DNA of 64,000 bases from an uncultured Candidatus Bathyarchaeia archaeon (GTDB lineage Archaea > Thermoproteota > Bathyarchaeia > Bathyarchaeales > Bathycorpusculaceae). The stretch is taken from positions 3,231 through 67,230 of the forward strand of contig CAZLCE010000006.1 in the NCBI GenBank assembly GCA_964558305.1, read 5' to 3'. The notes beneath the pieces were generated by a model. The model saw only the letters and a program-made list of their open reading frames with translations. It searched no databases and was not told the origin of the DNA. The translations under genes were made by a program, and so were the position numbers. This document shows positions 1-64,000 of the stretch, in pieces; position 1 is the stretch's first letter, and each line of letters starts with the position of its first letter.

Positions 1-579
1 GTCTTTTAGAAGCTCCTCATCAACTTCCCTTCTCAACCGCCTCTTCTCATAAGTATCAAGCAAGCCAGAAACAACACTGTCCTTAGAAATGAGCCACAAC
101 TTATCAAAACTTGCCAAATACTCATTATACTTTAACTTAAAAATCAAACCTTCCTCAGGCTTTTTAACCCGCGAATAATACAGCCTAATCTCCTCAAAAT
201 TAGTCAAAACAGCCCAATCAGCCCTCGACTGCCACGCATAATCAATAGCCATCTGCGGAAAACTCTTAACCTTTCCACCAACACGCCTAGAACCATCCAA
301 ATCCTCCTCAAACTTCTTCAACTCCAAAAAAATCTTCGCAGTACCACCCACATTAAAAAGCGAATAATCCGCAACCCCAGTTAACGTTCTCCTCTGCTCC
401 TTAACATCCTCAATCTTAGTCACATCCCAACCAAGCGCGCTCAAAAGAGGAAGAATAAACTTAGACCCCACATCAGCCTCACTAAATTCAGCCTTCTTCC
501 CCAATCGTACAACAGCATCAAAACTTTCAGCCAATTGCCGAATTTTTTCTTTAGCCTGATCCTTCTGCATTAACGACAT
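1..579 (-). CDS. PD-(D/E)xK restriction-endonuclease-like N-terminal domain protein (HsdR_N / type IIG R-M-like); first 193 codons only, gene runs off the left edge
   Basis: Not in the ORF track because it is truncated by the window. Reverse-strand ATG at 579-577, open in frame to position 1. My translation: MSLMQKDQAKEKIRQLAESF..SKFILPLLSALGWDV..TGVADYSLF..KIFLELKKF..QMAIDYAW..WAVLTNFEEIRLYY. The D..E-x-K core plus the LGW and TNF-x-x-x-RLY pattern is typical of HsdR_N-type nuclease domains. Confidence 0.55.
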   Translation of the reverse strand, partial: MSLMQKDQAKEKIRQLAESFDAVVRLGKKAEFSEADVGSKFILPLLSALGWDVTKIEDVKEQRRTLTGVADYSLFNVGGTAKIFLELKKFEEDLDGSRRVGGKVKSFPQMAIDYAWQSRADWAVLTNFEEIRLYYSRVKKPEEGLIFKLKYNEYLASFDKLWLISKDSVVSGLLDTYEKRRLRREVDEELLKD

Positions 580-700
580 CAGCCAATAATTTAGTGTCAA
601 CTCAGATTGTAATATGTCTTTGCCTTTCCAACGTTGTATAGAATTTTGACTTATAATATTAAATTCTGCAAATAGAAAAACTGGGCTGCGATTAGTAGAA

Positions 701-1060
701 TTATAGAAGTAGAAGTTCTAGTGGTTTCAACTCTCCTGTTGTTGGGTCTACTTGCAAACCAAGTTCCTCTAAAGTGGTAACACCCAAAACCTCAGCGTTC
801 AAGCCTTCACCAAAAACCACAATCGAATACGTGCTATGCCCCTTAATCTCCACCTCAATCGCACCATCATCACGCTCAATAACTCGCCCATCAGCAGTCT
901 TAAACCGCCTCTTATCCCTAGGCTCAACACCAAGTTTTTCCAGACTTTCACGCCACAAAATAGTATAAATAGCACCAGTATCCACCAACAAATCTGCCTC
1001 CACTTCAAGCTCAGGCTTATGAATATTACGAACCTTAACCTTCACCTTAAACCTACTCAA
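701..1060 (-). CDS. Retropepsin-like (clan AA) aspartic protease, single domain
   Basis: 119 aa. Catalytic LLVDTGA motif, followed by a C-terminal LGVTTLEELGLQVDPTTGEL segment typical of retropepsin-like/gag-aspartyl-protease families. Its 5' end overlaps the upstream NFACT gene by 8 nt. Confidence 0.8.
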   Translation of the reverse strand: MSRFKVKVKVRNIHKPELEVEADLLVDTGAIYTILWRESLEKLGVEPRDKRRFKTADGRVIERDDGAIEVEIKGHSTYSIVVFGEGLNAEVLGVTTLEELGLQVDPTTGELKPLELLLL

Positions 1061-3107
1061 CTATAACCCTACCCTTACCATAAGGAATAAAATCTCTTAC
1101 TGCTTCAACAGAAGCCTCCACAACCACCTCTCGCAGATCCTTCGGCAATTTCACAGCCAACCCTCTCAAAATACGTCTAAACAACTCTTTACCACTAAGG
1201 TCTCCGGGCACAACAATAACGTAAGCATTAGCCTTCGCCTTGACAGCGTCCACCGGACCACCGCCAATACGAATCAAGCCTTCCTCCTCGTTCACAGCAA
1301 CGCCAATGGCTATTCTGAGGGGAACGTTGCGCATCAAATTTCTTTCACCACGAATAACAAAACCGCCACGAGGCACAAACTCTCCGGAAGGCCCACCCTT
1401 ACTCAACTGTTCTGGCTTAACCCAATAAACATCAACACTTCCGAAGCCTTCGCGCCACCCACGCGAAAAGGCGGCTGCAAATTCTCCAGCTTCACGCAGG
1501 CATTGCTCGCTAGGCTCTTTTCCTTCAGTTTTGACAACAACAAAAGGTGCACCAGCAATATCCGCATGAAAAACAATGTCATGTGACTCTGTGTGCTTCT
1601 TAATCAAAACTTCATTGCTAACTGCGTCCTTGCCAGCAACAACCAAAAATCCATCAGAAGAAACAAACCACCTAAACTTCTCAAACCATTCCTTATGCTT
1701 AAACTTACGCTTAGCAACTTCCTCCATGGCTTCAGTCGGCTTGGCACTCTCTAAAGCTTCAGCCTCTCTAATCTTTTTTTCAATTTCCACCAACTTCTTG
1801 CGGGTTTCTTCCAAAGCATTTTTTGCACCTTCCATCTTCTGCCTAGCCCGCTTACCTCGCTCATAAAACCGTCCAGCATCCTCAAACAATTTTCCACGCA
1901 AATCCAAACCAAACCTTAACCCATCAACACAAACATTAATCACCAAACTCTTGGAGTCGAGAGATTCAAAAAACACCCATGGCTTGACGCCAGCTTTCTT
2001 TTCAGCCAAAACTTCAGAAACAATTTCACTCCATTCTTTTCCGTCTTTTTTGCCAACCAAAAATCTATCCAACAGAACTTGCAATTCGCCAACATTCGCA
2101 TAAATAGTGTCTCCAATACGCTTATCGTATTCGGATTTAGCCTCAGCCTCGACCAAAGCTTTCTCCTGTCTTTCAATGATTCGCTTAAGTCTTTCCGCTT
2201 CACGTTTTAAGACGTCAACTTCTACGCCAGCCTTAGCTTTCTCAATCGCTTTAACCCTAACATAGAACTCATCCAAAGCCTCATTAAAACTGCCGTAAGA
2301 CTGATGCTTGAAGCCTTCATAGCGCTTAAGCCTAAAAGGCACAACATCAACAAACCTGCCAGCCTCATCCAAAACAATACAAGGCTCTAATTTGTCTTTC
2401 GCAACAAGCGAAAGGAGAAACTGTAAACCATCAAAAACTGCATTGAAGTCTTTCTCGCCTAACTCACTACAAGGCATAGCTTTATCAATTCCAGCCCTTA
2501 ACAAAACTTCTTCAGCATAAACGCCGCCAATTCCCAGAAAATGTACAAGAGCCCGAACAACCTCAACATCACCAAAACCCTTCAACCCCTCAGCAAATTC
2601 TTCTCGATTAACCTTGAACGGATTCCGTCCACTAGACGGCGGAAAAGCAAAAATTTCACCGCGCAGAATATTTCGGTCTCGCATGCGTTTGTACGCCAAA
2701 GCCTGCAAAATTCTTCCATCGTCATTTACCAAAATAACGTTGCCGTCACCAAAAAGCTCCAAAACAAGCCGCAACTCGCCCATTTTAGTCTTGAAAATGA
2801 AAACAACAATCCTTTCAAACTCATATTGCCCAATATCAGCTAAAAACACGTTCCGCAGATGCTTCCTCAAAGCCATGCAAAAAGCAGGCGGTATCAAAGG
2901 CTTCTCCAAGGCATAAGCCGTTAAATGCAGCCGTTTACCAGACTCCAAAACTAGCCTAAAAGCAGGCTTGTCAGGCTTATGCAACTTGAAAAGCAAAGTC
3001 TTGCTGTCCAACTGGTAAACATTGCTAACACGAGCATCCACAATAGTTTCTTTCAACTCTCGAACAACAGCAGCGACATCAAAGCTCGTGAACTCCTTCT
3101 TATTCAA
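1053..3107 (-). CDS. NFACT-family protein (archaeal Rqc2/NEMF/RqcH homolog; FbpA-like N-terminus)
   Basis: 684 aa with a TTG start. The N-terminal FTSFDVAAVVRELKE..VSNVYQ..LLFKLHK pattern matches NFACT-N. It also has a central coiled-coil region and a C-terminal NFACT-R-like region (WFEKFRWFVSSDGFLVVAGKDAVSNEVLIKKH). Confidence 0.85.
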   Translation of the reverse strand: MNKKEFTSFDVAAVVRELKETIVDARVSNVYQLDSKTLLFKLHKPDKPAFRLVLESGKRLHLTAYALEKPLIPPAFCMALRKHLRNVFLADIGQYEFERIVVFIFKTKMGELRLVLELFGDGNVILVNDDGRILQALAYKRMRDRNILRGEIFAFPPSSGRNPFKVNREEFAEGLKGFGDVEVVRALVHFLGIGGVYAEEVLLRAGIDKAMPCSELGEKDFNAVFDGLQFLLSLVAKDKLEPCIVLDEAGRFVDVVPFRLKRYEGFKHQSYGSFNEALDEFYVRVKAIEKAKAGVEVDVLKREAERLKRIIERQEKALVEAEAKSEYDKRIGDTIYANVGELQVLLDRFLVGKKDGKEWSEIVSEVLAEKKAGVKPWVFFESLDSKSLVINVCVDGLRFGLDLRGKLFEDAGRFYERGKRARQKMEGAKNALEETRKKLVEIEKKIREAEALESAKPTEAMEEVAKRKFKHKEWFEKFRWFVSSDGFLVVAGKDAVSNEVLIKKHTESHDIVFHADIAGAPFVVVKTEGKEPSEQCLREAGEFAAAFSRGWREGFGSVDVYWVKPEQLSKGGPSGEFVPRGGFVIRGERNLMRNVPLRIAIGVAVNEEEGLIRIGGGPVDAVKAKANAYVIVVPGDLSGKELFRRILRGLAVKLPKDLREVVVEASVEAVRDFIPYGKGRVIVE

Positions 3108-3204
3108 CCCAAACCACTTTCTAAAACTGTATAACCACCAAACTATAAATAGACATTACATTCCTAATGAAAGCATCTACTGCAATAGTTAGGATGAAAA
3201 GCGC

Positions 3205-4059
3205 ATGAAAATCCTCGGTTTAGTCGCCAGTTACCGAAAGTTAGGAAACACTGAAGTTTTGGTTAAGGAAGCCTTAATAGAAGCCCAACACCTAGGAGCC
3301 GAAATAGACGTGTTGCGACTCACAGACCTTAAAATCGAACCCTGCAAGGGATGCATGGCTTGCGTTTTCAAACAAGAAGAATGTCGTATCCAAGATGACT
3401 GGAACACCTTCCGAAACAAACTAGCGGAAAGTGATGCAGTCATAATAGGAGTCCCCACATACTTCCTAGGACCAGCTGGAATCATAAAATTGATCACTGA
3501 CCGCAACATTGCCATTCACTATGGGACAACCCAGAAAACAGGGAAACCAGGAGCCATAATAAGCGTTTCTGGCGTGAGAGGATGGGAACCTTTTGCTTTG
3601 CCAATGCTAAACGTTTTCATGTTCACTTGCGGCTTAAGAGTTGTTGACCAGGCAATGTTTTATGCTCAAGGTCCAGGGGAAATTTTGTTGGATGGTTCAG
3701 CCGTGGATAGGGCAAGGAAAATTGGCTCCAACGTTTTCGAAGCTGCTAGCAAATCGATTAAAGAAAGAATATACGTTGGAGATCAAGGCGTTTGTCCCGC
3801 TTGTCATCAAAACCTGTTTTCAGTAAAAGATGGATTATTGGAATGCGCATTATGCCAAGCTAAAGCTGAGCTTAAAACGGTGAATGGTGAGATCAAACTT
3901 GTTTTCATCCCAGAAACCTTGAAAGACCATCGTTGGAGCGAAGAAGCCTTATTCAAGAATTTTTCCTCGGCCATTCTTCCTTCTGGGCCTAGATTTTTGA
4001 AGGAAATGGACGAAATTAAAAAGCGAGCTCGCAAATATGATAGCGTTGGCAAAACTTGA
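3205..4059 (+). CDS. Iron-sulfur flavoprotein / NADPH-dependent FMN reductase family, with a C-terminal Zn-ribbon-like extension
   Basis: MKILGLVASYRKLGNTE flavodoxin-like N-terminus. Compact Cys cluster CKGCMACVFKQEEC as in Isf proteins. Extra CPACHQ..CALCQ motif near the C-terminus. Confidence 0.7.
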   Translation: MKILGLVASYRKLGNTEVLVKEALIEAQHLGAEIDVLRLTDLKIEPCKGCMACVFKQEECRIQDDWNTFRNKLAESDAVIIGVPTYFLGPAGIIKLITDRNIAIHYGTTQKTGKPGAIISVSGVRGWEPFALPMLNVFMFTCGLRVVDQAMFYAQGPGEILLDGSAVDRARKIGSNVFEAASKSIKERIYVGDQGVCPACHQNLFSVKDGLLECALCQAKAELKTVNGEIKLVFIPETLKDHRWSEEALFKNFSSAILPSGPRFLKEMDEIKKRARKYDSVGKT

Positions 4060-4073
4060 AGTTATGCGCCTTT

Positions 4074-4484
4074 CTACTTGTCCTTCAATAGGTAATAGGT
4101 TAAGAGACTCTTGGCGACTAGATCGCCTTCATTGTTTTTGACTTCTACGTCGCTTACGAAGATCCTAGAGCCTTTGTGTATGTTTCGTGCCTCTGCGATG
4201 AGCTTGCCTGATGTGACTGGTTTTAAAAAATTGACTTTCATTTCCACCGTGACTGGAATGCCTTCAAAGTTGCTTGAACCGAAGACAGCCCAGGCTGCTG
4301 CTGAATCAACTAAACTTGCTATGACTCCGCCGTGAACTGTGTTTAGAAGCTGCATATGTTTTTCAGCGATTTCCATCGAAAGGCGCGCATAATCCTCTTG
4401 CACTTCTTCAATTTTCACGCCCAAAAGCTGGTAGAATGGACTTTTTTCGCCACGACTGATGAGCACTTCTCGTGCAGAGTGCAT
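4074..4484 (-). CDS. PaaI-family hotdog-fold thioesterase
   Basis: 136 aa. NTVHGGVIASLVDSAAAWAV motif and a size typical of PaaI/YbgC hotdog thioesterases. Confidence 0.8.
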   Translation of the reverse strand: MHSAREVLISRGEKSPFYQLLGVKIEEVQEDYARLSMEIAEKHMQLLNTVHGGVIASLVDSAAAWAVFGSSNFEGIPVTVEMKVNFLKPVTSGKLIAEARNIHKGSRIFVSDVEVKNNEGDLVAKSLLTYYLLKDK

Positions 4485-4637
4485 GCTTACTCACCATAGG
4501 AATGCAAATATCGTGTAAGTATTTATTTTTACGCTCTCAAACAAGATTTTAACCTTGTCAAAATTATGCGAAGCAATGTTTGAGTAGACAACTTTAAATT
4601 ATATTTCAAAATATAAAATGTAAGGTGTTGAAACATA

Positions 4638-4949
4638 ATGAAACCGCTTCAAGTCGTTTATGTTTTAAGAGTAGTCTTTGGCATAGTAGCAGCTCTCTTG
4701 GCCACTGCCTATGTAATAGGGATAGGAGCCGTCTCTAAAACATGGTCTTCCCCTAACTGGAGCATTTTATTTAACGGTATGAGCCTCGCAATAATACTAT
4801 ATATAGTATCCTTCTACGCCATAAAGCGCTTTTTCGCGCTTAAAGTGGAAAAACCGCAAAAGCTCTTTACAATGGGAATAGGCATTTACTTCCTCACATG
4901 GATAGTTTTCTGGATCCTCATGTACACGATAATAGCTAGCTTAGCTTAA
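4638..4949 (+). CDS. Small integral membrane protein (about 3 TM), function unknown
   Basis: 103 aa with three long hydrophobic segments. AGGTG Shine-Dalgarno-like motif about 10 nt upstream and AT-rich TATA-like sequence further upstream. Confidence 0.5.
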   Translation: MKPLQVVYVLRVVFGIVAALLATAYVIGIGAVSKTWSSPNWSILFNGMSLAIILYIVSFYAIKRFFALKVEKPQKLFTMGIGIYFLTWIVFWILMYTIIASLA

Positions 4950-5401
4950 TCTTCTTCTTTAAGAAAATTCTCCATAGTTTCCTGGCTCTTGTCACTTTTC
5001 AAGGCTTCAAGCTTTTCGTTCTCCGGAATTGCATTGATTGCATTTGGAACACTTGCGATGTCCATTCTGCTGAGCACTCGCATGCAGTCAGTCCAAGCTG
5101 AGAAGAATCCGCGGTCAAAATCTCCATGAAGCCCGTTTCTTGTGTGATTTTGAAATTCTCGTCTGTAGTTATGCAGAGCTGCTTTGTCTTTTAAATCTAA
5201 TTTTGAGAAAAACGCATCCACATCGTTATTGTTGGATCGGCGCGCAAGCAGCATCCCAAACAAAGCTCTGAAGTAACCGCGGTTCCACTCTGTTTTCTGC
5301 ATTTTCTGTTTAAGCCTTTCCAATTCGCGTGCGGCTTCAGTAAACTGTCTATTAACTAAAAGCTGGAAGTAACGTGTAACTAGAGTTTGAGGAATAGGCA
5401 T
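4946..5401 (-). CDS. Hypothetical helical protein with an acidic C-terminal tail, translationally coupled to radA
   Basis: 151 aa. Its ATG lies 2 nt after the radA stop codon. I recognise no family. The C-terminus is ..ETMENFLKEED. Confidence 0.5.
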   Translation of the reverse strand: MPIPQTLVTRYFQLLVNRQFTEAARELERLKQKMQKTEWNRGYFRALFGMLLARRSNNNDVDAFFSKLDLKDKAALHNYRREFQNHTRNGLHGDFDRGFFSAWTDCMRVLSRMDIASVPNAINAIPENEKLEALKSDKSQETMENFLKEED

Positions 5402-5403
5402 TT

Positions 5404-6420
5404 TTAACGCCCGCGGGGCTTGGTTTTCTCTTCTTCAGAAACATCCTCTATGCCGTTCTCAGTTATTTTAAATATTTCTTCCCCTTCGGGCAAATAGGGA
5501 CTAGAAACTAGGCGAGCAATTCGTACTGGACCATGGGCAGCCCTTCGCAGATAAACACGCGTGTGGCTGGTGTGTCCAACAATGTGTCCGCCAATGGGAT
5601 GCACGGCGTCTCCGAAAAACACGTCTGGTTTAGCCATGACTTGATTTGTGACAACAGCTACAGCGTTAAAAGCCCTAGCCAAGCGAATAAGCTTATGCAT
5701 GTGCTTGTTAAGCTTCTGTTGTCTTGAAGCCAACATTTCACGTCCAATGTATTCGCTTCTAAAGTGTGAAGTCAAAGAATCAACAATTATAAGCTTCACG
5801 TTGTTCGCTTTTATTATTTCATCAGCGTTGTCTAATAGGAACATTTGATGGTCTGAGGTGTAGGCTTCAGCGTAAATGATGTTCTTAGCGACCTGTTCAG
5901 GGTCAAGTCCCAGATGTTTAGACATCTGCACGATGCGTTCTGTTCTAAAGGTGTTCTCTGTGTCAACATACAAAGCAGCGCCGTTGAGTCCACCACGTTC
6001 AGGAGACAACTGAACATTTACGCACAATTGGTGACAAAGTTGGCTTTTTCCGCTGCCATATTCGCCGTAAAATTCTGTTATGGTCTGCGTTTCCAGTCCG
6101 CCATCAAGAATCTTGTCCATAGCCTTGCTTCCACTTGTTAAACGTAAAACACTCTGTCGCATTTTGAGAAGTTCATCCGCCTTGACGAAAGAAACGCTGA
6201 TAGAAGAGCGGGCAGCATCAATAACTGCAAAAGCCTTTTTTTCGCTTATGCCTGCGGGCTCCAACTCGCGAGCTGTAGCCATAGCTAAGGATTCAACAGT
6301 GTGAAATCCCATCTCCCGCAGTTTTTGAGCAGTGGCTGGGCCTATTCCTGGGAGGTCTTCTAAAAGCTCGTATTTTCTCTTAAGTGCTACGTCTATCTTC
6401 TCCTCTTCTTCTGTTGCCAT
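5404..6420 (-). CDS. radA: DNA repair and recombination protein RadA
   Basis: 338 aa. N-terminal HhH domain (LEDLPGIGPATAQKL), Walker A GEYGSGKSQ, and a Walker B/strand LIIVDS. Confidence 0.95.
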   Translation of the reverse strand: MATEEEEKIDVALKRKYELLEDLPGIGPATAQKLREMGFHTVESLAMATARELEPAGISEKKAFAVIDAARSSISVSFVKADELLKMRQSVLRLTSGSKAMDKILDGGLETQTITEFYGEYGSGKSQLCHQLCVNVQLSPERGGLNGAALYVDTENTFRTERIVQMSKHLGLDPEQVAKNIIYAEAYTSDHQMFLLDNADEIIKANNVKLIIVDSLTSHFRSEYIGREMLASRQQKLNKHMHKLIRLARAFNAVAVVTNQVMAKPDVFFGDAVHPIGGHIVGHTSHTRVYLRRAAHGPVRIARLVSSPYLPEGEEIFKITENGIEDVSEEEKTKPRGR

Positions 6421-6644
6421 AACGCGTTTACTCTCCTTTTTTCGCGTTCACTGAAACAGTTGAGGCAAGCGGTATTTAAAACAAGCGAAGCATAATAGCG
6501 TCTGTTCCGTAGAGAGATGAGTTAAAGTGAAAATTAGGAAGTTGGCTGTTCTAGAAAGTTTCCTTAAGCCTTGCTGTTATTGCGTGATAAGGTATAAGTA
6601 CATGGTTTTTTCATAAAACTGGTCTAACAAGAGGGAGATAATCA

Positions 6645-7529
6645 TTGGAAAAAGCAAAAATCGTAGAAAACGTTGCTTTCAACATCTTAAAACAAGCTGT
6701 CATTTACCTACCTGAAGACGTGAAAGAAGCGCTCAAAAAATCGTATGCAGAAGAAACAAGCGAAACTGGCAAGACTCAGCTGAAGGCGATTTTGGATAAC
6801 ATTGAATTAGCTGAAAAGTATGAGGCTCCAGTATGCCAGGACACGGGCACAATAATTTTCTACATTAAAGCCGGAGTCAAGGCAAAGAATCTGGACAAAG
6901 TTGAAGAGGCGCTGATAAATGCGACGCGGAGAGCCACAAAAGATGTTCCCCTTAGACCGAATGCGGTTGACCCGTTCACGCAGAAGAACAGCGGAGACAA
7001 CACTGGAAGATTCATACCATACGTAAACTGGGAAATCGTGCCAGGCGACAGTCTAGAATTGACGGTTATGACTAAGGGCGGAGGTTCTGAGAACGTCTGT
7101 GTGACGGGTATGCTCGTGCCAGGTGAAGGAATTAAAGGTTTGAAAAAGTTTGTTGTTGACGCCGTAATAAAGGCTGGTGCTCAACCTTGTCCGCCGAACA
7201 TTTTAGGCGTCGCTGTCGGAGGTGGAGCCGACATATCTATGAAACTAGCCAAAAAATCCCTGCTAAAATCCTTAAACGAGCCTAATCCAAACCCTGAACT
7301 TGCCAAGCTTGAAAAGGAAATTTTTGAGGCTGTAAACATGACTGGAATTGGCCCAATGGGTTTGGGTGGAAAGACAACTGTTTTAGGCGTGCATGTGGAC
7401 TATGCTTTTAGACATCCAGCGTCTTTTCCTGCTGCTGTTGCCTTCAATTGCTGGGCTGCCAGAAGAGCTTCGGCACGAATTAACGCGGATGGAACAGTTG
7501 AATATTTAACGCATAGACTAAAATGGTGA
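6645..7529 (+). CDS. Class I fumarate hydratase (or tartrate dehydratase family), alpha subunit
   Basis: 294 aa with a TTG start. PVCQDTGT motif characteristic of the Fe-S type hydrolyase alpha subunit. Followed 12 nt later by the beta subunit. Confidence 0.9.
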   Translation: MEKAKIVENVAFNILKQAVIYLPEDVKEALKKSYAEETSETGKTQLKAILDNIELAEKYEAPVCQDTGTIIFYIKAGVKAKNLDKVEEALINATRRATKDVPLRPNAVDPFTQKNSGDNTGRFIPYVNWEIVPGDSLELTVMTKGGGSENVCVTGMLVPGEGIKGLKKFVVDAVIKAGAQPCPPNILGVAVGGGADISMKLAKKSLLKSLNEPNPNPELAKLEKEIFEAVNMTGIGPMGLGGKTTVLGVHVDYAFRHPASFPAAVAFNCWAARRASARINADGTVEYLTHRLKW

Positions 7530-7541
7530 GGTGAAAGAAAG

Positions 7542-8147
7542 ATGGCAGTTTTTAAACTTAAGACACCCATTTCTGAGGAGGAAATCCGCAAACTCAAAGT
7601 GAACGATGTATTATATGTGACTGGAACAATCGTAACTGCAAGGGACCAAGCCCACAGAAGAGCCCTAGAATATTTTAAGCAGGGAAAGCCCTTGCCCATA
7701 AACCTTGAAGGCCTAGCAGTTTTTCACTGTGGTCCAGTGATGAGCAAACAAGGTGACAAGTGGATTGCGGTGGCGGCTGGTCCGACAACGAGCACGAGGA
7801 TGGACATTTTTGAAGACGAGTTCATAAAGAACTTCAAAGTGCGCGTTGTCATCGGCAAGGGTGGAATGGGCAAGAAGACAACTGATGCCATGGCAAAGTA
7901 CGGCGCTGTCTATGGCGCTTTCACTGGTGGAGCCGCAATACTGGCTGCGAAAGCCATTAAAAATGTTAGAAGTGTCGAGTGGTTTGATCTAGGCATACCT
8001 GAAGCAATGTGGATTTTTGAGGCTGAGGAGTTTGGTCCTTTGGCTGTGGCTATTGATTCATATGGAAACAATCTTTTCATGAACGTTGCAAAGGGCGTTG
8101 AAGAGAATAAACAGAGGATTTATCAGAAACTTGGTTTGTCGCCATAA
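7542..8147 (+). CDS. Class I fumarate hydratase, beta subunit
   Basis: 201 aa. GTIVTARDQAHRR and GKGGMG motifs typical of the Fe-S hydrolyase beta subunit. Confidence 0.9.
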   Translation: MAVFKLKTPISEEEIRKLKVNDVLYVTGTIVTARDQAHRRALEYFKQGKPLPINLEGLAVFHCGPVMSKQGDKWIAVAAGPTTSTRMDIFEDEFIKNFKVRVVIGKGGMGKKTTDAMAKYGAVYGAFTGGAAILAAKAIKNVRSVEWFDLGIPEAMWIFEAEEFGPLAVAIDSYGNNLFMNVAKGVEENKQRIYQKLGLSP

Positions 8148-8258
8148 TCTCATTTACACCTTTTTCTTCTTTATTGTTGTGTCTGATTTTTGATAGTTAG
8201 TTTGGATTGTGTTTAGTGTATCAGAAGATTTAATATTAGATTTTTACATTCCATTAGA

Positions 8259-8798
8259 ATGGTGACAGAAGGTATGCTCAAAAACTTCAGGGACAAGATA
8301 GCCCTTTCCGGGGTCACAGTGCTGATGATAGGCGTAATTCTGCTGGTATTCACTTTTATAAGTGCTTACGGATTTCTAACTCAAAGCCTTTCAATAATTG
8401 CTTCTGAAGATTTGGTGCAAACGTTTGGTGAAGCGCTGGCTCCTTTGATTGCGACGTGCATACGTATAATGTATCTTGGAGTGATGGGTTGGGTTGGCTC
8501 GCTTTTAACAATAAGAGGCGTCACGATAATAGCGCATGCACCACAACCAGCCGTCGCTGTTCCACCACAACAGCCTAGGGCAGAACCGAAACCGCAGCTC
8601 CAACCGCAGCTGCAGAAGCCAAAAGTTGAAAAACTGAAAGAAGAGAAGCCTATAGAAGAGAAGCCAAAGGAAGAAGTGAAACAGCCAGAACCAGAGTTTG
8701 TGGTTATTCCTCCAGAAGAAGTTTCGCAACCACAACCGCAACCGCAGCAAAAAGAACCTGAAAAAACTAATTCTTCAACGCCACCATCCAATCAATAA
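8259..8798 (+). CDS. Membrane protein with a Pro/Gln/Glu/Lys-rich low-complexity C-terminal tail
   Basis: 179 aa. Has 2-3 N-terminal TM segments, then PQPAVAVPPQQPRAEPKPQLQPQLQKPKVEKLKEEKPIEEKPKEE..PQPQPQQKEPEK. Confidence 0.6.
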   Translation: MVTEGMLKNFRDKIALSGVTVLMIGVILLVFTFISAYGFLTQSLSIIASEDLVQTFGEALAPLIATCIRIMYLGVMGWVGSLLTIRGVTIIAHAPQPAVAVPPQQPRAEPKPQLQPQLQKPKVEKLKEEKPIEEKPKEEVKQPEPEFVVIPPEEVSQPQPQPQQKEPEKTNSSTPPSNQ

Positions 8799-8832
8799 AT
8801 CTTGTATTAAACACCGGAAAAGGAGCCATCCC

Positions 8833-9612
8833 ATGCGAGTATCAATTCGAATGATTGGCATAGCTACAACGTTTTTTTGGATATTCCTAATCATTTTTTC
8901 CGTTTCTGCATTTTATTCTGTTAAGGATTTGCAGTTTGCTTTTGGAGAGCCGCAGATGAGTTTAACATCTGATAATGAACTGCTTTTTTCTTTGCCAATA
9001 ACCATTGCTAACCATGGATATTATGACGTTGGCTTCTTCAAAGTAATGACGGAAATATCAGATGACGAGGGTTTCATAATTATGCAAGGATCTACGCTTG
9101 TGCCTGTCATAGTGAAGGGTGAAAAAGTAGTTATTACGCATAATATGACGATAGATGTTGATGACATGTTACAGAGTAATCAAAGTTATTTGTTCAATGA
9201 TGCTGATTTAAAAATTTACGCGATGGTAGGCATGAGACTTGCTGAACTGATTCCGGTTCAAGCTTCCACAAACCTTTCTATGCCTTGGGGTGCACCCCTA
9301 TACAATTTCACGTTGGGAGAAGTCCAATACGCATCCTATAATCTGACCCACTTTAGAGTCACTGTTCCGATAAGCCTCGAAAACCACGCGTTCTTTGATT
9401 TAACTGGAACAATCCAGATACGCATGTATAACAGTACTGATTCTCTCTTTGGTGAAGGCCAAACCGACATTGCGGCTGGGCAACACTCTCCTTATAGCGG
9501 GTTTGTAGAGCTTTATGTTTCGACAGTGGCAATTAGTGAAAGCGGACATTTTGAAGTTTATTTTCAAACGCCACTTCTCAATTACGGACCCTTGGTGATT
9601 CCTTATGGCTAA
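8833..9612 (+). CDS. N-terminally anchored extracytoplasmic protein with two similar beta-rich halves (possibly LEA_2/NDR1-like)
   Basis: The ORF-track ORF starts at 8698. The ATG at 8833 (MRVSIRMIGIATTFFWIFLIIF, preceded by AAAAGGAG) avoids overlapping the previous gene and begins with the TM anchor. The LEA_2 resemblance is weak. Confidence 0.55.
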   Translation: MRVSIRMIGIATTFFWIFLIIFSVSAFYSVKDLQFAFGEPQMSLTSDNELLFSLPITIANHGYYDVGFFKVMTEISDDEGFIIMQGSTLVPVIVKGEKVVITHNMTIDVDDMLQSNQSYLFNDADLKIYAMVGMRLAELIPVQASTNLSMPWGAPLYNFTLGEVQYASYNLTHFRVTVPISLENHAFFDLTGTIQIRMYNSTDSLFGEGQTDIAAGQHSPYSGFVELYVSTVAISESGHFEVYFQTPLLNYGPLVIPYG

Positions 9613-10054
9613 TAACAGCAGCAATTCTAAGGGAACTCTTCAAAAACTCACGTTCAAAATCTTAAAAGCAACCATAAAAGGGGTTCTTTTCTACGCGGTC
9701 TACTTTGTTTTATGGATGTTCATTTCTCCAGTTTCAGAGTTGATTCCGGGTTTTCAGCAGATGGTTGAAGTCTTTGTCATCATATATGTCTTTTTAATCA
9801 TCGTTGGAGAGTTAACTTCTGGCACGATCTTTCAGCACTTTTTTAATGCAGCCAAATCATTGTTTACGATTTGCTATCTGATTCTCTCGTTGAACGGCGG
9901 AATGTTTGGCATAACCTTTCAGAATGTAAACTTGATGGTTGATCTTCGCTTGTTTTTGATAATTGCCATTTCTCTCGGTTTGTTAGGATTTGCAAAATCC
10001 GTGCTTCAGGGCATAAATTACATGAGCGAAAAGGCAGAAATCGCACGCATTTAG
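9605..10054 (+). CDS. Integral membrane protein (about 4 TM), function unknown
   Basis: 149 aa and hydrophobic. Overlaps the previous gene by 8 nt, so 8259-10054 probably forms one operon. Confidence 0.6.
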   Translation: MANNSSNSKGTLQKLTFKILKATIKGVLFYAVYFVLWMFISPVSELIPGFQQMVEVFVIIYVFLIIVGELTSGTIFQHFFNAAKSLFTICYLILSLNGGMFGITFQNVNLMVDLRLFLIIAISLGLLGFAKSVLQGINYMSEKAEIARI

Positions 10055-10060
10055 TTTTCT

Positions 10061-10567
10061 TCATTTATGTTTTGATGTAAATTCGCGGCTCATTAGGTGT
10101 GCGTCTTCTCCGTCTGCGTAATATCCATGAATTGTGCGAGTAATCTCAAATCCCAACTTCTTATAAAGGTTAACCGCAGGCTCATTAGTCATTCTAACCT
10201 CCAAAAAACACTGTTTCGCATTATACAATTGCATACCTTCCATAGCCTTAACAATTAACGCTTCTCCTATACCTTTACGTCTGTACGGAGGCAAAACAGC
10301 CACCGAAACAATGTGTCCCTTCTTAATCAAGCCCTTAAAACCAAAAGTTGACAAGCCAACTTCAATGCGGCACATTATGTAACCAACAACCTTTCCATTT
10401 TCCTCGGCAACAATGAAAGTTTCAGGAAATCTTTGGTACAAGTCGATGAAAAAGTAATCCGTGTAATTTTCTGGTAGACAAAGACGATTAATGTGCATAA
10501 CACTTTGCAAGTCGTTCATGTTGAATTTCCGCAGTTCAAATGTCTCCTGCAAACTTCGGTTCTCCAT
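10061..10567 (-). CDS. rimI: GNAT N-acetyltransferase, RimI / archaeal N-terminal acetyltransferase (Ard1-like)
   Basis: 168 aa. Acetyl-CoA binding motif VAVLPPYRRKGIGEAL (Q/RxxGxG/A). Confidence 0.8.
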   Translation of the reverse strand: MENRSLQETFELRKFNMNDLQSVMHINRLCLPENYTDYFFIDLYQRFPETFIVAEENGKVVGYIMCRIEVGLSTFGFKGLIKKGHIVSVAVLPPYRRKGIGEALIVKAMEGMQLYNAKQCFLEVRMTNEPAVNLYKKLGFEITRTIHGYYADGEDAHLMSREFTSKHK

Positions 10568-10624
10568 CCTGCTTTGATGCGTGAATTTTAAGAGAGGTTA
10601 ATCATCTTTCCTATTTAACTACTT

Positions 10625-11908
10625 TTAGGTGCTTAGCTCCTCGCTTGCTTTAACCTCTGGCAATGTAAAGTTTCCATAAGGCATTGTCCAAACCTTGGCG
10701 TTTTTCTCAACAATATTAAAAGCTTCGTTCAAGGCGTCATTTACTGCTCTCGCCGTTTTTAACTTGAAAATGCTCGTGGCATAATAATCAGGCATAGAAG
10801 AAACCAAAATTATCTGAACCTTCTGCAAAGCCCTCATCAAATAATAAGCCTTATGCCCACCCAAAACAAAATTGCGTTTAATTTCCTTCTCAACAACCTT
10901 CAAATCCTTAAACTTAACCATCCAATCATAAAACACCTGATTCCCATGTCCCTCTGGACACTCGGCAACTAAAATTATCACACCACCACGCTTAACAACC
11001 TCAAGCGCACTGTCAACACCCTTGTACGCTTGAAAAAGATTTACATCCGCTGGATATCCACCTGGACTAACAACAACAATGTCTGCCTTGCGGTCTACTG
11101 GTATGCGGTACATTTCATCAACAACTTTTACGCCTTCGAAAAAGACTTGCTCCAAATCTCCCGCAAAAGCCTTGACAACTTCACCTTTACTGTTAGTCAC
11201 AACATTCAAAACGAAGTCCACCTTAGCCAACCTTGCAGCTTCAACCATGTCCTCATGAACTGGGTTACCATCCAAAACTCCAGTTTTCGCGTCTGGATGC
11301 AAAATCATGGCATGATTATGCTTTATCGTTTCCTCGCCTGAAACTGCAGGCAAAACACTTTTCCTTCCGCCGCCATAACCTGCATAATAGTGAAATCCCA
11401 CGTCTCCAGTCAAAATTTTCACATCTGCCTCAGCGAAAACACGGTTCAAATAAACCTTCGTCCCATACTTCTGAGTTGTACCAACATAAACCAAATCTTG
11501 AGCCTTACAATCATGACTTACTGTTTTCACGCGTTTAAGGACTTCTTCGCCCAACAACCTAACTGCTTCTTCATGCGTAACAGCCCTATGCGTTCCACAA
11601 CCAAAAACAACCGTTACATTCTCATCCTTAACTCCAGCCATGTTTAACTCATCAAGTAATGGCGGAACCATGAGATGGCTTGGCGTGGGTCTAGTCGCGT
11701 CATCAACAACTATTGCCACTTTATTTTCAGTTTTCACGGTTTCGCTTAGCCTTTTAGAGCCAATAGGCTCCTTTATGGCTCTTTCAACTTCAGCCCGAGC
11801 GTCTGCTGTACTTGGTTTCTCTCTTGGCTCTATCAACCCCAAAAAATTTCGTGTGGGAATTCTCACGCAAGTCTCTGTTTTTCCATATGGAAGCCAAACG
11901 TCAACCAT
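10625..11908 (-). CDS. larA: LarA-family nickel-pincer-dependent racemase/epimerase (DUF2088)
   Basis: 427 aa. MVDVWLPYGKTE..IVVDDATRPTP..FGCGTHR..HYYAGYGGGRKSVLPAV motifs match lactate-racemase-like proteins. Confidence 0.85.
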   Translation of the reverse strand: MVDVWLPYGKTETCVRIPTRNFLGLIEPREKPSTADARAEVERAIKEPIGSKRLSETVKTENKVAIVVDDATRPTPSHLMVPPLLDELNMAGVKDENVTVVFGCGTHRAVTHEEAVRLLGEEVLKRVKTVSHDCKAQDLVYVGTTQKYGTKVYLNRVFAEADVKILTGDVGFHYYAGYGGGRKSVLPAVSGEETIKHNHAMILHPDAKTGVLDGNPVHEDMVEAARLAKVDFVLNVVTNSKGEVVKAFAGDLEQVFFEGVKVVDEMYRIPVDRKADIVVVSPGGYPADVNLFQAYKGVDSALEVVKRGGVIILVAECPEGHGNQVFYDWMVKFKDLKVVEKEIKRNFVLGGHKAYYLMRALQKVQIILVSSMPDYYATSIFKLKTARAVNDALNEAFNIVEKNAKVWTMPYGNFTLPEVKASEELST

Positions 11909-12025
11909 GAAGCATCACTATGGATATGAAAAAACGTAAACAGCAACTATTAAGCCTTTATCAAGAATAAAAGGAATCAAAAATTCTTTAAAATCCAACA
12001 GACATAATTATTAGGTTGTGAGGAA

Positions 12026-12724
12026 TTGAATATGTCAATCGAAAAAACACCTGCAAAAAACGAAATCTTATTCGTATGGTTTAACAACTATGCAGGAACA
12101 GCCATAAAAACTCCCTCAAAAACACTAATTGTAGACCCAGTAGACATTAAACCCCGAGACTTCAAAAATGTTGACGCAATTCTAATTACACACGAACATT
12201 ACGACCATTTCGACCAATCACTTGTTTCAGAAATCCACAAACTAACACAATGCACGATTATAGCTGACCAAACCTCAGCGAGAAGATTGAGAAACGTGAT
12301 TTCTTCAGAAAAATTAAGTGAAGTTCAACCCGGCTCAGAAGTGAAACTTGATAAAGTTTCTGTAAAAGCTGAAAAATGTAATCATCCTGCAGCCACACCA
12401 GTTTCCTTCATAATAACAAGCGAAGACGGCGTCAAAATCTTCCACTCAGCAGACAGTTTACCCTTCCCAGAAATGGCAACCATTGGCGAAAGAGAGAAAC
12501 TTGATGTTGTCTTCTGCACTGTGGGGGCGATTGCGCCTGGCGCATCACCGGAAACTGGCGTTGAAATTGCAAGATTAACAAAACCTAAAGTGGCAGTTCC
12601 CTATCATACAGGCTCGACAGCAGACTTGAAGAAATTCGCTGAAATTCTAAAGAAGGAAATGCCAAAAACTACATGCCTGATAGCTGAAATTGGCAAAATC
12701 TATCAGGTTTCCAAGAGGGCGTGA
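12026..12724 (+). CDS. MBL-fold metallo-hydrolase
   Basis: 232 aa with an ILITHEHYDHFD (HxHxDH) motif. Confidence 0.8.
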   Translation: MNMSIEKTPAKNEILFVWFNNYAGTAIKTPSKTLIVDPVDIKPRDFKNVDAILITHEHYDHFDQSLVSEIHKLTQCTIIADQTSARRLRNVISSEKLSEVQPGSEVKLDKVSVKAEKCNHPAATPVSFIITSEDGVKIFHSADSLPFPEMATIGEREKLDVVFCTVGAIAPGASPETGVEIARLTKPKVAVPYHTGSTADLKKFAEILKKEMPKTTCLIAEIGKIYQVSKRA

Positions 12725-13358
12725 AACATTGCCCAAAGAAAAAGGCAGCGAAGCCATTAAAGTTGAAATTTGCAGAATTCTGAACAAGATAGGTGCATTG
12801 CAATTCGGAGCCTTCAAACTGTCAAGCGGAAAAATAAGCCCCTATTATATAGATCTGAGGATAGTTCCAAGCTTTCCCGATGCTTTTCACAAAGTCTGCG
12901 ATTTCTACGTAAACTTCATAAAAAATGAGATAGGCGTAAAGAATTTTGAGAGAATAGCCGGAATTCCAGTTGCTGGCATACCATTTGCATCCCTAATCGC
13001 TTACAATCTAAGGAAGCCGTTTCTGTACATACGTAAAGGTGTACGTCTTCATGGAAGACAAAAAAGAATAGAAGGAATCCTCGCCCCCGGAGACCGCATC
13101 TTGATAATTGACGACCTAATCACGACAGGACTATCATTAAGAAAGGCAGCAAAAGTCTTAACTGCAGAGGGTGGAGTGGTGACTGACGCGCTTGTGCTTT
13201 TAGACAGGGAAGAAGGTGGAAGAGAAAAACTTGAAAAAAGCGGAATAGAACTTCATGCGCTGCTTAACATTAGCGAAATAGTCAACAAGCTGTACGAGAT
13301 AGGAGCGATAGAGGAAGAACAGCTGAAAACAATTTTGAAGCAAATTAAAAAGAGATAA
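12690..13358 (+). CDS. pyrE: Orotate phosphoribosyltransferase
   Basis: GALQFGAFKLSSGKISPYYIDLR and the PRPP loop ILIIDDLITTG. The true start may be the TTG at 12729, just after the upstream stop at 12724, rather than 12690. Confidence 0.9.
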   Translation: MAKSIRFPRGRETLPKEKGSEAIKVEICRILNKIGALQFGAFKLSSGKISPYYIDLRIVPSFPDAFHKVCDFYVNFIKNEIGVKNFERIAGIPVAGIPFASLIAYNLRKPFLYIRKGVRLHGRQKRIEGILAPGDRILIIDDLITTGLSLRKAAKVLTAEGGVVTDALVLLDREEGGREKLEKSGIELHALLNISEIVNKLYEIGAIEEEQLKTILKQIKKR

Positions 13359-13375
13359 AGAAGTGGAAAAGGTTT

Positions 13376-13936
13376 TCATTCGTAGAATATGAGTTCTTGT
13401 TCCTCGAGTATTTTGTGAAGCTTGTGCACAGCATCATAAACGTCTTGTTCTTTCTTTGCTCCAGTGCAAACCAATTTCCCGCTTGCAAACAACAGTATCA
13501 CAACCTTAGGCTCATCCATCCTGTAGATTAGTCCCGGAAACTGTTCGGGTTCATACATCGTTTTTCCAAGGGTATAAGCCGACTTTTCCAAATCTATCAT
13601 TCCACCTAAGCTGGCAGAGGCAACAATATTTTGAATTTTTAGCTCTGGTTTGCTGATGATTATTATCCCGCCTTTTTTCAATTCTTTAATAACCTTCATA
13701 ACAGCTCTACGTGCTTCTTTTTCCGATTTTGCGCCTGTGCAAACCATTTTTCCAGAGTTAAAAATCAACGTAGCTGTCTTCGGTCTCTTAAGCCTAAACA
13801 CCAATCCAGGAAACTGTTCTGGACGGTATTCTACGCCTGGATAACCTTTAACGACAGCGTTTAAGTCAACTTTCTGGTTCAGGGTTGCAGAAGCAACAAC
13901 ATTTTCAATGTTTATTACAGCTTTAATTTTCGGCAT
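13376..13936 (-). CDS. tbp: TATA-box binding protein
   Basis: 186 aa with two direct repeats (IENVVASATL..FPGLVFRL / IQNIVASASL..FPGLIYRM). Confidence 0.95.
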   Translation of the reverse strand: MPKIKAVINIENVVASATLNQKVDLNAVVKGYPGVEYRPEQFPGLVFRLKRPKTATLIFNSGKMVCTGAKSEKEARRAVMKVIKELKKGGIIIISKPELKIQNIVASASLGGMIDLEKSAYTLGKTMYEPEQFPGLIYRMDEPKVVILLFASGKLVCTGAKKEQDVYDAVHKLHKILEEQELIFYE

Positions 13937-13974
13937 TAAACATCACTTCTTATTACTGAATGTTTATATACCCT

Positions 13975-14676
13975 TTATAAAGCCTTGTCTTCAAAAGCTT
14001 TCTCCACACCTTCTTTCTCTTCTATTTTTGCTTCTTTCCGTGTGAATGCTGGGATTACGAATTCTGTGACTACAAGGATAATTAATAGAACGATTATTAT
14101 GAGCATTCCTGAACTATTATGCATAAAAAGCGCAACATGTCCAATCCAAGGAACACGCAGAACAACTTTACCGACCAAAAGCTTTTCGGAAACCATGCCG
14201 CTCCAAGAATAGTTTTCCCCTCTGTAATCCCATGACCATTGGTCTCCTGAGGGACTTGGACTGCCATCGCCTCTCGTCCTAAAATAAATTAATCCATTGT
14301 CCTCTCTGGTAACGTTGGCTATTGCTCTGTGAACTATCAATTCGTCAGCATCTGCGGCATTAGACCTCGGTTTGTGAAATACTATTATGTCTCCTTCGGG
14401 ATATGCGGCGGCTTTAATGTCTTTTGGATCTACTCCTTGAACAATGATTAAATCTCCAATGTGAAGCGTATGTTCGAATGGATGTGTCCATCCATCGCAC
14501 CGCATGTATTCCACTTGGCACATGCTGCCAGAGGCTACGGCTAATGCTGGATGTTCTGTATTTAATGCTAATTGCGTGCCATACCAGAATCCAAAAACAA
14601 CTACTACAATGAGAATAACCATCACTGCAGTTTTAAAGTACTCGTTTTTCCAGAGTTTTTTAATTGTCGCCGTCAA
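13975..14676 (-). CDS. Signal peptidase I, archaeal/ER type (S26B)
   Basis: 233 aa. N-terminal TM segment, a catalytic Ser motif VASGSM, a conserved GDLIIV box and a C-terminal TM segment. Confidence 0.8.
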   Translation of the reverse strand: MTATIKKLWKNEYFKTAVMVILIVVVVFGFWYGTQLALNTEHPALAVASGSMCQVEYMRCDGWTHPFEHTLHIGDLIIVQGVDPKDIKAAAYPEGDIIVFHKPRSNAADADELIVHRAIANVTREDNGLIYFRTRGDGSPSPSGDQWSWDYRGENYSWSGMVSEKLLVGKVVLRVPWIGHVALFMHNSSGMLIIIVLLIILVVTEFVIPAFTRKEAKIEEKEGVEKAFEDKAL

Positions 14677-14778
14677 TGCTGTTCCTTCTGTTCGATGAAG
14701 TGTTCTTGATGATTTAGGCTTAGATGTTTTAAAACTTAACGCTTTGAAAAATGAAAAATAGGGGGAAGGAATGCAAGC

Positions 14779-14988
14779 TTAAAGTTCTACGCCTTCAGCG
14801 CCTAGTTTGGCTTTACTTACGATTCCCTTGAATTTCTTGCCACATTTGGGGCATTCGTACATGCCGAATATTGTTACTGTGATTCTCATTTTTTTGTCTG
14901 GAAATGGGGCGATTAGCTCCCACGTTTTATATGGGTCTTTTGGTGGTGTTCCACATTCTGGGCAGAGGTTTTCTCTTGCTTTCGGCAT
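14779..14988 (-). CDS. Small zinc-ribbon protein (2 x CPxC)
   Basis: 69 aa: CPECG..W..M..G.YECPKCGKKF. It is a paralog of the adjacent 56-aa ORF. Confidence 0.6.
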   Translation of the reverse strand: MPKARENLCPECGTPPKDPYKTWELIAPFPDKKMRITVTIFGMYECPKCGKKFKGIVSKAKLGAEGVEL

Positions 14989-15013
14989 GTTAAGTTGCCA
15001 GCGTTCTGTGCGT

Positions 15014-15184
15014 TTAAATTTTCTTCTTGCTTAGTACTTCTCGGAATGGTTTCTTACACTTTGGACAGTCGAACAGTCCGATTTCCAACTGCATTCTTTT
15101 TCCTGATTTGTCTGGGCGTCCAGCCATTGTCCACTTCTTCTTTGGTGACGAGACAACGGTTCCGCATTTTGGACATTTAGCCAT
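15014..15184 (-). CDS. Small zinc-ribbon protein (2 x CPxC), paralog of 14779-14988
   Basis: Not in the ORF track (56 aa, and the shortest ORF listed there is 60 aa). My translation: MAKCPKCGTVVSSPKKKWTMAGRPDKSGKRMQLEIGLFDCPKCKKPFREVLSKKKI. It has the same CPxCG..KxW..M..G.F/Y.CPKC.K.F layout as its neighbour. The track ORF 15031-15216 is a different frame of the same DNA. Confidence 0.55.
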   Translation of the reverse strand: MAKCPKCGTVVSSPKKKWTMAGRPDKSGKRMQLEIGLFDCPKCKKPFREVLSKKKI

Positions 15185-15368
15185 TTAATTTCCTCCAATA
15201 TGTTCTCGATAACCATGGTTTCTTATGATGATACATAAAAAACTTTCCATTGTTTTCGAATAGAAAACCTAAACTTGAACATTATAGTTAAACATTTTTG
15301 TCGCAAAAAACCATGAAGGCATTGCAAAGGCTTTTAAGTTAAAGCCTAAAAAATGCGTATGTAACTGG

Positions 15369-16799
15369 ATGGAATTGCCCATGGAGGAAGATTTGGCTCT
15401 ATTTGCTGTTGAATATGCTTCTAAAATTGGTGCAGACTATGTTGATGCAAGGCTTGAAGATCATTATAATGAGCTTATAACTGTTGCTGACGGCAAAGTT
15501 CAGCGGGGAATCATCAATCGCAAACGCGGAATAGGTATCAGAACATTAGTTAATGGTGCATGGGGTTTTCAGTCGACAACAGATTTAAGCAAAAAAGGCG
15601 TAAAGCAAGCGGCTCAAATTGCATTAAAAATAGCAAAAGCGTCAAGCAAACACGTCCCATCACCGGTAAACCTTGCGCCCACAAAAGCCTACAAAGCCTC
15701 CTACAAGGCTAAAGTGAAAGTTGACCTTGAGAATGTAGCCTTTGAAGACAAGTTGAAGCAAATAATCGTTTGGGAGAAAAAACTTCACACATCCAAGAAA
15801 ATAGTTCGAGGACTTGCAGAATACACTGGAATAAAAATCAATAAAACCTTTGTGAATAGCGAGGGCGCAAATATTCGTTTTGCCAACTCGGTAACGTGGA
15901 TTTCATTAAAAGCAGATTCCAAGAAGGGTGCTATGACGCAGTTTTACGAGAAAACAGTTGGTCATTCGGGAGGATACGAGTTATTCCAAAAGAACGACAT
16001 GGAGAAAATAAGCTCAGAAATAGGACGTAAAGCAGAAAGCCTCCTAAACGCCAAAGCTGCCAAAACCGAAAAAAACGCTACAGTGATCCTTGACAGTGAA
16101 TATGTCGCATTGCTTGTCCACGAAATTGTTGGACATCCAAGTGAAGCTGACAGGGTTCTTGGACGTGAGGCAGCTTGGGCTGGAACAACGTGGTGGGCTG
16201 GAAAAATCGGCGAGAAAATAGGTTCAGACTACTTCACAGCTTATGATGATCCAACAATTCCAAGTACTTTGGGCTATTACCTATATGATGATGAGGGCGT
16301 GAAAGCCGAGCGAAAAGTGCTTGTTGATAAAGGTGTTTTGAAAGGGCACATGCAGAGTCGTGAAACTGCTGCCATTTTCGGCGTTGAACCGAACGCTGGA
16401 ATGCGGGCAATAACGTTTGAATATATCCCATTAATACGCATGTCAAACACTTTCTTTGGCGAAGGCGACTGGAAAAAAGAAGAATTGATTGAGGAGACTA
16501 AACATGGATACTTAATCTCATGTATGCGCCATCCATCAATAGATGATAAACGTTACAACTGGACGATCAGTGGTCAAGAAGCATACGAAATAAAAAACGG
16601 CGAACTAACCACACATTTAAGAGACGTGGCACTGACATCCATAGCACCTAAATTCTTCAAAAGCATAAACGCAACCACAAAAAAAGTTGAAATTTCACCT
16701 TTACCAGGATGCGGAAAAGGCGATCCAATGCAAGCATTATACGTTGGAAACGGCGGTCCATACCTTCGTGGAATAGCCACACTTTTGGGGGTGCAATAA
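15369..16799 (+). CDS. tldD: TldD-family metalloprotease
   Basis: 476 aa with an HEIVGHPSE (HExxxH) motif. Followed 3 nt later by its PmbA/TldE partner. Confidence 0.9.
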   Translation: MELPMEEDLALFAVEYASKIGADYVDARLEDHYNELITVADGKVQRGIINRKRGIGIRTLVNGAWGFQSTTDLSKKGVKQAAQIALKIAKASSKHVPSPVNLAPTKAYKASYKAKVKVDLENVAFEDKLKQIIVWEKKLHTSKKIVRGLAEYTGIKINKTFVNSEGANIRFANSVTWISLKADSKKGAMTQFYEKTVGHSGGYELFQKNDMEKISSEIGRKAESLLNAKAAKTEKNATVILDSEYVALLVHEIVGHPSEADRVLGREAAWAGTTWWAGKIGEKIGSDYFTAYDDPTIPSTLGYYLYDDEGVKAERKVLVDKGVLKGHMQSRETAAIFGVEPNAGMRAITFEYIPLIRMSNTFFGEGDWKKEELIEETKHGYLISCMRHPSIDDKRYNWTISGQEAYEIKNGELTTHLRDVALTSIAPKFFKSINATTKKVEISPLPGCGKGDPMQALYVGNGGPYLRGIATLLGVQ

Positions 16800-16802
16800 A
16801 CA

Positions 16803-18206
16803 ATGGCGTCAATTTTGCCCATTCTCAAAGAAGCTGGGGAAAGAATTTTGAAAATTGCTGAGAAACAAGGCTTGGATGAAGCTGAGGCTTATCTCGTTTC
16901 AAACAAATTGTTAACCATACGGCTAGCGAACAACGCTGTTTTTGAATCTAAGGGCGTGTATGATATAGGCGTTGGAGTTAGAGTGATTAAAGGCAACATG
17001 TTAGGCTTCAGCTCAACAGCAAACCTCACCAAAAATTCTCTGGAAAAACTCGTGGACACTGCTGCTTCCACGGCAAAAGCCAGAAAACTGCCCTTCAAAT
17101 ATTCTCTTCCAAAGCCCGGAAAAATATCGAAGGTTTCGGGAATATATGATAAGAAGTTGGCTACGCTTCCCTCAGAAAAAGCTGTGGAACTTGCCTATGA
17201 CATGGTAGACTCATCATTAGCGCAAAACAAGAAAATTAAGGATAATGCTGGCGTGTTGAACATCGTGAACTTTGAAAACTTGGTTTTGAATACCAATGGA
17301 GTTTCAGCTAAAAACATGGGAACGTTCTTCGAAGCAAGTTTAAGTGCAACAGCCAAGAGTGGTGGAAACGTCTCCGAGGGTTCTGATGCGACTGCGGGCA
17401 GAAGCTTGAAAGAGTTGAAGCCTAAGGATGTTGGGGAAAAAGCGGCGGAAATGGCTGTTTCTGGTTTGAAATGTCAAAAGTTAAAGGAAGACACGTACAC
17501 GATAATACTGGATTATGAACCGACACAAGAAATTCTTGGATACATAACAATGCTCGTAAGCCCAATGTTTGCAAGGCTTTACTTCCCATTATTCCTAGAT
17601 AAGCCCGGCAAAAGAGTAGCTAGTCCACAGATAACTCTATTTGACGATCCACTCATGCCCAAAGGCATGGGTTCAGAGTCAGCTGATGAGGAAGGAACTC
17701 CATCCAAAAAGCAAGTGATAATTGACAAAGGCATCTTGAAGAGCTTTGTTTATGACAGTTTTTACGCGGCTATTGAAAAGAAGAAAACAACCGGAAACGC
17801 TGTGAGGGCGTCATTTGCGGTAGGCGTAAGCTCTTTTCCAGGCAAAAACTATAATGCTGAACCAATTCCACTGCTTAGAAATCCACACTTTAAGCCTGGA
17901 AAATGGAAGAGAGAAGAAATCCTAGAAGAAACGAAGCAGGGCTTGCTTGTCCGTCGTTTCCATTACACTCGATTGACAAATCCAACACGCGGAGACTTTA
18001 CAAGTGTTTTGCGGATGGGACTATACAAAGTTAAAAATGGCGAAATAGTCAGCGCAATAGCTAAATCTAGGCTCTTGGATAACTTGCTGAATATCTTGCA
18101 GAATGTAGATGCTGTTTCTGACAAGTTTGTTGTGGCTGGAAACTGGGGAAACTACTGCCACGCTTCAGTGATAAGGACAAAGGCGCATGTAGCTCCAATA
18201 GACTAA
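16803..18206 (+). CDS. pmbA: PmbA/TldE-family protein (TldD partner)
   Basis: 467 aa. Similar in length and layout to TldD but lacks the HExxxH motif. Tightly coupled to tldD. Confidence 0.85.
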   Translation: MASILPILKEAGERILKIAEKQGLDEAEAYLVSNKLLTIRLANNAVFESKGVYDIGVGVRVIKGNMLGFSSTANLTKNSLEKLVDTAASTAKARKLPFKYSLPKPGKISKVSGIYDKKLATLPSEKAVELAYDMVDSSLAQNKKIKDNAGVLNIVNFENLVLNTNGVSAKNMGTFFEASLSATAKSGGNVSEGSDATAGRSLKELKPKDVGEKAAEMAVSGLKCQKLKEDTYTIILDYEPTQEILGYITMLVSPMFARLYFPLFLDKPGKRVASPQITLFDDPLMPKGMGSESADEEGTPSKKQVIIDKGILKSFVYDSFYAAIEKKKTTGNAVRASFAVGVSSFPGKNYNAEPIPLLRNPHFKPGKWKREEILEETKQGLLVRRFHYTRLTNPTRGDFTSVLRMGLYKVKNGEIVSAIAKSRLLDNLLNILQNVDAVSDKFVVAGNWGNYCHASVIRTKAHVAPID

Positions 18207-18220
18207 TTTTCCATTTTTCT

Positions 18221-18736
18221 TTATTGCTCCAAATTTTTGGAAAACCAAATGTAGGTCTGGGCTTCTTTAAATCTTAATTTTTTGATGAAGCGTATTCCTG
18301 CTGGATTGTTGCTTTCCACATCCACTATAACGATGCGCACTCCTTTCTCCTTAAACCGCTTCTCCAACTCCCTATACAATCTTCTTCCAACGCCACTTCG
18401 TTGCCTAAGCTTTTTAACGCCTGCCCACAGAAAATAGCCGTATGTCCATGGACTGAAGGGACGTCTCAGAATAGTTCCAATGGCGAATCCGACTATTTTC
18501 TTTGAATTTATGTCATCGGCTACTAGACATAGTTCTGGGTCACTGTTGAAGAGTGATAGCAATTCGTCAACATTCCATGTTCTGTATGTGAATTGCAAAC
18601 TTGACGGAGTGAAAATTTTTTCGCCTAAATGCCAAACTTCTGAGAGGTCTTCTAGAACCATCTGTCTAATTTCAATCTGCAATTTCCTTCTCTTGACACG
18701 TTTACGGCGTATTTTTGCCCTTTTAGGCGATGGCAT
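18221..18736 (-). CDS. GNAT-family N-acetyltransferase
   Basis: 171 aa with an acetyl-CoA motif LRQRSGVGRRLYRELE (RxxGxG) and a basic N-terminal tail. Confidence 0.8.
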   Translation of the reverse strand: MPSPKRAKIRRKRVKRRKLQIEIRQMVLEDLSEVWHLGEKIFTPSSLQFTYRTWNVDELLSLFNSDPELCLVADDINSKKIVGFAIGTILRRPFSPWTYGYFLWAGVKKLRQRSGVGRRLYRELEKRFKEKGVRIVIVDVESNNPAGIRFIKKLRFKEAQTYIWFSKNLEQ

Positions 18737-18821
18737 TATCTTTCTTGTTTTACTTTGGAAAGAGCAAATATAAACTTTTGAAGCCTTTTGCAGTCTTAAT
18801 TATGCTTTTTGTATCGCAAGA

Positions 18822-19844
18822 TTATTTGAAGATTTGGGCGAGAGAAAACAAAACTGCTGTTTCTTCTTTGGCGACTTCTAACAGAATTTTCTTCGCTTCA
18901 TGCACGTTCGCTACGTTTTTGGGCGTCTCCCTCAAAAGTTTGGCGATTGCCGTCCATTTCTGTCCTATTTGATGATAACGTTGTCCCAGTTCAGCGAGTT
19001 TTTCGTTGTTCAATATTTCGCTTGCTTCCTTCAGAAATCTTGAGTAGATGTATCGGAAGAGTCCGCCGCCCGTGCCGTCTTCCTCCATCATTACATAGTT
19101 GACTTCGTAAAGTTGTTTAAACATGGCTTTTTCTGGTGGAAACAGTTTAGGCCATTTGACTATTTCGTCTGCGAAATGGTTTATACCTTTAACGCCGAGG
19201 TTTTTTATAGGAGGGTAAAGCATTGACTTTGCAGTTTTGGCTATTGCGTTTTTTATTGCTGCTTCGATGGGCGTTAGTTTGTCTGGAAACTCGAACGTGA
19301 ACCACTTGTTTTCTGGAGGAAAGGGTTTGAAAGTTGATGAGCGTGCCTCTTCCAATTCCTTTAAAGTCGTTTTTTGTAAATCCTTGAACCCCATGTCTGC
19401 GATATAGGCTATGCAATTATCTTCGTCTATGCCAGCAACCACAACTGCATGAGAGCCAAAATGCGCTTGCTCAGGTAATCCAAGATACTTTAGATATGGC
19501 ATGTCAACAAAAATCATGACTGGAACATTATTGTTTATCAGATCTTTCAAGGTCTCGAAGGCTTTTGTTTTACTTGAGGTTTTGTTGAGTTTTACCTTGA
19601 CTCCCAGATTAAGGCAAAGGTTCTTGTAAAGGTCGCGGGATCGTCCGCCCACAAAAGGATAGGCAGGCAATAGAACCTTGTCACCGTGTTTGCTATGCCA
19701 GTAGATGAAGCCCAAGCCGCTGCCTAAACCAAATATCATTGGCTCAGAAAACTTGAAAACATAAAATTCAAAGATGTCACGCAATGCCGAAGATTCGCAG
19801 TGCACGCCAGGTCTATGAACAAAATTATCAACGAGCTTCAGCAT
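18822..19844 (-). CDS. BtrH_N-like (peptidase-C39-like fold) + DUF4872-type protein
   Basis: 340 aa. The N-terminus HRPGVHCESSALRDIFEFY..GLGSGLGFIYW matches the BtrH N-terminal domain pattern as I recall it. Function unknown. Confidence 0.55.
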   Translation of the reverse strand: MLKLVDNFVHRPGVHCESSALRDIFEFYVFKFSEPMIFGLGSGLGFIYWHSKHGDKVLLPAYPFVGGRSRDLYKNLCLNLGVKVKLNKTSSKTKAFETLKDLINNNVPVMIFVDMPYLKYLGLPEQAHFGSHAVVVAGIDEDNCIAYIADMGFKDLQKTTLKELEEARSSTFKPFPPENKWFTFEFPDKLTPIEAAIKNAIAKTAKSMLYPPIKNLGVKGINHFADEIVKWPKLFPPEKAMFKQLYEVNYVMMEEDGTGGGLFRYIYSRFLKEASEILNNEKLAELGQRYHQIGQKWTAIAKLLRETPKNVANVHEAKKILLEVAKEETAVLFSLAQIFK

Positions 19845-20116
19845 AAAGTTTCACCTCATGGTACTGAATCTTTATGAAGTCCGTATAATTTTTGTTTACC
19901 GAGAGGTTCATTTGATGAAATTATTTGCAGAGTCTTAGCATCCATACGCTTCTTTCAGTAACCAAGTGTATCAAAGGTTCAATCTATTTATAAGGGGGCT
20001 AGACTCTTCAGAGACTATAACAGTTCTGAACAATGCTAAGTCATCCTTTCAAAATGCAAAATGCTTTTACCTATGCTTTCATGCTTATTCTCCTAGCATT
20101 TGGGGTTTAACCGAAC

Positions 20117-22996
20117 TTGAAAGAATCTCCTAAAAACGCCTTTGATTTGCTTGTTAAGCCTGTTCGAAGGCTTGTTGAGCAGAGGGGATTCTCTAAACCT
20201 ACAGAACCGCAAGAGAAAACTATTTCCAAAATTCTTGAGGGAAAAAATGTTCTTCTCATTTCGCCCACTGCTACGGGTAAGACTGAGGCTGCTTTTCTCC
20301 CAGTTTTAAGCATGCTTCTTCAGGGACAGCAAGGAACCCCAGGCATCAAGGTTTTGTATATCACTCCTTTGCGAGCCCTAAACAGGGACATGCTTGAAAG
20401 GCTTGAATGGTGGTGCAACACTCTAGACGTAAAATTGGCTGTTAGACACGGTGACACTGAAACAAAGGAAAGAACGAGACAAGCGAGAAGCCCACCAGAC
20501 ATTTTAATCACGACTCCCGAGACTTTGCAAGCAATTCTTTCCGGCTGGATCATGCGGCAACATCTGCAGCAAGTGCGTTGGGTAATAATAGACGAAGTGC
20601 ATGAAATGGCTGACAGCAAACGTGGAAGCCAGCTGTCCTTGGCTTTGGAAAGGCTTAGGTCAATGATTGATAGAGACTTCCAAATGATAGGGTTGTCTGC
20701 CACCATTGGCAGTCCAGAAAAAGTTGCCCAGTTCCTCGTTGGAAAAGGGCGAAGCGTTGAAATTGTCCGCGTTCCAGTTGCAAGAATGATGCGACTAAAA
20801 ATAGTTTTTCCAAAACCCGAAGCTGAAGATTTCAAGCTTTCTTCAAGGCTTTATACACATCCAGAAGTTGCGGCTAGACTGCGGATAATCCGCGATTACA
20901 TAAGCAAGCACAAATCAGTGCTATTGTTCACGAATACTAGGGCAATATCAGAGGTCTTGGCAAGCAGATTCAAAGTTTGGGACATAGACTTTCCAGTTTC
21001 CATACATCACGGGTCTCTCGCAAAGCCTTCTCGCATAGCTGCTGAAAGAGGATTAAAAAATGGCGAGTTGAAAGGACTTGTTTGCACAAGCAGCCTCGAG
21101 TTAGGCATAGACGTTGGCAGAATAGACTTGGTCATACAGTACATGAGCCCAAGACAAGTTACGAGGCTTATACAGCGTGTGGGCAGAAGCGGTCACAGAA
21201 TCGGACGCATAGCCGAAGGAATAGTCGTTGCAATGGATTCTGATGACACACTTGAAGCCTTAGCCATAGCTGGAAAAGCTCTAAAAGAAGATTTGGAACC
21301 CGTTGAGATTCCGCCGAAGCCTTACGATGCCCTATCACATCAAATAGCGGGATTATTGCTTAAGAATAGAAGACTTGAATTTGACGAAATCTTGGCAATG
21401 TTCAGAAACGCTTACCCATACACGGAGTTAACATTGGAAGATGTTGAAAAAATCCTCAGCTACATGCACCAACGTTTTCCACGCTTAGCATGGGTTTCCT
21501 TCGAAGACAAAGTAGTTTTAAGGCCGCGAAGAACAAAAGCCCTCTTCGAATACTATTTCGACAACCTATCCATGATACCAGAAGAAAAACAATTCTTTGT
21601 AGTTGACGAGTCAAGCGACTCAGCGATAGGAGTTTTAGATGAGGCATTCATGGCTGAATATGGCAAGCCTGGAACAAAATTCATCATCAGAGGAAGCCCA
21701 TGGCAAATTTTACACGTTTCCGAGGAAAAGGTTCATGTGAAACCAGTCGACGACCCCACAGGGGCTATACCAAGCTGGATAGGCGAGGAAATTCCAGTGC
21801 CATTTGAAGTTGCGCAGGAAGTCGGCGCAATTAGGGGTTTTGTTGAAAAACAAATGAAAAATGGGCTTTCGCCAGAAGAAGCAGCCGCTAAATTAAGCGA
21901 ACACTACCCGTCTGACGAAGACACTATTTTGCGTGCGTTAGCCGAAACAATAGAACACGCCAAATCTGGGCTTCCTGTTCCTACGGAAAAACGAATAATA
22001 ATCGAAGACTGGGAAGAATTCGTCATAATTCACGCCAACTTCGGTTCCCTTACGAACAGAGCTCTAGCCCAACTAATAGGTCAAGTATTATCCGAAAAAA
22101 TCGGATACACCATCGTGGTTCAACACGACCCATACCGCATATTCGTACAAACAATGGGAGCCGCAAACGCAGAACAACTAGTCACGTTGTTTGATGAAAT
22201 GCGAGCCATGCCCGACCAAGCAATTAGAGACACGCTAACGAGGGCAACTGTGAAGACTGGACTTTTCAAGAGAAGAATGATTCATGTGGCGCGGCGTTTC
22301 GGAGCCTTAAAGAAGTGGGCAGATTTCAGCAATGTAAGCCTTCAAAGGCTGATTAAAAGTTTTGAGGACACACCCATCTACGATGAAGCTCTAAAGGAAG
22401 TGTTCACGAAGGACTTGGACTTGGAAAAACTTGTTTACATTCTCAGAAAAATTCGTGACGATGAAATTCAAGTTTTGAAAATTGAAACTGGCGGGAATGC
22501 AACGCCTGTTGCTCGTGTGGGTATTGAACGTGTAAGCATGAAAACTGATTTGATTCCTCCTGAAAGGATGCGAGCCGTGCTCATAGAATCTGCAAAAGCA
22601 AGGTTGCTAAACGAAACGTGCAATTTCATCTGCACAAACTGCTGGAATTACATGGAACTAATATGCGCCAAAGATTTGCCAGAAAAGCCAAAGTGTCCAA
22701 GATGCGGTTCCCCAGCCATTGGGCTTCTTAAAGTAGAGGAAGAAAAGGCGCTTCCACTAATTGAAAAGAAAGGCGAAAAACTGGCTAAAGGCGAGGAAAA
22801 ATTGCATAAACAAGCACTCCAAACAGCACAATTGATAGCAAAGTATGGAAAAGTGGCAGCAGTTGCCTTATGTGCCAGAAGGGTTCAGCCATCAGAAGTT
22901 AGTAATGTTCTTGAAGAAGAACCTAAACTCACTGATAGATTCTATGAACTCATCTTAGATGCTGAACGCCAAGCCATGAGCAAAAGATTCTGGTAA
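20117..22996 (+). CDS. lhr: Lhr-like DEAD/DEAH-box (superfamily 2) helicase with a C-terminal Zn-ribbon
   Basis: 959 aa with a TTG start. Motif I SPTATGKT, motif II IIDEVH, motif III SAT, motif VI QRVGRSGHR, and a C-terminal CTNC..CPRCG. Confidence 0.9.
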   Translation: MKESPKNAFDLLVKPVRRLVEQRGFSKPTEPQEKTISKILEGKNVLLISPTATGKTEAAFLPVLSMLLQGQQGTPGIKVLYITPLRALNRDMLERLEWWCNTLDVKLAVRHGDTETKERTRQARSPPDILITTPETLQAILSGWIMRQHLQQVRWVIIDEVHEMADSKRGSQLSLALERLRSMIDRDFQMIGLSATIGSPEKVAQFLVGKGRSVEIVRVPVARMMRLKIVFPKPEAEDFKLSSRLYTHPEVAARLRIIRDYISKHKSVLLFTNTRAISEVLASRFKVWDIDFPVSIHHGSLAKPSRIAAERGLKNGELKGLVCTSSLELGIDVGRIDLVIQYMSPRQVTRLIQRVGRSGHRIGRIAEGIVVAMDSDDTLEALAIAGKALKEDLEPVEIPPKPYDALSHQIAGLLLKNRRLEFDEILAMFRNAYPYTELTLEDVEKILSYMHQRFPRLAWVSFEDKVVLRPRRTKALFEYYFDNLSMIPEEKQFFVVDESSDSAIGVLDEAFMAEYGKPGTKFIIRGSPWQILHVSEEKVHVKPVDDPTGAIPSWIGEEIPVPFEVAQEVGAIRGFVEKQMKNGLSPEEAAAKLSEHYPSDEDTILRALAETIEHAKSGLPVPTEKRIIIEDWEEFVIIHANFGSLTNRALAQLIGQVLSEKIGYTIVVQHDPYRIFVQTMGAANAEQLVTLFDEMRAMPDQAIRDTLTRATVKTGLFKRRMIHVARRFGALKKWADFSNVSLQRLIKSFEDTPIYDEALKEVFTKDLDLEKLVYILRKIRDDEIQVLKIETGGNATPVARVGIERVSMKTDLIPPERMRAVLIESAKARLLNETCNFICTNCWNYMELICAKDLPEKPKCPRCGSPAIGLLKVEEEKALPLIEKKGEKLAKGEEKLHKQALQTAQLIAKYGKVAAVALCARRVQPSEVSNVLEEEPKLTDRFYELILDAERQAMSKRFW

Positions 22997-23755
22997 CATT
23001 TGCGTCTTAACATCTTTTATACTATTTTCTCTTAAGGAAGCGTTTCTTTTGTTCTAATGCTTTTCGCGAAGACTTTAGCCCCTCTATAAATAGGATTGAT
23101 CTTCGAGTTAACAGTATTTGCCTTAATAAGAACTTTGTAACGCTAAAAAAAGGAAACTCCTAGGCAACAGTCCATCGTAATGTGATAAATTTAGCGGGAT
23201 AAATCAAGCGTCCCGGGTTGTCAACAGATGTTAATATGTAGACGATTGAGTCTTGAAACTTATGTGCAAAGAAGTATTGAAGGATAGCAGATACTCGAAG
23301 CTTATTAATGCTAAGCGATTATTTTGCCACTTTGTGACGAAGCAAAAGAGTTTCCTGTATGGCAGGATTAGCCACAAATACTTCAAATTTTAACTCATCT
23401 ATATCTTTATTTGATTTTTTCTCTTGCCTTCTTCTCATTTTTTATCATCTCAAACATGAAGCGGTCTGCATATGATATCGCAAGTCTTAATAAGTATTCC
23501 CATCCAACCGTTCAACTAAACTACACAAAAGGTTCATACACAATACATGCCCAAAAAGACCCTCTAACAAGTGCACAACAAACTCTCAAAAATTAGAAAG
23601 CGCTTCACACCATACTCTACTACTTCTTAACCCTTTAACTTTCTTTAGCGCGCACCAAGTCTGCTTCGCTTGATATGAGGAGAACAGTTTCACCTTCCTT
23701 AATATATAAGGACGACGAGTTTTGCAGTGCAATAATACACGTGTGAATGGTTTCC

Positions 23756-25066
23756 TTATGTCTCTCTCATGTTCTTGAGAATTTCTCCAACATTTTGAAC
23801 TGTGTATCCTATATCTTCGTTGGTATGAGCCACAGAGAGATGACATCTCTTGTTTGCGTGCGGAAGTATGAATATACCCTTTCTCATCATTTCTCTCTGG
23901 AATTTCTTGAATAGTTCTGTGCTAGAGGTCAACGTGTCTCTATAGTCGCGAATTTTCTTTTCTGTAAAAAGAAGTTGAAATACCGACCCAAAACCAACTG
24001 TTTGAGCTCTAAGCTTGAGTTCAGCGATAATCTCATTAATTTGCTTTCTAAGGTTTTCTCCAAGATTGAAAAGCCGTTGACAAGCACCATCTTTCTCTAA
24101 TTCTCTAATTGTAGCCAGAGTTGCAGCCATGCTGATGGGGTTTCCATTAAAAGTTCCCCCATAATCAACCCTTCCTGTAGGTTTAAACATTTCCATGATA
24201 TCTTTTCTTCCACAAACTGCAGCCACAGGAAAACCATTTGCCATCGCTTTTGCAAATGTAGTCAGGTCTGGTGTTACATTGAATAGCTTTTGAGCCCCAC
24301 CTAAATTGTGGCGAAAACCGCTAACTACCTCATCAAATACCAATATGATCTCATATTTCATAGTTATTTCTCTGAGGAACTTTAAGAACCCTTTTTTAGG
24401 GGGAATGCATGTGGCACTTCCGTGAAGAACTGGTTCAGTTATGAGTGCAGCGATATCGTCTTTTTGTTTTTTTATCGTTTTCTCCAAAACTTCAGAATCA
24501 TTGAAGGGAACAACAATTGTGTTTTTGGCAACCTCCATAGAGAGACCATCAGTGTCGGGAACGGGTATCGGGGATTCTCTTGGACCCGCATTTCTTAAGG
24601 ATGGACCTGAGCTGACAGAAACATAGTCGTGCCAACCATGATATGCGCCTTCAAACTTTACAATTTTCCATCTTTTTGTGTAGGCTCGAGCAACACGAAT
24701 AGCATGATAAGTTGCCTCAGTTCCACTGTTACAAAATCTAACCATCTGCGCAGAGGGAACGTACTTTTTGATCTTTTTGGCAACTTCAACTTCTAACTCG
24801 TTGGAAAAGCCATATATTATCCCCTTGTCCAGCTGATTTTTCACCGCAGCAACTACACTAGGGTGCGCATGCCCAAGAACAACGGGACCAAAAGCTAAGT
24901 GATAATCAATGTATTCGTTGCCATCTACGTCGTATATCTTCGCGCCTTTCGCTTTCGATATAAAAATAGGATACGGATCAGAAAATCGCAGTGCACTGTG
25001 AACACCGCCAGGTGTCAGTTTCTTTGCTTCTTCAAAGAGCTTCTTAGATTTGTTCAGCTTTTTCAT
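23756..25066 (-). CDS. Class III PLP-dependent aminotransferase / glutamate-1-semialdehyde-2,1-aminomutase-like
   Basis: 436 aa. LTPGGVHS..YIDYHLAFGPVVLGHAHP..FDEVVSGFR..TTFAKAMANGFP motifs match the GSA-aminomutase-like subgroup. Substrate unknown. Confidence 0.85.
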   Translation of the reverse strand: MKKLNKSKKLFEEAKKLTPGGVHSALRFSDPYPIFISKAKGAKIYDVDGNEYIDYHLAFGPVVLGHAHPSVVAAVKNQLDKGIIYGFSNELEVEVAKKIKKYVPSAQMVRFCNSGTEATYHAIRVARAYTKRWKIVKFEGAYHGWHDYVSVSSGPSLRNAGPRESPIPVPDTDGLSMEVAKNTIVVPFNDSEVLEKTIKKQKDDIAALITEPVLHGSATCIPPKKGFLKFLREITMKYEIILVFDEVVSGFRHNLGGAQKLFNVTPDLTTFAKAMANGFPVAAVCGRKDIMEMFKPTGRVDYGGTFNGNPISMAATLATIRELEKDGACQRLFNLGENLRKQINEIIAELKLRAQTVGFGSVFQLLFTEKKIRDYRDTLTSSTELFKKFQREMMRKGIFILPHANKRCHLSVAHTNEDIGYTVQNVGEILKNMRET

Positions 25067-25081
25067 ACTATTTTCCCTTGA

Positions 25082-26503
25082 TCATTTTGAGTATTTAGCA
25101 TAAGTGTCAAGTATTATCACGAAAGATTTCTCACAGCCTGCCAAGCCTGCAACTTTATCGTTTCCTTCAATGACCAAGTATTCGTCTGGCGAGTGGGCTC
25201 TTCCACCGTGTCCAAGTCCAGCATCGATAAATGGCAGATATAAAGGTCCACGATTAAACAAGTAGTATGGAACACTTGAAGCGGTAATGGGCCAAATTTC
25301 AGGTTTGTATCCTAACTTTTCGTATGCTTGGATTGCAGCTTGAACAATTGGCTCCTTTACGCTTGTCTTAGCCCACTCATAAGGATCCAAAGACTTGACC
25401 GTTATGTCCGTATATCCATGCTTGTCGAGATGCTTGCGGATCTTTTGAATAACTTCTTCTGATTTTTGATCTGGAACTAGTCTCGCATCCATTTTCACTG
25501 TGACTTTATGAGGAAGTACCGTTTTTGATCCAGGCCCAGTGTATCCTCCCCAGATTCCGTCAATGTTTAACGTTGTGGAATACATATATTGCAGGAGAAG
25601 CTCTCTTCCATGCAAGTCATTTATGAATCGCTCCACTTTTGCTTCATGCTTTATTGCTTCTTCGTCGAATGTTTCCACAAGTTTGTCGACGAGTTCGAGG
25701 TCTTCTTTGCTTGGCGGTTTTACGTTTTCGTACCAATCTTCGATGAGAGTTTTGTTTCCGTCTTTTGAGGTCATTGTGGCTAAGGCGTGAATCATTCGCC
25801 ATGCTGGGCTGTCAATCCAAGATTTGTCGCTGCTGTGGATGTCAAATTCCATGGGTCCTCTTCCCCAAGATTTACCGCTGCACTCAAGTTCTACGTATTC
25901 GATTCCTTTCCACCCAAGTCCCATGATCGCTTTTCCTTTCTCGTCTTGGCAAGCGTCAGGTCCAAAGAGAGCATCAGCTTTTAGCATGTCCTTGTGTTCT
26001 TTTACGAACTCTGCGAAATGGGTACTTTCCAATTCTTCGTCTCCTTGCGCCACAAACTTGAGATTCACTGGAATCTCCTCTCCCACGGCTAAAATGGATT
26101 CAAGGGCATTAAGAAAGGCTATTAAGGGTCCTTTAGTATTTATGGCTCCTCTAGCGATGACGCATTTTCCAAATGGTTCAATGTCGACTAGTCTAGCTTC
26201 CAAAGGCGGGCTGGTCCATTTCTCGCCGGTAAATGGCTGGGTATCATACATCATATAAACGAGCAAAGTTTTCTGTGCATGGGCATCATACTCGCCGTAA
26301 ACCACTGGAAAACTCTGGGTTTCTATGAGTCTTGCATTCTTGCATCCGAGTTTCACAAAATAGCTTTTTAAAAGTTCAGCGCACTCTCTGACCCCGTAGT
26401 TTTCTGCTGAAACACTTGGCTGACGCAAAAAATCTTGCAATTTCTTAATGTGTTCATTTAAATGAGCGTCGATATATTTGCTAATTTTTTCAAAATTGAC
26501 CAT
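25082..26503 (-). CDS. M20-family metallopeptidase / amidohydrolase (ArgE/DapE/ACY1/CPG2-like)
   Basis: 473 aa. LRQPSVSAE..PVVYGEY..LLVYMMYDTQP..ARGAINTKGP..GDEE motifs. It is a paralog of 56261-57616. Confidence 0.85.
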   Translation of the reverse strand: MVNFEKISKYIDAHLNEHIKKLQDFLRQPSVSAENYGVRECAELLKSYFVKLGCKNARLIETQSFPVVYGEYDAHAQKTLLVYMMYDTQPFTGEKWTSPPLEARLVDIEPFGKCVIARGAINTKGPLIAFLNALESILAVGEEIPVNLKFVAQGDEELESTHFAEFVKEHKDMLKADALFGPDACQDEKGKAIMGLGWKGIEYVELECSGKSWGRGPMEFDIHSSDKSWIDSPAWRMIHALATMTSKDGNKTLIEDWYENVKPPSKEDLELVDKLVETFDEEAIKHEAKVERFINDLHGRELLLQYMYSTTLNIDGIWGGYTGPGSKTVLPHKVTVKMDARLVPDQKSEEVIQKIRKHLDKHGYTDITVKSLDPYEWAKTSVKEPIVQAAIQAYEKLGYKPEIWPITASSVPYYLFNRGPLYLPFIDAGLGHGGRAHSPDEYLVIEGNDKVAGLAGCEKSFVIILDTYAKYSK

Positions 26504-26566
26504 TTTTCATCTTTTTAAGGTTGTTTCAACTTCCTTTAAAATCTTTCCAGACCTCGGCTTCGTTAG

Positions 26567-26579
26567 GAAAATATTTAAA
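26567..26579 (+). promoter_or_regulatory. Putative BRE/TATA element GAAAATATTTAAA upstream of the D-aminoacylase-MttB1-RACo operon
   Basis: An A-rich BRE-like stretch plus TATTTAAA, ending 20 nt before ATG 26599, which would give a leaderless or near-leaderless transcript. The same 13-mer recurs at 33108-33120. Confidence 0.4.
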
Positions 26580-26598
26580 GTGTGCGAATTAATAGCAG

Positions 26599-28275
26599 AT
26601 GATGGCTCCTATGGCATTTGATATTCTTATCAAAAATGGATTTATCATCGATGGCGCGGGGAATCCTTGGTTCAAAGCAGATGTTGGCGTTTCAAATGGA
26701 AAAATCGCAGAAATTCATGGACTGATTGATGTTAAGGCAGAAAGAGTTTTAGACGTTAATGGGTTAGTGGTTTCCCCAGGTTTTATAGACATTCACACGC
26801 ACTCAGACCTTACACTTTTGATAAATCCCTATGCTGACAGCAAAATTAGGCAAGGTGTTACTACTGAAGTCGTTGGCAACTGTGGTGTGAGTGCAGCACC
26901 GACACGAAAGAGGACTTTAAATTTGCTTAAAGATGAATGGGGTTCTCAGGCTGAGGAAGTTAAATGGAATTGGACCACATTTGACGAATACCTAAGTCGA
27001 TTGGAGCATGGAATATCGGTTAATGTTGCTTCTTTTGTGGGTCACGGCACAGTCAGAACCGCAATCATGGGAGTTAACGATAGACGGCCCACCAGAAAAG
27101 AAATGGAAAAAATGAAGACCTTAGTTGCAGAATCAATGGAAGCTGGAGCCTTTGGCTTATCAAGCGGACTAGTGTATCTACCTGGCTGCTTCGCTGAGAC
27201 TTCAGAATTAATTGAACTTTGCAAAGTAGTAGCCAATTATGGTGGCTTATACACATCTCACATACGAGGTGAAAGAGAGACAATAGTGGATGCGCTGAAA
27301 GAGGCAATAGAAATAGGCGAACGAGCAGGTGTACCAGTGCAAGTATCCCATAACTGCCCAAAATATGGAGGTCATGGAAAGCTCAAAGAAATGTTTGAAA
27401 TTTATGAGAAAGCTAGAGCACGGGGAGTTGAAGTTACTTTAGACAATGATGCACACACAGACCTCAATCCTAGCTTAAGTCAAGTGCTTCCACAATGGGC
27501 ACAAGCAGGTGGAAACAAAAAAATAGTTGAGAGATTAAGGGATCCCAAAACCCGTAAGAAGATCAAAAAAGAGATCATTGAAGATAAGCATCCTGGACCT
27601 GGCTATGTTGGACTCGTAAAACACGGTCGTTGGGATAGAATTTTCTTGTTTCGTTGTAGGAAAAATAAGAATTTGATAGGAAAAAGCTTCAAGGAGATTG
27701 CAAAGATAAGGAGTGCGGATCCATTTGACGCCTTTTTTGACCTGATAATCGAGGAAAAAGGTGACGTGAGTGCTCTTTTTGATTACATTGAAGAGGAAGA
27801 CATCCGCACTCTGCTGAAGCATCCTTTAATGATGGTTTGCAGCGATGGCTTTGCCTCATCTCAACGTGGCGTCTTAAGAAAAATTGAGGGCTATTCACCG
27901 TGCAGCTATGGCGAGTACCCCTACATTCTAGAGAGATACGTTAGAGAAGAGAAAGTTCTATCGCTTCATGAAGCAATCAGAAAAATGACGTCGTTTCCCG
28001 CTCAAAAATTAGGCTTAAAAGATCGCGGTTTGCTCAGAGAGGGCATGTGGGCTGACATGGTCATTTTTAACGCTGGCACCATTAAAGATAAAGCAACAAG
28101 CCGATTCCCGTACAGCTTTCCTTTAGAAAATTATCCACACAAATATCCAGAAGGCATAGAATATGTAATAGTGAACGGAGAAATAGTAGTTGAGAAGGGA
28201 AGACACAGGGGTGTTCTCCCGGGAAAAGTTCTCCGTCACCGAGCGAAGAAAATTTACTTGCGCAAAAAGAGGTGA
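26599..28275 (+). CDS. N-acyl-D-amino-acid deacylase (D-aminoacylase) family amidohydrolase
   Basis: 558 aa. FDILIKNGFIIDGAG..GFIDIHTHSD..VSHNCPK..MVCSDG are typical D-aminoacylase signatures. Confidence 0.85.
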   Translation: MMAPMAFDILIKNGFIIDGAGNPWFKADVGVSNGKIAEIHGLIDVKAERVLDVNGLVVSPGFIDIHTHSDLTLLINPYADSKIRQGVTTEVVGNCGVSAAPTRKRTLNLLKDEWGSQAEEVKWNWTTFDEYLSRLEHGISVNVASFVGHGTVRTAIMGVNDRRPTRKEMEKMKTLVAESMEAGAFGLSSGLVYLPGCFAETSELIELCKVVANYGGLYTSHIRGERETIVDALKEAIEIGERAGVPVQVSHNCPKYGGHGKLKEMFEIYEKARARGVEVTLDNDAHTDLNPSLSQVLPQWAQAGGNKKIVERLRDPKTRKKIKKEIIEDKHPGPGYVGLVKHGRWDRIFLFRCRKNKNLIGKSFKEIAKIRSADPFDAFFDLIIEEKGDVSALFDYIEEEDIRTLLKHPLMMVCSDGFASSQRGVLRKIEGYSPCSYGEYPYILERYVREEKVLSLHEAIRKMTSFPAQKLGLKDRGLLREGMWADMVIFNAGTIKDKATSRFPYSFPLENYPHKYPEGIEYVIVNGEIVVEKGRHRGVLPGKVLRHRAKKIYLRKKR

Positions 28276-28284
28276 AAACCTCAC

Positions 28285-29730
28285 TTGGTCAGGAAAACTC
28301 TCCAGCTATTGTCTAAAGACGAAGTTCAAACAATCCATGCAAGTTCTCTTAAGGTGCTGGAAGAGGTCGGCGTTCAAATAGACAATGAAAACGCGTTAAA
28401 GTTATTGGCTGATGCAGGGGCAAACGTGGATTACAAAGAGAAACTGGTTTATATTCCCGAGTCGCTGGTTCAGGAAGCTTTGGAAAAGGTTCCATCAGAG
28501 TTTAGGCTTTATGATTTTGAACATAAACAGGAACTTTTGTTCGCTGGCGATAATGTTTACTTTAATCCTGGCTCAACAGCCCTCTACATATTAGATGGGC
28601 AGAGCATGGAGATGAGACGTCCAACCTCAAAAGACTTGACTGATTTTGTTAGGTTAACAGACGCTCTTCAGCACGTTCATGCTCAGAGCACTGCCATGGT
28701 TATCAGCGACGTACCCGACTCCGTGGTAGATCGGTTCCGCTTCTATCTAATACTCAAGAATTCAGCGAAACCAATCATTGCTGGCGCCTTTACAATAGAA
28801 GGTCTTTATGACATGAAACGCATGCTTGAAATAGTTGTCGGCGGAGAGGAGGCTTTAAGGAAAAAACCGTGTTTATTAATGGATGTGTGTCCATCACCGC
28901 CGTTGAAATGGAGTAAAATAACCTCTCAAAACTTGATAGATTCGGCTAAATTTAGCATACCTACCGAAATAATACCTGCGCCGCAATTAGGGTCAACGGC
29001 GCCTGCAACACTTGCTGGGCTGCTTGTGCAGCACAACGCTGAATTTCTATCGGGTCTTGTTATGTCTCAACTCGTGAATGCTGGGTTGCCAATTGTTTAC
29101 AGTGGTTCACCCTCTTTGATGGACATGAGATATGGGACCGGATGCGTCGGCAACATAGAGGTTGCCATGCTCTCGGCAGCGTACTCTCAAATAGCAAAAT
29201 TCTATGGTATCCCCTCAGGCGCATATTTGGGCATAAGCGAAACAAAGCTAGTCGACGCACAAACTGGGCTTGAATCCGCCATCGGATTAGTCATCGGGAC
29301 GCTGGCGGGCATCAACTGCATCACAGGTCCTGGAATGTTGGGTTTTGAAAACTGCCAGAGCTTTGAAAAATTGGTCATCGACAACGAAATCTGCGGAATG
29401 GCATTACGATTGATAAGAGATATTACGTTTAATGATGAAACTCTTGCATTTGACTTAATCAAGAAAGTGGGTCCAGGCGGACATTTTCTGTCTGAAAAGC
29501 ACACTCTTAAGTGGTTTCAGATTGAGGAGTATTTGCCTTCTTCGGTGATAGATAAGACAAGTAAATCACGTTGGGAATGCAGTGAGGCAAAGGATGCATT
29601 GAGCAGAGCCAAAGCCTCTGCAGATAAAATATTAGAGGAACATCATCCGAAGCCCTTGCCTTCTGATGTCGAGAAAGAACTAGATTCCTTTATATCTGAA
29701 ATCCTTAAACAAGCAGCAAAAACTTTGTGA
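28285..29730 (+). CDS. MttB-superfamily (trimethylamine methyltransferase-like) substrate:corrinoid methyltransferase, non-pyrrolysine type (paralog 1)
   Basis: 481 aa with a TTG start 10 nt after the upstream stop. LSKDEVQTIHASSLKVLEEVGVQI..ALKLLADAGANVD matches the MttB-family N-terminus. The frame is uninterrupted, with no in-frame TAG. Confidence 0.85.
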   Translation: MVRKTLQLLSKDEVQTIHASSLKVLEEVGVQIDNENALKLLADAGANVDYKEKLVYIPESLVQEALEKVPSEFRLYDFEHKQELLFAGDNVYFNPGSTALYILDGQSMEMRRPTSKDLTDFVRLTDALQHVHAQSTAMVISDVPDSVVDRFRFYLILKNSAKPIIAGAFTIEGLYDMKRMLEIVVGGEEALRKKPCLLMDVCPSPPLKWSKITSQNLIDSAKFSIPTEIIPAPQLGSTAPATLAGLLVQHNAEFLSGLVMSQLVNAGLPIVYSGSPSLMDMRYGTGCVGNIEVAMLSAAYSQIAKFYGIPSGAYLGISETKLVDAQTGLESAIGLVIGTLAGINCITGPGMLGFENCQSFEKLVIDNEICGMALRLIRDITFNDETLAFDLIKKVGPGGHFLSEKHTLKWFQIEEYLPSSVIDKTSKSRWECSEAKDALSRAKASADKILEEHHPKPLPSDVEKELDSFISEILKQAAKTL

Positions 29731-29734
29731 GAAA

Positions 29735-31624
29735 GTGCATATGTCCCTCAAAAAATTGATAACTCTCATGTTTGAACCTGACGGAATAAAGTCAAAATTC
29801 AGAAAAGACACCACAATACTCTGCGCTCTGAAGGAAGCGGGCTTGAAAATAAGGTCCGAATGTGGTGGCAGAGGAGTTTGCGGTAAATGCAAGATAATCG
29901 TTCAAAACGCCCTAAGCTTCAGCGCGGTCACCAACGCAGAAAGAGAACGTCTGTCTGCTTCTGAATTAAAGTCTGGGTATAGGCTGGCTTGTGAATGTTC
30001 AGTTTTGAAGGACGCTAAAATCTTCATACCCGAAGAAAGCCGCGCAATAACTAGAAAACTACTCATAGAAGGAACCGAAAGACCTGTCAAAGTAAAACCA
30101 ACAATTCGCAAACTATATGTAAAGATACCGAAACCTTCCTTAAGCGACATTCGCTCAGATGTCCAGCGGCTCCAGGATTCTTTAAAGGACATTTACAAAA
30201 TTGAAATAACTGAAATTGACCATACACTTTTGAAAAAGTTGCCACGAATTCTTCGCAACGCAAACTGGAAAGTCACGGTTACAATTTGGGATGAAAAGGA
30301 AATAATTTCTGTGGAACCTGGCGACACGGTAAAAAAGTCCTATGGAGTAGCCATCGACATTGGAACATCAAAAATAATTTGCTATCTTTCCGATCTGACA
30401 AATGGAGAGCTTATTGGCACAGGATCTGTGGAAAATCCCCAAACGATGTATGGCGAAGACGTAATTTCTAGAATTGCTTATGCTTCACAGTCAGATGATT
30501 CGCTAAAGAAATTGCAAAAACTTGTCATCGACGGTGTGAACGCCACACTCTTGGAAGCTTCTCAAAAATCTAGACTTAGCTTGCAGAACGTTTACGAGAT
30601 AACAGTGGTTGGAAACACGGCAATGCATCACATTTTCCTAGGTATTCAACCTAAGTATCTCGGCTTGGCACCTTACGTTCCAGCCATAAGTGATCCGGTC
30701 ACTGTGAAAGCAAGGGATTTGTCGATTAAGGCGAATCCTTCAGCCAAAGTACACGTGCTTTCTGTTATCGCAGGTTTTGTAGGCGCAGATGCGGTCGCAG
30801 ACATCATTTCAACAGGAATCTATGAATCAGATAAACTTTCAATGATGGTTGACATAGGAACTAACACTGAAGTAGTATTAGGTGATAAGCATGGAATTGT
30901 GGCTTGCTCGTGCGCGTCTGGACCTGCCTTTGAGGGTGCGCACATAAAGTTTGGCATGAAGGCTGTAACTGGCGCTATAGAGAGACTGCAGATAAACCCT
31001 GAAAACTTCGAGGTAAGCTATCAAGCAATTGGAAACGTTAAACCAATGGGCTTGTGTGGTTCAGCGATAATTGACGCTGTTGCCAACCTATTGAAGTGCA
31101 AAGTAATTGATATGGATGGAAGATTTACAGATGCTCAAATCAAGTCTAGACTGAAAACTACGAATGAAACGAAGAGCTTTATCCTCGTTTCAAGGGAAGA
31201 GGGAGCAACACGCGACATCACGATTACACAGAAAGACATCAGGGAAGTTCAGTTGGCTAAGGCTGCCATTTACACAGGATGCTACATTCTCATGAAAAGA
31301 AAGAACATAAAACCCTCCGACATCAAAAAATTCTATGTAGCTGGAGCCTTCGGCAATTACATAAATCTTGAAAATGCAAAACTAATCGGCATGCTGCCGG
31401 ACATCCCCACAAAAATTATAACTTTTGTTGGAAATGCCGCTGGAGCAGGTGCGAGAATGGCTCTGATTTCGAAGGCTCAGCGACAGATAGCAGCTTCTAT
31501 CAGTCGGAAAGTAGATTACGTTGAACTCGCTTTGGATCTTGATTTTCAAAGGGAGTTTGCTTTGGCTACGTGCTTTCCGCACAGAGATTTGGACAGGTTT
31601 CCATGTGTCGAAAACCTCTTCTAA
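29735..31624 (+). CDS. Reductive activator of corrinoid proteins, RACo-type ([2Fe-2S] ferredoxin domain + ASKHA ATPase, DUF4445)
   Basis: 629 aa. N-terminal plant-type ferredoxin motif SECGGRGVCGKCKI..LACE, and ASKHA phosphate motifs GVAIDIGTSK and MVDIGTNTE. The start is GTG 29735 or ATG 29741. Confidence 0.85.
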   Translation: MHMSLKKLITLMFEPDGIKSKFRKDTTILCALKEAGLKIRSECGGRGVCGKCKIIVQNALSFSAVTNAERERLSASELKSGYRLACECSVLKDAKIFIPEESRAITRKLLIEGTERPVKVKPTIRKLYVKIPKPSLSDIRSDVQRLQDSLKDIYKIEITEIDHTLLKKLPRILRNANWKVTVTIWDEKEIISVEPGDTVKKSYGVAIDIGTSKIICYLSDLTNGELIGTGSVENPQTMYGEDVISRIAYASQSDDSLKKLQKLVIDGVNATLLEASQKSRLSLQNVYEITVVGNTAMHHIFLGIQPKYLGLAPYVPAISDPVTVKARDLSIKANPSAKVHVLSVIAGFVGADAVADIISTGIYESDKLSMMVDIGTNTEVVLGDKHGIVACSCASGPAFEGAHIKFGMKAVTGAIERLQINPENFEVSYQAIGNVKPMGLCGSAIIDAVANLLKCKVIDMDGRFTDAQIKSRLKTTNETKSFILVSREEGATRDITITQKDIREVQLAKAAIYTGCYILMKRKNIKPSDIKKFYVAGAFGNYINLENAKLIGMLPDIPTKIITFVGNAAGAGARMALISKAQRQIAASISRKVDYVELALDLDFQREFALATCFPHRDLDRFPCVENLF

Positions 31625-33072
31625 GGCGCCAAGGCTTTGGTTGCTGTTTTTAATATTTCTTCAAGTTGCTTCTTTACATTTTCATCTAAAGATGGAGGTT
31701 CGTGTTCTACTAGGATTTTCTTAACCTTCTCTCGTGCAACTTCCACTATACTTTTACTGCCCATTTTCTCCCATTGGGACCGTGAGGCTCTATTGGCGAG
31801 TTTGGGAAAGAAGTATTCATCGCGAAAGTGCTGAAGGGTATGTTTTTGTTGGAGAAAATTTGTCGACTCTCTAGCAACTTTTATTATGACGTCTACTGCA
31901 AGCGTTTCCTCATCAAAGTCTATGCCCCTGACTGCTCTGAATATCATTCCGAAGATTTCATCATCAATAACCAATTGCTCATAACTTACGGTAATGCCAC
32001 CTTCAATAGATCCAGCGCCCGACAGCGCATTGGCTCCCGAGAGTGCAGGTAAAAGACCGTTTAAGGCTTTTTCAAAAGCAGCCTGTTCGTCTAGCATTTT
32101 AGAATCGGTGTCTAGTCCGTAGACGTCTGAAGGCAAATCGTAGTATTTTGCAAGTTGTACGCATCCCACGGACATTATTGTCGCTTCAATTCCATCGCAA
32201 GCTTGTCCCGTCGACATGTCTAGAGGTATGCATCTTGGGGAGTATTCAACGGGATTGCCAGGGTTTAGAAGCTGTACGATTACTATTCCGGCTAACATTT
32301 CCACGTTTTGCTGAACTAAGGTTCCAGCTAATGTGACTGGGCTGGCTACTCCAGCAAGAGGGCAAGGTAACACAGCAATAGGTAAGTTATGCTTGGCTGC
32401 TCTGGCCATTATTCTTGTAACTTCATTTGAGAATTGTAGTGGGCTCGTTGGTGAAGCGCTGCAAGTTACTATTGGACGTTTTCTCAGCTCTTCCTCTCCA
32501 ACAAGGGTCTCAAGCATTTTAATTATGTATCGGTAACTGTTATCGTCGAACGGGGTTGCATCAAAATTTTTGCCAGTATTCCTAATTATCGCTTCAACAG
32601 CGTAAATATCTCTCAAACGCTCTGGCACATCACTTGGGTAGACAATCATGGTTTGACTGTGAATGTTTGGGAGAAAATCCACGATTTTCGTCAAGTTCTC
32701 AACATCTTTTCTAGTGGAAGGTCGCACTGCCCCTGAATCGATGTCAATCACATTGGCTGCACCGCCCACAGGATGAGTGTAGATTTTTCCGTCTCCAAGT
32801 TCAATGTTATGCTTTGATTCTCTAGCGTACAACGTTACATGTTTGGGTGCCTTTCTGACGCATTCCTCGACCAAACTGGGCGACATTTTAGCCCTTTTAT
32901 TGGTGAAGTCAACGTTCATTCCGTTATCAGCCAAAAACTTTAGAAAATCATTATCATGAATCAAGACGCCGACTTCTTCCAAGATTTTCAGGCTGGAAGC
33001 ATGTATGTTCTCGATTTGATTTCGAGTTAGAAATTCTAGCTTCAATTTTATCACTAACGTCTTTTTCCTCAT
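31621..33072 (-). CDS. MttB-superfamily substrate:corrinoid methyltransferase, non-pyrrolysine type (paralog 2)
   Basis: 483 aa. LTRNQIENIHASSLKILEEVGVLI..FLKFLADNGMNVD. Clearly homologous to paralog 1 but divergent. No in-frame TAG. Confidence 0.85.
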   Translation of the reverse strand: MRKKTLVIKLKLEFLTRNQIENIHASSLKILEEVGVLIHDNDFLKFLADNGMNVDFTNKRAKMSPSLVEECVRKAPKHVTLYARESKHNIELGDGKIYTHPVGGAANVIDIDSGAVRPSTRKDVENLTKIVDFLPNIHSQTMIVYPSDVPERLRDIYAVEAIIRNTGKNFDATPFDDNSYRYIIKMLETLVGEEELRKRPIVTCSASPTSPLQFSNEVTRIMARAAKHNLPIAVLPCPLAGVASPVTLAGTLVQQNVEMLAGIVIVQLLNPGNPVEYSPRCIPLDMSTGQACDGIEATIMSVGCVQLAKYYDLPSDVYGLDTDSKMLDEQAAFEKALNGLLPALSGANALSGAGSIEGGITVSYEQLVIDDEIFGMIFRAVRGIDFDEETLAVDVIIKVARESTNFLQQKHTLQHFRDEYFFPKLANRASRSQWEKMGSKSIVEVAREKVKKILVEHEPPSLDENVKKQLEEILKTATKALAP

Positions 33073-33107
33073 AGCCTAATGAATAGTGTAATCTGTTAGT
33101 TTAAGCT

Positions 33108-33120
33108 GAAAATATTTAAA
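33108..33120 (+). promoter_or_regulatory. Putative BRE/TATA element GAAAATATTTAAA in the MttB2 / corrinoid-protein divergent intergenic region
   Basis: Exact 13-mer match to 26567-26579. It lies between the divergent starts 33072 (-) and 33180 (+). Confidence 0.35.
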
Positions 33121-33143
33121 TTTTTTATGCGATCCCATGGAAT

Positions 33144-33153
33144 AAGTTTAAAT
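33144..33153 (+). promoter_or_regulatory. Putative TATA element AAGTTTAAAT upstream of the corrinoid-protein gene
   Basis: It ends 27 nt before GTG 33180. The same 10-mer occurs at 41734-41743 upstream of the SBP gene. Confidence 0.35.
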
Positions 33154-33179
33154 TTCATAACCAAGTAAGCAGAAGTTCG

Positions 33180-33842
33180 GTGAAGCATCTGATGAGTGCA
33201 TTAACTTCAACCTTAAAAGAGCAACTTCTGACTTTTGACGCGGACAAGTTTGTTGGAACTATAAAAAAACTAATCGACGAAGGCCTCAGTCCAATTGAAG
33301 TAGTTAACGCTTTAACTCAAGTGTTGAAAGAAATAGGGAAAAAATTTGAAAGTGGCGAACTGTTTCTGGTGCATCTTGTTGCGGCTGGTGATTTGGCTAG
33401 AAGAGCCACCACAGAAGTTTTGGAGCCGCTTCTAAAAAAGAGCAGTGGAGAAAGAAAGACGTTGGGGAAAGTTGTAATTGGGACAGTTGCAGGGGACATA
33501 CATGATATTGGCAAGAACATTGTTGCGATGCTGCTCTTCACAGCTGGTTTTGAAGTTTATGATCTGGGAAAAGATGTTTCAACCGAAGAGTTTGTAAAGA
33601 AAACAAAGGAAGTCAACCCTGACCTCGTTGCTATGTCTGCTCTTTTGACCACTACCCTTCCAGCTCAACGAGAAGTAGTCCAAGCCTTGACTAAATCTGG
33701 TCTGCGCGATAAAGTAAAGATTCTCGTTGGAGGAGCCCCAACCACCGGCGATTGGGCTAAAGAGATTGGCGCGGATGGCCACGGTGCAGACGCCATAGAC
33801 GCAGTAAAGGTTGCAAAAAAACTGTTGGGAGTAAGCGATTAA
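33180..33842 (+). CDS. Cobalamin-binding corrinoid protein (MtbC/MttC/MtgC-like)
   Basis: 220 aa. N-terminal helical cap domain, then the B12-binding signatures D-x-H-x-x-G (GDIHDIGKN), S-x-L (MSALLTT) and G-G (LVGGAP). The start may be ATG 33192. Confidence 0.9.
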   Translation: MKHLMSALTSTLKEQLLTFDADKFVGTIKKLIDEGLSPIEVVNALTQVLKEIGKKFESGELFLVHLVAAGDLARRATTEVLEPLLKKSSGERKTLGKVVIGTVAGDIHDIGKNIVAMLLFTAGFEVYDLGKDVSTEEFVKKTKEVNPDLVAMSALLTTTLPAQREVVQALTKSGLRDKVKILVGGAPTTGDWAKEIGADGHGADAIDAVKVAKKLLGVSD

Positions 33843-34756
33843 GCTATTTTAAAAATTGGGTGTGAAGGCGAAGGCATTTTACCTTTTTCTATCAGAAGCT
33901 GAGCAAAAGCTGCATTCACCATTGCGACGGCTGGAAAAACATAAGGTGCCCCCTCTATTGGTCCATAAAGTATGAAATCAGCTCCAGCAGCAAGCGTTAT
34001 GGTGTCGGCTACTGCTGCACATGGTTTTACAGCTTGCAAACCCATTTTGGTCTTTAATCCTCTCCATGTCCCTATAGCGTTGTGAGCGCCGCACCCCGTG
34101 GGGTATCCCAACTCATTTTTGAGGTCTAGAATCGCTTTGAACGCTGAGCCTAACGTTGGCACATCTAATACACACGCGTCTAAGAGTATCTTTTCAACTC
34201 CGCTCTGAGTGGCTAAGGGTAGAAGCTGCTTTATAGCTTCGACTCGACCCGCCGCGGTCATGTTTTTACTGTTATACGCCAATAACACAGCAGCCTTGAA
34301 CTTTGTTTCTTTGATTTTTTCAAATTCTACGGTTTTTGATTCGGGGTTAAGCGAATTGTAGATGCACTTCTCCTGAATTCCTACCTCCCTGGCGTAGTCT
34401 GCTGCAGCGATTCTGATTTCCGCTGAAGGAGCATCCAGAAGTATAGGCGTTTCTGTGACTGAAGTTACGAAATCTATCAATCGGCTTACCCATCTCTTAG
34501 AAGATAAAACAACATCCAACATGCAAGGCAATCCTGTCTTGTCAGAGAATTCCTCCTGAACTTTTATCAGCCTTTCAACTTCATTACGGTTATAATTGCC
34601 TGTTTCTTCGTTGAAATCTAAGTTTCTCTGTCTATAGTAAAAAATCGACCCTATAAGCACAGTGGGGTTGTCGCCACGCATCCCACCGATCGATACTTTT
34701 CCTACCGTGAATTTTTTCTGTTCAGATGAGGTTTGCTCCATCGTGATAAGCCTCAA
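33839..34756 (-). CDS. mtrH: MtrH-family methyltransferase (methyl-corrinoid:tetrahydromethanopterin/pterin methyltransferase)
   Basis: 305 aa. VGKVSIGGMRGDNPTVLIGSIFY and the overall length match Mtr subunit H homologs. No other mtr subunit genes are adjacent. Confidence 0.8.
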   Translation of the reverse strand: MRLITMEQTSSEQKKFTVGKVSIGGMRGDNPTVLIGSIFYYRQRNLDFNEETGNYNRNEVERLIKVQEEFSDKTGLPCMLDVVLSSKRWVSRLIDFVTSVTETPILLDAPSAEIRIAAADYAREVGIQEKCIYNSLNPESKTVEFEKIKETKFKAAVLLAYNSKNMTAAGRVEAIKQLLPLATQSGVEKILLDACVLDVPTLGSAFKAILDLKNELGYPTGCGAHNAIGTWRGLKTKMGLQAVKPCAAVADTITLAAGADFILYGPIEGAPYVFPAVAMVNAAFAQLLIEKGKMPSPSHPIFKIA

Positions 34757-34886
34757 TAGAGATTGGCTGTTTGGAAGTTAAACCTAACTTTTTCTTTTCG
34801 GATTTATTATGCTTTATCTTTTTTGTTTATGCTCTGGATCGATGGATCCGTTATGGAGAGTAAGTTTTAAGTGTAAAATGCCTTAA

Positions 34887-36053
34887 ATGGAGCTCGGGAT
34901 AAATGTGAAGATAATTGTGTTGGGTTGTGGCAACATAGGGTCAGTGGCTGCTAAAGACTTGGCAGAAAACTTGCCATCCGCAGAAATAGTCGTGAGCGAC
35001 GTTAATAAGAGCCGAGCCAAAGAGGTTGCGTCAAAAATTGGTAAAGGCAACGTTTCTTGGATCCAAACAGACGCATCCAATCATCATGAACTTGTAAACA
35101 CCATAAAAAAATTCGACTTAGCCGTGGGAAGCCTGCCCGGAATGATGGGTTATAAAGCGTGTAAAGCCTCTGTCTCGGCAAAGGTGGACATGGTAGACGT
35201 TTCCTACATGCCCGAAGATGTAATGACATTGAACAAAGCCGCTTTAAAGGCTAAAGTATGCATCGTCCCAGACTGCGGAATGAGTCCTGGATTAGGCAGC
35301 ATATTGGCTGGTCATGCAGTTAGTAAACTCGACCAAATTGAGAGTATCCACATGCTAAATGGTGGACTCCCAGAAAAGCCAATTCCACCATTAGGTTACG
35401 TGATAACATGGTCTGTGAAGGATCTCATAGATATGTACTCTAGGAAAGTGAGCATAGTCAAAGGGGGCAAGGTGATTCAAGTGGAAGCTATGAGTGGGCT
35501 TGAAGAAATAGATTTTCCAAGAGTCGGAAAACTGGAGGCTTTTTACACTGATGGACTGAGAACTATGCTTCATACAGTGAAGGGAGTCAAAGACATGTGG
35601 GAAAAATCGCTTAGATACCCAGGGCATGTTGAAAAAATAAAGTTGCTGAAGACGCTTGGATTCTTTGATGAAAGTCTTGTAAAAATTGGAAGCTTGAACG
35701 TTTCTCCACGAGAAGTAACTGCTAAACTGCTCGAAAGTAAGTTGAAACGATCTGATGTCCCCGACATTGTGGCTATGCGTATTGTGGTTAGCGGAACAAA
35801 AAAAGACGAACGGATCACGTATACTTATCATGCAATAGATCGTTACGACAAGAAACACAAAGTCACAGCCATGGCAAGAACCACAGCATATACAACTTCA
35901 ATCGTAGCTCAACTGCTGGCAAAGAAAATCATAAAAGAAAAGGGTGTTTTGCCACCCGAGAAAATTGGAATGAACGAAAAACTCTACAATAAGCTCATGG
36001 GTGAAATGAAAAAACGAAAAATCATAGTTAAAGAGAATAAGAAAATTCACTAA
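34887..36053 (+). CDS. Saccharopine-dehydrogenase-family NAD(P) oxidoreductase (substrate unknown)
   Basis: 388 aa with the Rossmann motif IIVLGCGNIGSVAAKDL. A TATA-like AAGTTTTAAG at 34862-34871 sits only about 20 nt before ATG 34887, so the GTG at 34908 (VKIIVLGCG) may be the real start. Confidence 0.8.
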   Translation: MELGINVKIIVLGCGNIGSVAAKDLAENLPSAEIVVSDVNKSRAKEVASKIGKGNVSWIQTDASNHHELVNTIKKFDLAVGSLPGMMGYKACKASVSAKVDMVDVSYMPEDVMTLNKAALKAKVCIVPDCGMSPGLGSILAGHAVSKLDQIESIHMLNGGLPEKPIPPLGYVITWSVKDLIDMYSRKVSIVKGGKVIQVEAMSGLEEIDFPRVGKLEAFYTDGLRTMLHTVKGVKDMWEKSLRYPGHVEKIKLLKTLGFFDESLVKIGSLNVSPREVTAKLLESKLKRSDVPDIVAMRIVVSGTKKDERITYTYHAIDRYDKKHKVTAMARTTAYTTSIVAQLLAKKIIKEKGVLPPEKIGMNEKLYNKLMGEMKKRKIIVKENKKIH

Positions 36054-36094
36054 AAACTCCAATTTTTCCATGAAGGAACTAATAAGGTGTGGTC

Positions 36095-36928
36095 ATGGAG
36101 AAACTGATCATCACAGTTGCTCCCACTGGTTCTGTTCCTCGTAAAAAAGACACGCCTTACCTGCCAATAAGTCCAGATGAAATTGCTGAAACAGCCTATC
36201 TTTGCGAGCAAGAGGGCGCATCAATTATTCACATTCACTGCCGTGATGCCAATGAGGAACCTACATCAGATTATGCTATTTTCAAGGAAACCGTGGACAA
36301 AGTTCGGAACCGTTCAAAGCTGATAATTATGACATCAACAAGTGGCATGGCAGGTAAAACAGATGAAGAACGAGCTCAGCCACTAAAGACAAAACCAGAG
36401 ATGGCAAGCCTCACGACGGGTTCACTAAACTTTGCTGGGCGCAAACCATCAGTTGTATATGTAAACACTTGGGAGACGATAACATTTCTCGCTAAGAGAA
36501 TGCTTGAGGCGGACATTAAGCCAGAGATTGAAGCCTTCGATGTAGGTTTCATTCAACAAGGCATAAAGCTCATTGAACAAGGGCTAATCAAACCGCCTGC
36601 CCATTTTCAGTTGGTTATGGGTGTTGACGGTGGTATTCCTGCCACTTCAGATAACTTGCTACACATGTGTCGTCAACTTCCGCTCAGCGCTACATTCTGT
36701 GTGGCTGGCATAGGTAGGTGGCAATTGACTATGACTGCATTGGCAATAATTATGGGTGGGCATGTGAGAGTTGGACTTGAAGACAATATTTTCTACGTTA
36801 AGGGTAAATTGGCTCCAAACGAAGAATTTGTGGCTAGAGTACGGCGCATTGCGAAGGAGCTTCAACGCGAAATAGCTACACCCGAAGAGGCGCGGAAGAT
36901 TTTAGGATTGCAAATAAAACCACGCTAA
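36095..36928 (+). CDS. BKACE-family enzyme (3-keto-5-aminohexanoate cleavage enzyme-like, DUF849)
   Basis: MEKLIITVAPTGS..ISPDEIAETAYLCEQEGASIIHIHCRD (Zn ligands H-x-H) is typical of beta-keto acid cleavage enzymes. The ATG at 36095 is preferred over the track's GTG at 36089 because AAGGTG lies 8 nt upstream. Confidence 0.85.
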   Translation: MEKLIITVAPTGSVPRKKDTPYLPISPDEIAETAYLCEQEGASIIHIHCRDANEEPTSDYAIFKETVDKVRNRSKLIIMTSTSGMAGKTDEERAQPLKTKPEMASLTTGSLNFAGRKPSVVYVNTWETITFLAKRMLEADIKPEIEAFDVGFIQQGIKLIEQGLIKPPAHFQLVMGVDGGIPATSDNLLHMCRQLPLSATFCVAGIGRWQLTMTALAIIMGGHVRVGLEDNIFYVKGKLAPNEEFVARVRRIAKELQREIATPEEARKILGLQIKPR

Positions 36929-36950
36929 CTTTGTCAAGCGGATGCAAGTA

Positions 36951-37949
36951 CTACTTTATTCTGTGGCATGCCACGTAATGTTCTTCTCCCACTTCGATAA
37001 GTTCTGGCTCTTCCTTTCTGCAAACTTCCTCGGCATTTGGGCATCTAGTGTGAAATCTACAGCCAGGAGGCGGATTTACAGGGCTTGGAATTTCTCCTTT
37101 AATTGTTAGTTTTATGCGTCGTGATTTTGGATCAGGTACAGGCACAGCAGATATGAGCGCTTTAGTGTAAGAGTGCAAGGGTTCATAAACAATATCCTCA
37201 GATGTTCCCATTTCCATTATTTTACCGAGGTACATTATGGCTATTCTATGGCACATGTGACGAGCCGTGGCTAGGTCATGAGTTATGTATAAAATCGAAA
37301 CGTTGAATTTCTCCACTAACTCTAAAAAGAGATTCAGTATTTCCGCTCTTATTGACACATCGAGCATTGATATTGGCTCGTCTGCAACTACGAATTCGGG
37401 ATTAAGTATGAAGGTTCTTGCTACGACAACTCTCTGTCTTTGTCCTCCGCTCAGCTCGTGGGGGTATCTGAGTAAAAATTCGTTTGGAGGAACTACCTTC
37501 ACGTCTTCAAGAGTTTTTATCACTCTTTCTTCTACTTCCTTCTCGCTGCTCAAAACCTTTTGAATGCGTAAGCCTTCTGCAATGATGTCCATGACGGTCT
37601 TTCTTGGGTTTAGGGATTCGTAAGGGTCTTGGAAAACTGTCTGCATTTTGCGCCGCAGTTGTTTCTGTTTCATTTGCTTTCTAGTGAGTTTAGTGATATC
37701 TTCGCCCTTGAAAAAAACTTTCCCACTTGTTGGGTCAATTATTTTAAGGACCAATCTTCCAGTGGTTGTCTTTCCGCTGCCACTTTCTCCAGCTAAACCA
37801 AAAATTTCTCTTGTTTTTATATCAAAGCTTACATCATCTACGGCTCGAACGAACGATTCTTTCTTTGAAAGTAAAGCTTGGAAAAAGCCTCTTCTAACGG
37901 GAAACCACTTTTTTAAGTTTAACACTTCTACTACTTTATTTTCAGACAT
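36951..37949 (-). CDS. oppF: Peptide/nickel (Opp/Dpp-type) ABC transporter ATP-binding protein
   Basis: 332 aa. Walker A GESGSGKTT, signature LSGGQRQR, Walker B VVADEP, and a C-terminal oligopeptide-transporter domain with PPPGCRFHTRCP. Confidence 0.9.
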   Translation of the reverse strand: MSENKVVEVLNLKKWFPVRRGFFQALLSKKESFVRAVDDVSFDIKTREIFGLAGESGSGKTTTGRLVLKIIDPTSGKVFFKGEDITKLTRKQMKQKQLRRKMQTVFQDPYESLNPRKTVMDIIAEGLRIQKVLSSEKEVEERVIKTLEDVKVVPPNEFLLRYPHELSGGQRQRVVVARTFILNPEFVVADEPISMLDVSIRAEILNLFLELVEKFNVSILYITHDLATARHMCHRIAIMYLGKIMEMGTSEDIVYEPLHSYTKALISAVPVPDPKSRRIKLTIKGEIPSPVNPPPGCRFHTRCPNAEEVCRKEEPELIEVGEEHYVACHRIK

Positions 37950-37969
37950 TTCGATTCTTCCATCTCAAA

Positions 37970-38971
37970 TCAACTATTCCCATACAAGTGGCATGCGACA
38001 AGATGCTCTTTTTCCTTCATCTTCGTTACAGCTGGCTCCTGTTCCTTGCAGATGGTTTTTGCGTAGGTGCATCTGGGATGGAATCTGCAACCTTTAGGCG
38101 GATCTAAGAGGTCTGGTGGAGACCCGGGGATCGAGTTCATTCGTGTTCTGGTTGATTTTATGTTTGGAAAAGCTTGAATTAACCCTTGCGTATAGGGATG
38201 CAGCGGTTCTTCAAATAAGTCTGAAACATCTGCGTATTCAACTATTTTTCCTGCATACATTATAGCAACTTTATCGCAAGTGTCAGCTATAATCGATAGG
38301 TCATGTGTTATCAAGATCACAGCCAAGTTCAGTTTTTTTCTCAAATCTTCCATTATACTTAGTACCTGAGCCTGAACAATAACGTCTAGTGCTGTTCCCG
38401 GTTCATCGGCGATTAAGAGTTCTGGATTACATGCTAAAGCCATTGCTATAAGCCCGCGTTGCCTCATGCCGCCGCTTAGCTCGTGAGGATAACTTTTTAT
38501 CCGTTTTCTTTCCATTCCTACTAATTCCAATAGTTCTTCGGCTCTGCTCGCGGCTTCTCTTCTGTTAAGTTTTGATTCATGAGCCAAAATAGCTTCTACG
38601 ATCTGATCTCCAAGGCTGTAAAGCGGGTCAAGCGCATTCATAGCGCCTTGAAACACTAAAGATATTTTCTTCCACCGAATTTTCCTCATCTCTTTTTCGG
38701 AAATTCTTGCAATGTCAAGGTCTTTTAAGAGGATCTTGCCGTCGGTTATTTTGCCTCGAGATGGAAGAATTTTCATGATAGATAACGCTACAGTAGTTTT
38801 GCCGCAGCCAGATTCACCTGCCAAACCCATGGCTTGTCCTTCTTTAACCTGAAAGTCGACGCCATCCACTGCTTTGACGGGGCCTCTTTTCGTGAAATAG
38901 TATGTTCTTAGGTTTTCGACGTTTAGAAGAGACATGTTCAAAAGTTGCCTTCTTGTAATGTATGTAAACAC
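37970..38971 (-). CDS. oppD: Peptide/nickel (Opp/Dpp-type) ABC transporter ATP-binding protein
   Basis: 333 aa. GESGCGKTT, LSGGMRQR, LIADEP, PKGCRFHPRC. The start may be the internal M (MSLLNVENL) at 38935. Confidence 0.9.
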   Translation of the reverse strand: MFTYITRRQLLNMSLLNVENLRTYYFTKRGPVKAVDGVDFQVKEGQAMGLAGESGCGKTTVALSIMKILPSRGKITDGKILLKDLDIARISEKEMRKIRWKKISLVFQGAMNALDPLYSLGDQIVEAILAHESKLNRREAASRAEELLELVGMERKRIKSYPHELSGGMRQRGLIAMALACNPELLIADEPGTALDVIVQAQVLSIMEDLRKKLNLAVILITHDLSIIADTCDKVAIMYAGKIVEYADVSDLFEEPLHPYTQGLIQAFPNIKSTRTRMNSIPGSPPDLLDPPKGCRFHPRCTYAKTICKEQEPAVTKMKEKEHLVACHLYGNS

Positions 38972-39073
38972 TTAGCTTGGGAGTTCATCCTTGATATAAA
39001 TCTTTTGAAAGACGTGAGGTATATTGTTTTGAAGAACCAATAAGGAATGCGTCAAAAAACGGTTAGATTAAAT

Positions 39074-40645
39074 TTAGATTCTTTCTCGAAGTTTTGGATT
39101 AAATACTTCATCCAAAGCATATCCGATGAAAATAAATGATATAGAAATGGCTGCTATGCATAAACCAGGCGGAAGGACCCACCACCATTTTTGAACGCCT
39201 CCGGGTGATATTAAAGCGTCATGAAGTATTCTTCCCCACGTCATGACTTCAAAGGGATAAAGTCCTAAAAAGCTTAGGTATGCCTCTGAATAAATTGCTG
39301 CGGGTGCTGACATGGCTAATGTAACATATACCAAATTCATAACATTTGGGGTTAGAACACTGAAGATGATGTAAAGCTCGCTTCCTCCAAGAATCCTTGA
39401 CGCATCGACAAAGGGTCTTTCCTTAAGGCTGAGAACCTGAGACCTCACTATTCTGGCGAACCCCATCCACCCGAGGAGAGAAATCATTACAATGATAATC
39501 CATAATGATGGCCCCGTGACTGCTACGAATACTAAGAGCAGGGGAAGCTCTGGTATTACAAGAAAGGTGTCAGTTATCCTCATCATTATTTCATCTATAA
39601 TTCCACCAAAATATCCTGAAACCATTCCGACGAACAAGCCTATAGTCGTGGATAGAAAGGCTCCGAGGAATCCCACAAGGAGGGATATTCTTGTTCCATA
39701 TAATAGCTGAGAAAATATGTCCCGTGCAAATTTGTCGGTTCCAAGTAGACCGAAGGTTTCGCCATAAAGTTTCAAGTCGAGGTCGTCTAAATAAACCGTG
39801 ACGTTCGATACATTTTCGCCAAACAGTGCTTCAACACCGAATGTGTAATTGGTCGGTTTAGAAAATACTTTTCTGTCTATATCCAAGATGTCAGAATCTA
39901 TAAGATTAAGATACCATGGTGGGGGGCCAGTCCTCATCGTTGGTTTGATCCATTTTCCAATGGGGTAGATTCCGCCTGTCGTTTTGAGGCCCTCAGCAGG
40001 GGACCATAGTGTTTTTGGTTCGCCCTCAGCCTGTTTGATGAAAACTGTAATGTTAAGGTCAGCTAGCTTAATAGTAATGTTTTGTGGGGCGTCAACCTTA
40101 ACATATATCTTTCCGACCCACTTGCTAGGCGGATTTGAATAGGGATAGGTGAATTCCTTAGCCAGAACCGCTTCTGCTTTCTCTTTTTGCGCAATTTCAT
40201 CTTGCCTTAAGCATATAGCAATGCAGCCTGGACCACTGCTGGGACTTCCCTCATTAGATAAATACTCTAGCGAAATGTATTGACTTGATGCGTTTGTTGT
40301 GAATCCCCACTGCTCCAACGAAACATTAGTCGAGAAGCTTGGGTCTTGAATAGGATTGACGTTTTCACTTAGATTTCCATAACCAGGCAGGTACCTAATC
40401 CATGAAGGGAGGGCGAGGGGACTAGCTGTTATTTCGGTAGGGATTGCTAAAGGGTCGTATGGCGTCAGCAAAGGCGCGGCAAGAGCTATTACAATGAATG
40501 CAGCAAGAATAGCGATGCCTAGTACTCCTCTTTTGCTTTGCATAATAATTCTTAAAACCTTGAGGAAATCTCTAAAGCGGGGTGCAATTTTTGATTTATA
40601 CGAAGCGGACATGGGTATCTCATCCATATTTAATTCGTGGATCAA
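39074..40645 (-). CDS. oppC: Opp/Dpp-type ABC transporter permease (OppC-like) with a large extracytoplasmic insertion after TM1
   Basis: 523 aa. It has TM1, then about 235 residues before the conserved LLGTDKFARDIFSQLLYGTRISL box, whereas I recall a much shorter segment in typical OppC/DppC. The start may be 40627 or 40612. Confidence 0.85.
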   Translation of the reverse strand: MIHELNMDEIPMSASYKSKIAPRFRDFLKVLRIIMQSKRGVLGIAILAAFIVIALAAPLLTPYDPLAIPTEITASPLALPSWIRYLPGYGNLSENVNPIQDPSFSTNVSLEQWGFTTNASSQYISLEYLSNEGSPSSGPGCIAICLRQDEIAQKEKAEAVLAKEFTYPYSNPPSKWVGKIYVKVDAPQNITIKLADLNITVFIKQAEGEPKTLWSPAEGLKTTGGIYPIGKWIKPTMRTGPPPWYLNLIDSDILDIDRKVFSKPTNYTFGVEALFGENVSNVTVYLDDLDLKLYGETFGLLGTDKFARDIFSQLLYGTRISLLVGFLGAFLSTTIGLFVGMVSGYFGGIIDEIMMRITDTFLVIPELPLLLVFVAVTGPSLWIIIVMISLLGWMGFARIVRSQVLSLKERPFVDASRILGGSELYIIFSVLTPNVMNLVYVTLAMSAPAAIYSEAYLSFLGLYPFEVMTWGRILHDALISPGGVQKWWWVLPPGLCIAAISISFIFIGYALDEVFNPKLRERI

Positions 40646-41624
40646 CAGCTCCGTAAATCATGTCAACTAAGAAATTGGCGGCAATGACGCAAAGACTCAC
40701 AATGTAAAAGATCGCTTGTAAAGCGGGGTAATCCCATTCTTCAATCGATGTCCAAATCCACATTCCTAATCCTGGATATGTGAAAATTGTTTCGGTGACT
40801 AACGCTCCTGAGAGGGTGAAGGCAAAGGCTATGGCTACTTGTGTTATTATTGGTAGCGACGCGTTTTTTAGTGCGTGTTTAAAAAGTATCTTAAAATTAC
40901 TTAGTCCTTTTGCTTTTAGGGTAATTAGATAGTCCTCACTTAAGACCTCCAGCATTGACGCCCTTGTCAAAAGAACATATCCTCCAATAGTGATTATTAC
41001 TAATGTCAAGGCTGGCAAGAAAAGATACTGCAAGCGAATCGCAAATTCTATTAGAAAATTATCGGGTTTGCCATGAATAGCCCACTCCGGGGGATATGAA
41101 TGACCTAATGGAAACCAGCCTAAGTTGTAGGAGAATATTAAGAGCAAAAGCATTCCTATCCAAAAAACCGGCAGTCCCTGCGTCACTACCGAAAACATTG
41201 AAAAAAAGGTGTCTGCAATTTTTCCTCTTTTGTAAGCCGCTACCACTCCAAGAATCAATCCCATTACAACAGCTATAACTTCTGCAGTGATGCACATTGA
41301 AAGGGTATTTGAAAGACGTGAAAACATTTCCTCGGATATAGCTTCTCCTGTGCGATAAGAATAACCAAACTGAAAAGTCAACAAATTCTGGAGATATTTC
41401 AAATATCTTACATATATCGGCTCCAATAGTCCAAAGCGTACTTTGAGTTCCTCAATTTGTCCAGGACGAAGTCTCTTTTCGGATGCTAACATTTCTACTG
41501 GGCTTCTAACCATAAAGATGGCGAAATTAATTGTAATTACAATAAAGACTAGGACGATGGAATAAACAGCTCTCTTAACAACATACCCTCGTAGACCCAT
41601 ACTTGCCCTCTCGCTTTTATTCAC
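40620..41624 (-). CDS. oppB: Opp/Dpp-type ABC transporter permease (OppB-like)
   Basis: 334 aa. YVVKRAVYSIVLVFIVITINF N-terminus, an EAA-like loop (LEVLSEDYLITLKAKGLS), and 6 TM segments. Confidence 0.9.
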   Translation of the reverse strand: MNKSERASMGLRGYVVKRAVYSIVLVFIVITINFAIFMVRSPVEMLASEKRLRPGQIEELKVRFGLLEPIYVRYLKYLQNLLTFQFGYSYRTGEAISEEMFSRLSNTLSMCITAEVIAVVMGLILGVVAAYKRGKIADTFFSMFSVVTQGLPVFWIGMLLLLIFSYNLGWFPLGHSYPPEWAIHGKPDNFLIEFAIRLQYLFLPALTLVIITIGGYVLLTRASMLEVLSEDYLITLKAKGLSNFKILFKHALKNASLPIITQVAIAFAFTLSGALVTETIFTYPGLGMWIWTSIEEWDYPALQAIFYIVSLCVIAANFLVDMIYGAVDPRIKYG

Positions 41625-41733
41625 GAGGCATTTATTTATGTTTTTTGCGTACGACGAAGTTCTCCATATAATTTATGATTCAAGTGCAAACATCAAAATT
41701 CTCTCTCTTAGCAGTGTAGAAGATATTTCCATA

Positions 41734-41743
41734 AAGTTTAAAT
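41734..41743 (+). promoter_or_regulatory. Putative TATA element AAGTTTAAAT upstream of the SBP-dockerin gene
   Basis: It lies about 46 nt before ATG 41789, with GAGAGGAGAG (SD-like) in between. It sits in the divergent oppB/oppA intergenic region. Confidence 0.35.
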
Positions 41744-41788
41744 CAACATTTAAAGCCTAGTGTAATAGCGAGAGGAGAGAGAATTAAA

Positions 41789-44074
41789 ATGGACATAAAT
41801 TCTAAAGGCTTCAAAAAGATGATAATGACCTCAGCATTGCTACTTCTGATGCTAGATTTAACTTTCGTTTCAGGTCAAGCTGGTGGAGGTTCTGGAGGAT
41901 ATGAAAAGTGGGGGCCAAGAACTAATTACTTACAGTGTATAATCTATACGAATTATGAGACTGAGGCTACGGCTTTTCGTAATGGGCTTATTGACATTAT
42001 GGATTGGCCTTTAGACTATGATACATATATGTCTATAAAAGATGATCCTGCCTTCATTAAAGAAACACTTACAATGTATGATTGCTATGACATCGATATA
42101 AACTGTTTAAGATGGCCAACAAGCGATTACCGCTTTAGACAAGCTATCGCTTATTTAATTGACTACTCAACGTTTTATACTAATATTTTGAGGGCTTTCG
42201 CTGGCGAGTTGATGGACAATATTATATGGTCGCAATGGGTCAAGTGGTATAATCCGGGTGCCCCGAAGTATTGGTATGATAATGCTACAGCCTTATCAAT
42301 ACTTGCTGAAGCAGGTTACCAAAATTGGGACGGCGATCCACAACTGGAATGGAAAGCGCCGAATAATACAATTTACCAATTGCCCAACTTGGAATTTTAT
42401 GCAAGAGAGGATGATCCTCTTCGAGCGGCTTTAGGAACGATGTTAAACGCACAGTTAAACGCTATAGGCATTCCCACAACTTTCTCAGTAGCATCACGTA
42501 ACATTTGTTGGAACCACGCATACAAATTTTATACCTATCACTTATATACAGCGGGAATGGGTCCATTCCCAGACCCGCAATTCTTGTATGACTACTATCA
42601 CAGTAAATATGCTACGCCAGACATCGCTTGGTGCATGAACAATGTGTTCTTCATGAACGATACTTACGATTATTGGGTTGAACAACTCAAGTTTGCAGCT
42701 AATGACACTACGGCAGTACAAGCATGCAAAAACGCTCAAGAAATATTTATGGACCAAATACCCCTAATCCCAGTTTACCATTCAGCCGGCAAAAAAGCTT
42801 ACAAAGCTACATATGGGCATCACACTGGTGAGGAGGCATACTGGGATATGCCTTGGAACGGCGTTGTAAACTCGATAATACCAACAGTAGATTCTGGCAT
42901 TAACGATTATTGGACCCTCTTGAATGCGCATCCTGGAAGCGTTCAGAAAGGCGGTGTATTACGATACGGATGGCTATCCGACGCAGATCATGTAAATCCC
43001 GTGACGGTATACTCTATCTGGGACTCTTACCTGCTGGAAGAGCTTTACAGCACAATGATTATGCGCGATCCTTTCACGGGAGCCAGAGTTCCATGGCTTG
43101 CAAAAGATTGGACTGTTGGAACATGGAATTATGGAGGAAAAAATGCAACAAAATTAACGATGCGCCTTCATGAAAACCTCAAATGGTCTGATGGTACACC
43201 ACTCAATTCAACTGACGTAGCATTCACCATGAAATACATGTATGATACTTCTTCACCTTCCTACTACCCCTACATGGAGATGATTGACGGCATAAATACA
43301 ACAACTCCACATATTGAAACGCCAGATGCCACCACAGTTGTCATCTACTATACTGTTGAATCAGTATGGGCTCTCGAATGGGCGGGAGATACACCAATAA
43401 TACCCAAGCATGTATGGGAAACAGTACCACCCAAACAATGCGACCAGAAAGGCGAATTTACAACGACAGGCAACCTAACATGCTCAGGACCATACCTAAT
43501 CGACAGTTACGTGAGAGGCGAATGGTGGCTCCTAAGAGCAAACCCCTACTTCTTTAGATATTCACCCCCACATGATCTATCCCTAACAGACATGGGAAGC
43601 CAAAAAACAATCGTTTGCCAAGGATACGGCTTAAACGTAACCTTGACCTGCGCAAATATCGGATACTTCACAGAATCAGCAACAATAGAAGTCTTTGCAA
43701 ACGGAACCTCTGCCGGCACTATGTCGGGAATAACAGTGACAACTGCAACACCATGTACAATAACGTTCACTTGGGACACTTCTGGCTTTGCTAAGGGCAA
43801 CTACAACATAAGCGCCCTTATTTGGCCTGTTCTAGGCGAAATAGACACTGCCGACAACAATTTCACTGATGTTTGGATTTCTGTCGCTATAGTTGGTGAT
43901 GTTAACGCTGATAAGAAGGTTGATATGGTAGACCTTTGGGAAGTTGCTAGGCATTTTGGCATTGACTATCCGGACCCAAGATACGTGCCCAACTTTGACA
44001 TAGACAACAACGGCAAAACAGACATGATAGACCTCTGGACAACAGCCAAAGAATACGGCAAAATAGACCCATAA
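41789..44074 (+). CDS. oppA: Family-5 (peptide/nickel) ABC substrate-binding protein fused to C-terminal CARDB-like and dockerin-like modules
   Basis: 761 aa. Signal/anchor MIMTSALLLLMLDLTFVSG. SBP_bac_5-like core about 550 aa. CARDB-like segment (NVTLTCANIGYF..FTWDTSGFAKGNYNISA..GEIDTADNNF). Two dockerin-type Ca-binding loops (DVNADKKVDMVD, DIDNNGKTDMID). Confidence 0.85.
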   Translation: MDINSKGFKKMIMTSALLLLMLDLTFVSGQAGGGSGGYEKWGPRTNYLQCIIYTNYETEATAFRNGLIDIMDWPLDYDTYMSIKDDPAFIKETLTMYDCYDIDINCLRWPTSDYRFRQAIAYLIDYSTFYTNILRAFAGELMDNIIWSQWVKWYNPGAPKYWYDNATALSILAEAGYQNWDGDPQLEWKAPNNTIYQLPNLEFYAREDDPLRAALGTMLNAQLNAIGIPTTFSVASRNICWNHAYKFYTYHLYTAGMGPFPDPQFLYDYYHSKYATPDIAWCMNNVFFMNDTYDYWVEQLKFAANDTTAVQACKNAQEIFMDQIPLIPVYHSAGKKAYKATYGHHTGEEAYWDMPWNGVVNSIIPTVDSGINDYWTLLNAHPGSVQKGGVLRYGWLSDADHVNPVTVYSIWDSYLLEELYSTMIMRDPFTGARVPWLAKDWTVGTWNYGGKNATKLTMRLHENLKWSDGTPLNSTDVAFTMKYMYDTSSPSYYPYMEMIDGINTTTPHIETPDATTVVIYYTVESVWALEWAGDTPIIPKHVWETVPPKQCDQKGEFTTTGNLTCSGPYLIDSYVRGEWWLLRANPYFFRYSPPHDLSLTDMGSQKTIVCQGYGLNVTLTCANIGYFTESATIEVFANGTSAGTMSGITVTTATPCTITFTWDTSGFAKGNYNISALIWPVLGEIDTADNNFTDVWISVAIVGDVNADKKVDMVDLWEVARHFGIDYPDPRYVPNFDIDNNGKTDMIDLWTTAKEYGKIDP

Positions 44075-44086
44075 ACCCACCTTTTT
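43873..44086 (+). repeat. 214-bp perfect direct repeat, copy 1 (dockerin coding sequence + stop + oligo-T)
   Basis: By base-by-base comparison it is identical to 61273-61486 (offset exactly 17,400 bp). The 102 bp upstream (43771-43872 vs 61171-61272) show 18 mismatches and no indels. Confidence 0.95.
43895..44071 (+). other. Dockerin-like module (two EF-hand-like 12-residue loops, each followed by a helix)
   Basis: GDVNADKKVDMVDLWEVARHFG..FDIDNNGKTDMIDLWTTAKEYG matches the dockerin type I repeat consensus D-x-N/D-x-D/N-G/K-x-(V/I/T)-D-x-x-D. Confidence 0.75.
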
Positions 44087-44087
44087 T
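44082..44087 (+). terminator. Oligo-T tract (T6) 8 nt after the stop codon; putative archaeal terminator
   Basis: TAAACCCACCTTTTTTC directly after the CDS. Archaeal RNA polymerase terminates at oligo-T runs. Confidence 0.35.
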
Positions 44088-44329
44088 CTGCGTAAGCGGG
44101 AATTATATTTTCGAAGTCACCTTTGTCCAGACTGCTATACCAGAAGGACGAAGAGCTAACTATTAGTAAGGATATTGGGAGATATAGCATTCTATGTAAT
44201 TCTTTTTATATTCTTCTCGGTCTCTAAAGAATCAGTCTGAAATCAATTGTTACTTACAACAACTTTTAAATGAAGGTCTATCTTATTTTGCGTAAGCATC
44301 CGCTTACATGTTGCTAGGAGATTAGAAGC

Positions 44330-44656
44330 TTGGAAATAAGTCGAAAGAAACTGCGAGAAGAGGTTCTTGAAAGAATCAAATACGTCAAAACATGCGTTTT
44401 GGCTAGAGAAATCTGCCTGCTTGTTCGTACGAACAGGGCTGTTCTAGACCCGAAAGATGTGCAGGAAATATGCTTGTCCATATCTAAACTTTGCAAAGAA
44501 GAAGGCTGTCAAGAAGCAAGCGACATATGTCAAAAAGCTACAGAAGCAATAGGCTCTGGAGACGAAGCCAAATACCTTGATTTATGCGCCCAGAGTTGTA
44601 TGAAATGTGGAGAAGCTAGAAGACCAACACCTAAAAAATCCACATATGTAGCCTAA
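44330..44656 (+). CDS. Cysteine-rich helical protein (possibly a DUF326-like four-helix-bundle metal-binding protein)
   Basis: 108 aa with a TTG start. Has 10 Cys in spaced pairs (CQEASDIC, CAQSCMKC). Both the gene call and the function are tentative. Confidence 0.4.
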   Translation: MEISRKKLREEVLERIKYVKTCVLAREICLLVRTNRAVLDPKDVQEICLSISKLCKEEGCQEASDICQKATEAIGSGDEAKYLDLCAQSCMKCGEARRPTPKKSTYVA

Positions 44657-44785
44657 AATGTAGAAAATCTTTAAAAGAACAAGATTATTGGTTAAGTCAA
44701 TTAGGTAATAAGTTTACTTTAAACGGGGGCTCATGAACTGTTCATCGCACCTTACGTTCCAAGTCCACCGCAAGTAATACGTCAA

Positions 44786-45214
44786 ATGCTAATCCTAGCT
44801 GAATTGAAACCAAGAGAAGTTTTCTTTGATCTGGGCGCTGGAGACGGCAGAGCGGTAATGATGGCTGCAAAAGATTTTGGTGCAAGAGCAGTAGGCGTAG
44901 AATTAAGGGAAGACCTTGTAAAAAAGGCGTTAGGCTCCGTCTATGAGCAAGGACTGCAAGACAGAGTAACAATAGTGAACGGCGATATGTTTTCTGTTGA
45001 CTTAAGCTCGGCTGACGTGGTTTTTCTGTACTTGACAACTAGTGCAAACGAAAAGATCAAGCCCAAACTTGAGACTGAACTTAAAAATGGAGTGCGCGTC
45101 GTTTCCCATGATTATGAAATTGTCGGGTGGAAACCTGTTAAGGTTGATAATTTCTGCGAAAACCAGACATTGGGATATCCTTCGCATACGATTTATTTAT
45201 ACAAGAAAGTTTAG
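44786..45214 (+). CDS. Class I SAM-dependent methyltransferase (small, single domain)
   Basis: SAM motif I VFFDLGAGDGR and motif II-like ADVVFLY. The conserved N-terminal PYVPSPPQVIRQ segment lies in frame upstream of the ATG (open from 44723) with no canonical start codon. Confidence 0.75.
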   Translation: MLILAELKPREVFFDLGAGDGRAVMMAAKDFGARAVGVELREDLVKKALGSVYEQGLQDRVTIVNGDMFSVDLSSADVVFLYLTTSANEKIKPKLETELKNGVRVVSHDYEIVGWKPVKVDNFCENQTLGYPSHTIYLYKKV

Positions 45215-45262
45215 CCTTCAACTAGCGAAAGTATTCTGCAAATAGTTTTTATAGGTTAGATA

Positions 45263-45823
45263 TTGTTTTTTGATTTTTTTAGAGTGACGAAAATGCAGTT
45301 TATTCCATGGCGGTACATTGCAGACTGGAAATGCATTGCATGTGGTGCCTGTTGCAGACTTTACAGCGTAGTCTTGAATTTCCCTGAATGGTTTAGAATC
45401 ATCAAAAACTACGGAGTTGAACAAACGGTTTCGGGCTTGGACAAGCTATATATAAAAAGAAACACAGACGGCTCTTGTGCTTTTCTCTGTCAATTTTCAA
45501 ACATGTACCTGTGCGGACTGCAACAAATGAAGCCTAAAGCATGCAAACTTTGGCCCTTCAAAATTATCACTAGACCGGAATTTGGAAACGCAAATCGTGC
45601 AGTGTACAATTACGGCGGAAATACCTTCTTTGTTTATGCAGATTCCATGTGCAGCGGTATTAGGTATGGAAACCCCTCATGGGAATTTACCAATCGCACT
45701 CTTAAAGAGTTCATTGAAATTGCTCTGGGAGCGCGCATCGAACAGTATAAGACCACCGGAGAAATAGCTTTTCCTTCAACATATACTCTGCATAGGCGTT
45801 TTAGCGTGTATCAGAGAGTTTGA
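45263..45823 (+). CDS. YkgJ-family (UPF0153) cysteine-cluster protein
   Basis: 186 aa with the CIACGACC (CxxCGxCC) signature plus downstream Cys residues. The start may be M at 45293. Confidence 0.7.
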   Translation: MFFDFFRVTKMQFIPWRYIADWKCIACGACCRLYSVVLNFPEWFRIIKNYGVEQTVSGLDKLYIKRNTDGSCAFLCQFSNMYLCGLQQMKPKACKLWPFKIITRPEFGNANRAVYNYGGNTFFVYADSMCSGIRYGNPSWEFTNRTLKEFIEIALGARIEQYKTTGEIAFPSTYTLHRRFSVYQRV

Positions 45824-46027
45824 ACGGGGAATCTTCCATACTGCAACTCATGTAACTTAATATTTTGGTATTTGTAAACTTCAGCAATGTCGTTTAAGGA
45901 GGCTTTAATATCGCGTGCTTTGAAAATTTCGTTCCATCTTTTTCTTCAACTATGGTTTTTCCAAGTTCAAACATATAGCTTGACAGACTACAAAATTTTA
46001 CGCTTTAATGTGTTAACAAGAAATTTT

Positions 46028-46501
46028 TTAACGTGGTTTTTTGTGAGTTATAGTTTTTTCTTCTTCTAGCTCTTTGACACGTGTCTCGATGAACTCGGTG
46101 ACTTTCTCTTGGCAGTATTCCCTTTCTTCATTCTGCTTTCTCAGTTGTTCTCTGATTGTTTTTAGGATCATGTCCACGTTAAAGGGCTTCATTATGTAGG
46201 CATCTGCACCCTTATTTAGGGCTTCAATTGCGTTTTGCAATGAAGGATAGCCGGTGACCATTATTTTTCGCATTTTAGGCGTTGTGTCTCTTATTTTTGT
46301 TAGAAGTTTTGTTCCGTCCATGTCTGGAAGCCGAATGTCTATTAATGCTACATTGTATAATCTGATTTTGCTTTTTTCGATTGCTTGTTTTCCATTTTTC
46401 GCAGTGTCAACATCAAATCCTTCTTCTTTCAGTATTGTTGCAAGAACTTTTCTTATGCTTTCGTCGTCGTCGACAACAAGGATTCGGGCACGTTCACCCA
46501 T
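46028..46501 (-). CDS. CheY-like response regulator, receiver domain only
   Basis: 157 aa. ILVVDDDE, phospho-acceptor LIDIRLPDMDG, and VTGY..K motifs. No output domain. Confidence 0.9.
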   Translation of the reverse strand: MGERARILVVDDDESIRKVLATILKEEGFDVDTAKNGKQAIEKSKIRLYNVALIDIRLPDMDGTKLLTKIRDTTPKMRKIMVTGYPSLQNAIEALNKGADAYIMKPFNVDMILKTIREQLRKQNEEREYCQEKVTEFIETRVKELEEEKTITHKKPR

Positions 46502-48531
46502 ACTTTTTCACCTCCTTCTTTTACTTTAGGTCTTATGGGGATGACTAGCGTGAATGTGGTTCCTTTGCCAACGGTGCTTTCAACGGAGATGTTGCCTCCG
46601 TGGGCTTCTATGATGCGTTTGCAGATGGGCAGGCCTAACCCCATTCCCTTTGCTTTGGTTGTGAAAAATGGTGTCCAGATTTTCTCCATAACTTCTTTTG
46701 TCATACCTATTCCTGTATCAGCAAATGTGATTTCTACATTGCCGTCAGATTCTTTGCTCGTAATTGTAAGTTTGCCACCATTGGGCATCGCGTCAACTGC
46801 GTTTTTAATTAAGTTGGCAAATACTCTTTTCATCTTTTCAAAGTCTATCTTTACTTTAGGTTCGTCTTGTGTTGAGTCCAGCACTTGAACATAATCTGGA
46901 ATCTCAACCATGGATAGTGTTTCTTTTACAATTAATTTTGGGGTAGTTTCAGTCAACTCTAGCCGTATTTCTTTCGAGTATTCCATTAGATCCTTTATGA
47001 TTTCGTTTGCGTGTTCAACGTCATTTTCAATAAGCTCAAGCATTTCTTTGGTTTTCTCATCCATTTTTGGGCTCAGTTTCGTTTTTAGGTAATATGTGGC
47101 TCCTGAAATGCCTGTTAATGGGTTTCGCAGGTCATGGCCTACCATTGCTGCAACTTGTCCGATGGCTGCAAGTCTTTCAGATTTGATAAGTTGTTCTTGT
47201 GCTACTCTTAACTGTCTAGTTCTTTTCTCAACCATTTCCTCTAGGTGCTGAGAATACTCCTCCAGTTTCTTCTCCAACTTCTTCCTTTCTGTAACGTCTC
47301 TCGCAACGACTAATATACCAACGAGTTTATCATCTATTTTTATAATTGAGGATGAACATTCTAAATAAATCTCTTGGCCTTTCTTGTTTGTAATGCGTAA
47401 GCTGGTATAGCCTTCTTTGCCGCTAATGATTCTTGCAAAATTACTCAGAAGCTTTGGTATGTCTCTGAGAGAAAATACCCCCGCCTTTATGAAATGCTTT
47501 CCTAATAGTTCTTCTTTTGATCCACCAAACACCTGCACGGCTTTTTCATTAACATCAATGATTCTTCCAGACCTATCCAAATATATTAGGCTGTCATTTG
47601 CACTCTCAAAAATTTTCCTAAATCTCTCCTCGCTCTCTTGAAGCGCTTCTTCCATCCTCTTGCGCTCAGTGACATCCATAACAATGGCTAGAGCGCCAGT
47701 AAATTGCCCGTCTTTATTCCCAAGAGGTGATGCTGACACTTGAACAATGCGAGGCTTGCCATCCTTGCCATACATGACAAGTTCGTATCGGCCTAATTTT
47801 CCTCTTTTTCTGTTCTCTGTCTGCCTTCTGATTTCCTTGAAGTTTTTTTCGTCGACAAGTTTTCGCAAGTTAACGTGTATAAGTTCATTTTCCTTGTAAC
47901 CCAACATGTCAGCAAATGCTTTGTTTACAAAAGTCAGATTATCATTTGAATCCACTATTGTTATTCCTTCCATAGCTGTCTTCAGCAACATCTCAAGTTT
48001 TCTGTTAGTTTCTTCCAATATTTTTTCCATCGACACACGTTCTGTAATGTCGCGTACAATTCCAAGGGTTCCAACAGTTTTTCCATTAATAATTAACGGT
48101 CTAGAAGTTACTTCAGTTAAAACTATTTTGTTGGTAGCTGTTTTTAGCTCCAATTCAAGTCTAATTTCCTTTCCTCTAATCACGTCCAGAAAACCCTTAA
48201 CTGCCTTGGGCAAGCTTTTGAGGGGAATAATTTTTCTGAAAGATTTTCCAATGAAATGTTCGCGTTTAAAACCTGTCAGTTCTTCTGCTTTGCGGTTAAC
48301 AGCCAAAAAGTTTCCATGCATGTCAAGAACGTAAATCGCATCGCTGGCATTTTCAAATAAACATTTGAAAGCGTCAGCAAAAGATCTGTTTAAAGAAAAA
48401 AACTCGACTAACCTTTCATCGGCATTTTCCAAAATTAAGTCAGCTCCCTTCTGTTCTCTAATGTGAGTCCTCTTGAACCATGATTGAGCAATGATGATTC
48501 CTCTAAAGCATATTCCAAGAAACACTTTCAA
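46453..48531 (-). CDS. Multi-PAS sensor histidine kinase
   Basis: 692 aa with about four PAS repeats (each ending ..DITERK/V..). HisKA H-box VGHDLRNPL. HATPase N-box NLIKNAVDA and G-boxes DTGIGM and GMGLGL. No clear TM segments. Its 3' end overlaps the response-regulator start by 49 nt. Confidence 0.9.
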   Translation of the reverse strand: MKVFLGICFRGIIIAQSWFKRTHIREQKGADLILENADERLVEFFSLNRSFADAFKCLFENASDAIYVLDMHGNFLAVNRKAEELTGFKREHFIGKSFRKIIPLKSLPKAVKGFLDVIRGKEIRLELELKTATNKIVLTEVTSRPLIINGKTVGTLGIVRDITERVSMEKILEETNRKLEMLLKTAMEGITIVDSNDNLTFVNKAFADMLGYKENELIHVNLRKLVDEKNFKEIRRQTENRKRGKLGRYELVMYGKDGKPRIVQVSASPLGNKDGQFTGALAIVMDVTERKRMEEALQESEERFRKIFESANDSLIYLDRSGRIIDVNEKAVQVFGGSKEELLGKHFIKAGVFSLRDIPKLLSNFARIISGKEGYTSLRITNKKGQEIYLECSSSIIKIDDKLVGILVVARDVTERKKLEKKLEEYSQHLEEMVEKRTRQLRVAQEQLIKSERLAAIGQVAAMVGHDLRNPLTGISGATYYLKTKLSPKMDEKTKEMLELIENDVEHANEIIKDLMEYSKEIRLELTETTPKLIVKETLSMVEIPDYVQVLDSTQDEPKVKIDFEKMKRVFANLIKNAVDAMPNGGKLTITSKESDGNVEITFADTGIGMTKEVMEKIWTPFFTTKAKGMGLGLPICKRIIEAHGGNISVESTVGKGTTFTLVIPIRPKVKEGGEKVWVNVPESLLSTTTKA

Positions 48532-48727
48532 GAAACGGTTTATAAATCGCTTATGAAATGTAGATGTGAATTTTTATGATTGCTGCCTCCAAACGAAAAT
48601 CCGAGTCAGAATAATCCACCATCAGTTTTGTTTAACAAAGGAAATTTTCATTTGTTCAACAAATCAGGTTATAAGCCAGAATTTAGAAAGGATAAAGTTC
48701 ATGTTCATGCATCGCTGGGATTAGCCT

Positions 48728-49510
48728 ATGGATAAGCCTGAAATCGGTTTGTCTATGCTTTACTGTTTAGGCGAACCTTTCAAGAACATCACCGAGCGCC
48801 TTATCAACGCAGAAACAGCTTACATAGAAATTATTGACGATGGGTTTCACGCATTAAACAAGCAGAGAGTTTCAATTCTGAAAAACATAGGAAGATCATA
48901 TGATTTAAAATACTCTGTGCATGCGCCATTTGCAGACATAAACATTGCTTCACCGTCAAAGCCAATTTTGAAAGCAGTGCTCAAAAGACTTGAAAAATCA
49001 ATCACATACACAAATGATTTAGACGCGTATATGTGGGTTTTTCATCCAGGATTAAAAACTGGCATCAGCATGTTTTACCCAGGCATGGACCTGCTTCAAA
49101 ACCTAAAAACCGCACGCTTACTGTTCAAAATTGCAAATGATCACAGTGTAAAAATAGCCATAGAAAACGTGCCAGAACCATACCCTTTTTTAATGAAAAG
49201 CGTTGAAGATTTTACAAAATTTTATAGTGAATTTAACGAAAACATGAATTTGGTTTTGGACATTGGACATGCAAACATTAACGGACAGACTGAACGTTTT
49301 CTGACCACTTTTGCAGACAAGATCGCGCATATTCATGCACACGACAATGATGGGAAAGATGATCAGCATTTGGGCATAGGCTACGGCACAGTTGACTGGA
49401 AGAACATTGCTAACCTGCTGAAAAAAATATCTTACAACAAAGTAATAGTCATCGAATCTGTTGAGCACATCAAAGAAAGCGTACAGAGGGCAAAACAGTT
49501 ATTCACCTAA
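48728..49510 (+). CDS. Xylose-isomerase-like TIM-barrel protein (sugar phosphate isomerase/epimerase or AP-endonuclease-2 family)
   Basis: 260 aa. YSVHAPF, IAIEN, LDIGHAN, HIHAHDN metal-ligand pattern. Confidence 0.8.
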   Translation: MDKPEIGLSMLYCLGEPFKNITERLINAETAYIEIIDDGFHALNKQRVSILKNIGRSYDLKYSVHAPFADINIASPSKPILKAVLKRLEKSITYTNDLDAYMWVFHPGLKTGISMFYPGMDLLQNLKTARLLFKIANDHSVKIAIENVPEPYPFLMKSVEDFTKFYSEFNENMNLVLDIGHANINGQTERFLTTFADKIAHIHAHDNDGKDDQHLGIGYGTVDWKNIANLLKKISYNKVIVIESVEHIKESVQRAKQLFT

Positions 49511-49518
49511 TATATTTC

Positions 49519-50442
49519 CTATTTACTGCGAAGCGGAATCTCTATTTTCATGAAGTCCTCTGCCACTTGCGTGTTTTTGAAAATTTTTCGTGCCTGCTTC
49601 AAAAGTGTGCTAGTGTCGTCATATCTTGCACTAACATGCGTGAGAATCAGCCTTTTCACTTTCGCCTTCTTGGCGTTTTCAGCCGCTTGTCTTGGAGTCG
49701 AATGCCCGTCCTCTTCTGCTCTTTCACTCAGCTCCTCATCCAAAGTGGCGTCATGAACGAGCAAGTCTGCATCAACCGCAAACTCCACAAAGCCCTTAAA
49801 CGGTCTCGTGTCGCCCGTATAAACAATCTTTCTTCCTGGCCTAGGAGATCCTGTAACATCCTCGGGCTTTACGACGCGACCTTTTGGGAGCTTAATCTTA
49901 TGTCCATGCTGAAGTTTTGACCATAAGGGACCTTCTGGAACACCTAAGGCTTTGGCTTTTTCTGGATAAAACTTTCCTGGACGTGGCTTTTCTACAAATG
50001 CATATGCTAAGCTTGGGATCACATGATTTGCCCAAACTGCTTGAACAATGTACTCTTCTTCTTCGCAGATAACGCCGGCATTTTCAATTTCGTGAATTTC
50101 AACTGGAAAGGTTAAGACAAACTGAACCGTTTCCCTAATACCTTCTATGAAACGATTCATTCCCGGCGGTCCGTAAACCTCAAGCTTCTTTTCCCTGTCC
50201 AGCAGAGCCATGGTTTGCAGTAGCCCTGGCAGGCCTAGAACATGGTCGCCATGCATGTGCGAGATAAAAACTTTCATTTTTCTATGGAAACCAGTTTTAG
50301 CCTTTATCATTTGCCTCTGTACGCCTTCGCCGCAATCGAACATTATTTGCTCGCCTTTGCGATGGATAAGTATGGCTGGCAAGCTTCTTTTTGTCGTTGG
50401 AACACTTCCAGCCGTGCCTAGGAAAGTTACACGAAGGCTCAT
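49519..50442 (-). CDS. rnz: Ribonuclease Z (tRNA 3' endonuclease)
   Basis: 307 aa. LGTAGSVP, FDCGEG, SHMHGDHVLGLPGLL (HxHxDH), C-terminal LTHVSARY. Confidence 0.9.
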   Translation of the reverse strand: MSLRVTFLGTAGSVPTTKRSLPAILIHRKGEQIMFDCGEGVQRQMIKAKTGFHRKMKVFISHMHGDHVLGLPGLLQTMALLDREKKLEVYGPPGMNRFIEGIRETVQFVLTFPVEIHEIENAGVICEEEEYIVQAVWANHVIPSLAYAFVEKPRPGKFYPEKAKALGVPEGPLWSKLQHGHKIKLPKGRVVKPEDVTGSPRPGRKIVYTGDTRPFKGFVEFAVDADLLVHDATLDEELSERAEEDGHSTPRQAAENAKKAKVKRLILTHVSARYDDTSTLLKQARKIFKNTQVAEDFMKIEIPLRSK

Positions 50443-50448
50443 ATGGTT

Positions 50449-51486
50449 CTACACCTTTTCAAACACAGCTATTTCTCTTGTTAGGCTTCGGTGAACATAA
50501 ACAAAATGGGACTCTATATGTTTATAACCTAAAACTGTGCCTATGCGTCCGACGCTTAATGTTTTCGGTGCAGCCATGCAGATTCTCTGTCCTTCACCGA
50601 GCATGTCACGAACAGCCATTAAAACTTCTTCAACTATCTGCTTCGTAGTTCGCTTCAAAGTCGTTGCAGATCTACCATAAGGCGGATCAGCCACGACGCA
50701 ATCAACCCTAGTTATTGGTGGGTTTCGCGCATCCGCAACCACGACCCCTTCAGGCTTAATGTTAAAATAAGTGAAGTTTCTGAGGCTTCCCCTTATCATG
50801 CGCCGCTGAACATCCAAGCCTAAGACACGACAGCCAATAAGCGAAGCCTCGATAAGTATGCTTCCAGTTCCGCAGAAGGGATCAAAAACCAATTCGCCAG
50901 CTTTAGTTTTGGCTAAGTTAACCATGCACCTTGAAAGTTTCGCTGGCATAGCCGACGGATGGAAAAACGGCTTTTTCCTTGGGCGTCTCTCAACAAAAGG
51001 TTTAGGCGGAATCTCTGCAAGCTTTACGCCAAAAATAAGCTTTTCACTTGTTAAGATGCCCATGAAAACTTTATTTGGATTTTTCAAGTTCACCTTTGCC
51101 TTTTTTGTCTCGTTTATTATTAATTCGCCCAATTTTCTCTCCAGAACCATTCCATCGATTTTTGAAGCATAACTCTTTACACGCTTTACGCGAACCGCAA
51201 AGCTCTCACCGTCTTTTAGAAATTCTTTTAGGTTCATAGAGCGCATTTCTCTCACTATCTTGGACGTTTCTGCTTCGCAATTGAACAGTTCTAACCCGCA
51301 AAGTCTTGTGAATGCTGCTCTGCGTTTTATGGCTTCTATGCAGTTTAATTCTGCTTCAAGCCTTAACGCTTGGTCAAGTTTCTCCAACGTTTTAAAGGCG
51401 TAGCCTTCTGCTTCAAGTATAGTCTTCAATTCAGAGACTGGTAAAGTTTCATGTTCACCAGAGAGCAGAAAGAAAATTTTAGCCAC
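50449..51486 (-). CDS. THUMP-domain tRNA (guanine(10)-N2)-methyltransferase (Trm-G10/Trm11-like)
   Basis: 345 aa. N-terminal THUMP-like region, SAM motif I DPFCGTGSILIEA, and catalytic VADPPYG. Confidence 0.8.
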   Translation of the reverse strand: MAKIFFLLSGEHETLPVSELKTILEAEGYAFKTLEKLDQALRLEAELNCIEAIKRRAAFTRLCGLELFNCEAETSKIVREMRSMNLKEFLKDGESFAVRVKRVKSYASKIDGMVLERKLGELIINETKKAKVNLKNPNKVFMGILTSEKLIFGVKLAEIPPKPFVERRPRKKPFFHPSAMPAKLSRCMVNLAKTKAGELVFDPFCGTGSILIEASLIGCRVLGLDVQRRMIRGSLRNFTYFNIKPEGVVVADARNPPITRVDCVVADPPYGRSATTLKRTTKQIVEEVLMAVRDMLGEGQRICMAAPKTLSVGRIGTVLGYKHIESHFVYVHRSLTREIAVFEKV

Positions 51487-52363
51487 TTTTACGCTCCTTT
51501 AATGTCTTACTTATTAATGGTGCGAGGGAAACTTTGCTCACATGACTTTCAACGCTGTCAGTGCCTACAATTTCTTTCACTCCAGCCTCTATTATGCGCT
51601 TTTCTGCGTCTCCGATTAGAAGCGGATGAACGCAAGCAGCATACATCTTTTCAGCTTGAAGTTCCTTCAGAACTTTAGCTGCAGCAACTATTGTGCCACC
51701 AGTGCTAATTATGTCATCAAAAATTATCACAGTTTTTCCCTTTGCATCAAATGTTTTTCTTTCAACGCTCACCTGTCCAGTGTAGCGGTCTCGATGCTTC
51801 TCCAAATAGCCACATTCTCCACCCAAAACTGTCTTCGCTTCTTCAACAATGTGCATCGCGCCTTTGTCTGGCGCAAGCGCAAAAGCCTTCTCAAAACCTT
51901 TCTTTTTAAAATACTCAGCAAGCAACGGAATTGCAGAGACTGTCTTTGCCGGAAATGAAAACTCCATTAACACTTTTTCTTGATGCACATTCACGGTTAT
52001 TAAGTCATTAATCCCAGCAGCCTTCAGCATACGTGCAATTGCTTGAATGCTTATGGCTTCGCCTTGCAGAAAAGCCTTGTCTTGGCGTGCATAAGCCAGA
52101 TAGGGCACGACTGCCGTTACTTTTTTGGCTTTGTTTCTTTTTGCTGCATCTGCAATCAAAGCTAATTGTATAAGCCTAGTGTCCTGCGGCGGGCTTGTGG
52201 TCTGTATAATGACTGCTTCTTCATTTTTCACTTTGCCTTCTAACCGTACGTATGATTCTCCATCTGGAAAATTTTTGAAAGCTACTGGCACTGTTTCCGC
52301 ATTTAGAAGTTCAGCCACTTTTTCGCCTAGCTGTTTAGAGGCTGGTCCAAGAACTATTTTCAT
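51479..52363 (-). CDS. prs: Ribose-phosphate pyrophosphokinase
   Basis: 294 aa. FPDGESYVRL, and the PRPP-binding loop VIIFDDIISTGGT. Confidence 0.9.
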   Translation of the reverse strand: MKIVLGPASKQLGEKVAELLNAETVPVAFKNFPDGESYVRLEGKVKNEEAVIIQTTSPPQDTRLIQLALIADAAKRNKAKKVTAVVPYLAYARQDKAFLQGEAISIQAIARMLKAAGINDLITVNVHQEKVLMEFSFPAKTVSAIPLLAEYFKKKGFEKAFALAPDKGAMHIVEEAKTVLGGECGYLEKHRDRYTGQVSVERKTFDAKGKTVIIFDDIISTGGTIVAAAKVLKELQAEKMYAACVHPLLIGDAEKRIIEAGVKEIVGTDSVESHVSKVSLAPLISKTLKERKSG

Positions 52364-52393
52364 CCTAGTTTTCCCACGTTTAAATTCAACCTA

Positions 52394-53677
52394 TCATCTT
52401 TTAGATTTTTCCAGCGACTTGTACTGTTCTATTAGTTCTTTTGCCCTGTCCATGCGGATTTTGCGTTCTTCAACCATCTTTTCAGCCACCAAATCTATCA
52501 GCTCACCTGTTGCTCCTGCTGCCACAGCAATGTTTCTAGCGTGAAGCGACATATGCCCACGTTGGATGCCCTCATGTGCTAATGCGCGTAAAGCTCCAAG
52601 ATTTTGAGCTAAGCCGACAGCAGCCAGAACCTCTTCAAACTCGTTGGCGGTTTTTACGCCTAGGATTTTTATGCTTATTTTTGCTATTGGATGAGTGCGA
52701 ACGGCTCCGCCGATTAGGCCTACGGCCATTGGCAACTCGATTGAGCCTACGAGGTCTCCGTTTGTGTTTTTCTCCCATGTTGAAAGTGTTGTATATTGCC
52801 CGTTTCTTGCTGCGTAGGCGTGGGCTCCTGCTTCGATTGCGCGGTGGTCGTTGCATGTTGCGATTATGACGGCTATTATGCCGTTTAAAATTCCCTTATT
52901 ATGCGTCGCCGCCCGATATGGATCTGCAGCCGCAAAAGCAGAAGCGTTCACAATGCCGTCTACGACCTCTTCTCCGCCGATCGCCTCTTTAGGCACGATG
53001 CACAATGCTCTTGCCAAGCGTTTCGTAGCCAAATTAGAAATTATCCGCAAGTACACACGTCCGCCTGTTATGCGCTCTATCGTTGGAGCAACAGCTTCAG
53101 CCATAGTGTTAACAGCGTTAGCGCCCATGGCGTCGCGGCAGTCAACATGCAATTCCGTGATTAGCATTGGTCCTTGTGTTGTATGAATTATTTTTGCGTC
53201 TAGGTCTTTTGCTCCGCCACCAGCTGAAATAAGCACTGGATCTTGGTCGTTCGCCTTCTTCAGAATTTCTTCTTTTGCCTGTATAACTCGCATCCTAGCC
53301 GCATACGGATCCTTTATGCCCACTGCTTGTATTTGCCCAATCATTATGGGCAGCGTGCTGCTTGTGTAGAAGCCTCCACCATCACGCACCATCTTCGCTG
53401 CATAGCTGGCAGCGGCAACCACAGAAGGCTCCTCGATAGCCATAGGAATTAAATAGTCACGCTTGTTTATCTGGAAGTTTACAGCGATGCCAAAAGGTAT
53501 TGGAATGGCACCAACAACGTTTTCAATCATACGATCAGCCAAATCCAAAGACAAAGAACCAGAATTCTGAAGCAAATCGCACTCTTCATCTGATAGATTG
53601 GCGAATTTCTTAACAAACTCTAAACGCTTCTTAGGGCTGAGCTTATAGAAACCCGAAACTAGAGATGACTTGTCCAC
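52394..53677 (-). CDS. hmgA: Hydroxymethylglutaryl-CoA reductase, class II type
   Basis: 427 aa. The N-terminus SGFYKLSPKKRLEFV..DRMIENVVGAIPIPFGIAVNFQINKRDYLIPMAIEEPSVVAAASYAAK is collinear with the class II (Pseudomonas mevalonii MvaA-like) pattern rather than the class I archaeal/eukaryotic one. Confidence 0.9.
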   Translation of the reverse strand: MDKSSLVSGFYKLSPKKRLEFVKKFANLSDEECDLLQNSGSLSLDLADRMIENVVGAIPIPFGIAVNFQINKRDYLIPMAIEEPSVVAAASYAAKMVRDGGGFYTSSTLPIMIGQIQAVGIKDPYAARMRVIQAKEEILKKANDQDPVLISAGGGAKDLDAKIIHTTQGPMLITELHVDCRDAMGANAVNTMAEAVAPTIERITGGRVYLRIISNLATKRLARALCIVPKEAIGGEEVVDGIVNASAFAAADPYRAATHNKGILNGIIAVIIATCNDHRAIEAGAHAYAARNGQYTTLSTWEKNTNGDLVGSIELPMAVGLIGGAVRTHPIAKISIKILGVKTANEFEEVLAAVGLAQNLGALRALAHEGIQRGHMSLHARNIAVAAGATGELIDLVAEKMVEERKIRMDRAKELIEQYKSLEKSKR

Positions 53678-53867
53678 TTACTTTTCACCACAAGAGTCTA
53701 ATTATTAAATGGTAAAACATAAAAATGCTTCTAGAATTTGCGATTTTAAACGAGTCCACGTATTACGAATGAAAAAATATTTTTCGTTTCACACATAAAG
53801 ATAATTGATACATTTCAATACTTGCATCTAGAAAATCGAAAATAGAATAAAAAAGGGAAAAGGAAGA

Positions 53868-54392
53868 TTATGGCCAGTATTCTAGTTGAACTTTGAAGTT
53901 GTCTAAGATCGAATCTACGATAGCCTTCACTTCAATTGTTAATCGTGTGCAATTGCTCGGAGCCAGAGAGCCATAATAGTAACTGTTGGCATTTTTCAGA
54001 TCCACTGTGTTAAGGTATGTCCAAGTTCCTTCGACGGTGTAGTTTTCGTAAATGTGTAGCTTTGCTGTTTCAAAATACGTTACTGTAAGGGGATCTGTCA
54101 CAGTTATGTTATAGTAATATGTACTGGCTGTGTCGTTATTCTTTAGGAACAGAGCTTCTGTAAAATTCACCGCAGTATTGTTTTCCACATTTAAGCTCAC
54201 AGTTGCTGTGCCACCAACTATTGTAGCATCTGGAACGTCTGCACCTTTTACCCACATAAGTTTGATACCGCCAACAGTGATTGTTCCCTCAATGTACATA
54301 TACCTATATACTGTTGCACTCGCTGTTGCTATAAGTAAGGACGTTATCAGCAATGTTATTAGTTTTAGGCTTTTCTTATAATTTATCTTCAT
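53868..54392 (-). CDS. N-terminally anchored/secreted beta-rich protein with six N-x-S/T sequons, function unknown
   Basis: 174 aa. Hydrophobic N-terminus LKLITLLITSLLIATASA. Sequons NNT, NFT, NDT, NIT, NYT, NCT. It starts 1 nt after the upstream membrane-protein gene ends. Confidence 0.55.
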   Translation of the reverse strand: MKINYKKSLKLITLLITSLLIATASATVYRYMYIEGTITVGGIKLMWVKGADVPDATIVGGTATVSLNVENNTAVNFTEALFLKNNDTASTYYYNITVTDPLTVTYFETAKLHIYENYTVEGTWTYLNTVDLKNANSYYYGSLAPSNCTRLTIEVKAIVDSILDNFKVQLEYWP

Positions 54393-54393
54393 C

Positions 54394-55098
54394 TTATTGT
54401 TTCACCTCCTTCTTCCTTCTTTTTCTTTCTTTCAGCGTATCTATCCATATTTTTGCGAGTACGTAGACGCTTACGCCTAAGATTATGACGCAGGCTATTG
54501 CAAGACCTATGGCTGAAACTAAGAAAGTTGCCTCTCCCCACGACGGCTTAAGTAAGGCGTATATGCTTGCGCCTGTTATTGCTGTGCCTGCGCCGAGGGC
54601 TATGTACCACCATTTTGGCTTGAAGAACACGTAAGTGCCAAACCCCACCACTATAGTGTCGAAGGTTACTATGCCAATGAAGGTGGCTTCCCAAGACATC
54701 TGCGGTGTCATCACAAGCGGATGGACAGCAACCTCTGCATAGTTGGATAGGAAAAATACAGCCAAAGTTAGGGCTGGAAAAGTCACGGTGAACATGAAAA
54801 CCTTTGCGTAATTGAGCAGCTTCTTCATTATGCCAAGATACATGTTGACTGCAATTATGTTTGCCAAGGCTACGACTAGGTATAGGAGGCTGTACCAGAA
54901 GCGCATGTACTCGCCAAAGAATACGATGAACTCTTTGCTTACGAGTAACTGTCCAAAGCCCGCCAAAGCCGCTAATTGGTATATGTATGGTAGTTGCCAT
55001 GGAAAATGCCTATCCAACAAACATGTCAGCAGACTTATAGCTAGGAAAAGGTCTATGCCTAACAGTGCAAAGAACTCTGGTTGTAGTGGGGAAGGCAT
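54394..55098 (-). CDS. Polytopic membrane protein (about 7 TM) with a basic C-terminal tail, function unknown
   Basis: 234 aa, hydrophobic throughout, with C-terminus KERKRRKKEVKQ. Confidence 0.6.
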   Translation of the reverse strand: MPSPLQPEFFALLGIDLFLAISLLTCLLDRHFPWQLPYIYQLAALAGFGQLLVSKEFIVFFGEYMRFWYSLLYLVVALANIIAVNMYLGIMKKLLNYAKVFMFTVTFPALTLAVFFLSNYAEVAVHPLVMTPQMSWEATFIGIVTFDTIVVGFGTYVFFKPKWWYIALGAGTAITGASIYALLKPSWGEATFLVSAIGLAIACVIILGVSVYVLAKIWIDTLKERKRRKKEVKQ

Positions 55099-55246
55099 CT
55101 TCGTATCGCACTCGCAATGTCTGGTTTCTTTTTATTTAAGTCGTATGAATTCGGAATCGTAATCCGAATTCTACATATGTTAAGGAGAGAATTAGAGATA
55201 AATCTTCTGTCGTAATATACGATACACACAATTCTACAAGAATAGA

Positions 55247-56257
55247 CTATCTTTTTGGGAGTGCTGTTGCTGGGATTCCATGGCGTTTATGGATATGTTT
55301 AGCTAGTGTTTCTGCGTAGCCTATGCGGAAGTTGTCTGTGATTACTTGTTTTGGTTTTGAGTGTCTGACGTATTCCATTAGTCCGTTGAAGTCTGAGTGG
55401 TCGCTTAGGGCTATGATGTATTCTTTTTGTGTGATTTCTCGGCAGGGGGAATCGAATTCCCAGCCGCTTACGTAGATGCGAAATAGTCCTTGACCTACCT
55501 TGCTTTTCGAGTTCATGTGGTAGAAGGCTATGCATGGCGAGTTTTTTTCGACGAGTTGTTTTGCTTCTCTTTCTTCGGATAGTAGTATGCGTCCGAGGTG
55601 CATGCCGTGTTGTTGGCAGACTCTGGAAACGTGGAACACTTTTTCAGGTGCGATGAATGGAGCTTTTATGCCTTTTTCGTGGAGGATTTGCATGACTTCT
55701 TGGATTTTGCCGTGATAGCCAAAAATGCATACTGTGCCATGTTTCAGTCCTTTTTCTACTAGAGAAACAAGCAGTTCTTTGACGTCTTTTTCGAAGGTGC
55801 GTTTGCATGTTGGGCTTCCGTAGGTGGCTTCCATGACGAGGATGTCAGCGTCTAAAACTTGGGTTCCGTCCATTCTGAAGTCTCCTGTGTAAACGATTCT
55901 TGTTCCTTCGGCGTCTTCAACGAGTACTTGGGCTGCGCCTAGGATGTGGTCGGTTTTGAAGAATGTTAGTTGTTCTTCTTCGATTTGGAGTGTTTTGCCA
56001 TAATCGAGTGTTTCTACGAAGCCGCCCATTAGGAAGAGTGGGTCTCTCATGACGTCGATTAAGTCTTTTGTGGCTTTGGTTGTTAGGACTTTTTCGCATG
56101 TTCTTAGGCTTTGTTGTAGCCCTATCATGTGGTCAGCGTGTGCATGTGTGACTGTTCTTATTGGTTTGGTTTCGTCGAAGGCGTCGCATGCAATATTTTT
56201 TCCCAGAAGGACAGCGCCTCTGTTGGTTATTGTGGCTTTTGTAGGCAAAAACTGCAC
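55247..56257 (-). CDS. MBL-fold / beta-CASP-like hydrolase (predicted nucleic-acid exonuclease)
   Basis: 336 aa. VTHAHADHMIGL (HxHxDH) and a C-terminal ALSDHSDFNGLMEYV motif, as in beta-CASP / ligase-associated exonuclease-like proteins. Confidence 0.65.
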   Translation of the reverse strand: MQFLPTKATITNRGAVLLGKNIACDAFDETKPIRTVTHAHADHMIGLQQSLRTCEKVLTTKATKDLIDVMRDPLFLMGGFVETLDYGKTLQIEEEQLTFFKTDHILGAAQVLVEDAEGTRIVYTGDFRMDGTQVLDADILVMEATYGSPTCKRTFEKDVKELLVSLVEKGLKHGTVCIFGYHGKIQEVMQILHEKGIKAPFIAPEKVFHVSRVCQQHGMHLGRILLSEEREAKQLVEKNSPCIAFYHMNSKSKVGQGLFRIYVSGWEFDSPCREITQKEYIIALSDHSDFNGLMEYVRHSKPKQVITDNFRIGYAETLAKHIHKRHGIPATALPKR

Positions 56258-56260
56258 CGT

Positions 56261-57616
56261 TTATTTTGAAAAATCCGTGATTAAGGTGGCGATGAATTTT
56301 GTTCCTTTGATGAAGCTTTCAATTTTCAAGTTTTCGTTAGGTGCGTGGGTGTTGGCTTCTGGGTGGCTGCATCCGGCTGAGACAACTGGGTATCCTAAGA
56401 AGTTTCGGAATAAGTGCATGGGTCCTGAACCTGCGCTGAGGGGATAAATTACAGCTTTTTTGTTGTAGACTTTCTTGGCTGTTTTTGCGACTAGTTTTAC
56501 GAAAGGATCGGTTATTGGTGTTCTTGTTGGATCTGTTGACCCATGTTTTATTATTTCTAGGTCTTCAAATCCGTGCTTTTTCAGGTGTTTGACAAGTTTT
56601 CGGAAGATTTCGTCGGAACTTTGGTTTGGAACCAATCGGAAGTCAAGCTTTGCATTGGCTTCGCGGGGCAGGACTGTTTTTGAACCTTTGCCGGTGTATC
56701 CGGATATGAAACCGTTGATGGTGCATGTGGGGTTGTATAGCAGTGCTTTTAGGGCGTCTAATCCAGATCTGTTGTGTAAGAATTTCTTTATGCCTAGTTC
56801 TTTTTTGTTTTCTTCCTCTTCGAGAGGGATATTCTTTAAGAATCTGATTTCTTCAGTGGATGGTTTTAGAACCTTTTCGTAGAAGTCTTCGATTAGAATC
56901 TTTTCTTCTTTGTCTTTTAGGAGGTTTAGTGCCCAGACAATGCGCCAAGCTGGATTTGGGATTATGGGTGCGTTTGCGGAGTGGACGTCTTTGAGAGCAC
57001 CAGTGGCTTTTAGCTCTATGGATAAGATTCCTTTTAATCCTAGGTAAAGAATTGGTCTTCCTCTTCTGTCTGTTCCGCCGAATTCCCAGATTGCTGCGTT
57101 TGCAGATAATAGGTTCTTGTGTTTCTTTATTATTGGCTCAAGATGTGGGCTGCCGATTTCTTCTTCGCCTTCTGCGAAAAATTTTATGTTGATAGGCGTT
57201 TTGCCTGTAATCTCTAGTAGTGTTTGGACAGCTTTTAGTCTTGAAACGAGGTTGCCTTTGTTGTCTGATGCTCCTCTTCCATAGATTTTTCCTTCGACTA
57301 TTTTGCCGCTGAAGGGTTTATGTGTCCATTTTTCGAGGGGTTCTGGTGGTTGCACATCATAGTGGTCGTAGAAGAGGAGAGTTTTTCTTGATTTTTTGGA
57401 TTTGATTTCTCCGTAAACGACTGGGTTTCCTTTTTCTTCGTGGAGAATTTTTGTCGACAATCCTGTTTCTTGCATCATTTTTTCTACGAGTTCTGCACAT
57501 TCTTGCATTCCTTCGCCTTTTGCTGAGACACTAGGTTGTTTGACAAGCTTAGCTAGGTATTTGACAAAGTTGTCGGCGTTTGCATCGATATATTCGTAAA
57601 CTTTTTCTAAACTCAT
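56261..57616 (-). CDS. M20-family metallopeptidase / amidohydrolase (paralog of 25082-26503)
   Basis: 451 aa. VKQPSVSAKGEG..PVVYGEI..LLFYDHYDVQP..GRGASDNKG..EGEEE. Confidence 0.85.
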   Translation of the reverse strand: MSLEKVYEYIDANADNFVKYLAKLVKQPSVSAKGEGMQECAELVEKMMQETGLSTKILHEEKGNPVVYGEIKSKKSRKTLLFYDHYDVQPPEPLEKWTHKPFSGKIVEGKIYGRGASDNKGNLVSRLKAVQTLLEITGKTPINIKFFAEGEEEIGSPHLEPIIKKHKNLLSANAAIWEFGGTDRRGRPILYLGLKGILSIELKATGALKDVHSANAPIIPNPAWRIVWALNLLKDKEEKILIEDFYEKVLKPSTEEIRFLKNIPLEEEENKKELGIKKFLHNRSGLDALKALLYNPTCTINGFISGYTGKGSKTVLPREANAKLDFRLVPNQSSDEIFRKLVKHLKKHGFEDLEIIKHGSTDPTRTPITDPFVKLVAKTAKKVYNKKAVIYPLSAGSGPMHLFRNFLGYPVVSAGCSHPEANTHAPNENLKIESFIKGTKFIATLITDFSK

Positions 57617-58029
57617 TTTGTGTCACCTTTTATTGTTTTTGACACTAGCCAGTCTATGAGTTGTCTTGGGTTTTCGCATTTTATTTTGATTTTTATTGGT
57701 CCTAGGGGTGATTCTGCTGTTTCTTTTGAGAAGGATATGTGTCCTGCATATGCGACTTGCTTGTTTAGGCAGAAGTTTATGGTTTTTCCGTCGAGTTCTT
57801 CGAGTAGGGCTTTTCTTGCTGCGTCGCGGATGCGTTCTCTGCGGAGTAGGTTTTGTAGTTTTGTGAGGGTTTCGATTCCTTTTGCTTGTGCGGTTAGTAT
57901 AGCCCCCTTATATATAGGTTGAATTTTGGGTTGAATGTTGCTGAAGATGTTTTCTACGGCTTGTTTTACTTTACTTTCGGATTCTGTTGGGTTGATTCCT
58001 GCTTCTATGTAAATGTTTACTTCATCCAT
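57613..58029 (-). CDS. UPF0201-family RNA-binding-domain protein (COG1931-like)
   Basis: 138 aa. The size and the VNIYIEAGINPTESESKV N-terminus resemble archaeal UPF0201 proteins. It overlaps both neighbours (13 nt and 4 nt). Confidence 0.6.
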   Translation of the reverse strand: MDEVNIYIEAGINPTESESKVKQAVENIFSNIQPKIQPIYKGAILTAQAKGIETLTKLQNLLRRERIRDAARKALLEELDGKTINFCLNKQVAYAGHISFSKETAESPLGPIKIKIKCENPRQLIDWLVSKTIKGDTK

Positions 58030-58586
58030 TTTTCTTCAACTTTCCTTAAAACTTCCTTAATTTTCTTTTTTACTGCGCTTATTTCTTCTTCATTTATTAT
58101 TGTATGTTCAGCCGCGGCTATGGCTTGCTCTAATCCTACGTTTGATTCTCTTCTGTCTCTTTCTTGAAAGATTTCCCAGCTTGCTGGGTCGTCGCTTCTT
58201 TGACGGCGGTAAAGACGTTTGAACCTTGTTTCTGGAGAGGCTTGGATGGCTATGAGGGTGAATTTTGGGAAATGTTTCTTAAATTCTTCAACTTCGCTTA
58301 GGCTTCTTATGCCGTCCACAATAACCTTTTGTTCTTTTGCTTTCTCTATTTTTGGGATGCAACTTTTGGCTATGACGCTGTTTCCCTCTTTTTGCCTTAA
58401 TTCAAGCATTATTTTTCCAAGGTTTTTTGGGCTCGGCTCAAGATGTCTTTTTTCTGCTTCTTCTCTAACAGCGTCGCCCATTACTATGATGCCGTAGCCG
58501 CTTGCTTTTGCAACATTAACAACTACAGATTTGCCTGCTCCAGGCATACCAGCCAAGCCTATAACGAGCGTATCCTTCATTTGCAA
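58017..58586 (-). CDS. P-loop nucleotide kinase-like protein (UPF0200 / dephospho-CoA-kinase-like)
   Basis: 189 aa with the P-loop GLAGMPGAGKS. It has the classical archaeal pairing with UPF0201. Confidence 0.65.
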   Translation of the reverse strand: MQMKDTLVIGLAGMPGAGKSVVVNVAKASGYGIIVMGDAVREEAEKRHLEPSPKNLGKIMLELRQKEGNSVIAKSCIPKIEKAKEQKVIVDGIRSLSEVEEFKKHFPKFTLIAIQASPETRFKRLYRRQRSDDPASWEIFQERDRRESNVGLEQAIAAAEHTIINEEEISAVKKKIKEVLRKVEEKWMK

Positions 58587-58762
58587 TCGTCCTTTTATGT
58601 TATGTCTAAATGTATTCTTTTGTATTTTGGGTTTTAACGGTTTGCCTTTGAAAAAGGGTTGAATGTTTTGGTGTTGCTATGATTAACTTATATGGTCGTA
58701 TAGAAGATTTATCCGTAAGATTTATGTTTTGATTGAACTATTTTAGATCAGGAGAAAGAAAA

Positions 58763-61474
58763 ATGTTAAAGAGAACTGTTTCTTGGATAATGTTAATACT
58801 GCTGTTAATAGGTGTATCTTATACAGCACTAAATGTAAGACCAGCGACAAGTTGGAGCAATGGTGGTTTCAGTGATGATTCTTCTAACCCGGTTTATGGT
58901 ACACACGATTGGATTGCTCAGCATGCTTTAGACTGGTTGCCAAACGAGGAAAAGGCATACATCGTAAACAACTTAGCTATTTACTTGTACGGAACTGAGT
59001 TGCCTGACAATGGTGGAGCCCCTGATGGGATTGGCGACACAGCCTTGCATCATATTTACTATTGGTCTAATGAAAGCTTGCAAGATGATGCCTCGGCAGT
59101 TCGAGCGCAAACAGAATTCGGCAATGCTCTAAACTACATGAAATCTGGCAACGTTACAATGGCTGTTAAGACGCTTGGAATAATGAGCCACTACATTGTT
59201 GATGTGGGCGTGTTTGGACATGTGATGGGTAGCGGGACGGATTGGGGTGCGGAAGTCCACCACAGTGATTACGAAACCTACGTGAATGAGCGGACTAATA
59301 GTTATGATGATGAATTCAATGTTTATCTTGCTTTTGACGGCAGCCTCGATCTTATCTCTGCTTACGATGCCGCAAGCATGCTTGCTTATGACACAACATT
59401 TGACTTGGACGGAGATTTGACCTGTGTGTGGATGGATCAAAACTACGACTGGAGCAATCAAACTTTCAAAGATCGATGTGGGGAATCACTAAACTTTTCC
59501 GTTAATGTTCTCACAGATGTCTTGCATACTGCGTTCGCGCAAAGCGAAGAGGATGTTGTAGTGGACGGTGGAAGTCTTCTTGGTCATCGTCCTGTATTAT
59601 GGGCGTATGAAACTGCTCAATCATTCAAACCAACTAAACCCATTTTGTCGAAAGTAGCTGTTTTTCTCAGGGCAATGGCACCTAGTTACTCCACTGAGAT
59701 ATCTGTTCACGTAAGGTCTTCCCTAACTGGTCCTGATCTCACGTCGATAAACCGAACACTCACTTCTCCTGAAGAAGCCGTCTCGCGCTGGCGCGAAGAT
59801 AGCTGGGTAGAATTCGACTTCCCCGACGTAGAAGTGATAGCCGGCCAAACTTATTTCATGGTAGTAACGACTCCTGGCGAACATGTTTTCAGTTTACTGG
59901 TATACACGGATTCTTATGGTGACGGGAATTATTTCTGGAGAGATGTGCCCTACGACCCCAATTGGAAATCAGAACCTGGAGAAGAGTTAAGATTTACAAC
60001 ATTTACGAAAATTCAAGACATAGCTGTCACCGATGCTGTGTGCTCCAAAACCGTTGTGGGACAAGGCTACCCTCTACAAATAAACGTAGCCCTAATAAAT
60101 CAAGCCTTTAGTACTCAAACCTTCAACGTCACGGTCTACGCTAATTCAACCAATTGGGTTTGGGCTAGAGATACGGTTACTGGCACTTATGGCGAAGCTG
60201 TAGTTGGCACGGGCACGGACATTTACATCGCAAGAGGAACCAGCTTTTATCGATATCGCCCTTCAGACAACAGCTTTGTAGAGTTGGCAGCACCGCCGCA
60301 GCCCGATGGTGCAGCTTTCAAAACTGGCACAGCCTTGGATTGGTCCCCCGCCATGGACGACTACATTTTTGCTCTATATGGAGCAGCAACAGGAGAGAGT
60401 CGCAGATTCTTTTATCGCTACAGCATTTCGAGCAACTCTTGGGAGCGTTTACCAGATACCCCAGTTGACCAAGGTGAGGGTAACGCAATAAGATGGCACT
60501 CAGCTTTAATACACCTTGGGCTATTTGCCACACTGGGTGGTGAGCAACGCCCCACATATCTTTATCGTTTTGACCAGCACGTGATGCAATGGACGCACAA
60601 AGATGACCTCATGAGAGAGCTTGCTGACCCGCCGGCAGGCATGGGAGACGGTGCCTCACTCGTTGGCACATGGGCCCCCTACTTCTATGCGTTGCGCGGC
60701 GAGTTTTACGAAACCTCACCCATTTACGATTTCTGGCGCTACAGCATTATGGATAATGCATGGACTGTTATGGCAGATATTCCCGCTGAGCCCCACAGCG
60801 GTGGGTCCGGTGGTGTAGGCGATGGAGGCTCGCTTCTGTATATTGCGACGTGGCTTCCAGACCAAGCAGATTATATCTACGCTTTGAGCGGCAACCAAGC
60901 TGAGCCTGATGGCATACCAGACAACCGCACCTACAGATACACCATCTCAACCAACAGCTGGGAACGCTTGACAGACCTACCATTTGGAGTCGGATACTAT
61001 GTAGGCAATCGGTTAGCTTATGCAGATGGACACATTTACGCGTGGCAGGGAGCACCAAGCACATGGACAGGCGGAGGCGACGACCTTGCCAGATACCAGC
61101 AGACACCAATAATAATAGAAACAAAAGAAGTCACTCTCACAAGCGGAAACTCCACGACCCTCACCTTCGCTTGGAACACTTCTGGCTTTGCCAAAGGCAA
61201 CTACACCATAAGCGCCTACGCCTGGCCAGTTCTAGGTGAAATAGACACTGGTGACAACAATTTCATTATTGGTTGGATTTCTGTCGCTATAGTTGGTGAT
61301 GTTAACGCTGATAAGAAGGTTGATATGGTAGACCTTTGGGAAGTTGCTAGGCATTTTGGCATTGACTATCCGGACCCAAGATACGTGCCCAACTTTGACA
61401 TAGACAACAACGGCAAAACAGACATGATAGACCTCTGGACAACAGCCAAAGAATACGGCAAAATAGACCCATAA
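58763..61474 (+). CDS. Secreted multidomain protein: zinc phospholipase C / S1-P1 nuclease-like domain + Kelch-like repeats + CARDB-like + dockerin-like module
   Basis: ATG at 58763 (MLKRTVSWIMLILLLIGV, with a GGAG upstream) is preferred over TTG 58733. WSNGG..GTHDWIAQHAL..DTALHHIYY..LGIMSHYIVDVGVFGHV..EVHHSDYETYV is collinear with the Zn-ligand positions of bacterial zinc PLC. There are at least 5 repeats of the form (F/Y)YRYxxxxNxWxxLxDxP. The C-terminus is identical to that of 41789-44074. Confidence 0.8.
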   Translation: MLKRTVSWIMLILLLIGVSYTALNVRPATSWSNGGFSDDSSNPVYGTHDWIAQHALDWLPNEEKAYIVNNLAIYLYGTELPDNGGAPDGIGDTALHHIYYWSNESLQDDASAVRAQTEFGNALNYMKSGNVTMAVKTLGIMSHYIVDVGVFGHVMGSGTDWGAEVHHSDYETYVNERTNSYDDEFNVYLAFDGSLDLISAYDAASMLAYDTTFDLDGDLTCVWMDQNYDWSNQTFKDRCGESLNFSVNVLTDVLHTAFAQSEEDVVVDGGSLLGHRPVLWAYETAQSFKPTKPILSKVAVFLRAMAPSYSTEISVHVRSSLTGPDLTSINRTLTSPEEAVSRWREDSWVEFDFPDVEVIAGQTYFMVVTTPGEHVFSLLVYTDSYGDGNYFWRDVPYDPNWKSEPGEELRFTTFTKIQDIAVTDAVCSKTVVGQGYPLQINVALINQAFSTQTFNVTVYANSTNWVWARDTVTGTYGEAVVGTGTDIYIARGTSFYRYRPSDNSFVELAAPPQPDGAAFKTGTALDWSPAMDDYIFALYGAATGESRRFFYRYSISSNSWERLPDTPVDQGEGNAIRWHSALIHLGLFATLGGEQRPTYLYRFDQHVMQWTHKDDLMRELADPPAGMGDGASLVGTWAPYFYALRGEFYETSPIYDFWRYSIMDNAWTVMADIPAEPHSGGSGGVGDGGSLLYIATWLPDQADYIYALSGNQAEPDGIPDNRTYRYTISTNSWERLTDLPFGVGYYVGNRLAYADGHIYAWQGAPSTWTGGGDDLARYQQTPIIIETKEVTLTSGNSTTLTFAWNTSGFAKGNYTISAYAWPVLGEIDTGDNNFIIGWISVAIVGDVNADKKVDMVDLWEVARHFGIDYPDPRYVPNFDIDNNGKTDMIDLWTTAKEYGKIDP
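61295..61471 (+). other. Dockerin-like module (identical copy)
   Basis: Same 59 residues as 43895-44071, encoded by identical nucleotides. Confidence 0.75.
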
Positions 61475-61481
61475 ACCCACC

Positions 61482-61486
61482 TTTTT
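61482..61486 (+). terminator. Oligo-T tract (T5) after the stop codon; putative archaeal terminator
   Basis: TAAACCCACCTTTTTC, which is part of the perfect repeat. Confidence 0.3.
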
Positions 61487-61589
61487 CCATCATTATTAAG
61501 CAAATTGTAAATACTCAAAAACGAAATGCCATAAACCGATTAAAAGCATTTATGAGGAAGGTTCACAGAAAATAAACAAAGGAATAACG

Positions 61590-62159
61590 ATGCCAGAAGC
61601 AATAAGAAGTTTCATAGCCTTCGACATGAATAGCGAAACAGTTCTAAAGAAAATCACAGACATGCAAAACCTCTTAGCCAAAACAGGAGCAGACTTAAAA
61701 CTTGTTGAACCCAAAAACATCCACATAACCCTTCGATTTCTGGGAAATATCACACTAAGCACCGTGGAAAAAATCTTCGAAGAAATGAAAAAAATCCAAT
61801 TCACTCCCTTTGACGTCAAGATTAACGGAATTGGCGCCTTTCCAAACGTAAGCTATCCACGAGTGACGTGGGCTGGAATAACCGAAGGCGCCGACCAATT
61901 GCAAAGCATCTTCAACCAGTTGGAGCCTCGATTACACAGTTTAGGCTTTACGCCAGACCCGAAAGGCTTCAGTCCACACTTGACAATTGCGCGCGTAAAA
62001 TCTGGAAGAAACAAAGCTGAACTCGCCAAACTCATCACAGAAAATACAAATTACGAGTTTGGAATCGTTAAAGCTGACTGCTTGAGACTCAAAAGAAGCG
62101 ATTTAACACCGAAAGGACCCATATACTCAACCCTCAAAGAGTTTTGTCCACAAAAATGA
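61590..62159 (+). CDS. thpR: RNA 2',3'-cyclic phosphodiesterase (2H family, LigT/ThpR)
   Basis: 189 aa with two H-x-T/S-x motifs: HITLRFLG and HLTIARV. Confidence 0.85.
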   Translation: MPEAIRSFIAFDMNSETVLKKITDMQNLLAKTGADLKLVEPKNIHITLRFLGNITLSTVEKIFEEMKKIQFTPFDVKINGIGAFPNVSYPRVTWAGITEGADQLQSIFNQLEPRLHSLGFTPDPKGFSPHLTIARVKSGRNKAELAKLITENTNYEFGIVKADCLRLKRSDLTPKGPIYSTLKEFCPQK

Positions 62160-62168
62160 AGAAAGGAC

Positions 62169-63599
62169 ATGCTTATGCACAAGAAAATAGAGAAAGTTTG
62201 CGGAACAATTTTGAAACGCGTCACACCCAAAAAGATTGAAAGAGCCAAAATTGAGGCTTTAGCTAAAAAACTGGAAAAAAAAGTTGTTTCTGCTTCTAAA
62301 ACACTAGGCATCAAAGCCGCTGTGCGTGTCGAAGGTTCAGTTGCGAAAGACACTTGGCTCAGCGAGGAACCAGACATAGACATTTTCATGCGTGTGCCAG
62401 CAACTATACCACGCAAATCCCTCGGAGAAGTATGCCTAAAAACAGCCAGAAAAGCCACGAGAGGCTCAGAGCAGATTGAAAGGTTTGCTGAGCATCCATA
62501 CCTTGAGGCATTTGTTGACAATGTCAGAGTGAATATTGTTCCATGTTATGATGTGAAACGGGGAGAATGGCTAAGCGCCACAGACAGAACACCATTTCAC
62601 ACGGACTACGTGAAAAAACGCTTAAATAGGCAGATGCGGGGTGAAGTGCGCCTCTTAAAGAAATTTATGAAGGGCATAGGTGTTTATGGAGCTGAAATAA
62701 AAATTGGCGGCTTCAGCGGTTACCTCTGCGAACTCCTCATATTGCACTATAAATCCTTCATAAACACGCTCAAATCATTTGCACAAAACAAACAGCGATT
62801 AGTCATAGACATCGAAAATTATTACACAAGAAGAGAGAATGAACTGCAACTTCTATTCAAGGAACCTTTGACAATCGTTGATCCTGTTGACAAAGGAAGA
62901 AACGTGGCCTCAGCAGTACAGCCGCAAAAACTTTACGTTTTCATGGCTGCTGCACGAGCTTTCCTAAAAAATCCAAGCTCAAAATTCTTCTATCCACCAG
63001 AAACGACCGCCATGACCATGAAAAAATTGAAACAAAAATTGGCGAACCGCGGCTCTGCAGTCATCTTCCTAACTTTTGGAAAAGTTGACGCAGTTCCAGA
63101 CGTTTTGTGGGGACAACTTTACAAGTCTCAACGGTCTTTACGCAAGCTTATTCAGCTTAATGATTTTAACGTTTTAAGAAATCTTGCATGGAGCGACGAA
63201 AAAAGCCTCAACATGTTCATCTTTGAGCTTGAACAACGCATTCTTTCGCCTATCAAGAAGCATTTTGGACCGCCTCTTGAAAGGGAACATGAATGTGAAA
63301 AATTTTTGTTAAAGCATCTGAATAATTTGGGCACTGTTTCTGGACCATACATTGAAGATGGAAGATGGGTTGTCGAGCTTCACAGAAGATACACTGATGC
63401 AGTAACGTTGCTTAAGGAAAAGTTGAAGGATGGCGGAAGAAATGCAGGTGTCGCAAAAGAAATTTCGCAGAAGCTTCGTAAAGGTTTTAAAATGTTCGTT
63501 AACGACGAAATAGTTGAAATTTATGAGAGAAATGGCGAGTTTGCAAAGTTTCTAACAGAATTTCTTTCTGGTAAGCCTAAGTGGTTAGAAAACGCCTAA
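62169..63599 (+). CDS. cca: CCA-adding enzyme, archaeal class I nucleotidyltransferase
   Basis: 476 aa. EGSVAKDTWLSEEPDIDIFM (GS..DxD catalytic motif), RTPFHTDYV, GAEIKIGGFSGYLCELL. Confidence 0.9.
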   Translation: MLMHKKIEKVCGTILKRVTPKKIERAKIEALAKKLEKKVVSASKTLGIKAAVRVEGSVAKDTWLSEEPDIDIFMRVPATIPRKSLGEVCLKTARKATRGSEQIERFAEHPYLEAFVDNVRVNIVPCYDVKRGEWLSATDRTPFHTDYVKKRLNRQMRGEVRLLKKFMKGIGVYGAEIKIGGFSGYLCELLILHYKSFINTLKSFAQNKQRLVIDIENYYTRRENELQLLFKEPLTIVDPVDKGRNVASAVQPQKLYVFMAAARAFLKNPSSKFFYPPETTAMTMKKLKQKLANRGSAVIFLTFGKVDAVPDVLWGQLYKSQRSLRKLIQLNDFNVLRNLAWSDEKSLNMFIFELEQRILSPIKKHFGPPLEREHECEKFLLKHLNNLGTVSGPYIEDGRWVVELHRRYTDAVTLLKEKLKDGGRNAGVAKEISQKLRKGFKMFVNDEIVEIYERNGEFAKFLTEFLSGKPKWLENA

Positions 63600-64000
63600 G
63601 CTGAGTATTATTAACGCCGAGCCGAGTAGCCAGCAGTAAAATGCGAAAAGATGAAACTTTTTCGCGGTTAGGATTTTCCAGAGGAGTTTTAAAGCCAAGT
63701 AACCGACAAGCATTGCTGCAATCATTCCGGCAAGAATTTCTATTGAGCCCAAACCTGCTGTTGCCAATTCGGCAGATTGTTTGTAAAGGGTTAAGCCTAA
63801 AGCGCCAAGTATGGCTGGAATAGAAAGCAGAAACGAGAATTTGAAGGCTCTTTTCCGTTTTATTCCAACCAGAAGTGCGATGGCGATGGTTGCTCCGCTT
63901 CTTGAAATGCCTGGGATTATGGCTATGCCCTGTGCTGTGCCGATTATTAGGGCTGTTAAATAGGCTATGTTATCTGTGCTTTCTTTTCCAGCTTTTGACG
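63585..64000 (-). CDS. uppP: Undecaprenyl-diphosphate phosphatase (BacA/UppP), C-terminal part; the 5' end lies beyond the right edge
   Basis: The reverse-strand frame is open to the window edge. My translation includes ..GIAIIPGISRSGATIAIALLVG.. (the PGxSRSGxTI motif), followed by the track ORF 63585-63767. Confidence 0.85.
   Translation of the reverse strand, partial: SKAGKESTDNIAYLTALIIGTAQGIAIIPGISRSGATIAIALLVGIKRKRAFKFSFLLSIPAILGALGLTLYKQSAELATAGLGSIEILAGMIAAMLVGYLALKLLWKILTAKKFHLFAFYCWLLGSALIILSLGVF

Follow-up and report, generated by a model that had tools for sequence, protein, structure and literature searches.

How does an archaeal ABC transporter keep its substrate-binding protein (SBP) at the cell surface when this protein carries neither a lipobox nor a C-terminal membrane anchor? 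The question is raised by a gene in a 64,000-nucleotide stretch of DNA from an uncultured Candidatus Bathyarchaeia archaeon, which is called the window below. The gene (41789..44074, forward strand) encodes a protein of 761 aa, predicted to be a secreted and permuted SBP of the OppA/NikA family that continues into a CARDB-like spacer and ends in a dockerin, and the AF2 model of the whole protein is confident (mean pLDDT, 90.5; pTM, 0.80). Divergent from it on the reverse strand lies a complete OppB/C/D/F operon, composed of an OppB-type permease (40620..41624; BPD_transp_1, E = 4.5e-44), an OppC-type permease (39074..40645; OppC_N and BPD_transp_1), an OppD-type ATPase (37970..38971), and an OppF-type ATPase (36951..37949), both ATPases with ABC_tran and oligo_HPY domains. 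This synteny is kept in three other contigs (L001, L003, and L004). The gene product is probably the SBP of this OppBCDF-type importer. Conserved MttB/corrinoid/MtrH/BKACE genes nearby give a hint that the substrate might be a methylated amine or an amino-acid derivative.

The N-terminus of the protein reads as a Sec-type signal peptide (residues 1 to 31; 41789..41881, forward strand), with a hydrophobic segment at residues 10 to 30. The peptide comprises an n-region (KGFKK), an h-region (residues 11 to 27), and a c-region (SGQA), and a GGGSGG linker comes next; AF2 places a low-confidence helix at residues 5 to 23 and disorder at residues 21 to 36. Cleavage by signal peptidase would then occur at about residue 31, and a gene for archaeal signal peptidase I is present within the window (TIGR02228, 53.3 bits versus a cutoff of 51.85). 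Segment 10 to 30 is the sole hydrophobic segment of the 761-aa protein. A C-terminal transmembrane (TM) helix was sought in it and not found, and no Cys stands near the N-terminal hydrophobic segment, meaning that there is no lipobox. On both points, the original prediction is upheld.

The same prediction had named a family-5 SBP core ahead of the CARDB-like domain. The family is correct, since the Pfam profile SBP_bac_5 (PF00496) matches with an E value of 2.4e-45 (155.7 bits versus a cutoff of 32.4), but the chain order is not the ordinary one: the core is circularly permuted, and its termini now lie near canonical residue 233/234. The Pfam match falls into two out-of-order stretches, with query residues 41 to 273 corresponding to profile positions 141 to 364. 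In PDB and blastp mappings, query residues 34 to 361 match canonical residues about 234 to 569, and query residues 384 to 589 match canonical residues about 36 to 233; these two aligned pieces (HSPs) adjoin exactly on canonical SBPs. The N-to-C segment order canonical for family 5 is absent from the query, which becomes collinear only with a doubled SBP, tandem-doubled canonical SBPs giving one collinear alignment with query residues 40 to 590. Hence, the first piece of the core (residues ~38 to 345; 41900..42823, forward strand) is the counterpart of the last two thirds of a canonical SBP of family 5, and the second piece (residues 385 to 590; 42941..43558, forward strand) is the counterpart of the first third and has the motif NPYFFR at its end. 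Between them, a junction (residues ~346 to 384; 42824..42940, forward strand) falls in the gap between the two HSPs, links what were once the C- and N-termini, and is modeled at a pLDDT of 82 to 95. That two partial SBPs were instead fused in tandem is ruled out by the abutting HSPs, the collinear alignment with doubled SBPs, and the single confident AF2 fold.

Structure comparison agrees with this reading of the sequence. The AF2 model has the bilobed NikA/OppA-like fold, and its best Foldseek matches are AppA, NikA, and NikZ (E, ~1e-15) and OppA. Each top match covers one contiguous part, 290 to 360 of ~500 target residues, and none of the 50 best Foldseek matches is a solved structure aligned over more than ~360 columns. 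By both sequence and structure searches, the window SBP belongs to the same fold family as OppA, DppA, NikA, and AppA (e.g., PDB 1xoc, 1uiv, and 5u4o). Like these canonical cluster C SBPs, it is partnered with an OppBCDF operon; unlike them, its chain is permuted. How widespread is this arrangement? In an exhaustive search, the permuted order was seen in 136 or more of the top 150 cluster representatives, from archaea as well as bacteria, and none of the 150 has both halves in canonical order. The permuted form is also present in Bacillota and Synergistaceae. Members of this family are annotated everywhere as ordinary SBPs, and our literature searches for a permuted OppA-class SBP gave no specific description. 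Thus, as far as we could find, this large, cross-domain OppA/NikA-type family looks undescribed and is without a solved structure.

A family-founding ABC binding protein with a natural circular permutation is also known from Treponema pallidum: MglB-2 (Tp0684), the "Cluster Bc" glucose-binding protein (Brautigam et al. 2016, PMC4990184). That protein belongs to SBP cluster B, with a sugar-binding type I fold, another cut point, and a bacterial lipoprotein anchor, whereas all sequence and structure matches of the window SBP are to cluster C, and no homology to the cluster B glucose/galactose-binding proteins was seen among them. The two have the concept alone in common and are not homologous at the family level. 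The authors of the MglB-2 study speculated that permutation is tied to tethering (PMC4990184). In the present case, canonical-order SBPs (P0358 and P0387) are also TM anchored at their C-termini, so that permutation is not required for tethering.

What follows the permuted core? Residues 597 to 700 (43577..43888, forward strand) form an all-beta, Ig-like spacer. The original prediction called this domain CARDB-like, and the name holds by orthology and by the beta-sandwich model only, since the Pfam profile CARDB (PF07705) gives no match to residues 597 to 700 even at E < 1. The orthologous domains of four related proteins (P0005, P0007, P0008, and P0015) pass the CARDB profile at 25.9 to 37.2 bits versus a cutoff of 22.7, and AF2 places eight strands within the domain at a pLDDT of about 85 to 95, consistent with an Ig-like beta-sandwich of ~100 residues. 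The spacer is followed by a type I dockerin (residues 703 to 754; 43895..44050, forward strand). Dockerin_1 (PF00404) matches residues 703 to 749 with 32.6 bits in the whole protein and 34.3 bits in the tail alone, above the cutoff of 22.9. The two 12-residue Ca loops, DVNADKKVDMVD at residues 704 to 715 (43898-43933) and DIDNNGKTDMID at residues 737 to 748 (43997-44032), both have D or N at Ca-ligand positions 1, 3, 5, 9, and 12 as read from the sequence; helices follow them at residues 713 to 721 and 746 to 754 in the AF2 model, and the protein ends 7 residues past the second helix. The proposed dockerin type I layout is therefore confirmed by the above-cutoff match, the two intact Ca loops, and the helix after each.

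The tails of orthologous SBPs help to place the dockerin in context. Archaeal OppA-class binding proteins are described as having a cleavable signal peptide and a C-terminal anchor, and the SBPs of sugar and peptide transporters in Sulfolobus and Pyrococcus combine an N-terminal signal peptide with a C-terminal TM anchor. The permuted family would follow the same logic, a cleaved signal peptide and then a C-terminal tether, and its TM-anchored members (P0010 to P0014, P0030, P0031, and P0041) look just like the Sulfolobus/Pyrococcus-type layout. The window SBP differs from that layout in its permuted core and in having CARDB plus dockerin at the place of the TM helix. All tails of the orthologues change directly after the conserved core end NPYFFR, where we found a dockerin, CARDB plus dockerin, five CARDB domains plus a TM helix, another beta domain plus a TM helix, or a linker plus a TM helix. 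Even at the same syntenic locus, one orthologue has a TM helix and then a basic tail (P0013), another has a bare dockerin (P0016), and the window gene and P0002 have CARDB plus dockerin. Among the 136 permuted cluster representatives, dockerin tails were recognized in 43 by Pfam and in 71 by motif, and a C-terminal TM helix was recognized in 27, making the dockerin the commonest recognizable tail. That the dockerin stands in for a membrane anchor thus appears well supported, albeit indirectly.

The SBP is not the only dockerin-bearing protein in the window. A second gene (58733..61474, forward strand) encodes a 913-aa protein, hereafter the PLC/Kelch protein, with a signal peptide, a Zn phospholipase C-like domain (Zn_dep_PLPC, 30.1 bits), a Kelch propeller supported by Kelch repeats, the end of a CARDB-like domain, and a dockerin (Dockerin_1, 31.2 bits). 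Its CARDB-end and dockerin cassette forms one copy of a 300-nt direct repeat (61163..61462, forward strand) that is 93% identical to the other copy in the SBP gene (43763..44062, forward strand). The two genes match in DNA without a difference over their final 66 codons and for 12 nt beyond the stop codon, and their dockerins are 100% identical in protein sequence. Among orthologous SBPs, in contrast, cores are 59 to 77% identical and dockerins only 29 to 43%. Because the identity extends to the DNA, without a single synonymous change, it reflects recent gene conversion and is not by itself evidence of selection for a common partner. Two secreted proteins with identical dockerins within 64 kb resemble the arrangement in clostridial cellulosomes, where type I dockerins are also a duplicated 22-residue unit of Ca loop and helix, located at the C-terminus of secreted proteins, and where near-identical dockerins occur on unrelated carriers within one genome. 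The carriers in cellulosomes are glycoside hydrolases; here, they are a transporter receptor and the PLC/Kelch protein in an archaeal host. In contrast to the clostridial system, no scaffoldin was identified here, and no cohesin match from Pfam or NCBIfam was found among the scanned predicted secreted or membrane proteins of the window.

One candidate for a partner had been suggested as a long shot, a 174-aa anchored beta-rich protein (53868-54392) that might have a cohesin-like fold. Its AF2 model (pLDDT, 88.5) has a pilus/cannula-subunit fold instead, with the bundling pilus AbpA of Pyrobaculum, the cannula CanA of Pyrodictium, and the thread subunit of Sulfolobus as best matches and no cohesin among the top 50 structure matches, and the candidate is rejected. 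The CARDB plus dockerin cassette used as a query gave only 8 short matches, of which 0 were with cohesin, and literature searches for a cohesin-dockerin system in Bathyarchaeota gave nothing specific.

These observations lead us to the following model. The SBP would be exported via Sec, and its N-terminal signal peptide would then be removed. The mature protein is a two-lobed SBP of the OppA/NikA type, with the ancestral C-terminal two thirds first, a junction of ~40 residues, and the ancestral N-terminal third last. At the new C-terminus, after NPYFFR, it carries an exchangeable, putatively anchoring cassette, here the CARDB-type spacer and the Ca-binding dockerin; in orthologues at the same locus, a TM helix and basic tail take this place, in some cases after spacers. 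The dockerin most likely replaces the TM anchor functionally, tethering the SBP noncovalently to a surface-anchored protein, on which its partner is presumably a cohesin module, and the same receptor module would also hold the PLC/Kelch protein with its identical dockerin. Hence, we consider it probable that this is a permuted, secreted importer receptor held at the surface by a dockerin cassette in the place of a TM anchor. With respect to the surface tether via cohesin and dockerin that was originally proposed, the exchange of TM helix and dockerin at one locus speaks for the tether, and the cohesin half is without a counterpart among the scanned proteins of the window.

Might the module bind something other than a cohesin? 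A dockerin-like, Ca-binding pair of EF-hands could attach, for instance, to the S-layer, to glycans at the surface, or to a second dockerin; it could also merely stabilize the protein. The receptor would then be retained close to the membrane in an S-layer "pseudo-periplasm." Besides the result of the cohesin scan, this idea draws on reviews in which the function of noncellulosomal dockerins is given as unknown (PMC5244752) and on several homologues whose two-repeat tails cannot be recognized as dockerins (DFDVDEDDLWHFCGAFIDYYK and FDGVVDAFDYALWKACYDG), suggesting that the position tolerates varied small modules. However, the Ca loops and helices are both canonical with a Pfam match above the cutoff, and work cited in the dockerin/cohesin section of PMC9012536 reports specific cohesin binding by archaeal dockerins. 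The homogenization of dockerins within this genome fits a specific protein partner, and the alternation with TM helices at one locus still points to anchoring, whatever the ligand. We therefore regard a noncohesin role as rather unlikely.

Quite improbable, in our judgment, is an uncleaved signal-anchor at the N-terminus that tethers the SBP by itself and leaves the dockerin to bring further proteins to the receptor. At about 17 to 20 residues, the h-region is long, cleavage is a prediction from the sequence, and AF2 models a helix at residues 5 to 23, all compatible with such an anchor. On the other hand, TM-anchored members of the family (P0014, P0030, P0031, and P0041) share this type of N-terminus, and two anchors in one protein would be unusual; their retention of the signal peptide argues that the segment is cleaved and does not serve as an anchor. 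The small residues of the c-region, the flexible linker after the h-region, and the cleavable signal peptides and C-terminal anchors described for archaeal OppA-class SBPs point in the same direction.

Docking of the dockerin on its own transporter would leave the receptor permanently attached to the permease. The site could be, for instance, the extracellular insert of ~230 aa (residues ~67 to 297) between TM1 and TM2 of the OppC-type permease, which is large and conserved in this transporter lineage (L001, L003, and L004); solved DppC/OppC chains align to OppC residues 297 to 520 only. The insert, however, matches neither cohesin nor any other Pfam profile at E ≤ 10 and has no PDB match. The same long OppC occurs beside a TM-anchored SBP (L003), showing that the insert does not covary with the dockerin, and the insert is an unlikely cohesin-like receptor. 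The identical dockerin on the unrelated PLC/Kelch protein is a further argument against docking on the permease, which we find very unlikely. Scarcely credible is a misjoined contig, with the dockerin tail belonging to the 913-aa gene only: a DNA-identical stretch of about 200 to 210 nt is indeed present in both genes, but the CARDB-like regions upstream of it are similar yet distinct, each repeat copy has its own downstream sequence, and independent orthologues from other samples (P0002, P0005 to P0008, and P0015) share the layout of core, CARDB, and dockerin, which rules out an assembly chimera through the repeat.

Returning to the dockerin tether, how new is it? It had been called an unusual way of holding a transporter receptor, which is overstated. 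In the dockerin/cohesin section of a genomic study of ANME archaea, dockerins on SBPs of the NikA/OppA type are called "common," and TroA-type SBPs also carry them (Chadwick et al. 2022, PLoS Biol, PMC9012536); 43 to 71 of the 136 relatives here are dockerin tailed. The ANME proteins likewise include the Opp/Nik class and are read there as attached to the surface by cohesin and dockerin, a genomic observation only, as is ours; thus, a tether of this type has been proposed before. ANME archaea are a lineage other than Bathyarchaeia, and their genomes are reported to encode many cohesin proteins, whereas none was found among the scanned secreted or membrane proteins of the window. That section of PMC9012536 mentions neither a permuted core nor an exchange of TM helix and dockerin among orthologues. 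Anchor swapping among orthologues and the permuted family both look undescribed.

To our knowledge, lipid and TM anchors are the only documented means by which an archaeal ABC transporter receptor is kept at the surface. An exchangeable, noncovalent tether through a dockerin would add a third, remarked on so far only from genomes, in the dockerin/cohesin section of the ANME study (PMC9012536). One transporter whose receptors are TM anchored or dockerin tailed depending on the genome is a natural experiment in which the tether hypothesis is directly testable. The permuted family matters in turn for SBP classification, for structure-based prediction of substrates, and for biosensor engineering. 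Artificial SBP permutations are already used in that last field. A further, distinctly unlikely suggestion is that Bathyarchaeia and other archaeal carriers of the family may build a cohesin-dockerin "uptake assembly" at the surface, in which permuted OppA-class receptors and extracellular enzymes, the PLC/Kelch protein among them, would share a common receptor module. The permuted chain order and the large ectodomain of OppC would then be coadaptations that let a receptor docked by its C-terminus reach the permease. Bathyarchaeia are among the most abundant archaea in sediments, so that their capture of substrates is ecologically relevant, and such an assembly, if it exists, would couple extracellular breakdown to import.

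The ORF at 41789-44074(+) is intact and encodes a 761-aa protein, read in the original prediction as a family 5 substrate-binding protein (SBP) followed by a CARDB-like beta domain and a dockerin. The SBP_bac_5 match (Pfam, E 2.4e-45) bears out the family, but a circular permutation of the core, the most interesting element of this protein, had been overlooked. The C-terminal dockerin was recovered by Dockerin_1 at residues 703-749 (32.6 bits; curated cut-off, 22.9). Its two Ca-loop motifs (residues 704-715 and 737-748) both carry D or N at positions 1, 3, 5, 9, and 12, and each is followed, as predicted, by a helix (713-721 and 746-754) in an AlphaFold2 model of high confidence (mean pLDDT 90.5, pTM 0.80). 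The protein has a single hydrophobic segment, at its N terminus (residues 10-30), which leads into SGQA and a GGGSGG linker; the segment contains no cysteine and hence no lipobox, and there is no C-terminal transmembrane (TM) helix, again as predicted. Between core and dockerin, the model shows an eight-stranded beta domain (residues 597-700). Neither this domain nor any other part of the protein matches Pfam CARDB, whereas the positionally orthologous domains of four homologues (P0005, P0007, P0008, and P0015) score 25.9 to 37.2 bits against a cut-off of 22.7; "CARDB-like" is therefore acceptable by orthology only. Overall, the earlier sequence observation was largely correct.

The order of the core segments is wrong for a canonical SBP. 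Residues 41-273 correspond to SBP_bac_5 profile positions 141-364, while the N-terminal stretch of the OppA/Opp4A models (NCBIfam) falls on residues ~400-605. Against the solved structure 5u4o, residues 385-588 align to 40-223 and residues 103-329 to 287-489. When canonical SBPs retrieved as homologues are aligned, the two HSPs abut exactly, as in P0049 (residues 384-589 to 36-233 and 34-361 to 234-569), and three tandem-doubled SBPs (P0053, P0061, and P0100) each give one collinear alignment over query residues 40-590 or 108-591. Together, these are the standard signature of circular permutation. The AlphaFold2 model is a single compact fold with high confidence across both core pieces and their junction. 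Foldseek matched it to AppA, NikZ, NikA, and 5u4o (E ~1e-15), always over only 290 to 360 of ~500 target residues (target-normalised TM-score 0.4 to 0.5), as expected of a sequential aligner given a permutant; no end-to-end alignment occurred among the 50 best PDB matches.

About 40 close homologues are collinear with the whole query; all have the motif YEKWGPRVDYLQLIIY opening the part after the signal peptide, and those with a named source are Bathyarchaeia/Bathyarchaeota. An exhaustive phmmer search with the SBP core against 1.84 billion cluster representatives gave 6028 matches at E<=1e-3 and 116 at E<=1e-30. When segment order was scored for the best 150 of the 6028 relative to five canonical references, 136 were demonstrably permuted and none had both halves in canonical order; the other 14 match one half only, being fragments or canonical SBPs. 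Named permuted members include tailless Bacillota and Synergistaceae proteins of 550 to 570 aa, indicating that the permuted form is old and present in both prokaryotic domains. Source-database names are all generic ("ABC transporter substrate-binding protein"), and our literature search found no description of a permuted OppA-class SBP. The one natural precedent for a permuted SBP, Treponema pallidum MglB-2, the founding member of "Cluster Bc", falls in another SBP cluster; its authors speculated on a link between permutation and tethering (PMC4990184).

The SBP gene is divergent from OppB (40620-41624), OppC (39074-40645), OppD (37970-38971), and OppF (36951-37949), all on the minus strand. 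The same arrangement surrounds the homologues P0002, P0013, and P0016 in other metagenomes, whose contigs share many upstream genes (MttB-family methyltransferase, corrinoid protein, MtrH, saccharopine-dehydrogenase-like, and BKACE). The product is almost certainly the permuted SBP of the adjacent importer. Adjoining the Opp operon, 28285-36928 encodes two MttB-family methyltransferases, the RACo corrinoid activase, a corrinoid protein, MtrH, a saccharopine-dehydrogenase-like enzyme, and BKACE; three other contigs share most of this set. This MttB/corrinoid/BKACE neighborhood suggests that the importer serves the breakdown of a methylated amine, or of a compound derived from carnitine or lysine, rather than peptide uptake. 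OppC carries an extracellular insert of ~230 aa (residues ~67-297) rich in N-glycosylation sequons, with neither a Pfam nor a PDB match; kept in all three orthologous loci (OppC, 511 to 527 aa), it may give the permuted receptor a platform on which to dock. A few kilobases downstream of the SBP gene lie a multi-PAS histidine kinase (46453-48531(-); Pfam) and an adjoining ORF (46028-46501(-)) that resembles a response regulator from sequence alone; the pair is missing from the corresponding position in L003, the contig of the TM-anchored orthologue.

The permuted core ends with NPYFFR in every family member, and sequences diverge straight after. What follows is a dockerin (65 to 68 residues), CARDB plus dockerin, five CARDB repeats with a TM helix and RKRRK (P0003), another beta domain with a TM helix, or a short linker with a TM helix and RRRK. 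One syntenic context holds TM-anchored (P0013), dockerin-only (P0016), and CARDB-dockerin forms (P0002 and the window gene). Of the recognisable tails, dockerin occurs most often, in 43 of 136 representatives (Pfam E<=0.01) or 71 by a looser motif; 27 of the 136 have a C-terminal TM helix. TM-anchored members retain the N-terminal hydrophobic segment, which argues for a cleaved signal peptide and a C-terminal module as anchor. An archaeal type I signal peptidase (13975-14676(-); TIGR02228, 53.3 bits; cut-off, 51.85) would cleave the SBP and the other secreted proteins described below, a PLC/Kelch protein and a filament subunit. In P0003 (1187 aa), the five CARDB repeats are in tandem between permuted core and TM anchor, a layout that fits CARDB as a stalk or spacer setting the distance of the receptor from its anchor. 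Seven homologues (P0021, P0022, P0026, and P0029, plus P0004, P0027, and P0037) have at the dockerin's position two-repeat tails (C-terminal 65 to 90 residues; acidic DFDVDEDDLWHFCGAFIDYYK twice or FDGVVDAFDYALWKACYDG twice) without a Pfam dockerin match, which may be divergent dockerin-like docking modules.

A second secreted dockerin protein (58733-61474(+), 913 aa) combines a Zn phospholipase-C-like domain and a Kelch beta-propeller with the C-terminal cassette of the SBP (CARDB end plus dockerin). The two genes share a 300-nt direct repeat, 93% identical, with complete identity over the last 66 codons and 12 nt past the stop and divergence beyond. Orthologous SBPs in other genomes are 59 to 77% identical in the core and only 29 to 43% in the dockerin, so that dockerin similarity tracks the host genome rather than the carrier protein, a pattern known from cellulosomal organisms. 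Such a pattern is consistent with a common receptor, and the PLC/Kelch protein, an extracellular enzyme, would use the SBP's docking site. The absence of synonymous differences indicates recent gene conversion, and dockerin identity on its own is therefore no proof of selection.

No cohesin was matched among the scanned predicted secreted and membrane proteins of the 64-kb window; the nearest GTDB representative is a Candidatus Bathyarchaeota MAG (69% identity). The secreted 174-aa protein at 53868-54392(-), a long-shot cohesin candidate of the original prediction, has 164 homologues, all named ones from Bathyarchaeia, and no Pfam domain was found in any of them or in the protein itself. Its AlphaFold2 model (pLDDT 88.5) best matches the Pyrobaculum bundling pilus AbpA (7ueg, E 3.7e-6) and also Pyrodictium cannula CanA and a Sulfolobus thread subunit (7pnb), all archaeal donor-strand filament subunits. 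With no cohesin among the 50 best structural matches, it was rejected as a cohesin; its modeled fold makes it the probable subunit of a Bathyarchaeia surface filament not described so far. The adjoining five-TM protein (54394-55098(-), 234 aa) has no family match.

The proposed cohesin-mediated tether is plausible and backed indirectly by four observations (the tail switch after NPYFFR, anchor swapping at one locus, the N-terminal segment retained in TM-anchored members, and the prevalence of dockerin tails), but unproven because no receptor was found in the window. The dockerin is somewhat more likely than not to be the SBP's tether; a classical cohesin as its partner is a serious possibility that falls just short of being favored. 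Such tethering is less unusual than first claimed. For ANME archaea, in which Chadwick et al. (PMC9012536) call dockerin-bearing NikA/OppA binding proteins common, those authors propose attachment to the outer cell layer, and one ANME genome has 80 cohesin and 149 dockerin domain entries, with function called unknown in an earlier review (PMC5244752); fusing an SBP to a dockerin is therefore a known kind of arrangement. New within the literature searched are the occurrence of dockerin-tailed SBPs in Bathyarchaeia, the large family built on a permuted cluster C core, and the swapping of TM anchor and dockerin between orthologues at a single locus. The original interpretation is thus plausible, with better support than could be known from the sequence first read, and the exchange at one locus makes the tether idea a testable natural experiment.

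Follow-up and report, generated by a model that had tools for sequence, protein, structure and literature searches.

Concerted evolution by gene conversion is familiar in prokaryotes, both from the duplicated tuf genes and from the pilE/pilS, opa and vlsE cassette systems. The locus we describe here, in an uncultured archaeon of the Bathyarchaeia, shares with these systems a sharply bounded perfect tract between dispersed paralogs in which synonymous sites are homogenised and, in contigs of related archaea, mosaics among three copies (L029) and promoterless orphan copies (L092, L029 and L001). It departs from pilE, opa and vlsE in that a putative anchoring module is homogenised and no antigen is diversified, and from all of these systems in that the tract consists of one domain plus a terminator, lying at the 3′ end of genes that are otherwise unrelated. 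We see no evidence for programmed conversion or for orphan copies acting as donors, and the locus reveals no new kind of mechanism.

The domain in question is a dockerin. As in the cohesin-dockerin systems of bacterial cellulosomes and the non-cellulosomal modules of archaea such as Archaeoglobus and ANME, it is of type I, lies at the C-terminus and has two calcium loops of 12 residues each, a single dockerin type is carried by different cargo of one organism, and cohesin-bearing proteins occur in relatives. From ANME archaea dockerins are reported on OppA/NikA-type binding proteins, as SBP-dockerin fusions (PMC9012536). Unlike in cellulosomes, the cargo here does not consist of carbohydrate-active enzymes but of a PLC-like/Kelch protein and the binding protein of a transporter, joined in relatives by peptidases, beta-helix and propeller proteins, and there is no glycoside hydrolase among the 25 most frequent of the 56 Pfam families matched by 59 cassette-bearing proteins. 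Also unlike the known cohesin-dockerin systems, a CARDB domain precedes the dockerin, and stop codon and terminator move along with it as a single piece of DNA. By analogy, the locus seems to work like a display system of the cohesin-dockerin type, but it is not a cellulosome. A third comparison is with the interchangeable C-terminal anchors (TM segment, lipobox) of archaeal and Gram-positive binding proteins, since a TM segment (P0143) or a dockerin can occupy the same junction; in contrast to those anchors, attachment by the cassette would be non-covalent, via a partner protein, and the type of anchor varies between closely related orthologs. Searches of a library of papers returned nothing on gene conversion or concerted evolution of dockerins, or on dockerins in the Bathyarchaeia.

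Two genes carry the repeat in the window (the whole 64,000-nucleotide stretch of DNA that was analysed). Gene A (41789-44074, forward strand, 761 aa) was delimited from Pfam matches, its translation and its orthologs, and encodes a signal peptide with a hydrophobic N-terminus, an OppA-like SBP_bac_5 domain (E = 2.4e-45) that ends at LLRANPYFFR (43529-43558), a CARDB-like domain (43571-43894) for which Pfam gave a weak Big_7 match and nothing stronger, and the dockerin. Divergent from it, on the reverse strand at 36951-41624, lie oppF, oppD, oppC and oppB-like ABC transporter genes (ABC_tran with oligo_HPY twice, BPD_transp_1 twice), an arrangement repeated in the related contigs L093 and L096. 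Gene A combines the export signal and the SBP_bac_5 domain of Opp/Dpp-type binding proteins with permease and ATPase genes next to it, and is the binding protein of the neighbouring Opp transporter.

Gene B (58763-61474, forward strand, 903 aa from its ATG within an ORF opening at 58733; Pfam and translation) starts with a signal/TM segment, a PLC-like Zn_dep_PLPC domain and a middle region, and continues with the N-terminal half of a CARDB domain (60017-60154), a Kelch propeller (60155-61108), the C-terminal half of the CARDB domain (61109-61294) and the dockerin (61295-61471). Spliced together, the two CARDB halves match PF07705 with 26.0 bits against a cutoff of 22.7, whereas the C-half alone reaches 14.2 bits and the N-half alone has no CARDB match. 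A sequence-only reading of this DNA had called the two proteins otherwise unrelated and had described their similarity as decaying upstream; the first statement overlooks the CARDB N-half of gene B, and the real cause of the second is the 318-residue Kelch propeller inserted into, and dividing, the CARDB domain of gene B. No full-length ortholog of gene B was found, and its Kelch-in-CARDB relatives carry CARDB and in at least one case (P0018) also a dockerin; to judge from its modules, gene B looks like a recent mosaic. Two candidate positional orthologs among its best matches, P0013 and P0030, were rejected as paralogs on account of their other gene contexts.

The 3′ ends of the two genes are identical at 214 of 214 bases, 43873-44086 in gene A and 61273-61486 in gene B, both on the forward strand and at an offset of 17,400. 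The block takes in the final strand of the CARDB-like domain (WISVAIV), the dockerin in full, TAA and then 12 bases of non-coding DNA (ACCCACCTTTTT); in copy 1 the dockerin runs from GD at 43895 to its last codon at 44071, followed by the stop at 44072-44074, and the identity extends 12 nt beyond the stop codon, oligo-T included. Both dockerins match the type-I family Dockerin_1 (Pfam PF00404; 32.6 bits in gene A and 31.2 bits in gene B, curated cutoff 22.9). In translation they consist of two tandem segments of ~22 residues, DVNADKKVDMVD-LWEVARHFG and DIDNNGKTDMID-LWTTAKEYG, each of them a 12-residue calcium-binding loop (D/N at positions 1, 3, 5, 9 and 12) followed by a helix. Rfam matched no structured RNA in the block, its sole match in the window being a PYLIS element elsewhere. 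Neither a cohesin gene among the window ORFs scanned nor a scaffoldin in the window was found.

How sharp is the edge of this block? The whole homologous pair, 43763-44086 against 61163-61486, is gap-free and 93.8% identical over 324 bp, and all 20 mismatches are confined to its first 110 bp (43763-43872 and 61163-61272, both forward, the C-terminal strands of the CARDB-like domain), which are thus 82% identical and differ by five synonymous and ten non-synonymous codon changes. The base-for-base identity across dockerin, TAA and oligo-T, as well as the 18 mismatches in the preceding 102 bp (43771-43872), had been read off the sequence earlier and are both borne out. A maximum chi-square test puts the breakpoint at 43872, with the observed value reached in 0 of 20,000 permutations (p<5e-5); the chance that 20 of 20 mismatches fall within the first 110 of 324 positions is P = 1.2e-10, and third codon positions differ at 8 of 36 before the block edge vs 0 of 68 after it (Fisher p = 1.2e-4). 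Upstream of ~43760 and downstream of 44086 ungapped identity falls to a random 25-35%, so that 110 bp at 82% on the 5′ side have no counterpart in similarity between the copies 3′ of 44086. A repeat finder and self-BLASTN, the self-comparison that had been proposed, detected one pair of direct repeats, no third copy of the cassette and no inverted repeats in the window.

Over the same segment each copy is 72-73% identical to a cassette from another organism, a level that the 82% of the flank exceeds by a small margin. Sharing of same-residue codons (23/28 between A and B vs 16/23 with the foreign cassette) argues only faintly for an older conversion behind the flank, which we treated as probably reflecting mostly family-level conservation. 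A diversity-generating retroelement (VR/TR) was considered and rejected, the mismatches being of all kinds and not adenine-specific, and the window ORFs scanned including no reverse transcriptase.

Evidence on the history of the cassette comes from related archaea; GTDB and metagenome scans returned only relatives at no more than 55% identity. In the SBP domain, orthologs of gene A share ~72% identity with it (84% for P0134, over the region that aligns). Some orthologs have a dockerin that lacks CARDB, a TM anchor at the C-terminus (P0143) or a repeat module of another kind, and all orthologs change module directly after LLRANPYFFR. Since a TM anchor or a dockerin can stand at this one junction, the cassette occupies the position of an anchor. 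In L096, DNA homology of the ortholog to the window extends from 33205 to 43878, ending where the block begins on its 5′ side. Tract and flanks have incongruent histories, the dockerin being 100% identical between genes A and B but 32-42% between gene A and its own orthologs.

The stepped pattern recurs in independent Bathyarchaeia assemblies with dockerin types other than that of the window. For instance, L100 (the contig of P0030) has two genes 5.9 kb apart that share a perfect 240-bp block, which extends 11 nt beyond TAA and has ~240 bp at 76% identity in front of it. Similarly, copies 1 and 2 in L029 share ~97% identity, including mismatch-free stretches of roughly 150-220 bp, while copy 3 matches copy 1 in patches only, giving a mosaic of three copies. 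The 5′ edges of the identical tracts vary from case to case, as expected of the ends of recombination tracts and not of a fixed site. Median amino acid identity between dockerins is 54% within a locus vs 35% between loci (p = 4e-12). CARDB is matched by 30 of the 59 homologous cassette proteins and Cohesin (PF00963) by five of the 59, and there are in addition many proteins that combine PLC-like, cohesin and dockerin domains. An anchoring role is favoured by these cohesin-bearing proteins among relatives, by the TM anchor of orthologous SBPs where gene A has the cassette, and by the SBP-dockerin fusions reported from ANME archaea. Database "proteins" of 129-177 aa with CARDB and dockerin were not accepted as a free-standing family because most look like fragments starting inside CARDB, with three genuine orphan ORFs. 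Nothing in viral contigs, scanned with a protein pattern and for exact DNA matches, pointed to viral carriage of the cassette.

The best explanation of these observations, to which we would give a probability of about 0.7, is recent homologous recombination, that is gene conversion, of a discrete and exchangeable 3′ cassette. We propose that genes A and B each already had a CARDB-dockerin tail, and that a recent homologous recombination event, most simply non-reciprocal gene conversion, replaced one tail by the other. The converted tract would have started inside the CARDB/dockerin junction (43873) and ended just after the terminator (44086), wiping out every difference, those at synonymous and non-coding sites included. 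The unit so exchanged would comprise the last CARDB strand, the type-I dockerin with its two calcium-binding loops, the stop codon and a putative archaeal oligo-T terminator. The archaeal recombinase RadA is encoded within the window (5404-6420). The earlier reading had likewise attributed the step to recent conversion or module exchange, and this interpretation is strengthened by synonymous and non-coding sites that are frozen within the block but variable between lineages, by a dockerin history decoupled from that of the host gene, and by the stepped pattern of the independent contigs; its recurrence there also lends weight to the idea of frequent recombination. With homology lacking 3′ of 44086, the end of the tract has to coincide with the end of the shared sequence, which is compatible with conversion and equally with a crossover or rearrangement. 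Such cassettes also appear to serve as crossover points for chromosomal rearrangement. As to function, the dockerin would anchor proteins at the cell surface by plugging into a partner that bears a cohesin, and identical dockerins would direct the Opp peptide-binding protein and the PLC-like/Kelch protein to one and the same partner. It is plausible that selection keeps docking specificity identical, as had been suggested.

Could the identity instead be a product of assembly? The earlier reading had raised this hazard, and legitimately so. Two similar tails might have been merged into one consensus (bubble popping), or at least three copies might have been mis-threaded such that the sequence from 44087 onward does not follow gene A. 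Common k-mers are shorter than the 214-bp block, and the sequence appears to come from a metagenome contig of 73,321 bp. Additionally, the contigs L093, L094 and L095 place a homolog of the LigT-like phosphoesterase gene (61590-62159, forward strand), which follows copy 2 in the window, after the gene A homolog A′, and not the sequence from 44087 onward; all three contigs end inside this LigT homolog, hinting at a branch in the assembly graph. Genes just downstream of 44087 have no homologs in any related locus examined, and the 44086|44087 junction is corroborated by no relative examined. Against this, each copy is preceded, in frame, by a diverged CARDB sequence of its own and followed by a 3′ flank that is unique to it, which means that reads must span the junctions at all four edges, and with two copies only, X-R-Y-R-Z is the sole linear path through the repeat. 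The order around gene B is backed by the independent contig L083, where AAA_17 kinase, B-position gene, LigT and CCA-adding enzyme (in the window at 62169-63599, forward strand, downstream of copy 2 and after LigT) follow one another as in the window. Bubble collapse requires near-identity, and a step from 82% would persist through it. Given also that the same pattern is present in two other assemblies from other samples, we consider an artefact unlikely.

A second alternative is that a reciprocal crossover between dockerin cassettes moved the interval and gene B beside gene A, or excised them in the lineage of a relative, the outcome being recombinant identical repeats on either side of the 17.4-kb segment. 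In L093, A′ and the LigT homolog are separated by a 567-bp stretch (11780-12346) different from the window sequence, which holds a truncated CARDB-end/dockerin relic with its own oligo-T (cassette match E = 4e-9), whereas window 43565-61588 has no counterpart at this site. In L096 synteny is also lost immediately 3′ of gene A, so that in both gene A orthologs with readable context other genes follow. Orphan cassettes that lack a 5′ gene body (L092; L029, 6700-7170; L001, 9878-10333) imply breakpoints inside cassettes. A crossover, however, gives identical repeats only from parents that were already identical, and homogenisation would still be needed. Moreover L093 is a mosaic relative (90% nucleotide identity over opp-A and 79% over LigT, with another indel upstream of opp) and gives no polarity for the 18-kb difference. 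As an explanation of the identical block we regard such a rearrangement as quite unlikely.

What lies between the repeats bears on the same question. A Pfam scan of the ORFs at 44087-61272 identified genes for a methyltransferase, a CxxCxxCC protein, a response regulator, a PAS histidine kinase, a TIM-barrel protein, an RNase Z-like protein, a THUMP methyltransferase, PRPP synthetase, HMG-CoA reductase (52394-53677), two unknown proteins, an MBL/RMMBL protein, an M20 peptidase, a PF01877 RNA-binding protein and the AAA_17 kinase, followed by most of gene B. A mobile element or island between the repeats was rejected on the basis of these housekeeping genes, an even composition (homogeneous GC) and the lack of integrase or transposase among the ORFs scanned; thus the interval is not an inserted island. 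It had been suggested that the repeat might mediate deletion or inversion of this segment. The first part stands insofar as L093 has A followed by the gene that follows B, with a relic between them; a simple deletion of the 17.4 kb should be lethal, since HMG-CoA reductase and PRPP synthetase are encoded inside it. The second part fails because the copies are direct repeats, between which a crossover deletes or excises and never inverts.

Did one of the two genes instead gain its dockerin tail for the first time, by domain shuffling or illegitimate recombination, the identity being that of a young duplication? That C-terminal modules have been swapped among gene A orthologs, and that gene B is mosaic-like and without a full-length ortholog, would fit such an event. 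But the 110 bp at 82% before the block, together with the other CARDB half in gene B, indicates that both recipients were already tailed, and the Kelch-in-CARDB relatives of gene B have CARDB already, P0018 with a dockerin as well. A diverged CARDB C-half next to a retained N-half in gene B thus speaks for conversion and makes a first acquisition very unlikely. Lastly, it is scarcely credible that the dockerins are held identical, without recombination, by nothing but purifying selection on protein sequence, codon usage or mRNA structure. Dockerins do need calcium-binding and cohesin-contacting residues, and a common partner is probably required by both proteins. As far as sequence data allow, however, the synonymous-site comparison refutes this explanation: in the closest foreign cassette (L092) 51 of 63 dockerin residues (81%) are retained with 22 of those 51 codons changed (77% nucleotide identity), many synonymous differences separate the paralogous dockerins of other genomes (for example L020, at 87% nucleotide identity), and the block shows no difference at its 68 third codon positions or in its 12 non-coding bases.

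Conversion of a 3′ cassette thus being our preferred reading, a broader and speculative possibility, which we think unlikely, is that Bathyarchaeia maintain a genome-wide economy of anchor cassettes, in which portable CARDB-dockerin-terminator 3′ ends are repeatedly copied among unrelated surface-protein genes. If so, the promoterless orphans (L092, L029, L001 and the L093 relic) would be silent donors or leftovers, dispersed identical cassettes would drive rearrangements such as the L093 gene order after A, and recombination, not point mutation, would reprogram which proteins dock to which cohesin.

At base-pair resolution, our observations show that the dockerin of this uncultured lineage behaves as an evolutionary unit apart from the protein it would anchor, one that is copied from gene to gene inside a genome and substituted from ortholog to ortholog. 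Consequently, phylogenies or orthology calls for these proteins that are based on the dockerin will mislead. Identical cassettes of 200-250 bp are a real hazard for short-read MAG assembly and for the inference of synteny, and they may also be natural breakpoints of genome rearrangement. Shared docking partners might be read directly from DNA identity, which would give a handle on the unknown cell-surface organisation of the Bathyarchaeia, and the alternation of a TM anchor with several dockerin types in orthologous binding proteins suggests a testable model of how such proteins are tethered in archaea.

The sequence-only reading had reported that the 3' ends of two genes are identical over 214 bp, and this was confirmed base for base, with all 214 positions matching between 43873-44086 and 61273-61486, which lie 17,400 bp apart. 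The first copy ends gene A (41789-44074), which encodes a signal peptide, an OppA-like SBP_bac_5 domain, a CARDB-like domain and a type-I dockerin and is transcribed divergently from oppBCDF-like genes (36951-41624). The second ends gene B (58763-61474), in which a PLC-like domain at the N-terminus is followed by Kelch repeats and a dockerin identical to that of gene A. The block comprises the last CARDB-like strand and the dockerin in full, then TAA and 12 bases of non-coding sequence (ACCCACCTTTTT). A repeat finder and the self-BLASTN comparison suggested earlier gave just one direct pair in the window, 43763-44086 versus 61163-61486 (324 bases, ungapped, 93.8% identity), with no inverted repeat and no additional copy; a protein-level search of the window likewise found none. 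All 20 mismatches are confined to the first 110 bp of the 324-bp stretch (P = 1.2e-10), 18 of them within the 102 bp already singled out as divergent, and on either side of the stretch the two regions match no better than random sequence. The identity step at 43872 is significant: a maximum chi-square scan placed the breakpoint there, with the observed value reached in 0 of 20,000 permutations, and third codon positions differ at 8 of 36 sites upstream of the edge and at 0 of 68 downstream (p = 1.2e-4).

Is such a step peculiar to this pair of genes? In L100, an independent 114-kb Bathyarchaeia contig from a different sample, an 801-aa PLC-like/M14 peptidase gene ends in a sharp-edged block of 240 bp that recurs without a mismatch at the end of a 937-aa gene 5.9 kb away (12178-12417 equals 18056-18295). 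The block spans the CARDB end, a dockerin of a different type, TAA and 11 further bases; it is preceded by ~240 bp at 76% identity, with random sequence beyond. Contig L029 carries three CARDB-dockerin cassettes: identity between copies 1 and 2 is ~97%, including uninterrupted matches of ~150-220 bp, and copy 3 is a mosaic, matching copy 1 in patches only. Lesser versions of the stepped pattern occur in L020, L017, L066 and L012, and dockerin likeness is higher within loci than between them (median 54% versus 35%, p = 4e-12). The 5' edges vary among these cases, and the 3' edge is in each of them immediately beyond the stop codon, where the shared sequence ends. Tracts of homologous recombination account for this better than would a site-specific system. 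The reading with most support is that genes A and B each already ended in a CARDB-dockerin tail, that homologous recombination would recently have copied the dockerin, stop and terminator from one tail to the other, and that such homogenisation recurs among neighbouring Bathyarchaeia surface-protein genes. The earlier proposal of recent gene conversion or module exchange is thus supported, as is, by the recurrence in other contigs, its suggestion of frequent recombination. Also seen were orphan ORFs (131-156 aa) that consist of CARDB and dockerin and have neither signal peptide nor upstream gene body (L092 1513-1908; L029 6700-7170; L001 9878-10333); the L092 and L001 orphans have their upstream neighbour on the opposite strand, and the L029 orphan shares ~97% DNA identity with the tail of a gene for 675 aa located 5 kb off. 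These orphans could be rearrangement leftovers or silent donors.

Two other explanations are possible, namely an assembly artefact, by collapse or mis-threading, and a reciprocal crossover or translocation, and both bear on the gene order around the two copies. In the related contig L083, the order of a PF01877 protein, an AAA_17 kinase, an M14-CARDB protein, LigT and the CCA enzyme agrees with the window around gene B, which corroborates the right-hand side (interval end, gene B, block, LigT). None of the fetched related loci had homologs of the genes that come next after 44087, so that the junction 44086|44087 has no support from relatives. Contigs L093-L095 are 90% identical to 36951-43564 (the opp operon and the gene A binding domain), and their gene A counterpart is followed by a homolog of 61590-62159 (LigT-like, 79% nucleotide identity), not by the sequence downstream of copy 1; window 43565-61588 therefore lacks a counterpart at that site. 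L093 has there 567 bp of its own, consisting of a different C-terminal module and an intergenic region in which a truncated CARDB end and one dockerin repeat, ending KTDP, are followed by a stop codon and oligo-T. This stretch (L093 12020-12346, and also in L094 and L095) matches cassettes at E = 4e-9 and is a cassette relic. Since the interval contains essential genes, losing it in a simple deletion from one direct repeat to the other is expected to be lethal, and an L093-type relative must hold those genes elsewhere. L093 is a mosaic relative (90% over opp and gene A, 79% over LigT, another indel upstream of opp), and the change between it and the window may have gone in either direction. 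L093 and L094 end at an identical position within the LigT gene and L095 ~95 bp earlier, suggesting that the assembly graph branches there or that the site is structurally polymorphic. Comparison with relatives thus backs the concerns raised earlier over deletion and assembly; the inversion hazard was wrong, the copies being direct repeats. Synteny with L093 also breaks upstream of opp (36089-36928 versus L093 1642-5165), where the window has a BKACE gene and L093 has thiolase, zf-ChsH2 and two CoA-transferase genes; with breaks on both sides, opp and gene A form a 90%-identity island between less similar or non-syntenic flanks.

First-time acquisition of a dockerin tail by one gene is unlikely because A and B share CARDB sequence upstream of the block. 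The two proteins had been called unrelated outside the repeat, with similarity decaying upstream; they are not wholly unrelated, as gene B has both CARDB halves (60017-60154 and 61109-61294), and the decay is only apparent because a 318-residue Kelch propeller (60155-61108) sits between two strands and splits the domain. Spliced together, the halves score 26.0 bits versus a Pfam threshold of 22.7, and each half alone is below threshold. Kelch-in-CARDB is also the arrangement of ~517-aa proteins of relatives (P0012, P0014-P0018). Selection alone as the cause of identity is excluded by the synonymous-site comparison. The closest foreign cassette, the L092 orphan (protein P0001), keeps 51 of 63 dockerin residues at 77% nucleotide identity, yet 22 of the 51 codons for kept residues differ, and dockerin synonymous sites are therefore free to vary; paralogous dockerins elsewhere differ along their whole length (e.g., the L020 pair, 87%). 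Over the 110-bp flank, A and B match at 82%, and either of them matches L092 at 72-73%, a similarity that mostly reflects family-level conservation of the CARDB motif, and the true contrast at the block edge is about 75-82% versus 100%. A diversity-generating retroelement is excluded, with mismatches of all kinds and no reverse transcriptase among the window ORFs scanned, and a protein-pattern scan and an exact DNA scan of viral contigs gave no support for viral carriage of the cassette.

The window is ordinary chromosome. It has an even base composition and encodes RadA, TBP, Lhr helicase, HMG-CoA reductase, PRPP synthetase, the CCA-adding enzyme and MttB/RACo/MtrH methyl-transfer genes; relatives of the cassette, gene A and gene B are nearly all from Bathyarchaeia MAGs and sediment metagenomes. 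An Rfam PYLIS_3 match (pyrrolysine insertion element of mttB; 54.7 bits, 32013-32114, minus strand) lies inside an MttB-family ORF (31621-33072) of 483 codons without in-frame stop, which adjoins a second MttB homolog (28285-29730), RACo activase, a B12-binding protein and MtrH.

Among gene A orthologs the binding domain is ~72% identical (84% over the aligned region in the closest, P0134) and all share the end motif LLRANPYFFR, after which the tails diverge into CARDB plus a dockerin just 32-42% identical to that of gene A, a dockerin without CARDB, a C-terminal transmembrane anchor (P0143) or a duplicated 'GDLGSGPPPTFFAFDGVVDAFDYALWKACYDG' module (P0134). In 59 cassette-bearing proteins of related loci, the domains that precede the CARDB-dockerin tail include PKD, NosD/beta-helix, PQQ-type propeller, SBP_bac_5, subtilase and cohesin. 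The dockerin thus follows the genome, not the gene. DNA homology of the L096 ortholog to the window runs from 33205 to 43878, ending at the 5' edge of the perfect block, so that the between-lineage junction coincides with the within-genome block edge. The duplicated module, of ~32 residues (GDLG-x-G-PPP-x-F-F/Y ... DG..D..D..L....CY.G, twice), takes the dockerin position in P0134 and in the L083 gene at the position of B (L093 11786-12016; L083 2720-2947; L071 1990-2217). No dockerin is among the precomputed Pfam domains of P0134, and none was found at E<=0.01 in the L083 protein; the module may serve docking or anchoring and be of a kind not yet described. At the opposite end of gene B, the PLC-like (Zn_dep_PLPC) domain (58763-59550, ~260 residues) is 63-84% identical to the N-termini of >100 Bathyarchaeia proteins (P0019-P0130) with entirely different remainders (M14 carboxypeptidase, NosD/beta-helix, C39 peptidase, cohesin plus dockerin), and behaves as another shared module, located at the N-terminus.

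Modular dockerins are a familiar phenomenon, and so is gene conversion between paralogous segments. New here is that the two combine in one archaeal lineage, the Bathyarchaeia, for which the literature searched yielded no description of a cohesin-dockerin system. The terminator belongs to the unit, and anchors are swapped among orthologs. In ANME archaea, dockerins have been noted on OppA/NikA-type binding proteins (PMC9012536), as on gene A here. A consequence of the copying would be that the A and B proteins dock to one predicted cohesin partner, and we infer that the gene A dockerin may serve as a surface tether for the binding protein of the adjacent Opp transporter, the role played by the transmembrane anchor in P0143. 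The practical weight of these observations lies in MAG assembly and in the inference of how surface proteins are wired.

What the first reader, a model, noticed from the sequence alone, without database searches (positions are those of the whole stretch)
58763..61474. Novel-looking secreted architecture: zinc-PLC/S1-P1-like domain + Kelch-like propeller + CARDB + dockerin
Seen:
- A signal/anchor sequence.
- A block of about 230 residues whose W, H and D residues are collinear with the Zn ligands of zinc phospholipase C (W..GTHDWI..HH..SHY..D..GH..HH..E).
- A spacer region.
- At least five repeats with the pattern (F/Y)YRYxxxxNxW(E/T)xLxDxP, typical of Kelch blades.
- A CARDB-like domain, then the shared dockerin.

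Inference: this is a surface-displayed phospholipase or nuclease with a propeller binding domain. Together with the SBP it would belong to a dockerin-mediated extracellular assembly for scavenging lipid, nucleic-acid or peptide detritus. I do not recognise this domain combination as a described one.
Basis: partly seen in the sequence, partly recalled or inferred. Interest (0 to 1): 0.6.

Follow-up and report, generated by a model that had tools for sequence, protein, structure and literature searches.

The report
Docked archaeal phospholipase-C-like modular surface enzyme
An uncultured hot-spring archaeon (Bathyarchaeia) encodes a secreted protein whose zinc phospholipase-C-like head, a propeller inserted inside another domain and a docking tail are all exchangeable cassettes; the combination is unique so far, but it is a variant of known docked surface-enzyme systems.

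Summary

- **Head.** After a cleavable signal peptide comes a 231-residue all-helical module. It passes Pfam's Zn_dep_PLPC threshold and folds confidently (pLDDT 95.4). Its nearest structures are bacterial zinc phospholipases C (1AH7, TM 0.64), clearly ahead of S1/P1 nucleases. It keeps the trinuclear-zinc ligands, including a Trp that becomes residue 1 after signal cleavage.
- **A widespread cassette.** This module has at least 458 clusters at 50% identity and is essentially always N-terminal. Its partners include peptidases, beta-helices, lamin-tail and Ig-like domains. Minimal members of about 300 aa carry only a membrane anchor.
The "spacer" is a rare beta-sandwich domain with no Pfam model. 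The CARDB domain does not follow the Kelch propeller: the propeller is nested in a CARDB hairpin.
- **The junctions are real.** Unitigs from several independent metagenomes cover both of them.
- **Docking system.** The dockerin tail is identical over 214 nt to that of a nearby binding-protein gene. The genome holds 18 cohesin/dockerin ORFs, including membrane-anchored cohesin proteins.

Substrate (lipid or nucleic acid) is untested. Verdict: a new variant of a known kind, of moderate interest.

The parts
58763..61474 (+). Whole gene: 903 codons plus stop; monocistronic.
   Evidence: ORF list and translation. Homologues start at the same MLK(R/K)T... methionine. A GGAG lies upstream and a T-run downstream.
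58763..58852 (+). Signal peptide, aa 1-30, with predicted cleavage ATS|W31.
   Evidence: An [AVT]x[AGS]|W motif occurs in 140 of 141 family members at median position 28. No signal-peptide predictor was available, so this is an inference from sequence.
58853..59545 (+). Zinc phospholipase-C-like module, aa 31-261. Candidate Zn ligands are W31, H48, D82 (or D92), H97 (H96), H143, D147, H153, H167 (H166) and E171.
   Evidence: Pfam PF00882 at 30.1 bits, above 26.8. Profile against PDB finds PC-PLC 1AH7 at E about 1e-3 with ligands aligned. AF2 pLDDT 95.4. Foldseek gives 1AH7 at E 7e-6, TM 0.64, and S1/P1 nucleases only at E 0.07 or worse. Ligand columns are invariant or at least 90% conserved.
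59546..60001 (+). Unannotated beta-sandwich module, aa 262-413 (motif QSFKPT...RSSLTGxDL...WVEFDF...GxTY).
   Evidence: Only 6 homologous proteins (8 domain copies, 28-35% identity) in 5.8 billion clusters. No Pfam or PDB sequence match. AF2 core is all-beta, mean pLDDT 57. Weak Foldseek matches to CBM6/CBM61/CBM4-type jelly rolls, E 2e-3 to 3e-2, TM 0.34-0.44.
60002..60151 (+). CARDB domain, N-terminal half, aa 414-463 (...FNVTVYANST).
   Evidence: In P0009, P0011-P0016 and others this stretch is directly contiguous with the stretch homologous to aa 784-903. The two halves spliced in silico hit PF07705 at 25.2 bits, above 22.7, across the junction; neither half does so alone.
60152..61111 (+). 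Kelch-type beta-propeller, aa 464-783, about six blades, nested in the CARDB hairpin.
   Evidence: Kelch_6 at 50.7 bits and others. Profile against PDB finds muskelin, KLHL2 and KLHDC2 Kelch propellers. Five blade motifs. In all 82 homologues this module follows a signal peptide directly. No second copy in the own genome. GC 0.524 exceeds every one of 645 long ORFs in the genome. Both junctions are covered by unitigs in runs X1, X3 and X4.
61112..61282 (+). CARDB domain, C-terminal half, aa 784-840 (IIIETKEVTLTSGN...).
   Evidence: Same evidence as for the N-terminal half.
61283..61471 (+). Type-I dockerin, aa 841-903, with two Ca-binding repeats (DVNADKKVDMVD and DIDNNGKTDMID).
   Evidence: PF00404 at 31.3 bits, above 22.9. 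Cellulosomal dockerins in the PDB match at E 3e-4. The genome encodes 11 cohesin matches.
61273..61486 (+). 214-nt tract (dockerin, stop codon and 12 nt downstream) identical to window 43873-44086, the 3' end of the dockerin-bearing substrate-binding-protein gene.
   Evidence: In-register comparison. A 300-nt repeat at 93% identity.

Best explanation
The gene encodes a secreted, modular surface enzyme.

1. A signal peptide is cleaved before Trp31. The free N-terminal Trp completes a trinuclear zinc site in an all-helical catalytic head of the zinc phospholipase C / P1-nuclease superfamily, on its PLC-like branch.
2. This head most likely hydrolyses a phosphodiester. The best guess is the glycerol-phosphate bond of phospholipids in cell debris, which would release phosphorylated head groups.
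3. Behind the head sit three non-catalytic modules that probably hold substrate or space the head from the cell:
   - a rare jelly-roll-like beta-sandwich;
   - a CARDB Ig-like domain;
   - a highly conserved Kelch propeller inserted into a hairpin of that CARDB.
4. The C-terminal dockerin plugs the protein into cohesin modules of membrane-anchored scaffold proteins of the same cell, next to docked hydrolases and transporter binding proteins.
5. The gene was assembled by recombination of exchangeable cassettes. The head must stay N-terminal, so the propeller, which elsewhere is also N-terminal, was accommodated as a nested insert.

Shown: domain identities, conserved zinc-ligand residues, the nesting, the reality of the junctions, and the cohesin-dockerin repertoire.

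Inferred: signal cleavage, zinc binding, substrate, the roles of the accessory modules, and which cohesin is the partner.
For: PLC-like head:
- PF00882 scores above its cut-off.
- A profile of 41 family members hits only PC-PLC and PlcB in the PDB, with H14, H69, H118, D122, H128, H142 and E146 aligned to invariant or at least 90% conserved residues.
- The AF2 model has pLDDT 95.4. Foldseek puts 1AH7, 8CQM and the alpha-toxin N-domains first (E 7e-6 to 7e-4, TM up to 0.66), with S1/P1 nucleases second (E 0.07 or worse).

N-terminal constraint:
- Trp follows a signal-peptidase motif in 140 of 141 homologues.
- The module starts at residue 20-47 in nearly all of the 150 listed representatives.

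The head works on its own:
- Minimal family members of about 300 aa consist of signal peptide, module and a PEF-CTERM-like or TM anchor.
- The most frequent partner domain is the lamin-tail domain, in 19 of 89 representatives.

Nesting of the propeller:
- The two CARDB halves are contiguous in homologues.
- The spliced CARDB passes Pfam's cut-off and the halves alone do not.
- An ordinary CARDB unitig diverges from this gene exactly at nt 60152.
- Another protein of the same genome has a dockerin inside the same hairpin.

The gene is real:
- Zero-mismatch unitigs of even depth (14-19x) in run X1, and unitigs from X3 and X4, span both junctions.

Docking system:
- 16 dockerin matches and 11 cohesin matches fall in 18 ORFs.
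- These include a 699-aa protein with two cohesins and a C-terminal TM, and a 231-aa protein with one cohesin and a C-terminal TM.
- Docked cargo includes penicillin amidase, GH113, a PQQ propeller, a NosD beta-helix and substrate-binding proteins.

Cassette exchange:
- The head is 70-84% identical in proteins that are otherwise unrelated, even sharing the signal peptide.
- The dockerin tail is identical over 214 nt to that of another gene.
- The Kelch segment is compositionally foreign.
Against: - No activity, metal content or substrate was or could be measured.
- Identity to characterised PLCs is only 14-19% and TM 0.52-0.66, so substrate specificity cannot be transferred.
- The equivalent of ligand Asp55 is ambiguous. 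D82 or D92 are both invariant, while HMMER aligned a third, non-conserved Asp.
- The packing of the two CARDB halves around the propeller was not modelled.
- Fusion of the same head to M14, M28 and C39-like peptidases shows it need not be the only catalytic unit, and leaves a targeting role open.
- No expression data: the RNA libraries of the same study are tiny and hold none of the sampled words.
Confidence: 0.6

Rival explanations
1. The head is not a phospholipase. It is a nuclease (S1/P1-like) or another phosphodiesterase or phosphatase acting on extracellular nucleic acids, teichoic-acid-like polymers or small glycerophosphodiesters. The rest of the reading (secreted, docked, modular) stays the same.
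For: - It belongs to the same structural superfamily. S1, TBN1 and SmNuc1 nucleases are recovered by Foldseek with TM up to 0.62.
- Identity to PLCs is only 14-19%, so the branch is deep.
- The lamin-tail partner domain is, from Pfam's family description as I recall it, found with various phosphoesterases and not only lipases.
Against: - PF02265 (S1-P1 nuclease) does not appear even at E up to 1, while PF00882 passes its cut-off.
- A family profile finds only PLCs in the PDB.
- Foldseek E-values are about 10,000 times better for PLCs.
- Ligand spacing matches PLC, not P1: His to His is 14 residues, and the last ligand is Glu four residues on (P1 has 23 residues and Asp). This comparison rests on established knowledge of 1AH7 and 1AK0.
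Confidence: 0.25
2. The PLC-like module is not catalytic in these proteins. It would be a conserved N-terminal cap that binds phosphate-bearing surfaces (membranes, debris), or acts as a folding or latency module for the enzymes fused behind it, such as the M14, M28 and C39-like peptidases.
For: - It is fused N-terminally to catalytic domains of other classes, where pro-domains usually sit.
- It is unusually conserved (70-84% identity) across otherwise unrelated architectures.
Against: - The full set of zinc-ligand residues is invariant or nearly so across 142 sequences, which is the signature of a working metal site.
- Minimal members carry nothing but this module and an anchor.
- In the protein studied here no other catalytic domain is detectable.
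Confidence: 0.08
3. The architecture is an artefact or a dead gene. Either the assembly is chimeric, or a recent insertion of a propeller cassette has destroyed the CARDB domain and left a non-functional protein.
For: - The architecture is a singleton: one member on one contig.
- The Kelch segment has foreign composition.
- The gene lies among repeated, recombining cassettes.
Against: - Unitigs with no mismatch and even depth cross both junctions in X1. Unitigs from other samples (X3, X4) cross them too, and X2 (another study) holds 57% of the sampled words.
- The frame is open over 903 codons.
- The insert sits exactly in a hairpin with no CARDB residues lost or duplicated.
- A propeller's two ends lie side by side, which suits a loop insertion (structural knowledge, not tested here).
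- The same hairpin hosts a dockerin in another gene of the genome.
Confidence: 0.05

Closest known systems
Bacillus cereus phosphatidylcholine-preferring phospholipase C (PDB 1AH7) and Listeria monocytogenes broad-range PlcB (8CQM); Pfam PF00882
   Same: - All-alpha fold (Foldseek E 7e-6, TM 0.64).
- Mature N-terminal Trp.
- His/Asp/Glu ligand set with the same spacing.
- Secreted.
   Different: - Only 17-19% identity.
- Archaeal.
- Four extra residues between Trp1 and the first His.
- A different loop around the Asp55 equivalent.
- Carried on a 900-aa modular protein with a dockerin.
- Activity unknown.
S1/P1 nucleases (Aspergillus S1 5FB9, tomato TBN1 3SNG, Stenotrophomonas SmNuc1 8QJP); Pfam PF02265
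   Same: - Same superfamily.
- Trinuclear zinc site with an N-terminal Trp.
- Extracellular.
   Different: - Much weaker fold match (E 0.07-1).
- No Pfam match.
- Different ligand spacing, and Asp rather than Glu as the last ligand.
Non-cellulosomal cohesin-dockerin systems of archaea (Archaeoglobus fulgidus; ANME archaea, Chadwick et al. 2022, PMC9012536)
   Same: - Dockerin-tailed secreted proteins, including ABC-transporter binding proteins.
- Proteins with several cohesins.
- Cargo sets that vary between relatives.
   Different: - This one is in Bathyarchaeia.
- The cargo includes a PLC-like enzyme, which I did not find in the passages of that paper I read.
- The scaffolds here are small, with one or two cohesins.
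Bathyarchaeia proteins P0054 and P0076 (560 and 563 aa: PLC-like head + middle region + intact CARDB + dockerin) and P0002-type proteins (517 aa: signal peptide + Kelch module + intact CARDB + dockerin)
   Same: Between them they carry the same head, CARDB and dockerin (45-46% identity overall) and the same propeller, CARDB and dockerin (62% identity).
   Different: - Neither type combines head and propeller.
- In both types the CARDB is uninterrupted.
- Their middle regions are not detectably similar to residues 262-413.

Membership tests
Zinc-dependent phospholipase C (Pfam PF00882; PLC/P1-nuclease superfamily) | Sequence match to the family model above the curated threshold | tested here: met
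   30.1 bits against a cut-off of 26.8 for residues 47-178. 75 of 90 family members scanned (89 representatives plus this protein) also match.
Zinc-dependent phospholipase C (Pfam PF00882; PLC/P1-nuclease superfamily) | All-helical fold of PC-PLC | tested here: met
   AF2 pLDDT 95.4, 11 helices. Foldseek top 17 hits are all zinc PLCs, led by 1AH7 at E 7e-6 and TM 0.64.
Zinc-dependent phospholipase C (Pfam PF00882; PLC/P1-nuclease superfamily) | Nine zinc ligands: Trp1, His14, Asp55, His69, His118, Asp122, His128, His142, Glu146 | tested here: inconclusive
   Seven align to conserved residues in the HMMER alignment to 1AH7 (H48, H97, H143, D147, H153, H167, E171), and Trp31 is at least 90% conserved. 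The Asp55 equivalent is ambiguous between invariant D82 and invariant D92. Geometry could not be checked because no coordinates were given.
Zinc-dependent phospholipase C (Pfam PF00882; PLC/P1-nuclease superfamily) | Trp is the first residue of the mature protein, so that its amino group can bind zinc | tested here: met
   Trp directly follows an [AVT]x[AGS] signal-peptidase motif in 140 of 141 homologues. Actual cleavage is not testable here.
Zinc-dependent phospholipase C (Pfam PF00882; PLC/P1-nuclease superfamily) | Hydrolysis of the glycerol-phosphate bond of phospholipids | not testable with these tools
   Needs an enzyme assay.
S1/P1 nuclease (Pfam PF02265) | Sequence match to the family model | tested here: not met
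   Not listed at E up to 1. No S1/P1 chain appears in the PDB profile search at E up to 10.
S1/P1 nuclease (Pfam PF02265) | Fold closest to S1/P1 nucleases | tested here: not met
   S1/P1 structures rank below all PLCs, with E 0.07-1.
Kelch beta-propeller | Repeated Kelch motifs above the Pfam thresholds that form a closed propeller | tested here: met
   Kelch_6 at 50.7 bits, with Kelch_4, Kelch_3 and Kelch_1 also above cut-off. The profile hits Kelch propellers in the PDB, E 3e-9. Five blade motifs were found. Closure and blade number (about 6) were not modelled.
CARDB (Pfam PF07705) | One contiguous Ig-like domain that matches the model | tested here: not met
   The native protein gives no hit. 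The domain is split by 320 residues. Only the spliced halves reach 25.2 bits against a cut-off of 22.7, over profile positions 14-83. It is therefore a CARDB with a nested insert.
Type-I dockerin / cohesin-dockerin system | Dockerin with two Ca-binding repeats | tested here: met
   PF00404 at 31.3 bits against a cut-off of 22.9. The two DxNxDxxxD-type repeats are visible in the sequence.
Type-I dockerin / cohesin-dockerin system | Cohesin partners, including cell-anchored ones, in the same genome | tested here: met
   11 cohesin matches. C10:7821-9950 has two cohesins and a C-terminal TM; C4:78935-79633 has one cohesin and a C-terminal TM.
Type-I dockerin / cohesin-dockerin system | Specific binding of this dockerin to a cohesin | not testable with these tools
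   Needs a binding assay.

The most novel reading that the evidence does not exclude
The PLC-like head may define a large, uncharacterised archaeal family of cell-surface zinc phosphodiesterases. It has at least 458 clusters at 50% identity, is patchy across the phylum, and is extremely conserved.

Its members may be displayed on the cell's own surface because they attack bacterial-type (sn-glycerol-3-phosphate) phospholipids and spare the archaeon's own mirror-image ether lipids. That would be an enzymatic use of the 'lipid divide' for feeding on bacterial membranes.

The absolute need for a free N-terminal Trp would then explain why other normally N-terminal cassettes, such as the Kelch propeller, are forced into nested positions.
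Probability: 0.2. Interest if true: 0.7.

Novelty: new variant of a known kind. Interest (0 to 1): 0.42.

Why it matters
Bathyarchaeia are among the most abundant sediment archaea and are thought to live on detrital organic matter, but their extracellular enzymes are almost entirely uncharacterised.

- **A tractable enzyme family.** This gene points to a widespread, very conserved, surface-displayed zinc phosphodiesterase family. A 230-residue head can be expressed alone and tested on bacterial and archaeal lipids and on nucleic acids.
- **Evidence of cassette exchange.** It is also a clean natural example of how these archaea build secreted proteins. Signs of exchange include shared signal-peptide-plus-head units, a 214-nt identical docking tail and a compositionally foreign propeller.
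- **A tolerant insertion site.** One CARDB hairpin tolerates whole-domain insertions, which could be useful for protein engineering.
- **Context for the docking system.** It helps define what a Bathyarchaeia cohesin-dockerin surface assembly carries.

Tried and rejected
- **Modelling residues 255-903 or 405-903.** I wanted to see whether the CARDB halves pair around the propeller. MAFFT persistently stacked the CARDB and middle-domain fragments onto the propeller columns, because the homologues are not collinear with the query.
- **Middle domain.** There is no Pfam hit and no credible PDB sequence hit. The AF2 model is weak (pLDDT 57), so the jelly-roll/CBM-like matches are only a hint.
- **A possible 'empty-site' allele.** A low-depth joint in X1 (60145 to 61187) might have been an allele without the propeller. 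On closer view it is a 144-nt unitig of a different, ordinary CARDB with 5 mismatches, so I rejected it.
- **Expression.** The only RNA libraries of the same study are 12-16 million letters and hold none of the sampled words. This says nothing either way.
- **Literature.** Searches for Bathyarchaeota with phospholipase C, for PF00882 / Zn_dep_PLPC, and for archaeal PLC with dockerin found nothing relevant beyond the ANME dockerin survey.
- **NCBIfam.** It gave only sub-threshold hits.
- **Alternative TTG start at 58733.** Rejected because homologues begin at the ATG-equivalent Met.
Full report
**The observation**

A single open frame runs from ATG 58763 to the stop at 61472-61474 on the + strand and encodes 903 residues. 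An upstream in-frame TTG at 58733 is unlikely to be the start, because homologues begin at the equivalent MLK(R/K)T methionine.

Pfam finds the following on the native protein:
- Zn_dep_PLPC, residues 47-178, 30.1 bits against a curated cut-off of 26.8;
- several Kelch models, residues 543-741;
- Dockerin_1, residues 845-891, 31.3 bits against 22.9;
- no CARDB.

The neighbours are unrelated housekeeping genes: a kinase-like gene on the other strand upstream, and a LigT-like gene and a CCA-adding enzyme downstream. The gene stands alone, with a GGAG before the start and a T-run after the stop. Hits in the protein collection name the organism group as Bathyarchaeia. The closest public runs are hot-spring and sediment metagenomes.

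**Is the gene real?**

The architecture turned out to be a singleton, so I checked the assembly.

- In run X1, unitigs with no mismatch and even depth (14-19x) tile the gene. One runs from 58600 to 60210, across the first internal junction at 60152. Another, 61057-61225, crosses the second junction at 61112.
- Unitigs from other samples also cross the junctions: X4 at 60084-60231 and 60967-61141, and X3 at 61012-61183.
- X2, from a different study, holds 57% of the sampled words.
- A low-depth joint that might have been an allele without the insert is a different, ordinary CARDB gene. It diverges from this gene exactly at 60152.

An assembly chimera is therefore very unlikely.

**The head (residues 31-261)**

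*Family size and position.* A search of 1.84 billion cluster representatives with this piece found 458 clusters at E of 1e-3 or better, and 184 at 1e-30 or better. In almost all full-length hits the match starts at residue 20-47. In 140 of 141 complete modules the first residue, Trp, follows an [AVT]-x-[AGS] motif at median position 28. That is a signal-peptidase site.

*Conserved residues.* In an alignment of 41 diverse members, H18, E49, D52, D62, H66, H113, H123 and E141 are invariant (numbering from Trp31 as residue 1). W1, H67, D117, H136 and H137 are at least 90% conserved.

*Comparison with solved structures.* A profile of that alignment finds only B. cereus PC-PLC and Listeria PlcB in the PDB. 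The alignment puts the family's H18, H67, H113, D117, H123, H137 and E141 on PLC ligands H14, H69, H118, D122, H128, H142 and E146. The ligand identities are established knowledge of 1AH7. The partner of Asp55 is unclear: HMMER chose a non-conserved Asp, whereas the invariant D52 (in GTELPD) or D62 are better candidates.

*Fold.* AlphaFold2 gives an all-helical model with mean pLDDT 95.4. Foldseek ranks 17 zinc-PLC chains first, with 1AH7 at E 7e-6 and TM 0.64. S1/P1 nucleases come only afterwards, at E 0.07 or worse. The S1-P1 Pfam model does not match at all.

So the head belongs to the PLC/P1 superfamily and sits nearer the PLC branch. At 14-19% identity its substrate cannot be read off.

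**What the family looks like**

*Conservation.* The same head is 70-84% identical in proteins that are otherwise different, sometimes with an almost identical signal peptide. Partners include:
- M14 or M28 peptidases;
- NosD-type beta-helices;
- PQQ propellers;
- cohesin plus dockerin.

*Partner domains.* Among 89 diverse representatives the commonest partners are lamin-tail domains (19), Ig-like domains, PKD domains, dockerins (5) and NosD (4). None has Kelch repeats.

*Minimal members.* These are about 300 residues: signal peptide, head and a C-terminal 'PEF'-type or plain transmembrane anchor. The head therefore works as an autonomous, cell-surface unit.

*The paralogue.* The genome's second copy (contig 7, 63% identical) carries a C39-like peptidase domain and a PEF-CTERM-like anchor.

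*Distribution.* Across 301 genomes of the phylum the family is patchy: 34 genomes and 16 of 123 genera. It nevertheless scores about 400 bits even outside the class.

**The middle domain (262-413)**

This is not a spacer.

- It has six homologous proteins in 5.8 billion clusters, some with two copies.
- These share QSFKPT, RSSLTGxDL and WVEFDF motifs and sit beside peptidases, beta-helices and PKD domains.
- No Pfam model matches it, and there is no credible PDB sequence match.
- The AlphaFold2 model is weak (pLDDT 57) but all-beta.
- Its best fold matches are carbohydrate-binding-module-type jelly rolls, at marginal scores.

I treat it as an unclassified binding-type beta-sandwich.

**The propeller is nested in the CARDB**

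Comparison with 119 homologues split the rest of the protein into three pieces.

- Residues 414-463 and 784-903 are directly contiguous in proteins such as P0009 and P0011-P0016, where together they form CARDB plus dockerin.
- Residues 464-783 match a Kelch module at 60-77% identity. In all 82 other proteins this module follows a signal peptide directly.
- At the sequence level the gene reads ...FNVTVYANST | NWVWARDTVTG ... GGGDDLARYQQTP | IIIETKEVTLTSGN.... An ordinary CARDB reads ...FNVT(L/V)YANTT-IIxTQxVTLTSG....
- Splicing the two halves in silico gives a CARDB hit above Pfam's cut-off (25.2 against 22.7 bits) that runs across the splice. Neither half reaches it alone.

Nothing of the CARDB is lost or duplicated, so this is a domain insertion in a beta-hairpin.

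*Origin of the propeller.* It has no other copy in the genome. Its G+C of 0.524 is higher than that of all 645 long ORFs of the genome, and its GC3 lies in the 98th percentile. This suggests it came from another lineage.

*Uniqueness.* No other protein in the collection covers the CARDB-to-Kelch junction. No genome among 40 relatives has the full architecture.

*A precedent in the same genome.* A PQQ-propeller protein (contig 14) has a dockerin inserted in the same CARDB hairpin.

*The propeller family.* It is very conserved: 78% mean column identity and more than 100 invariant columns. In the PDB it resembles only generic Kelch propellers. What it binds is unknown.

*A rationale (inference).* The head cannot give up the N-terminus because its Trp1 amino group is a zinc ligand. 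The two ends of a propeller lie next to each other, so a loop insertion is the simplest way to combine the two cassettes.

**Dockerin and its system**

The last 214 nt of the gene region (dockerin, stop and 12 nt beyond) are identical to the 3' end of the dockerin-bearing substrate-binding-protein gene 17.4 kb upstream.

The genome has 16 dockerin matches and 11 cohesin matches in 18 ORFs.

- Docked cargo: a penicillin-amidase-type hydrolase, a GH113 glycosidase, a PQQ propeller, a NosD beta-helix protein and two transporter binding proteins.
- Anchors: a 699-residue protein with two cohesins, PKD, a coiled coil and a C-terminal transmembrane helix, and a 231-residue cohesin protein with a C-terminal helix.
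- Adaptors: several proteins carry both a cohesin and a dockerin.

This matches the non-cellulosomal cohesin-dockerin systems described for ANME archaea, where binding proteins are also docked (PMC9012536).

**How it most likely works**

1. The protein is secreted and the signal peptide is removed (inferred).
2. The head binds three zinc ions and cleaves a phosphodiester. A phospholipid is most likely, a nucleic acid less so (inferred from family membership).
3. The beta-sandwich, CARDB and propeller hold the substrate or space the head from the cell (inferred).
4. The dockerin ties the protein to anchored cohesins, beside other hydrolases and uptake proteins. The modules are shown; the pairing is inferred.

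The main rival is a different phosphodiester substrate. A non-catalytic head and a dead or artefactual gene are unlikely, for the reasons given in the Rival explanations section.

**Novelty and score**

Every module is a known type and is recognised by standard models, and docked modular enzymes are a known kind of system. Three things are new:
- this particular combination;
- the nested propeller;
- the recognition that the PLC-like head is a large, conserved, obligatorily N-terminal archaeal surface family that nobody seems to have characterised (no relevant papers).

I rate it a new variant of a known kind, with moderate interest.

Noticed in passing
own genome contig C14:36079-38109 (outside the window): A 664-aa PQQ-propeller protein ends in CARDB plus dockerin. 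It also carries a second dockerin inserted in the same CARDB hairpin (...FNVAAYYNETA[dockerin]NQTIVTLPPGN...) that hosts the Kelch propeller here. This hairpin seems to be a recurrent site for whole-domain insertions.
   Followed up: partly
own genome contig C7, about 4380-6662, minus strand (outside the window): A paralogue of the head (63% identical) sits in a 760-aa protein. It has a signal peptide, the PLC-like module, a C39-like peptidase domain (CGPACLEM), Ig-like domains and an 'IPEF' + TM + basic tail that looks like a PEF-CTERM sorting signal.
   Followed up: partly
own genome contig C10:2-9950 (outside the window): Five consecutive genes carry cohesin and/or dockerin modules. The last is a 699-aa protein with two cohesins, PKD, a coiled coil and a C-terminal TM helix. 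This looks like a scaffoldin-type gene cluster.
   Followed up: partly
window 61273-61486 and 43873-44086: There is a perfect 214-nt identity between the 3' ends of this gene and the dockerin-bearing substrate-binding-protein gene. It covers the stop codon and 12 nt beyond. Upstream the identity decays to about 93% over 300 nt.
   Followed up: yes
window 60152-61111 and homologues P0002-P0120: The Kelch module family is unusually conserved: 78% mean column identity, more than 100 invariant columns, and G-[DE]-G loops in successive blades. Except here, it always follows a signal peptide directly. Its ligand or activity is unknown and may deserve its own study.
   Followed up: partly
window 59546-60001: The middle beta-sandwich module (QSFKPT...RSSLTGxDL...WVEFDF...GxTYY) has no Pfam model. 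Only six homologous proteins were found; some carry it in tandem, next to peptidases, NosD and PKD domains.
   Followed up: partly
genomes G046, G078, G109 and others (search of 301 genomes of the phylum): The PLC-like head is present in only 34 of 301 genomes (16 of 123 genera). It still scores about 400 bits in genomes outside the class. The pattern is patchy but extremely conserved, which suggests horizontal spread or very strong constraint.
   Followed up: no
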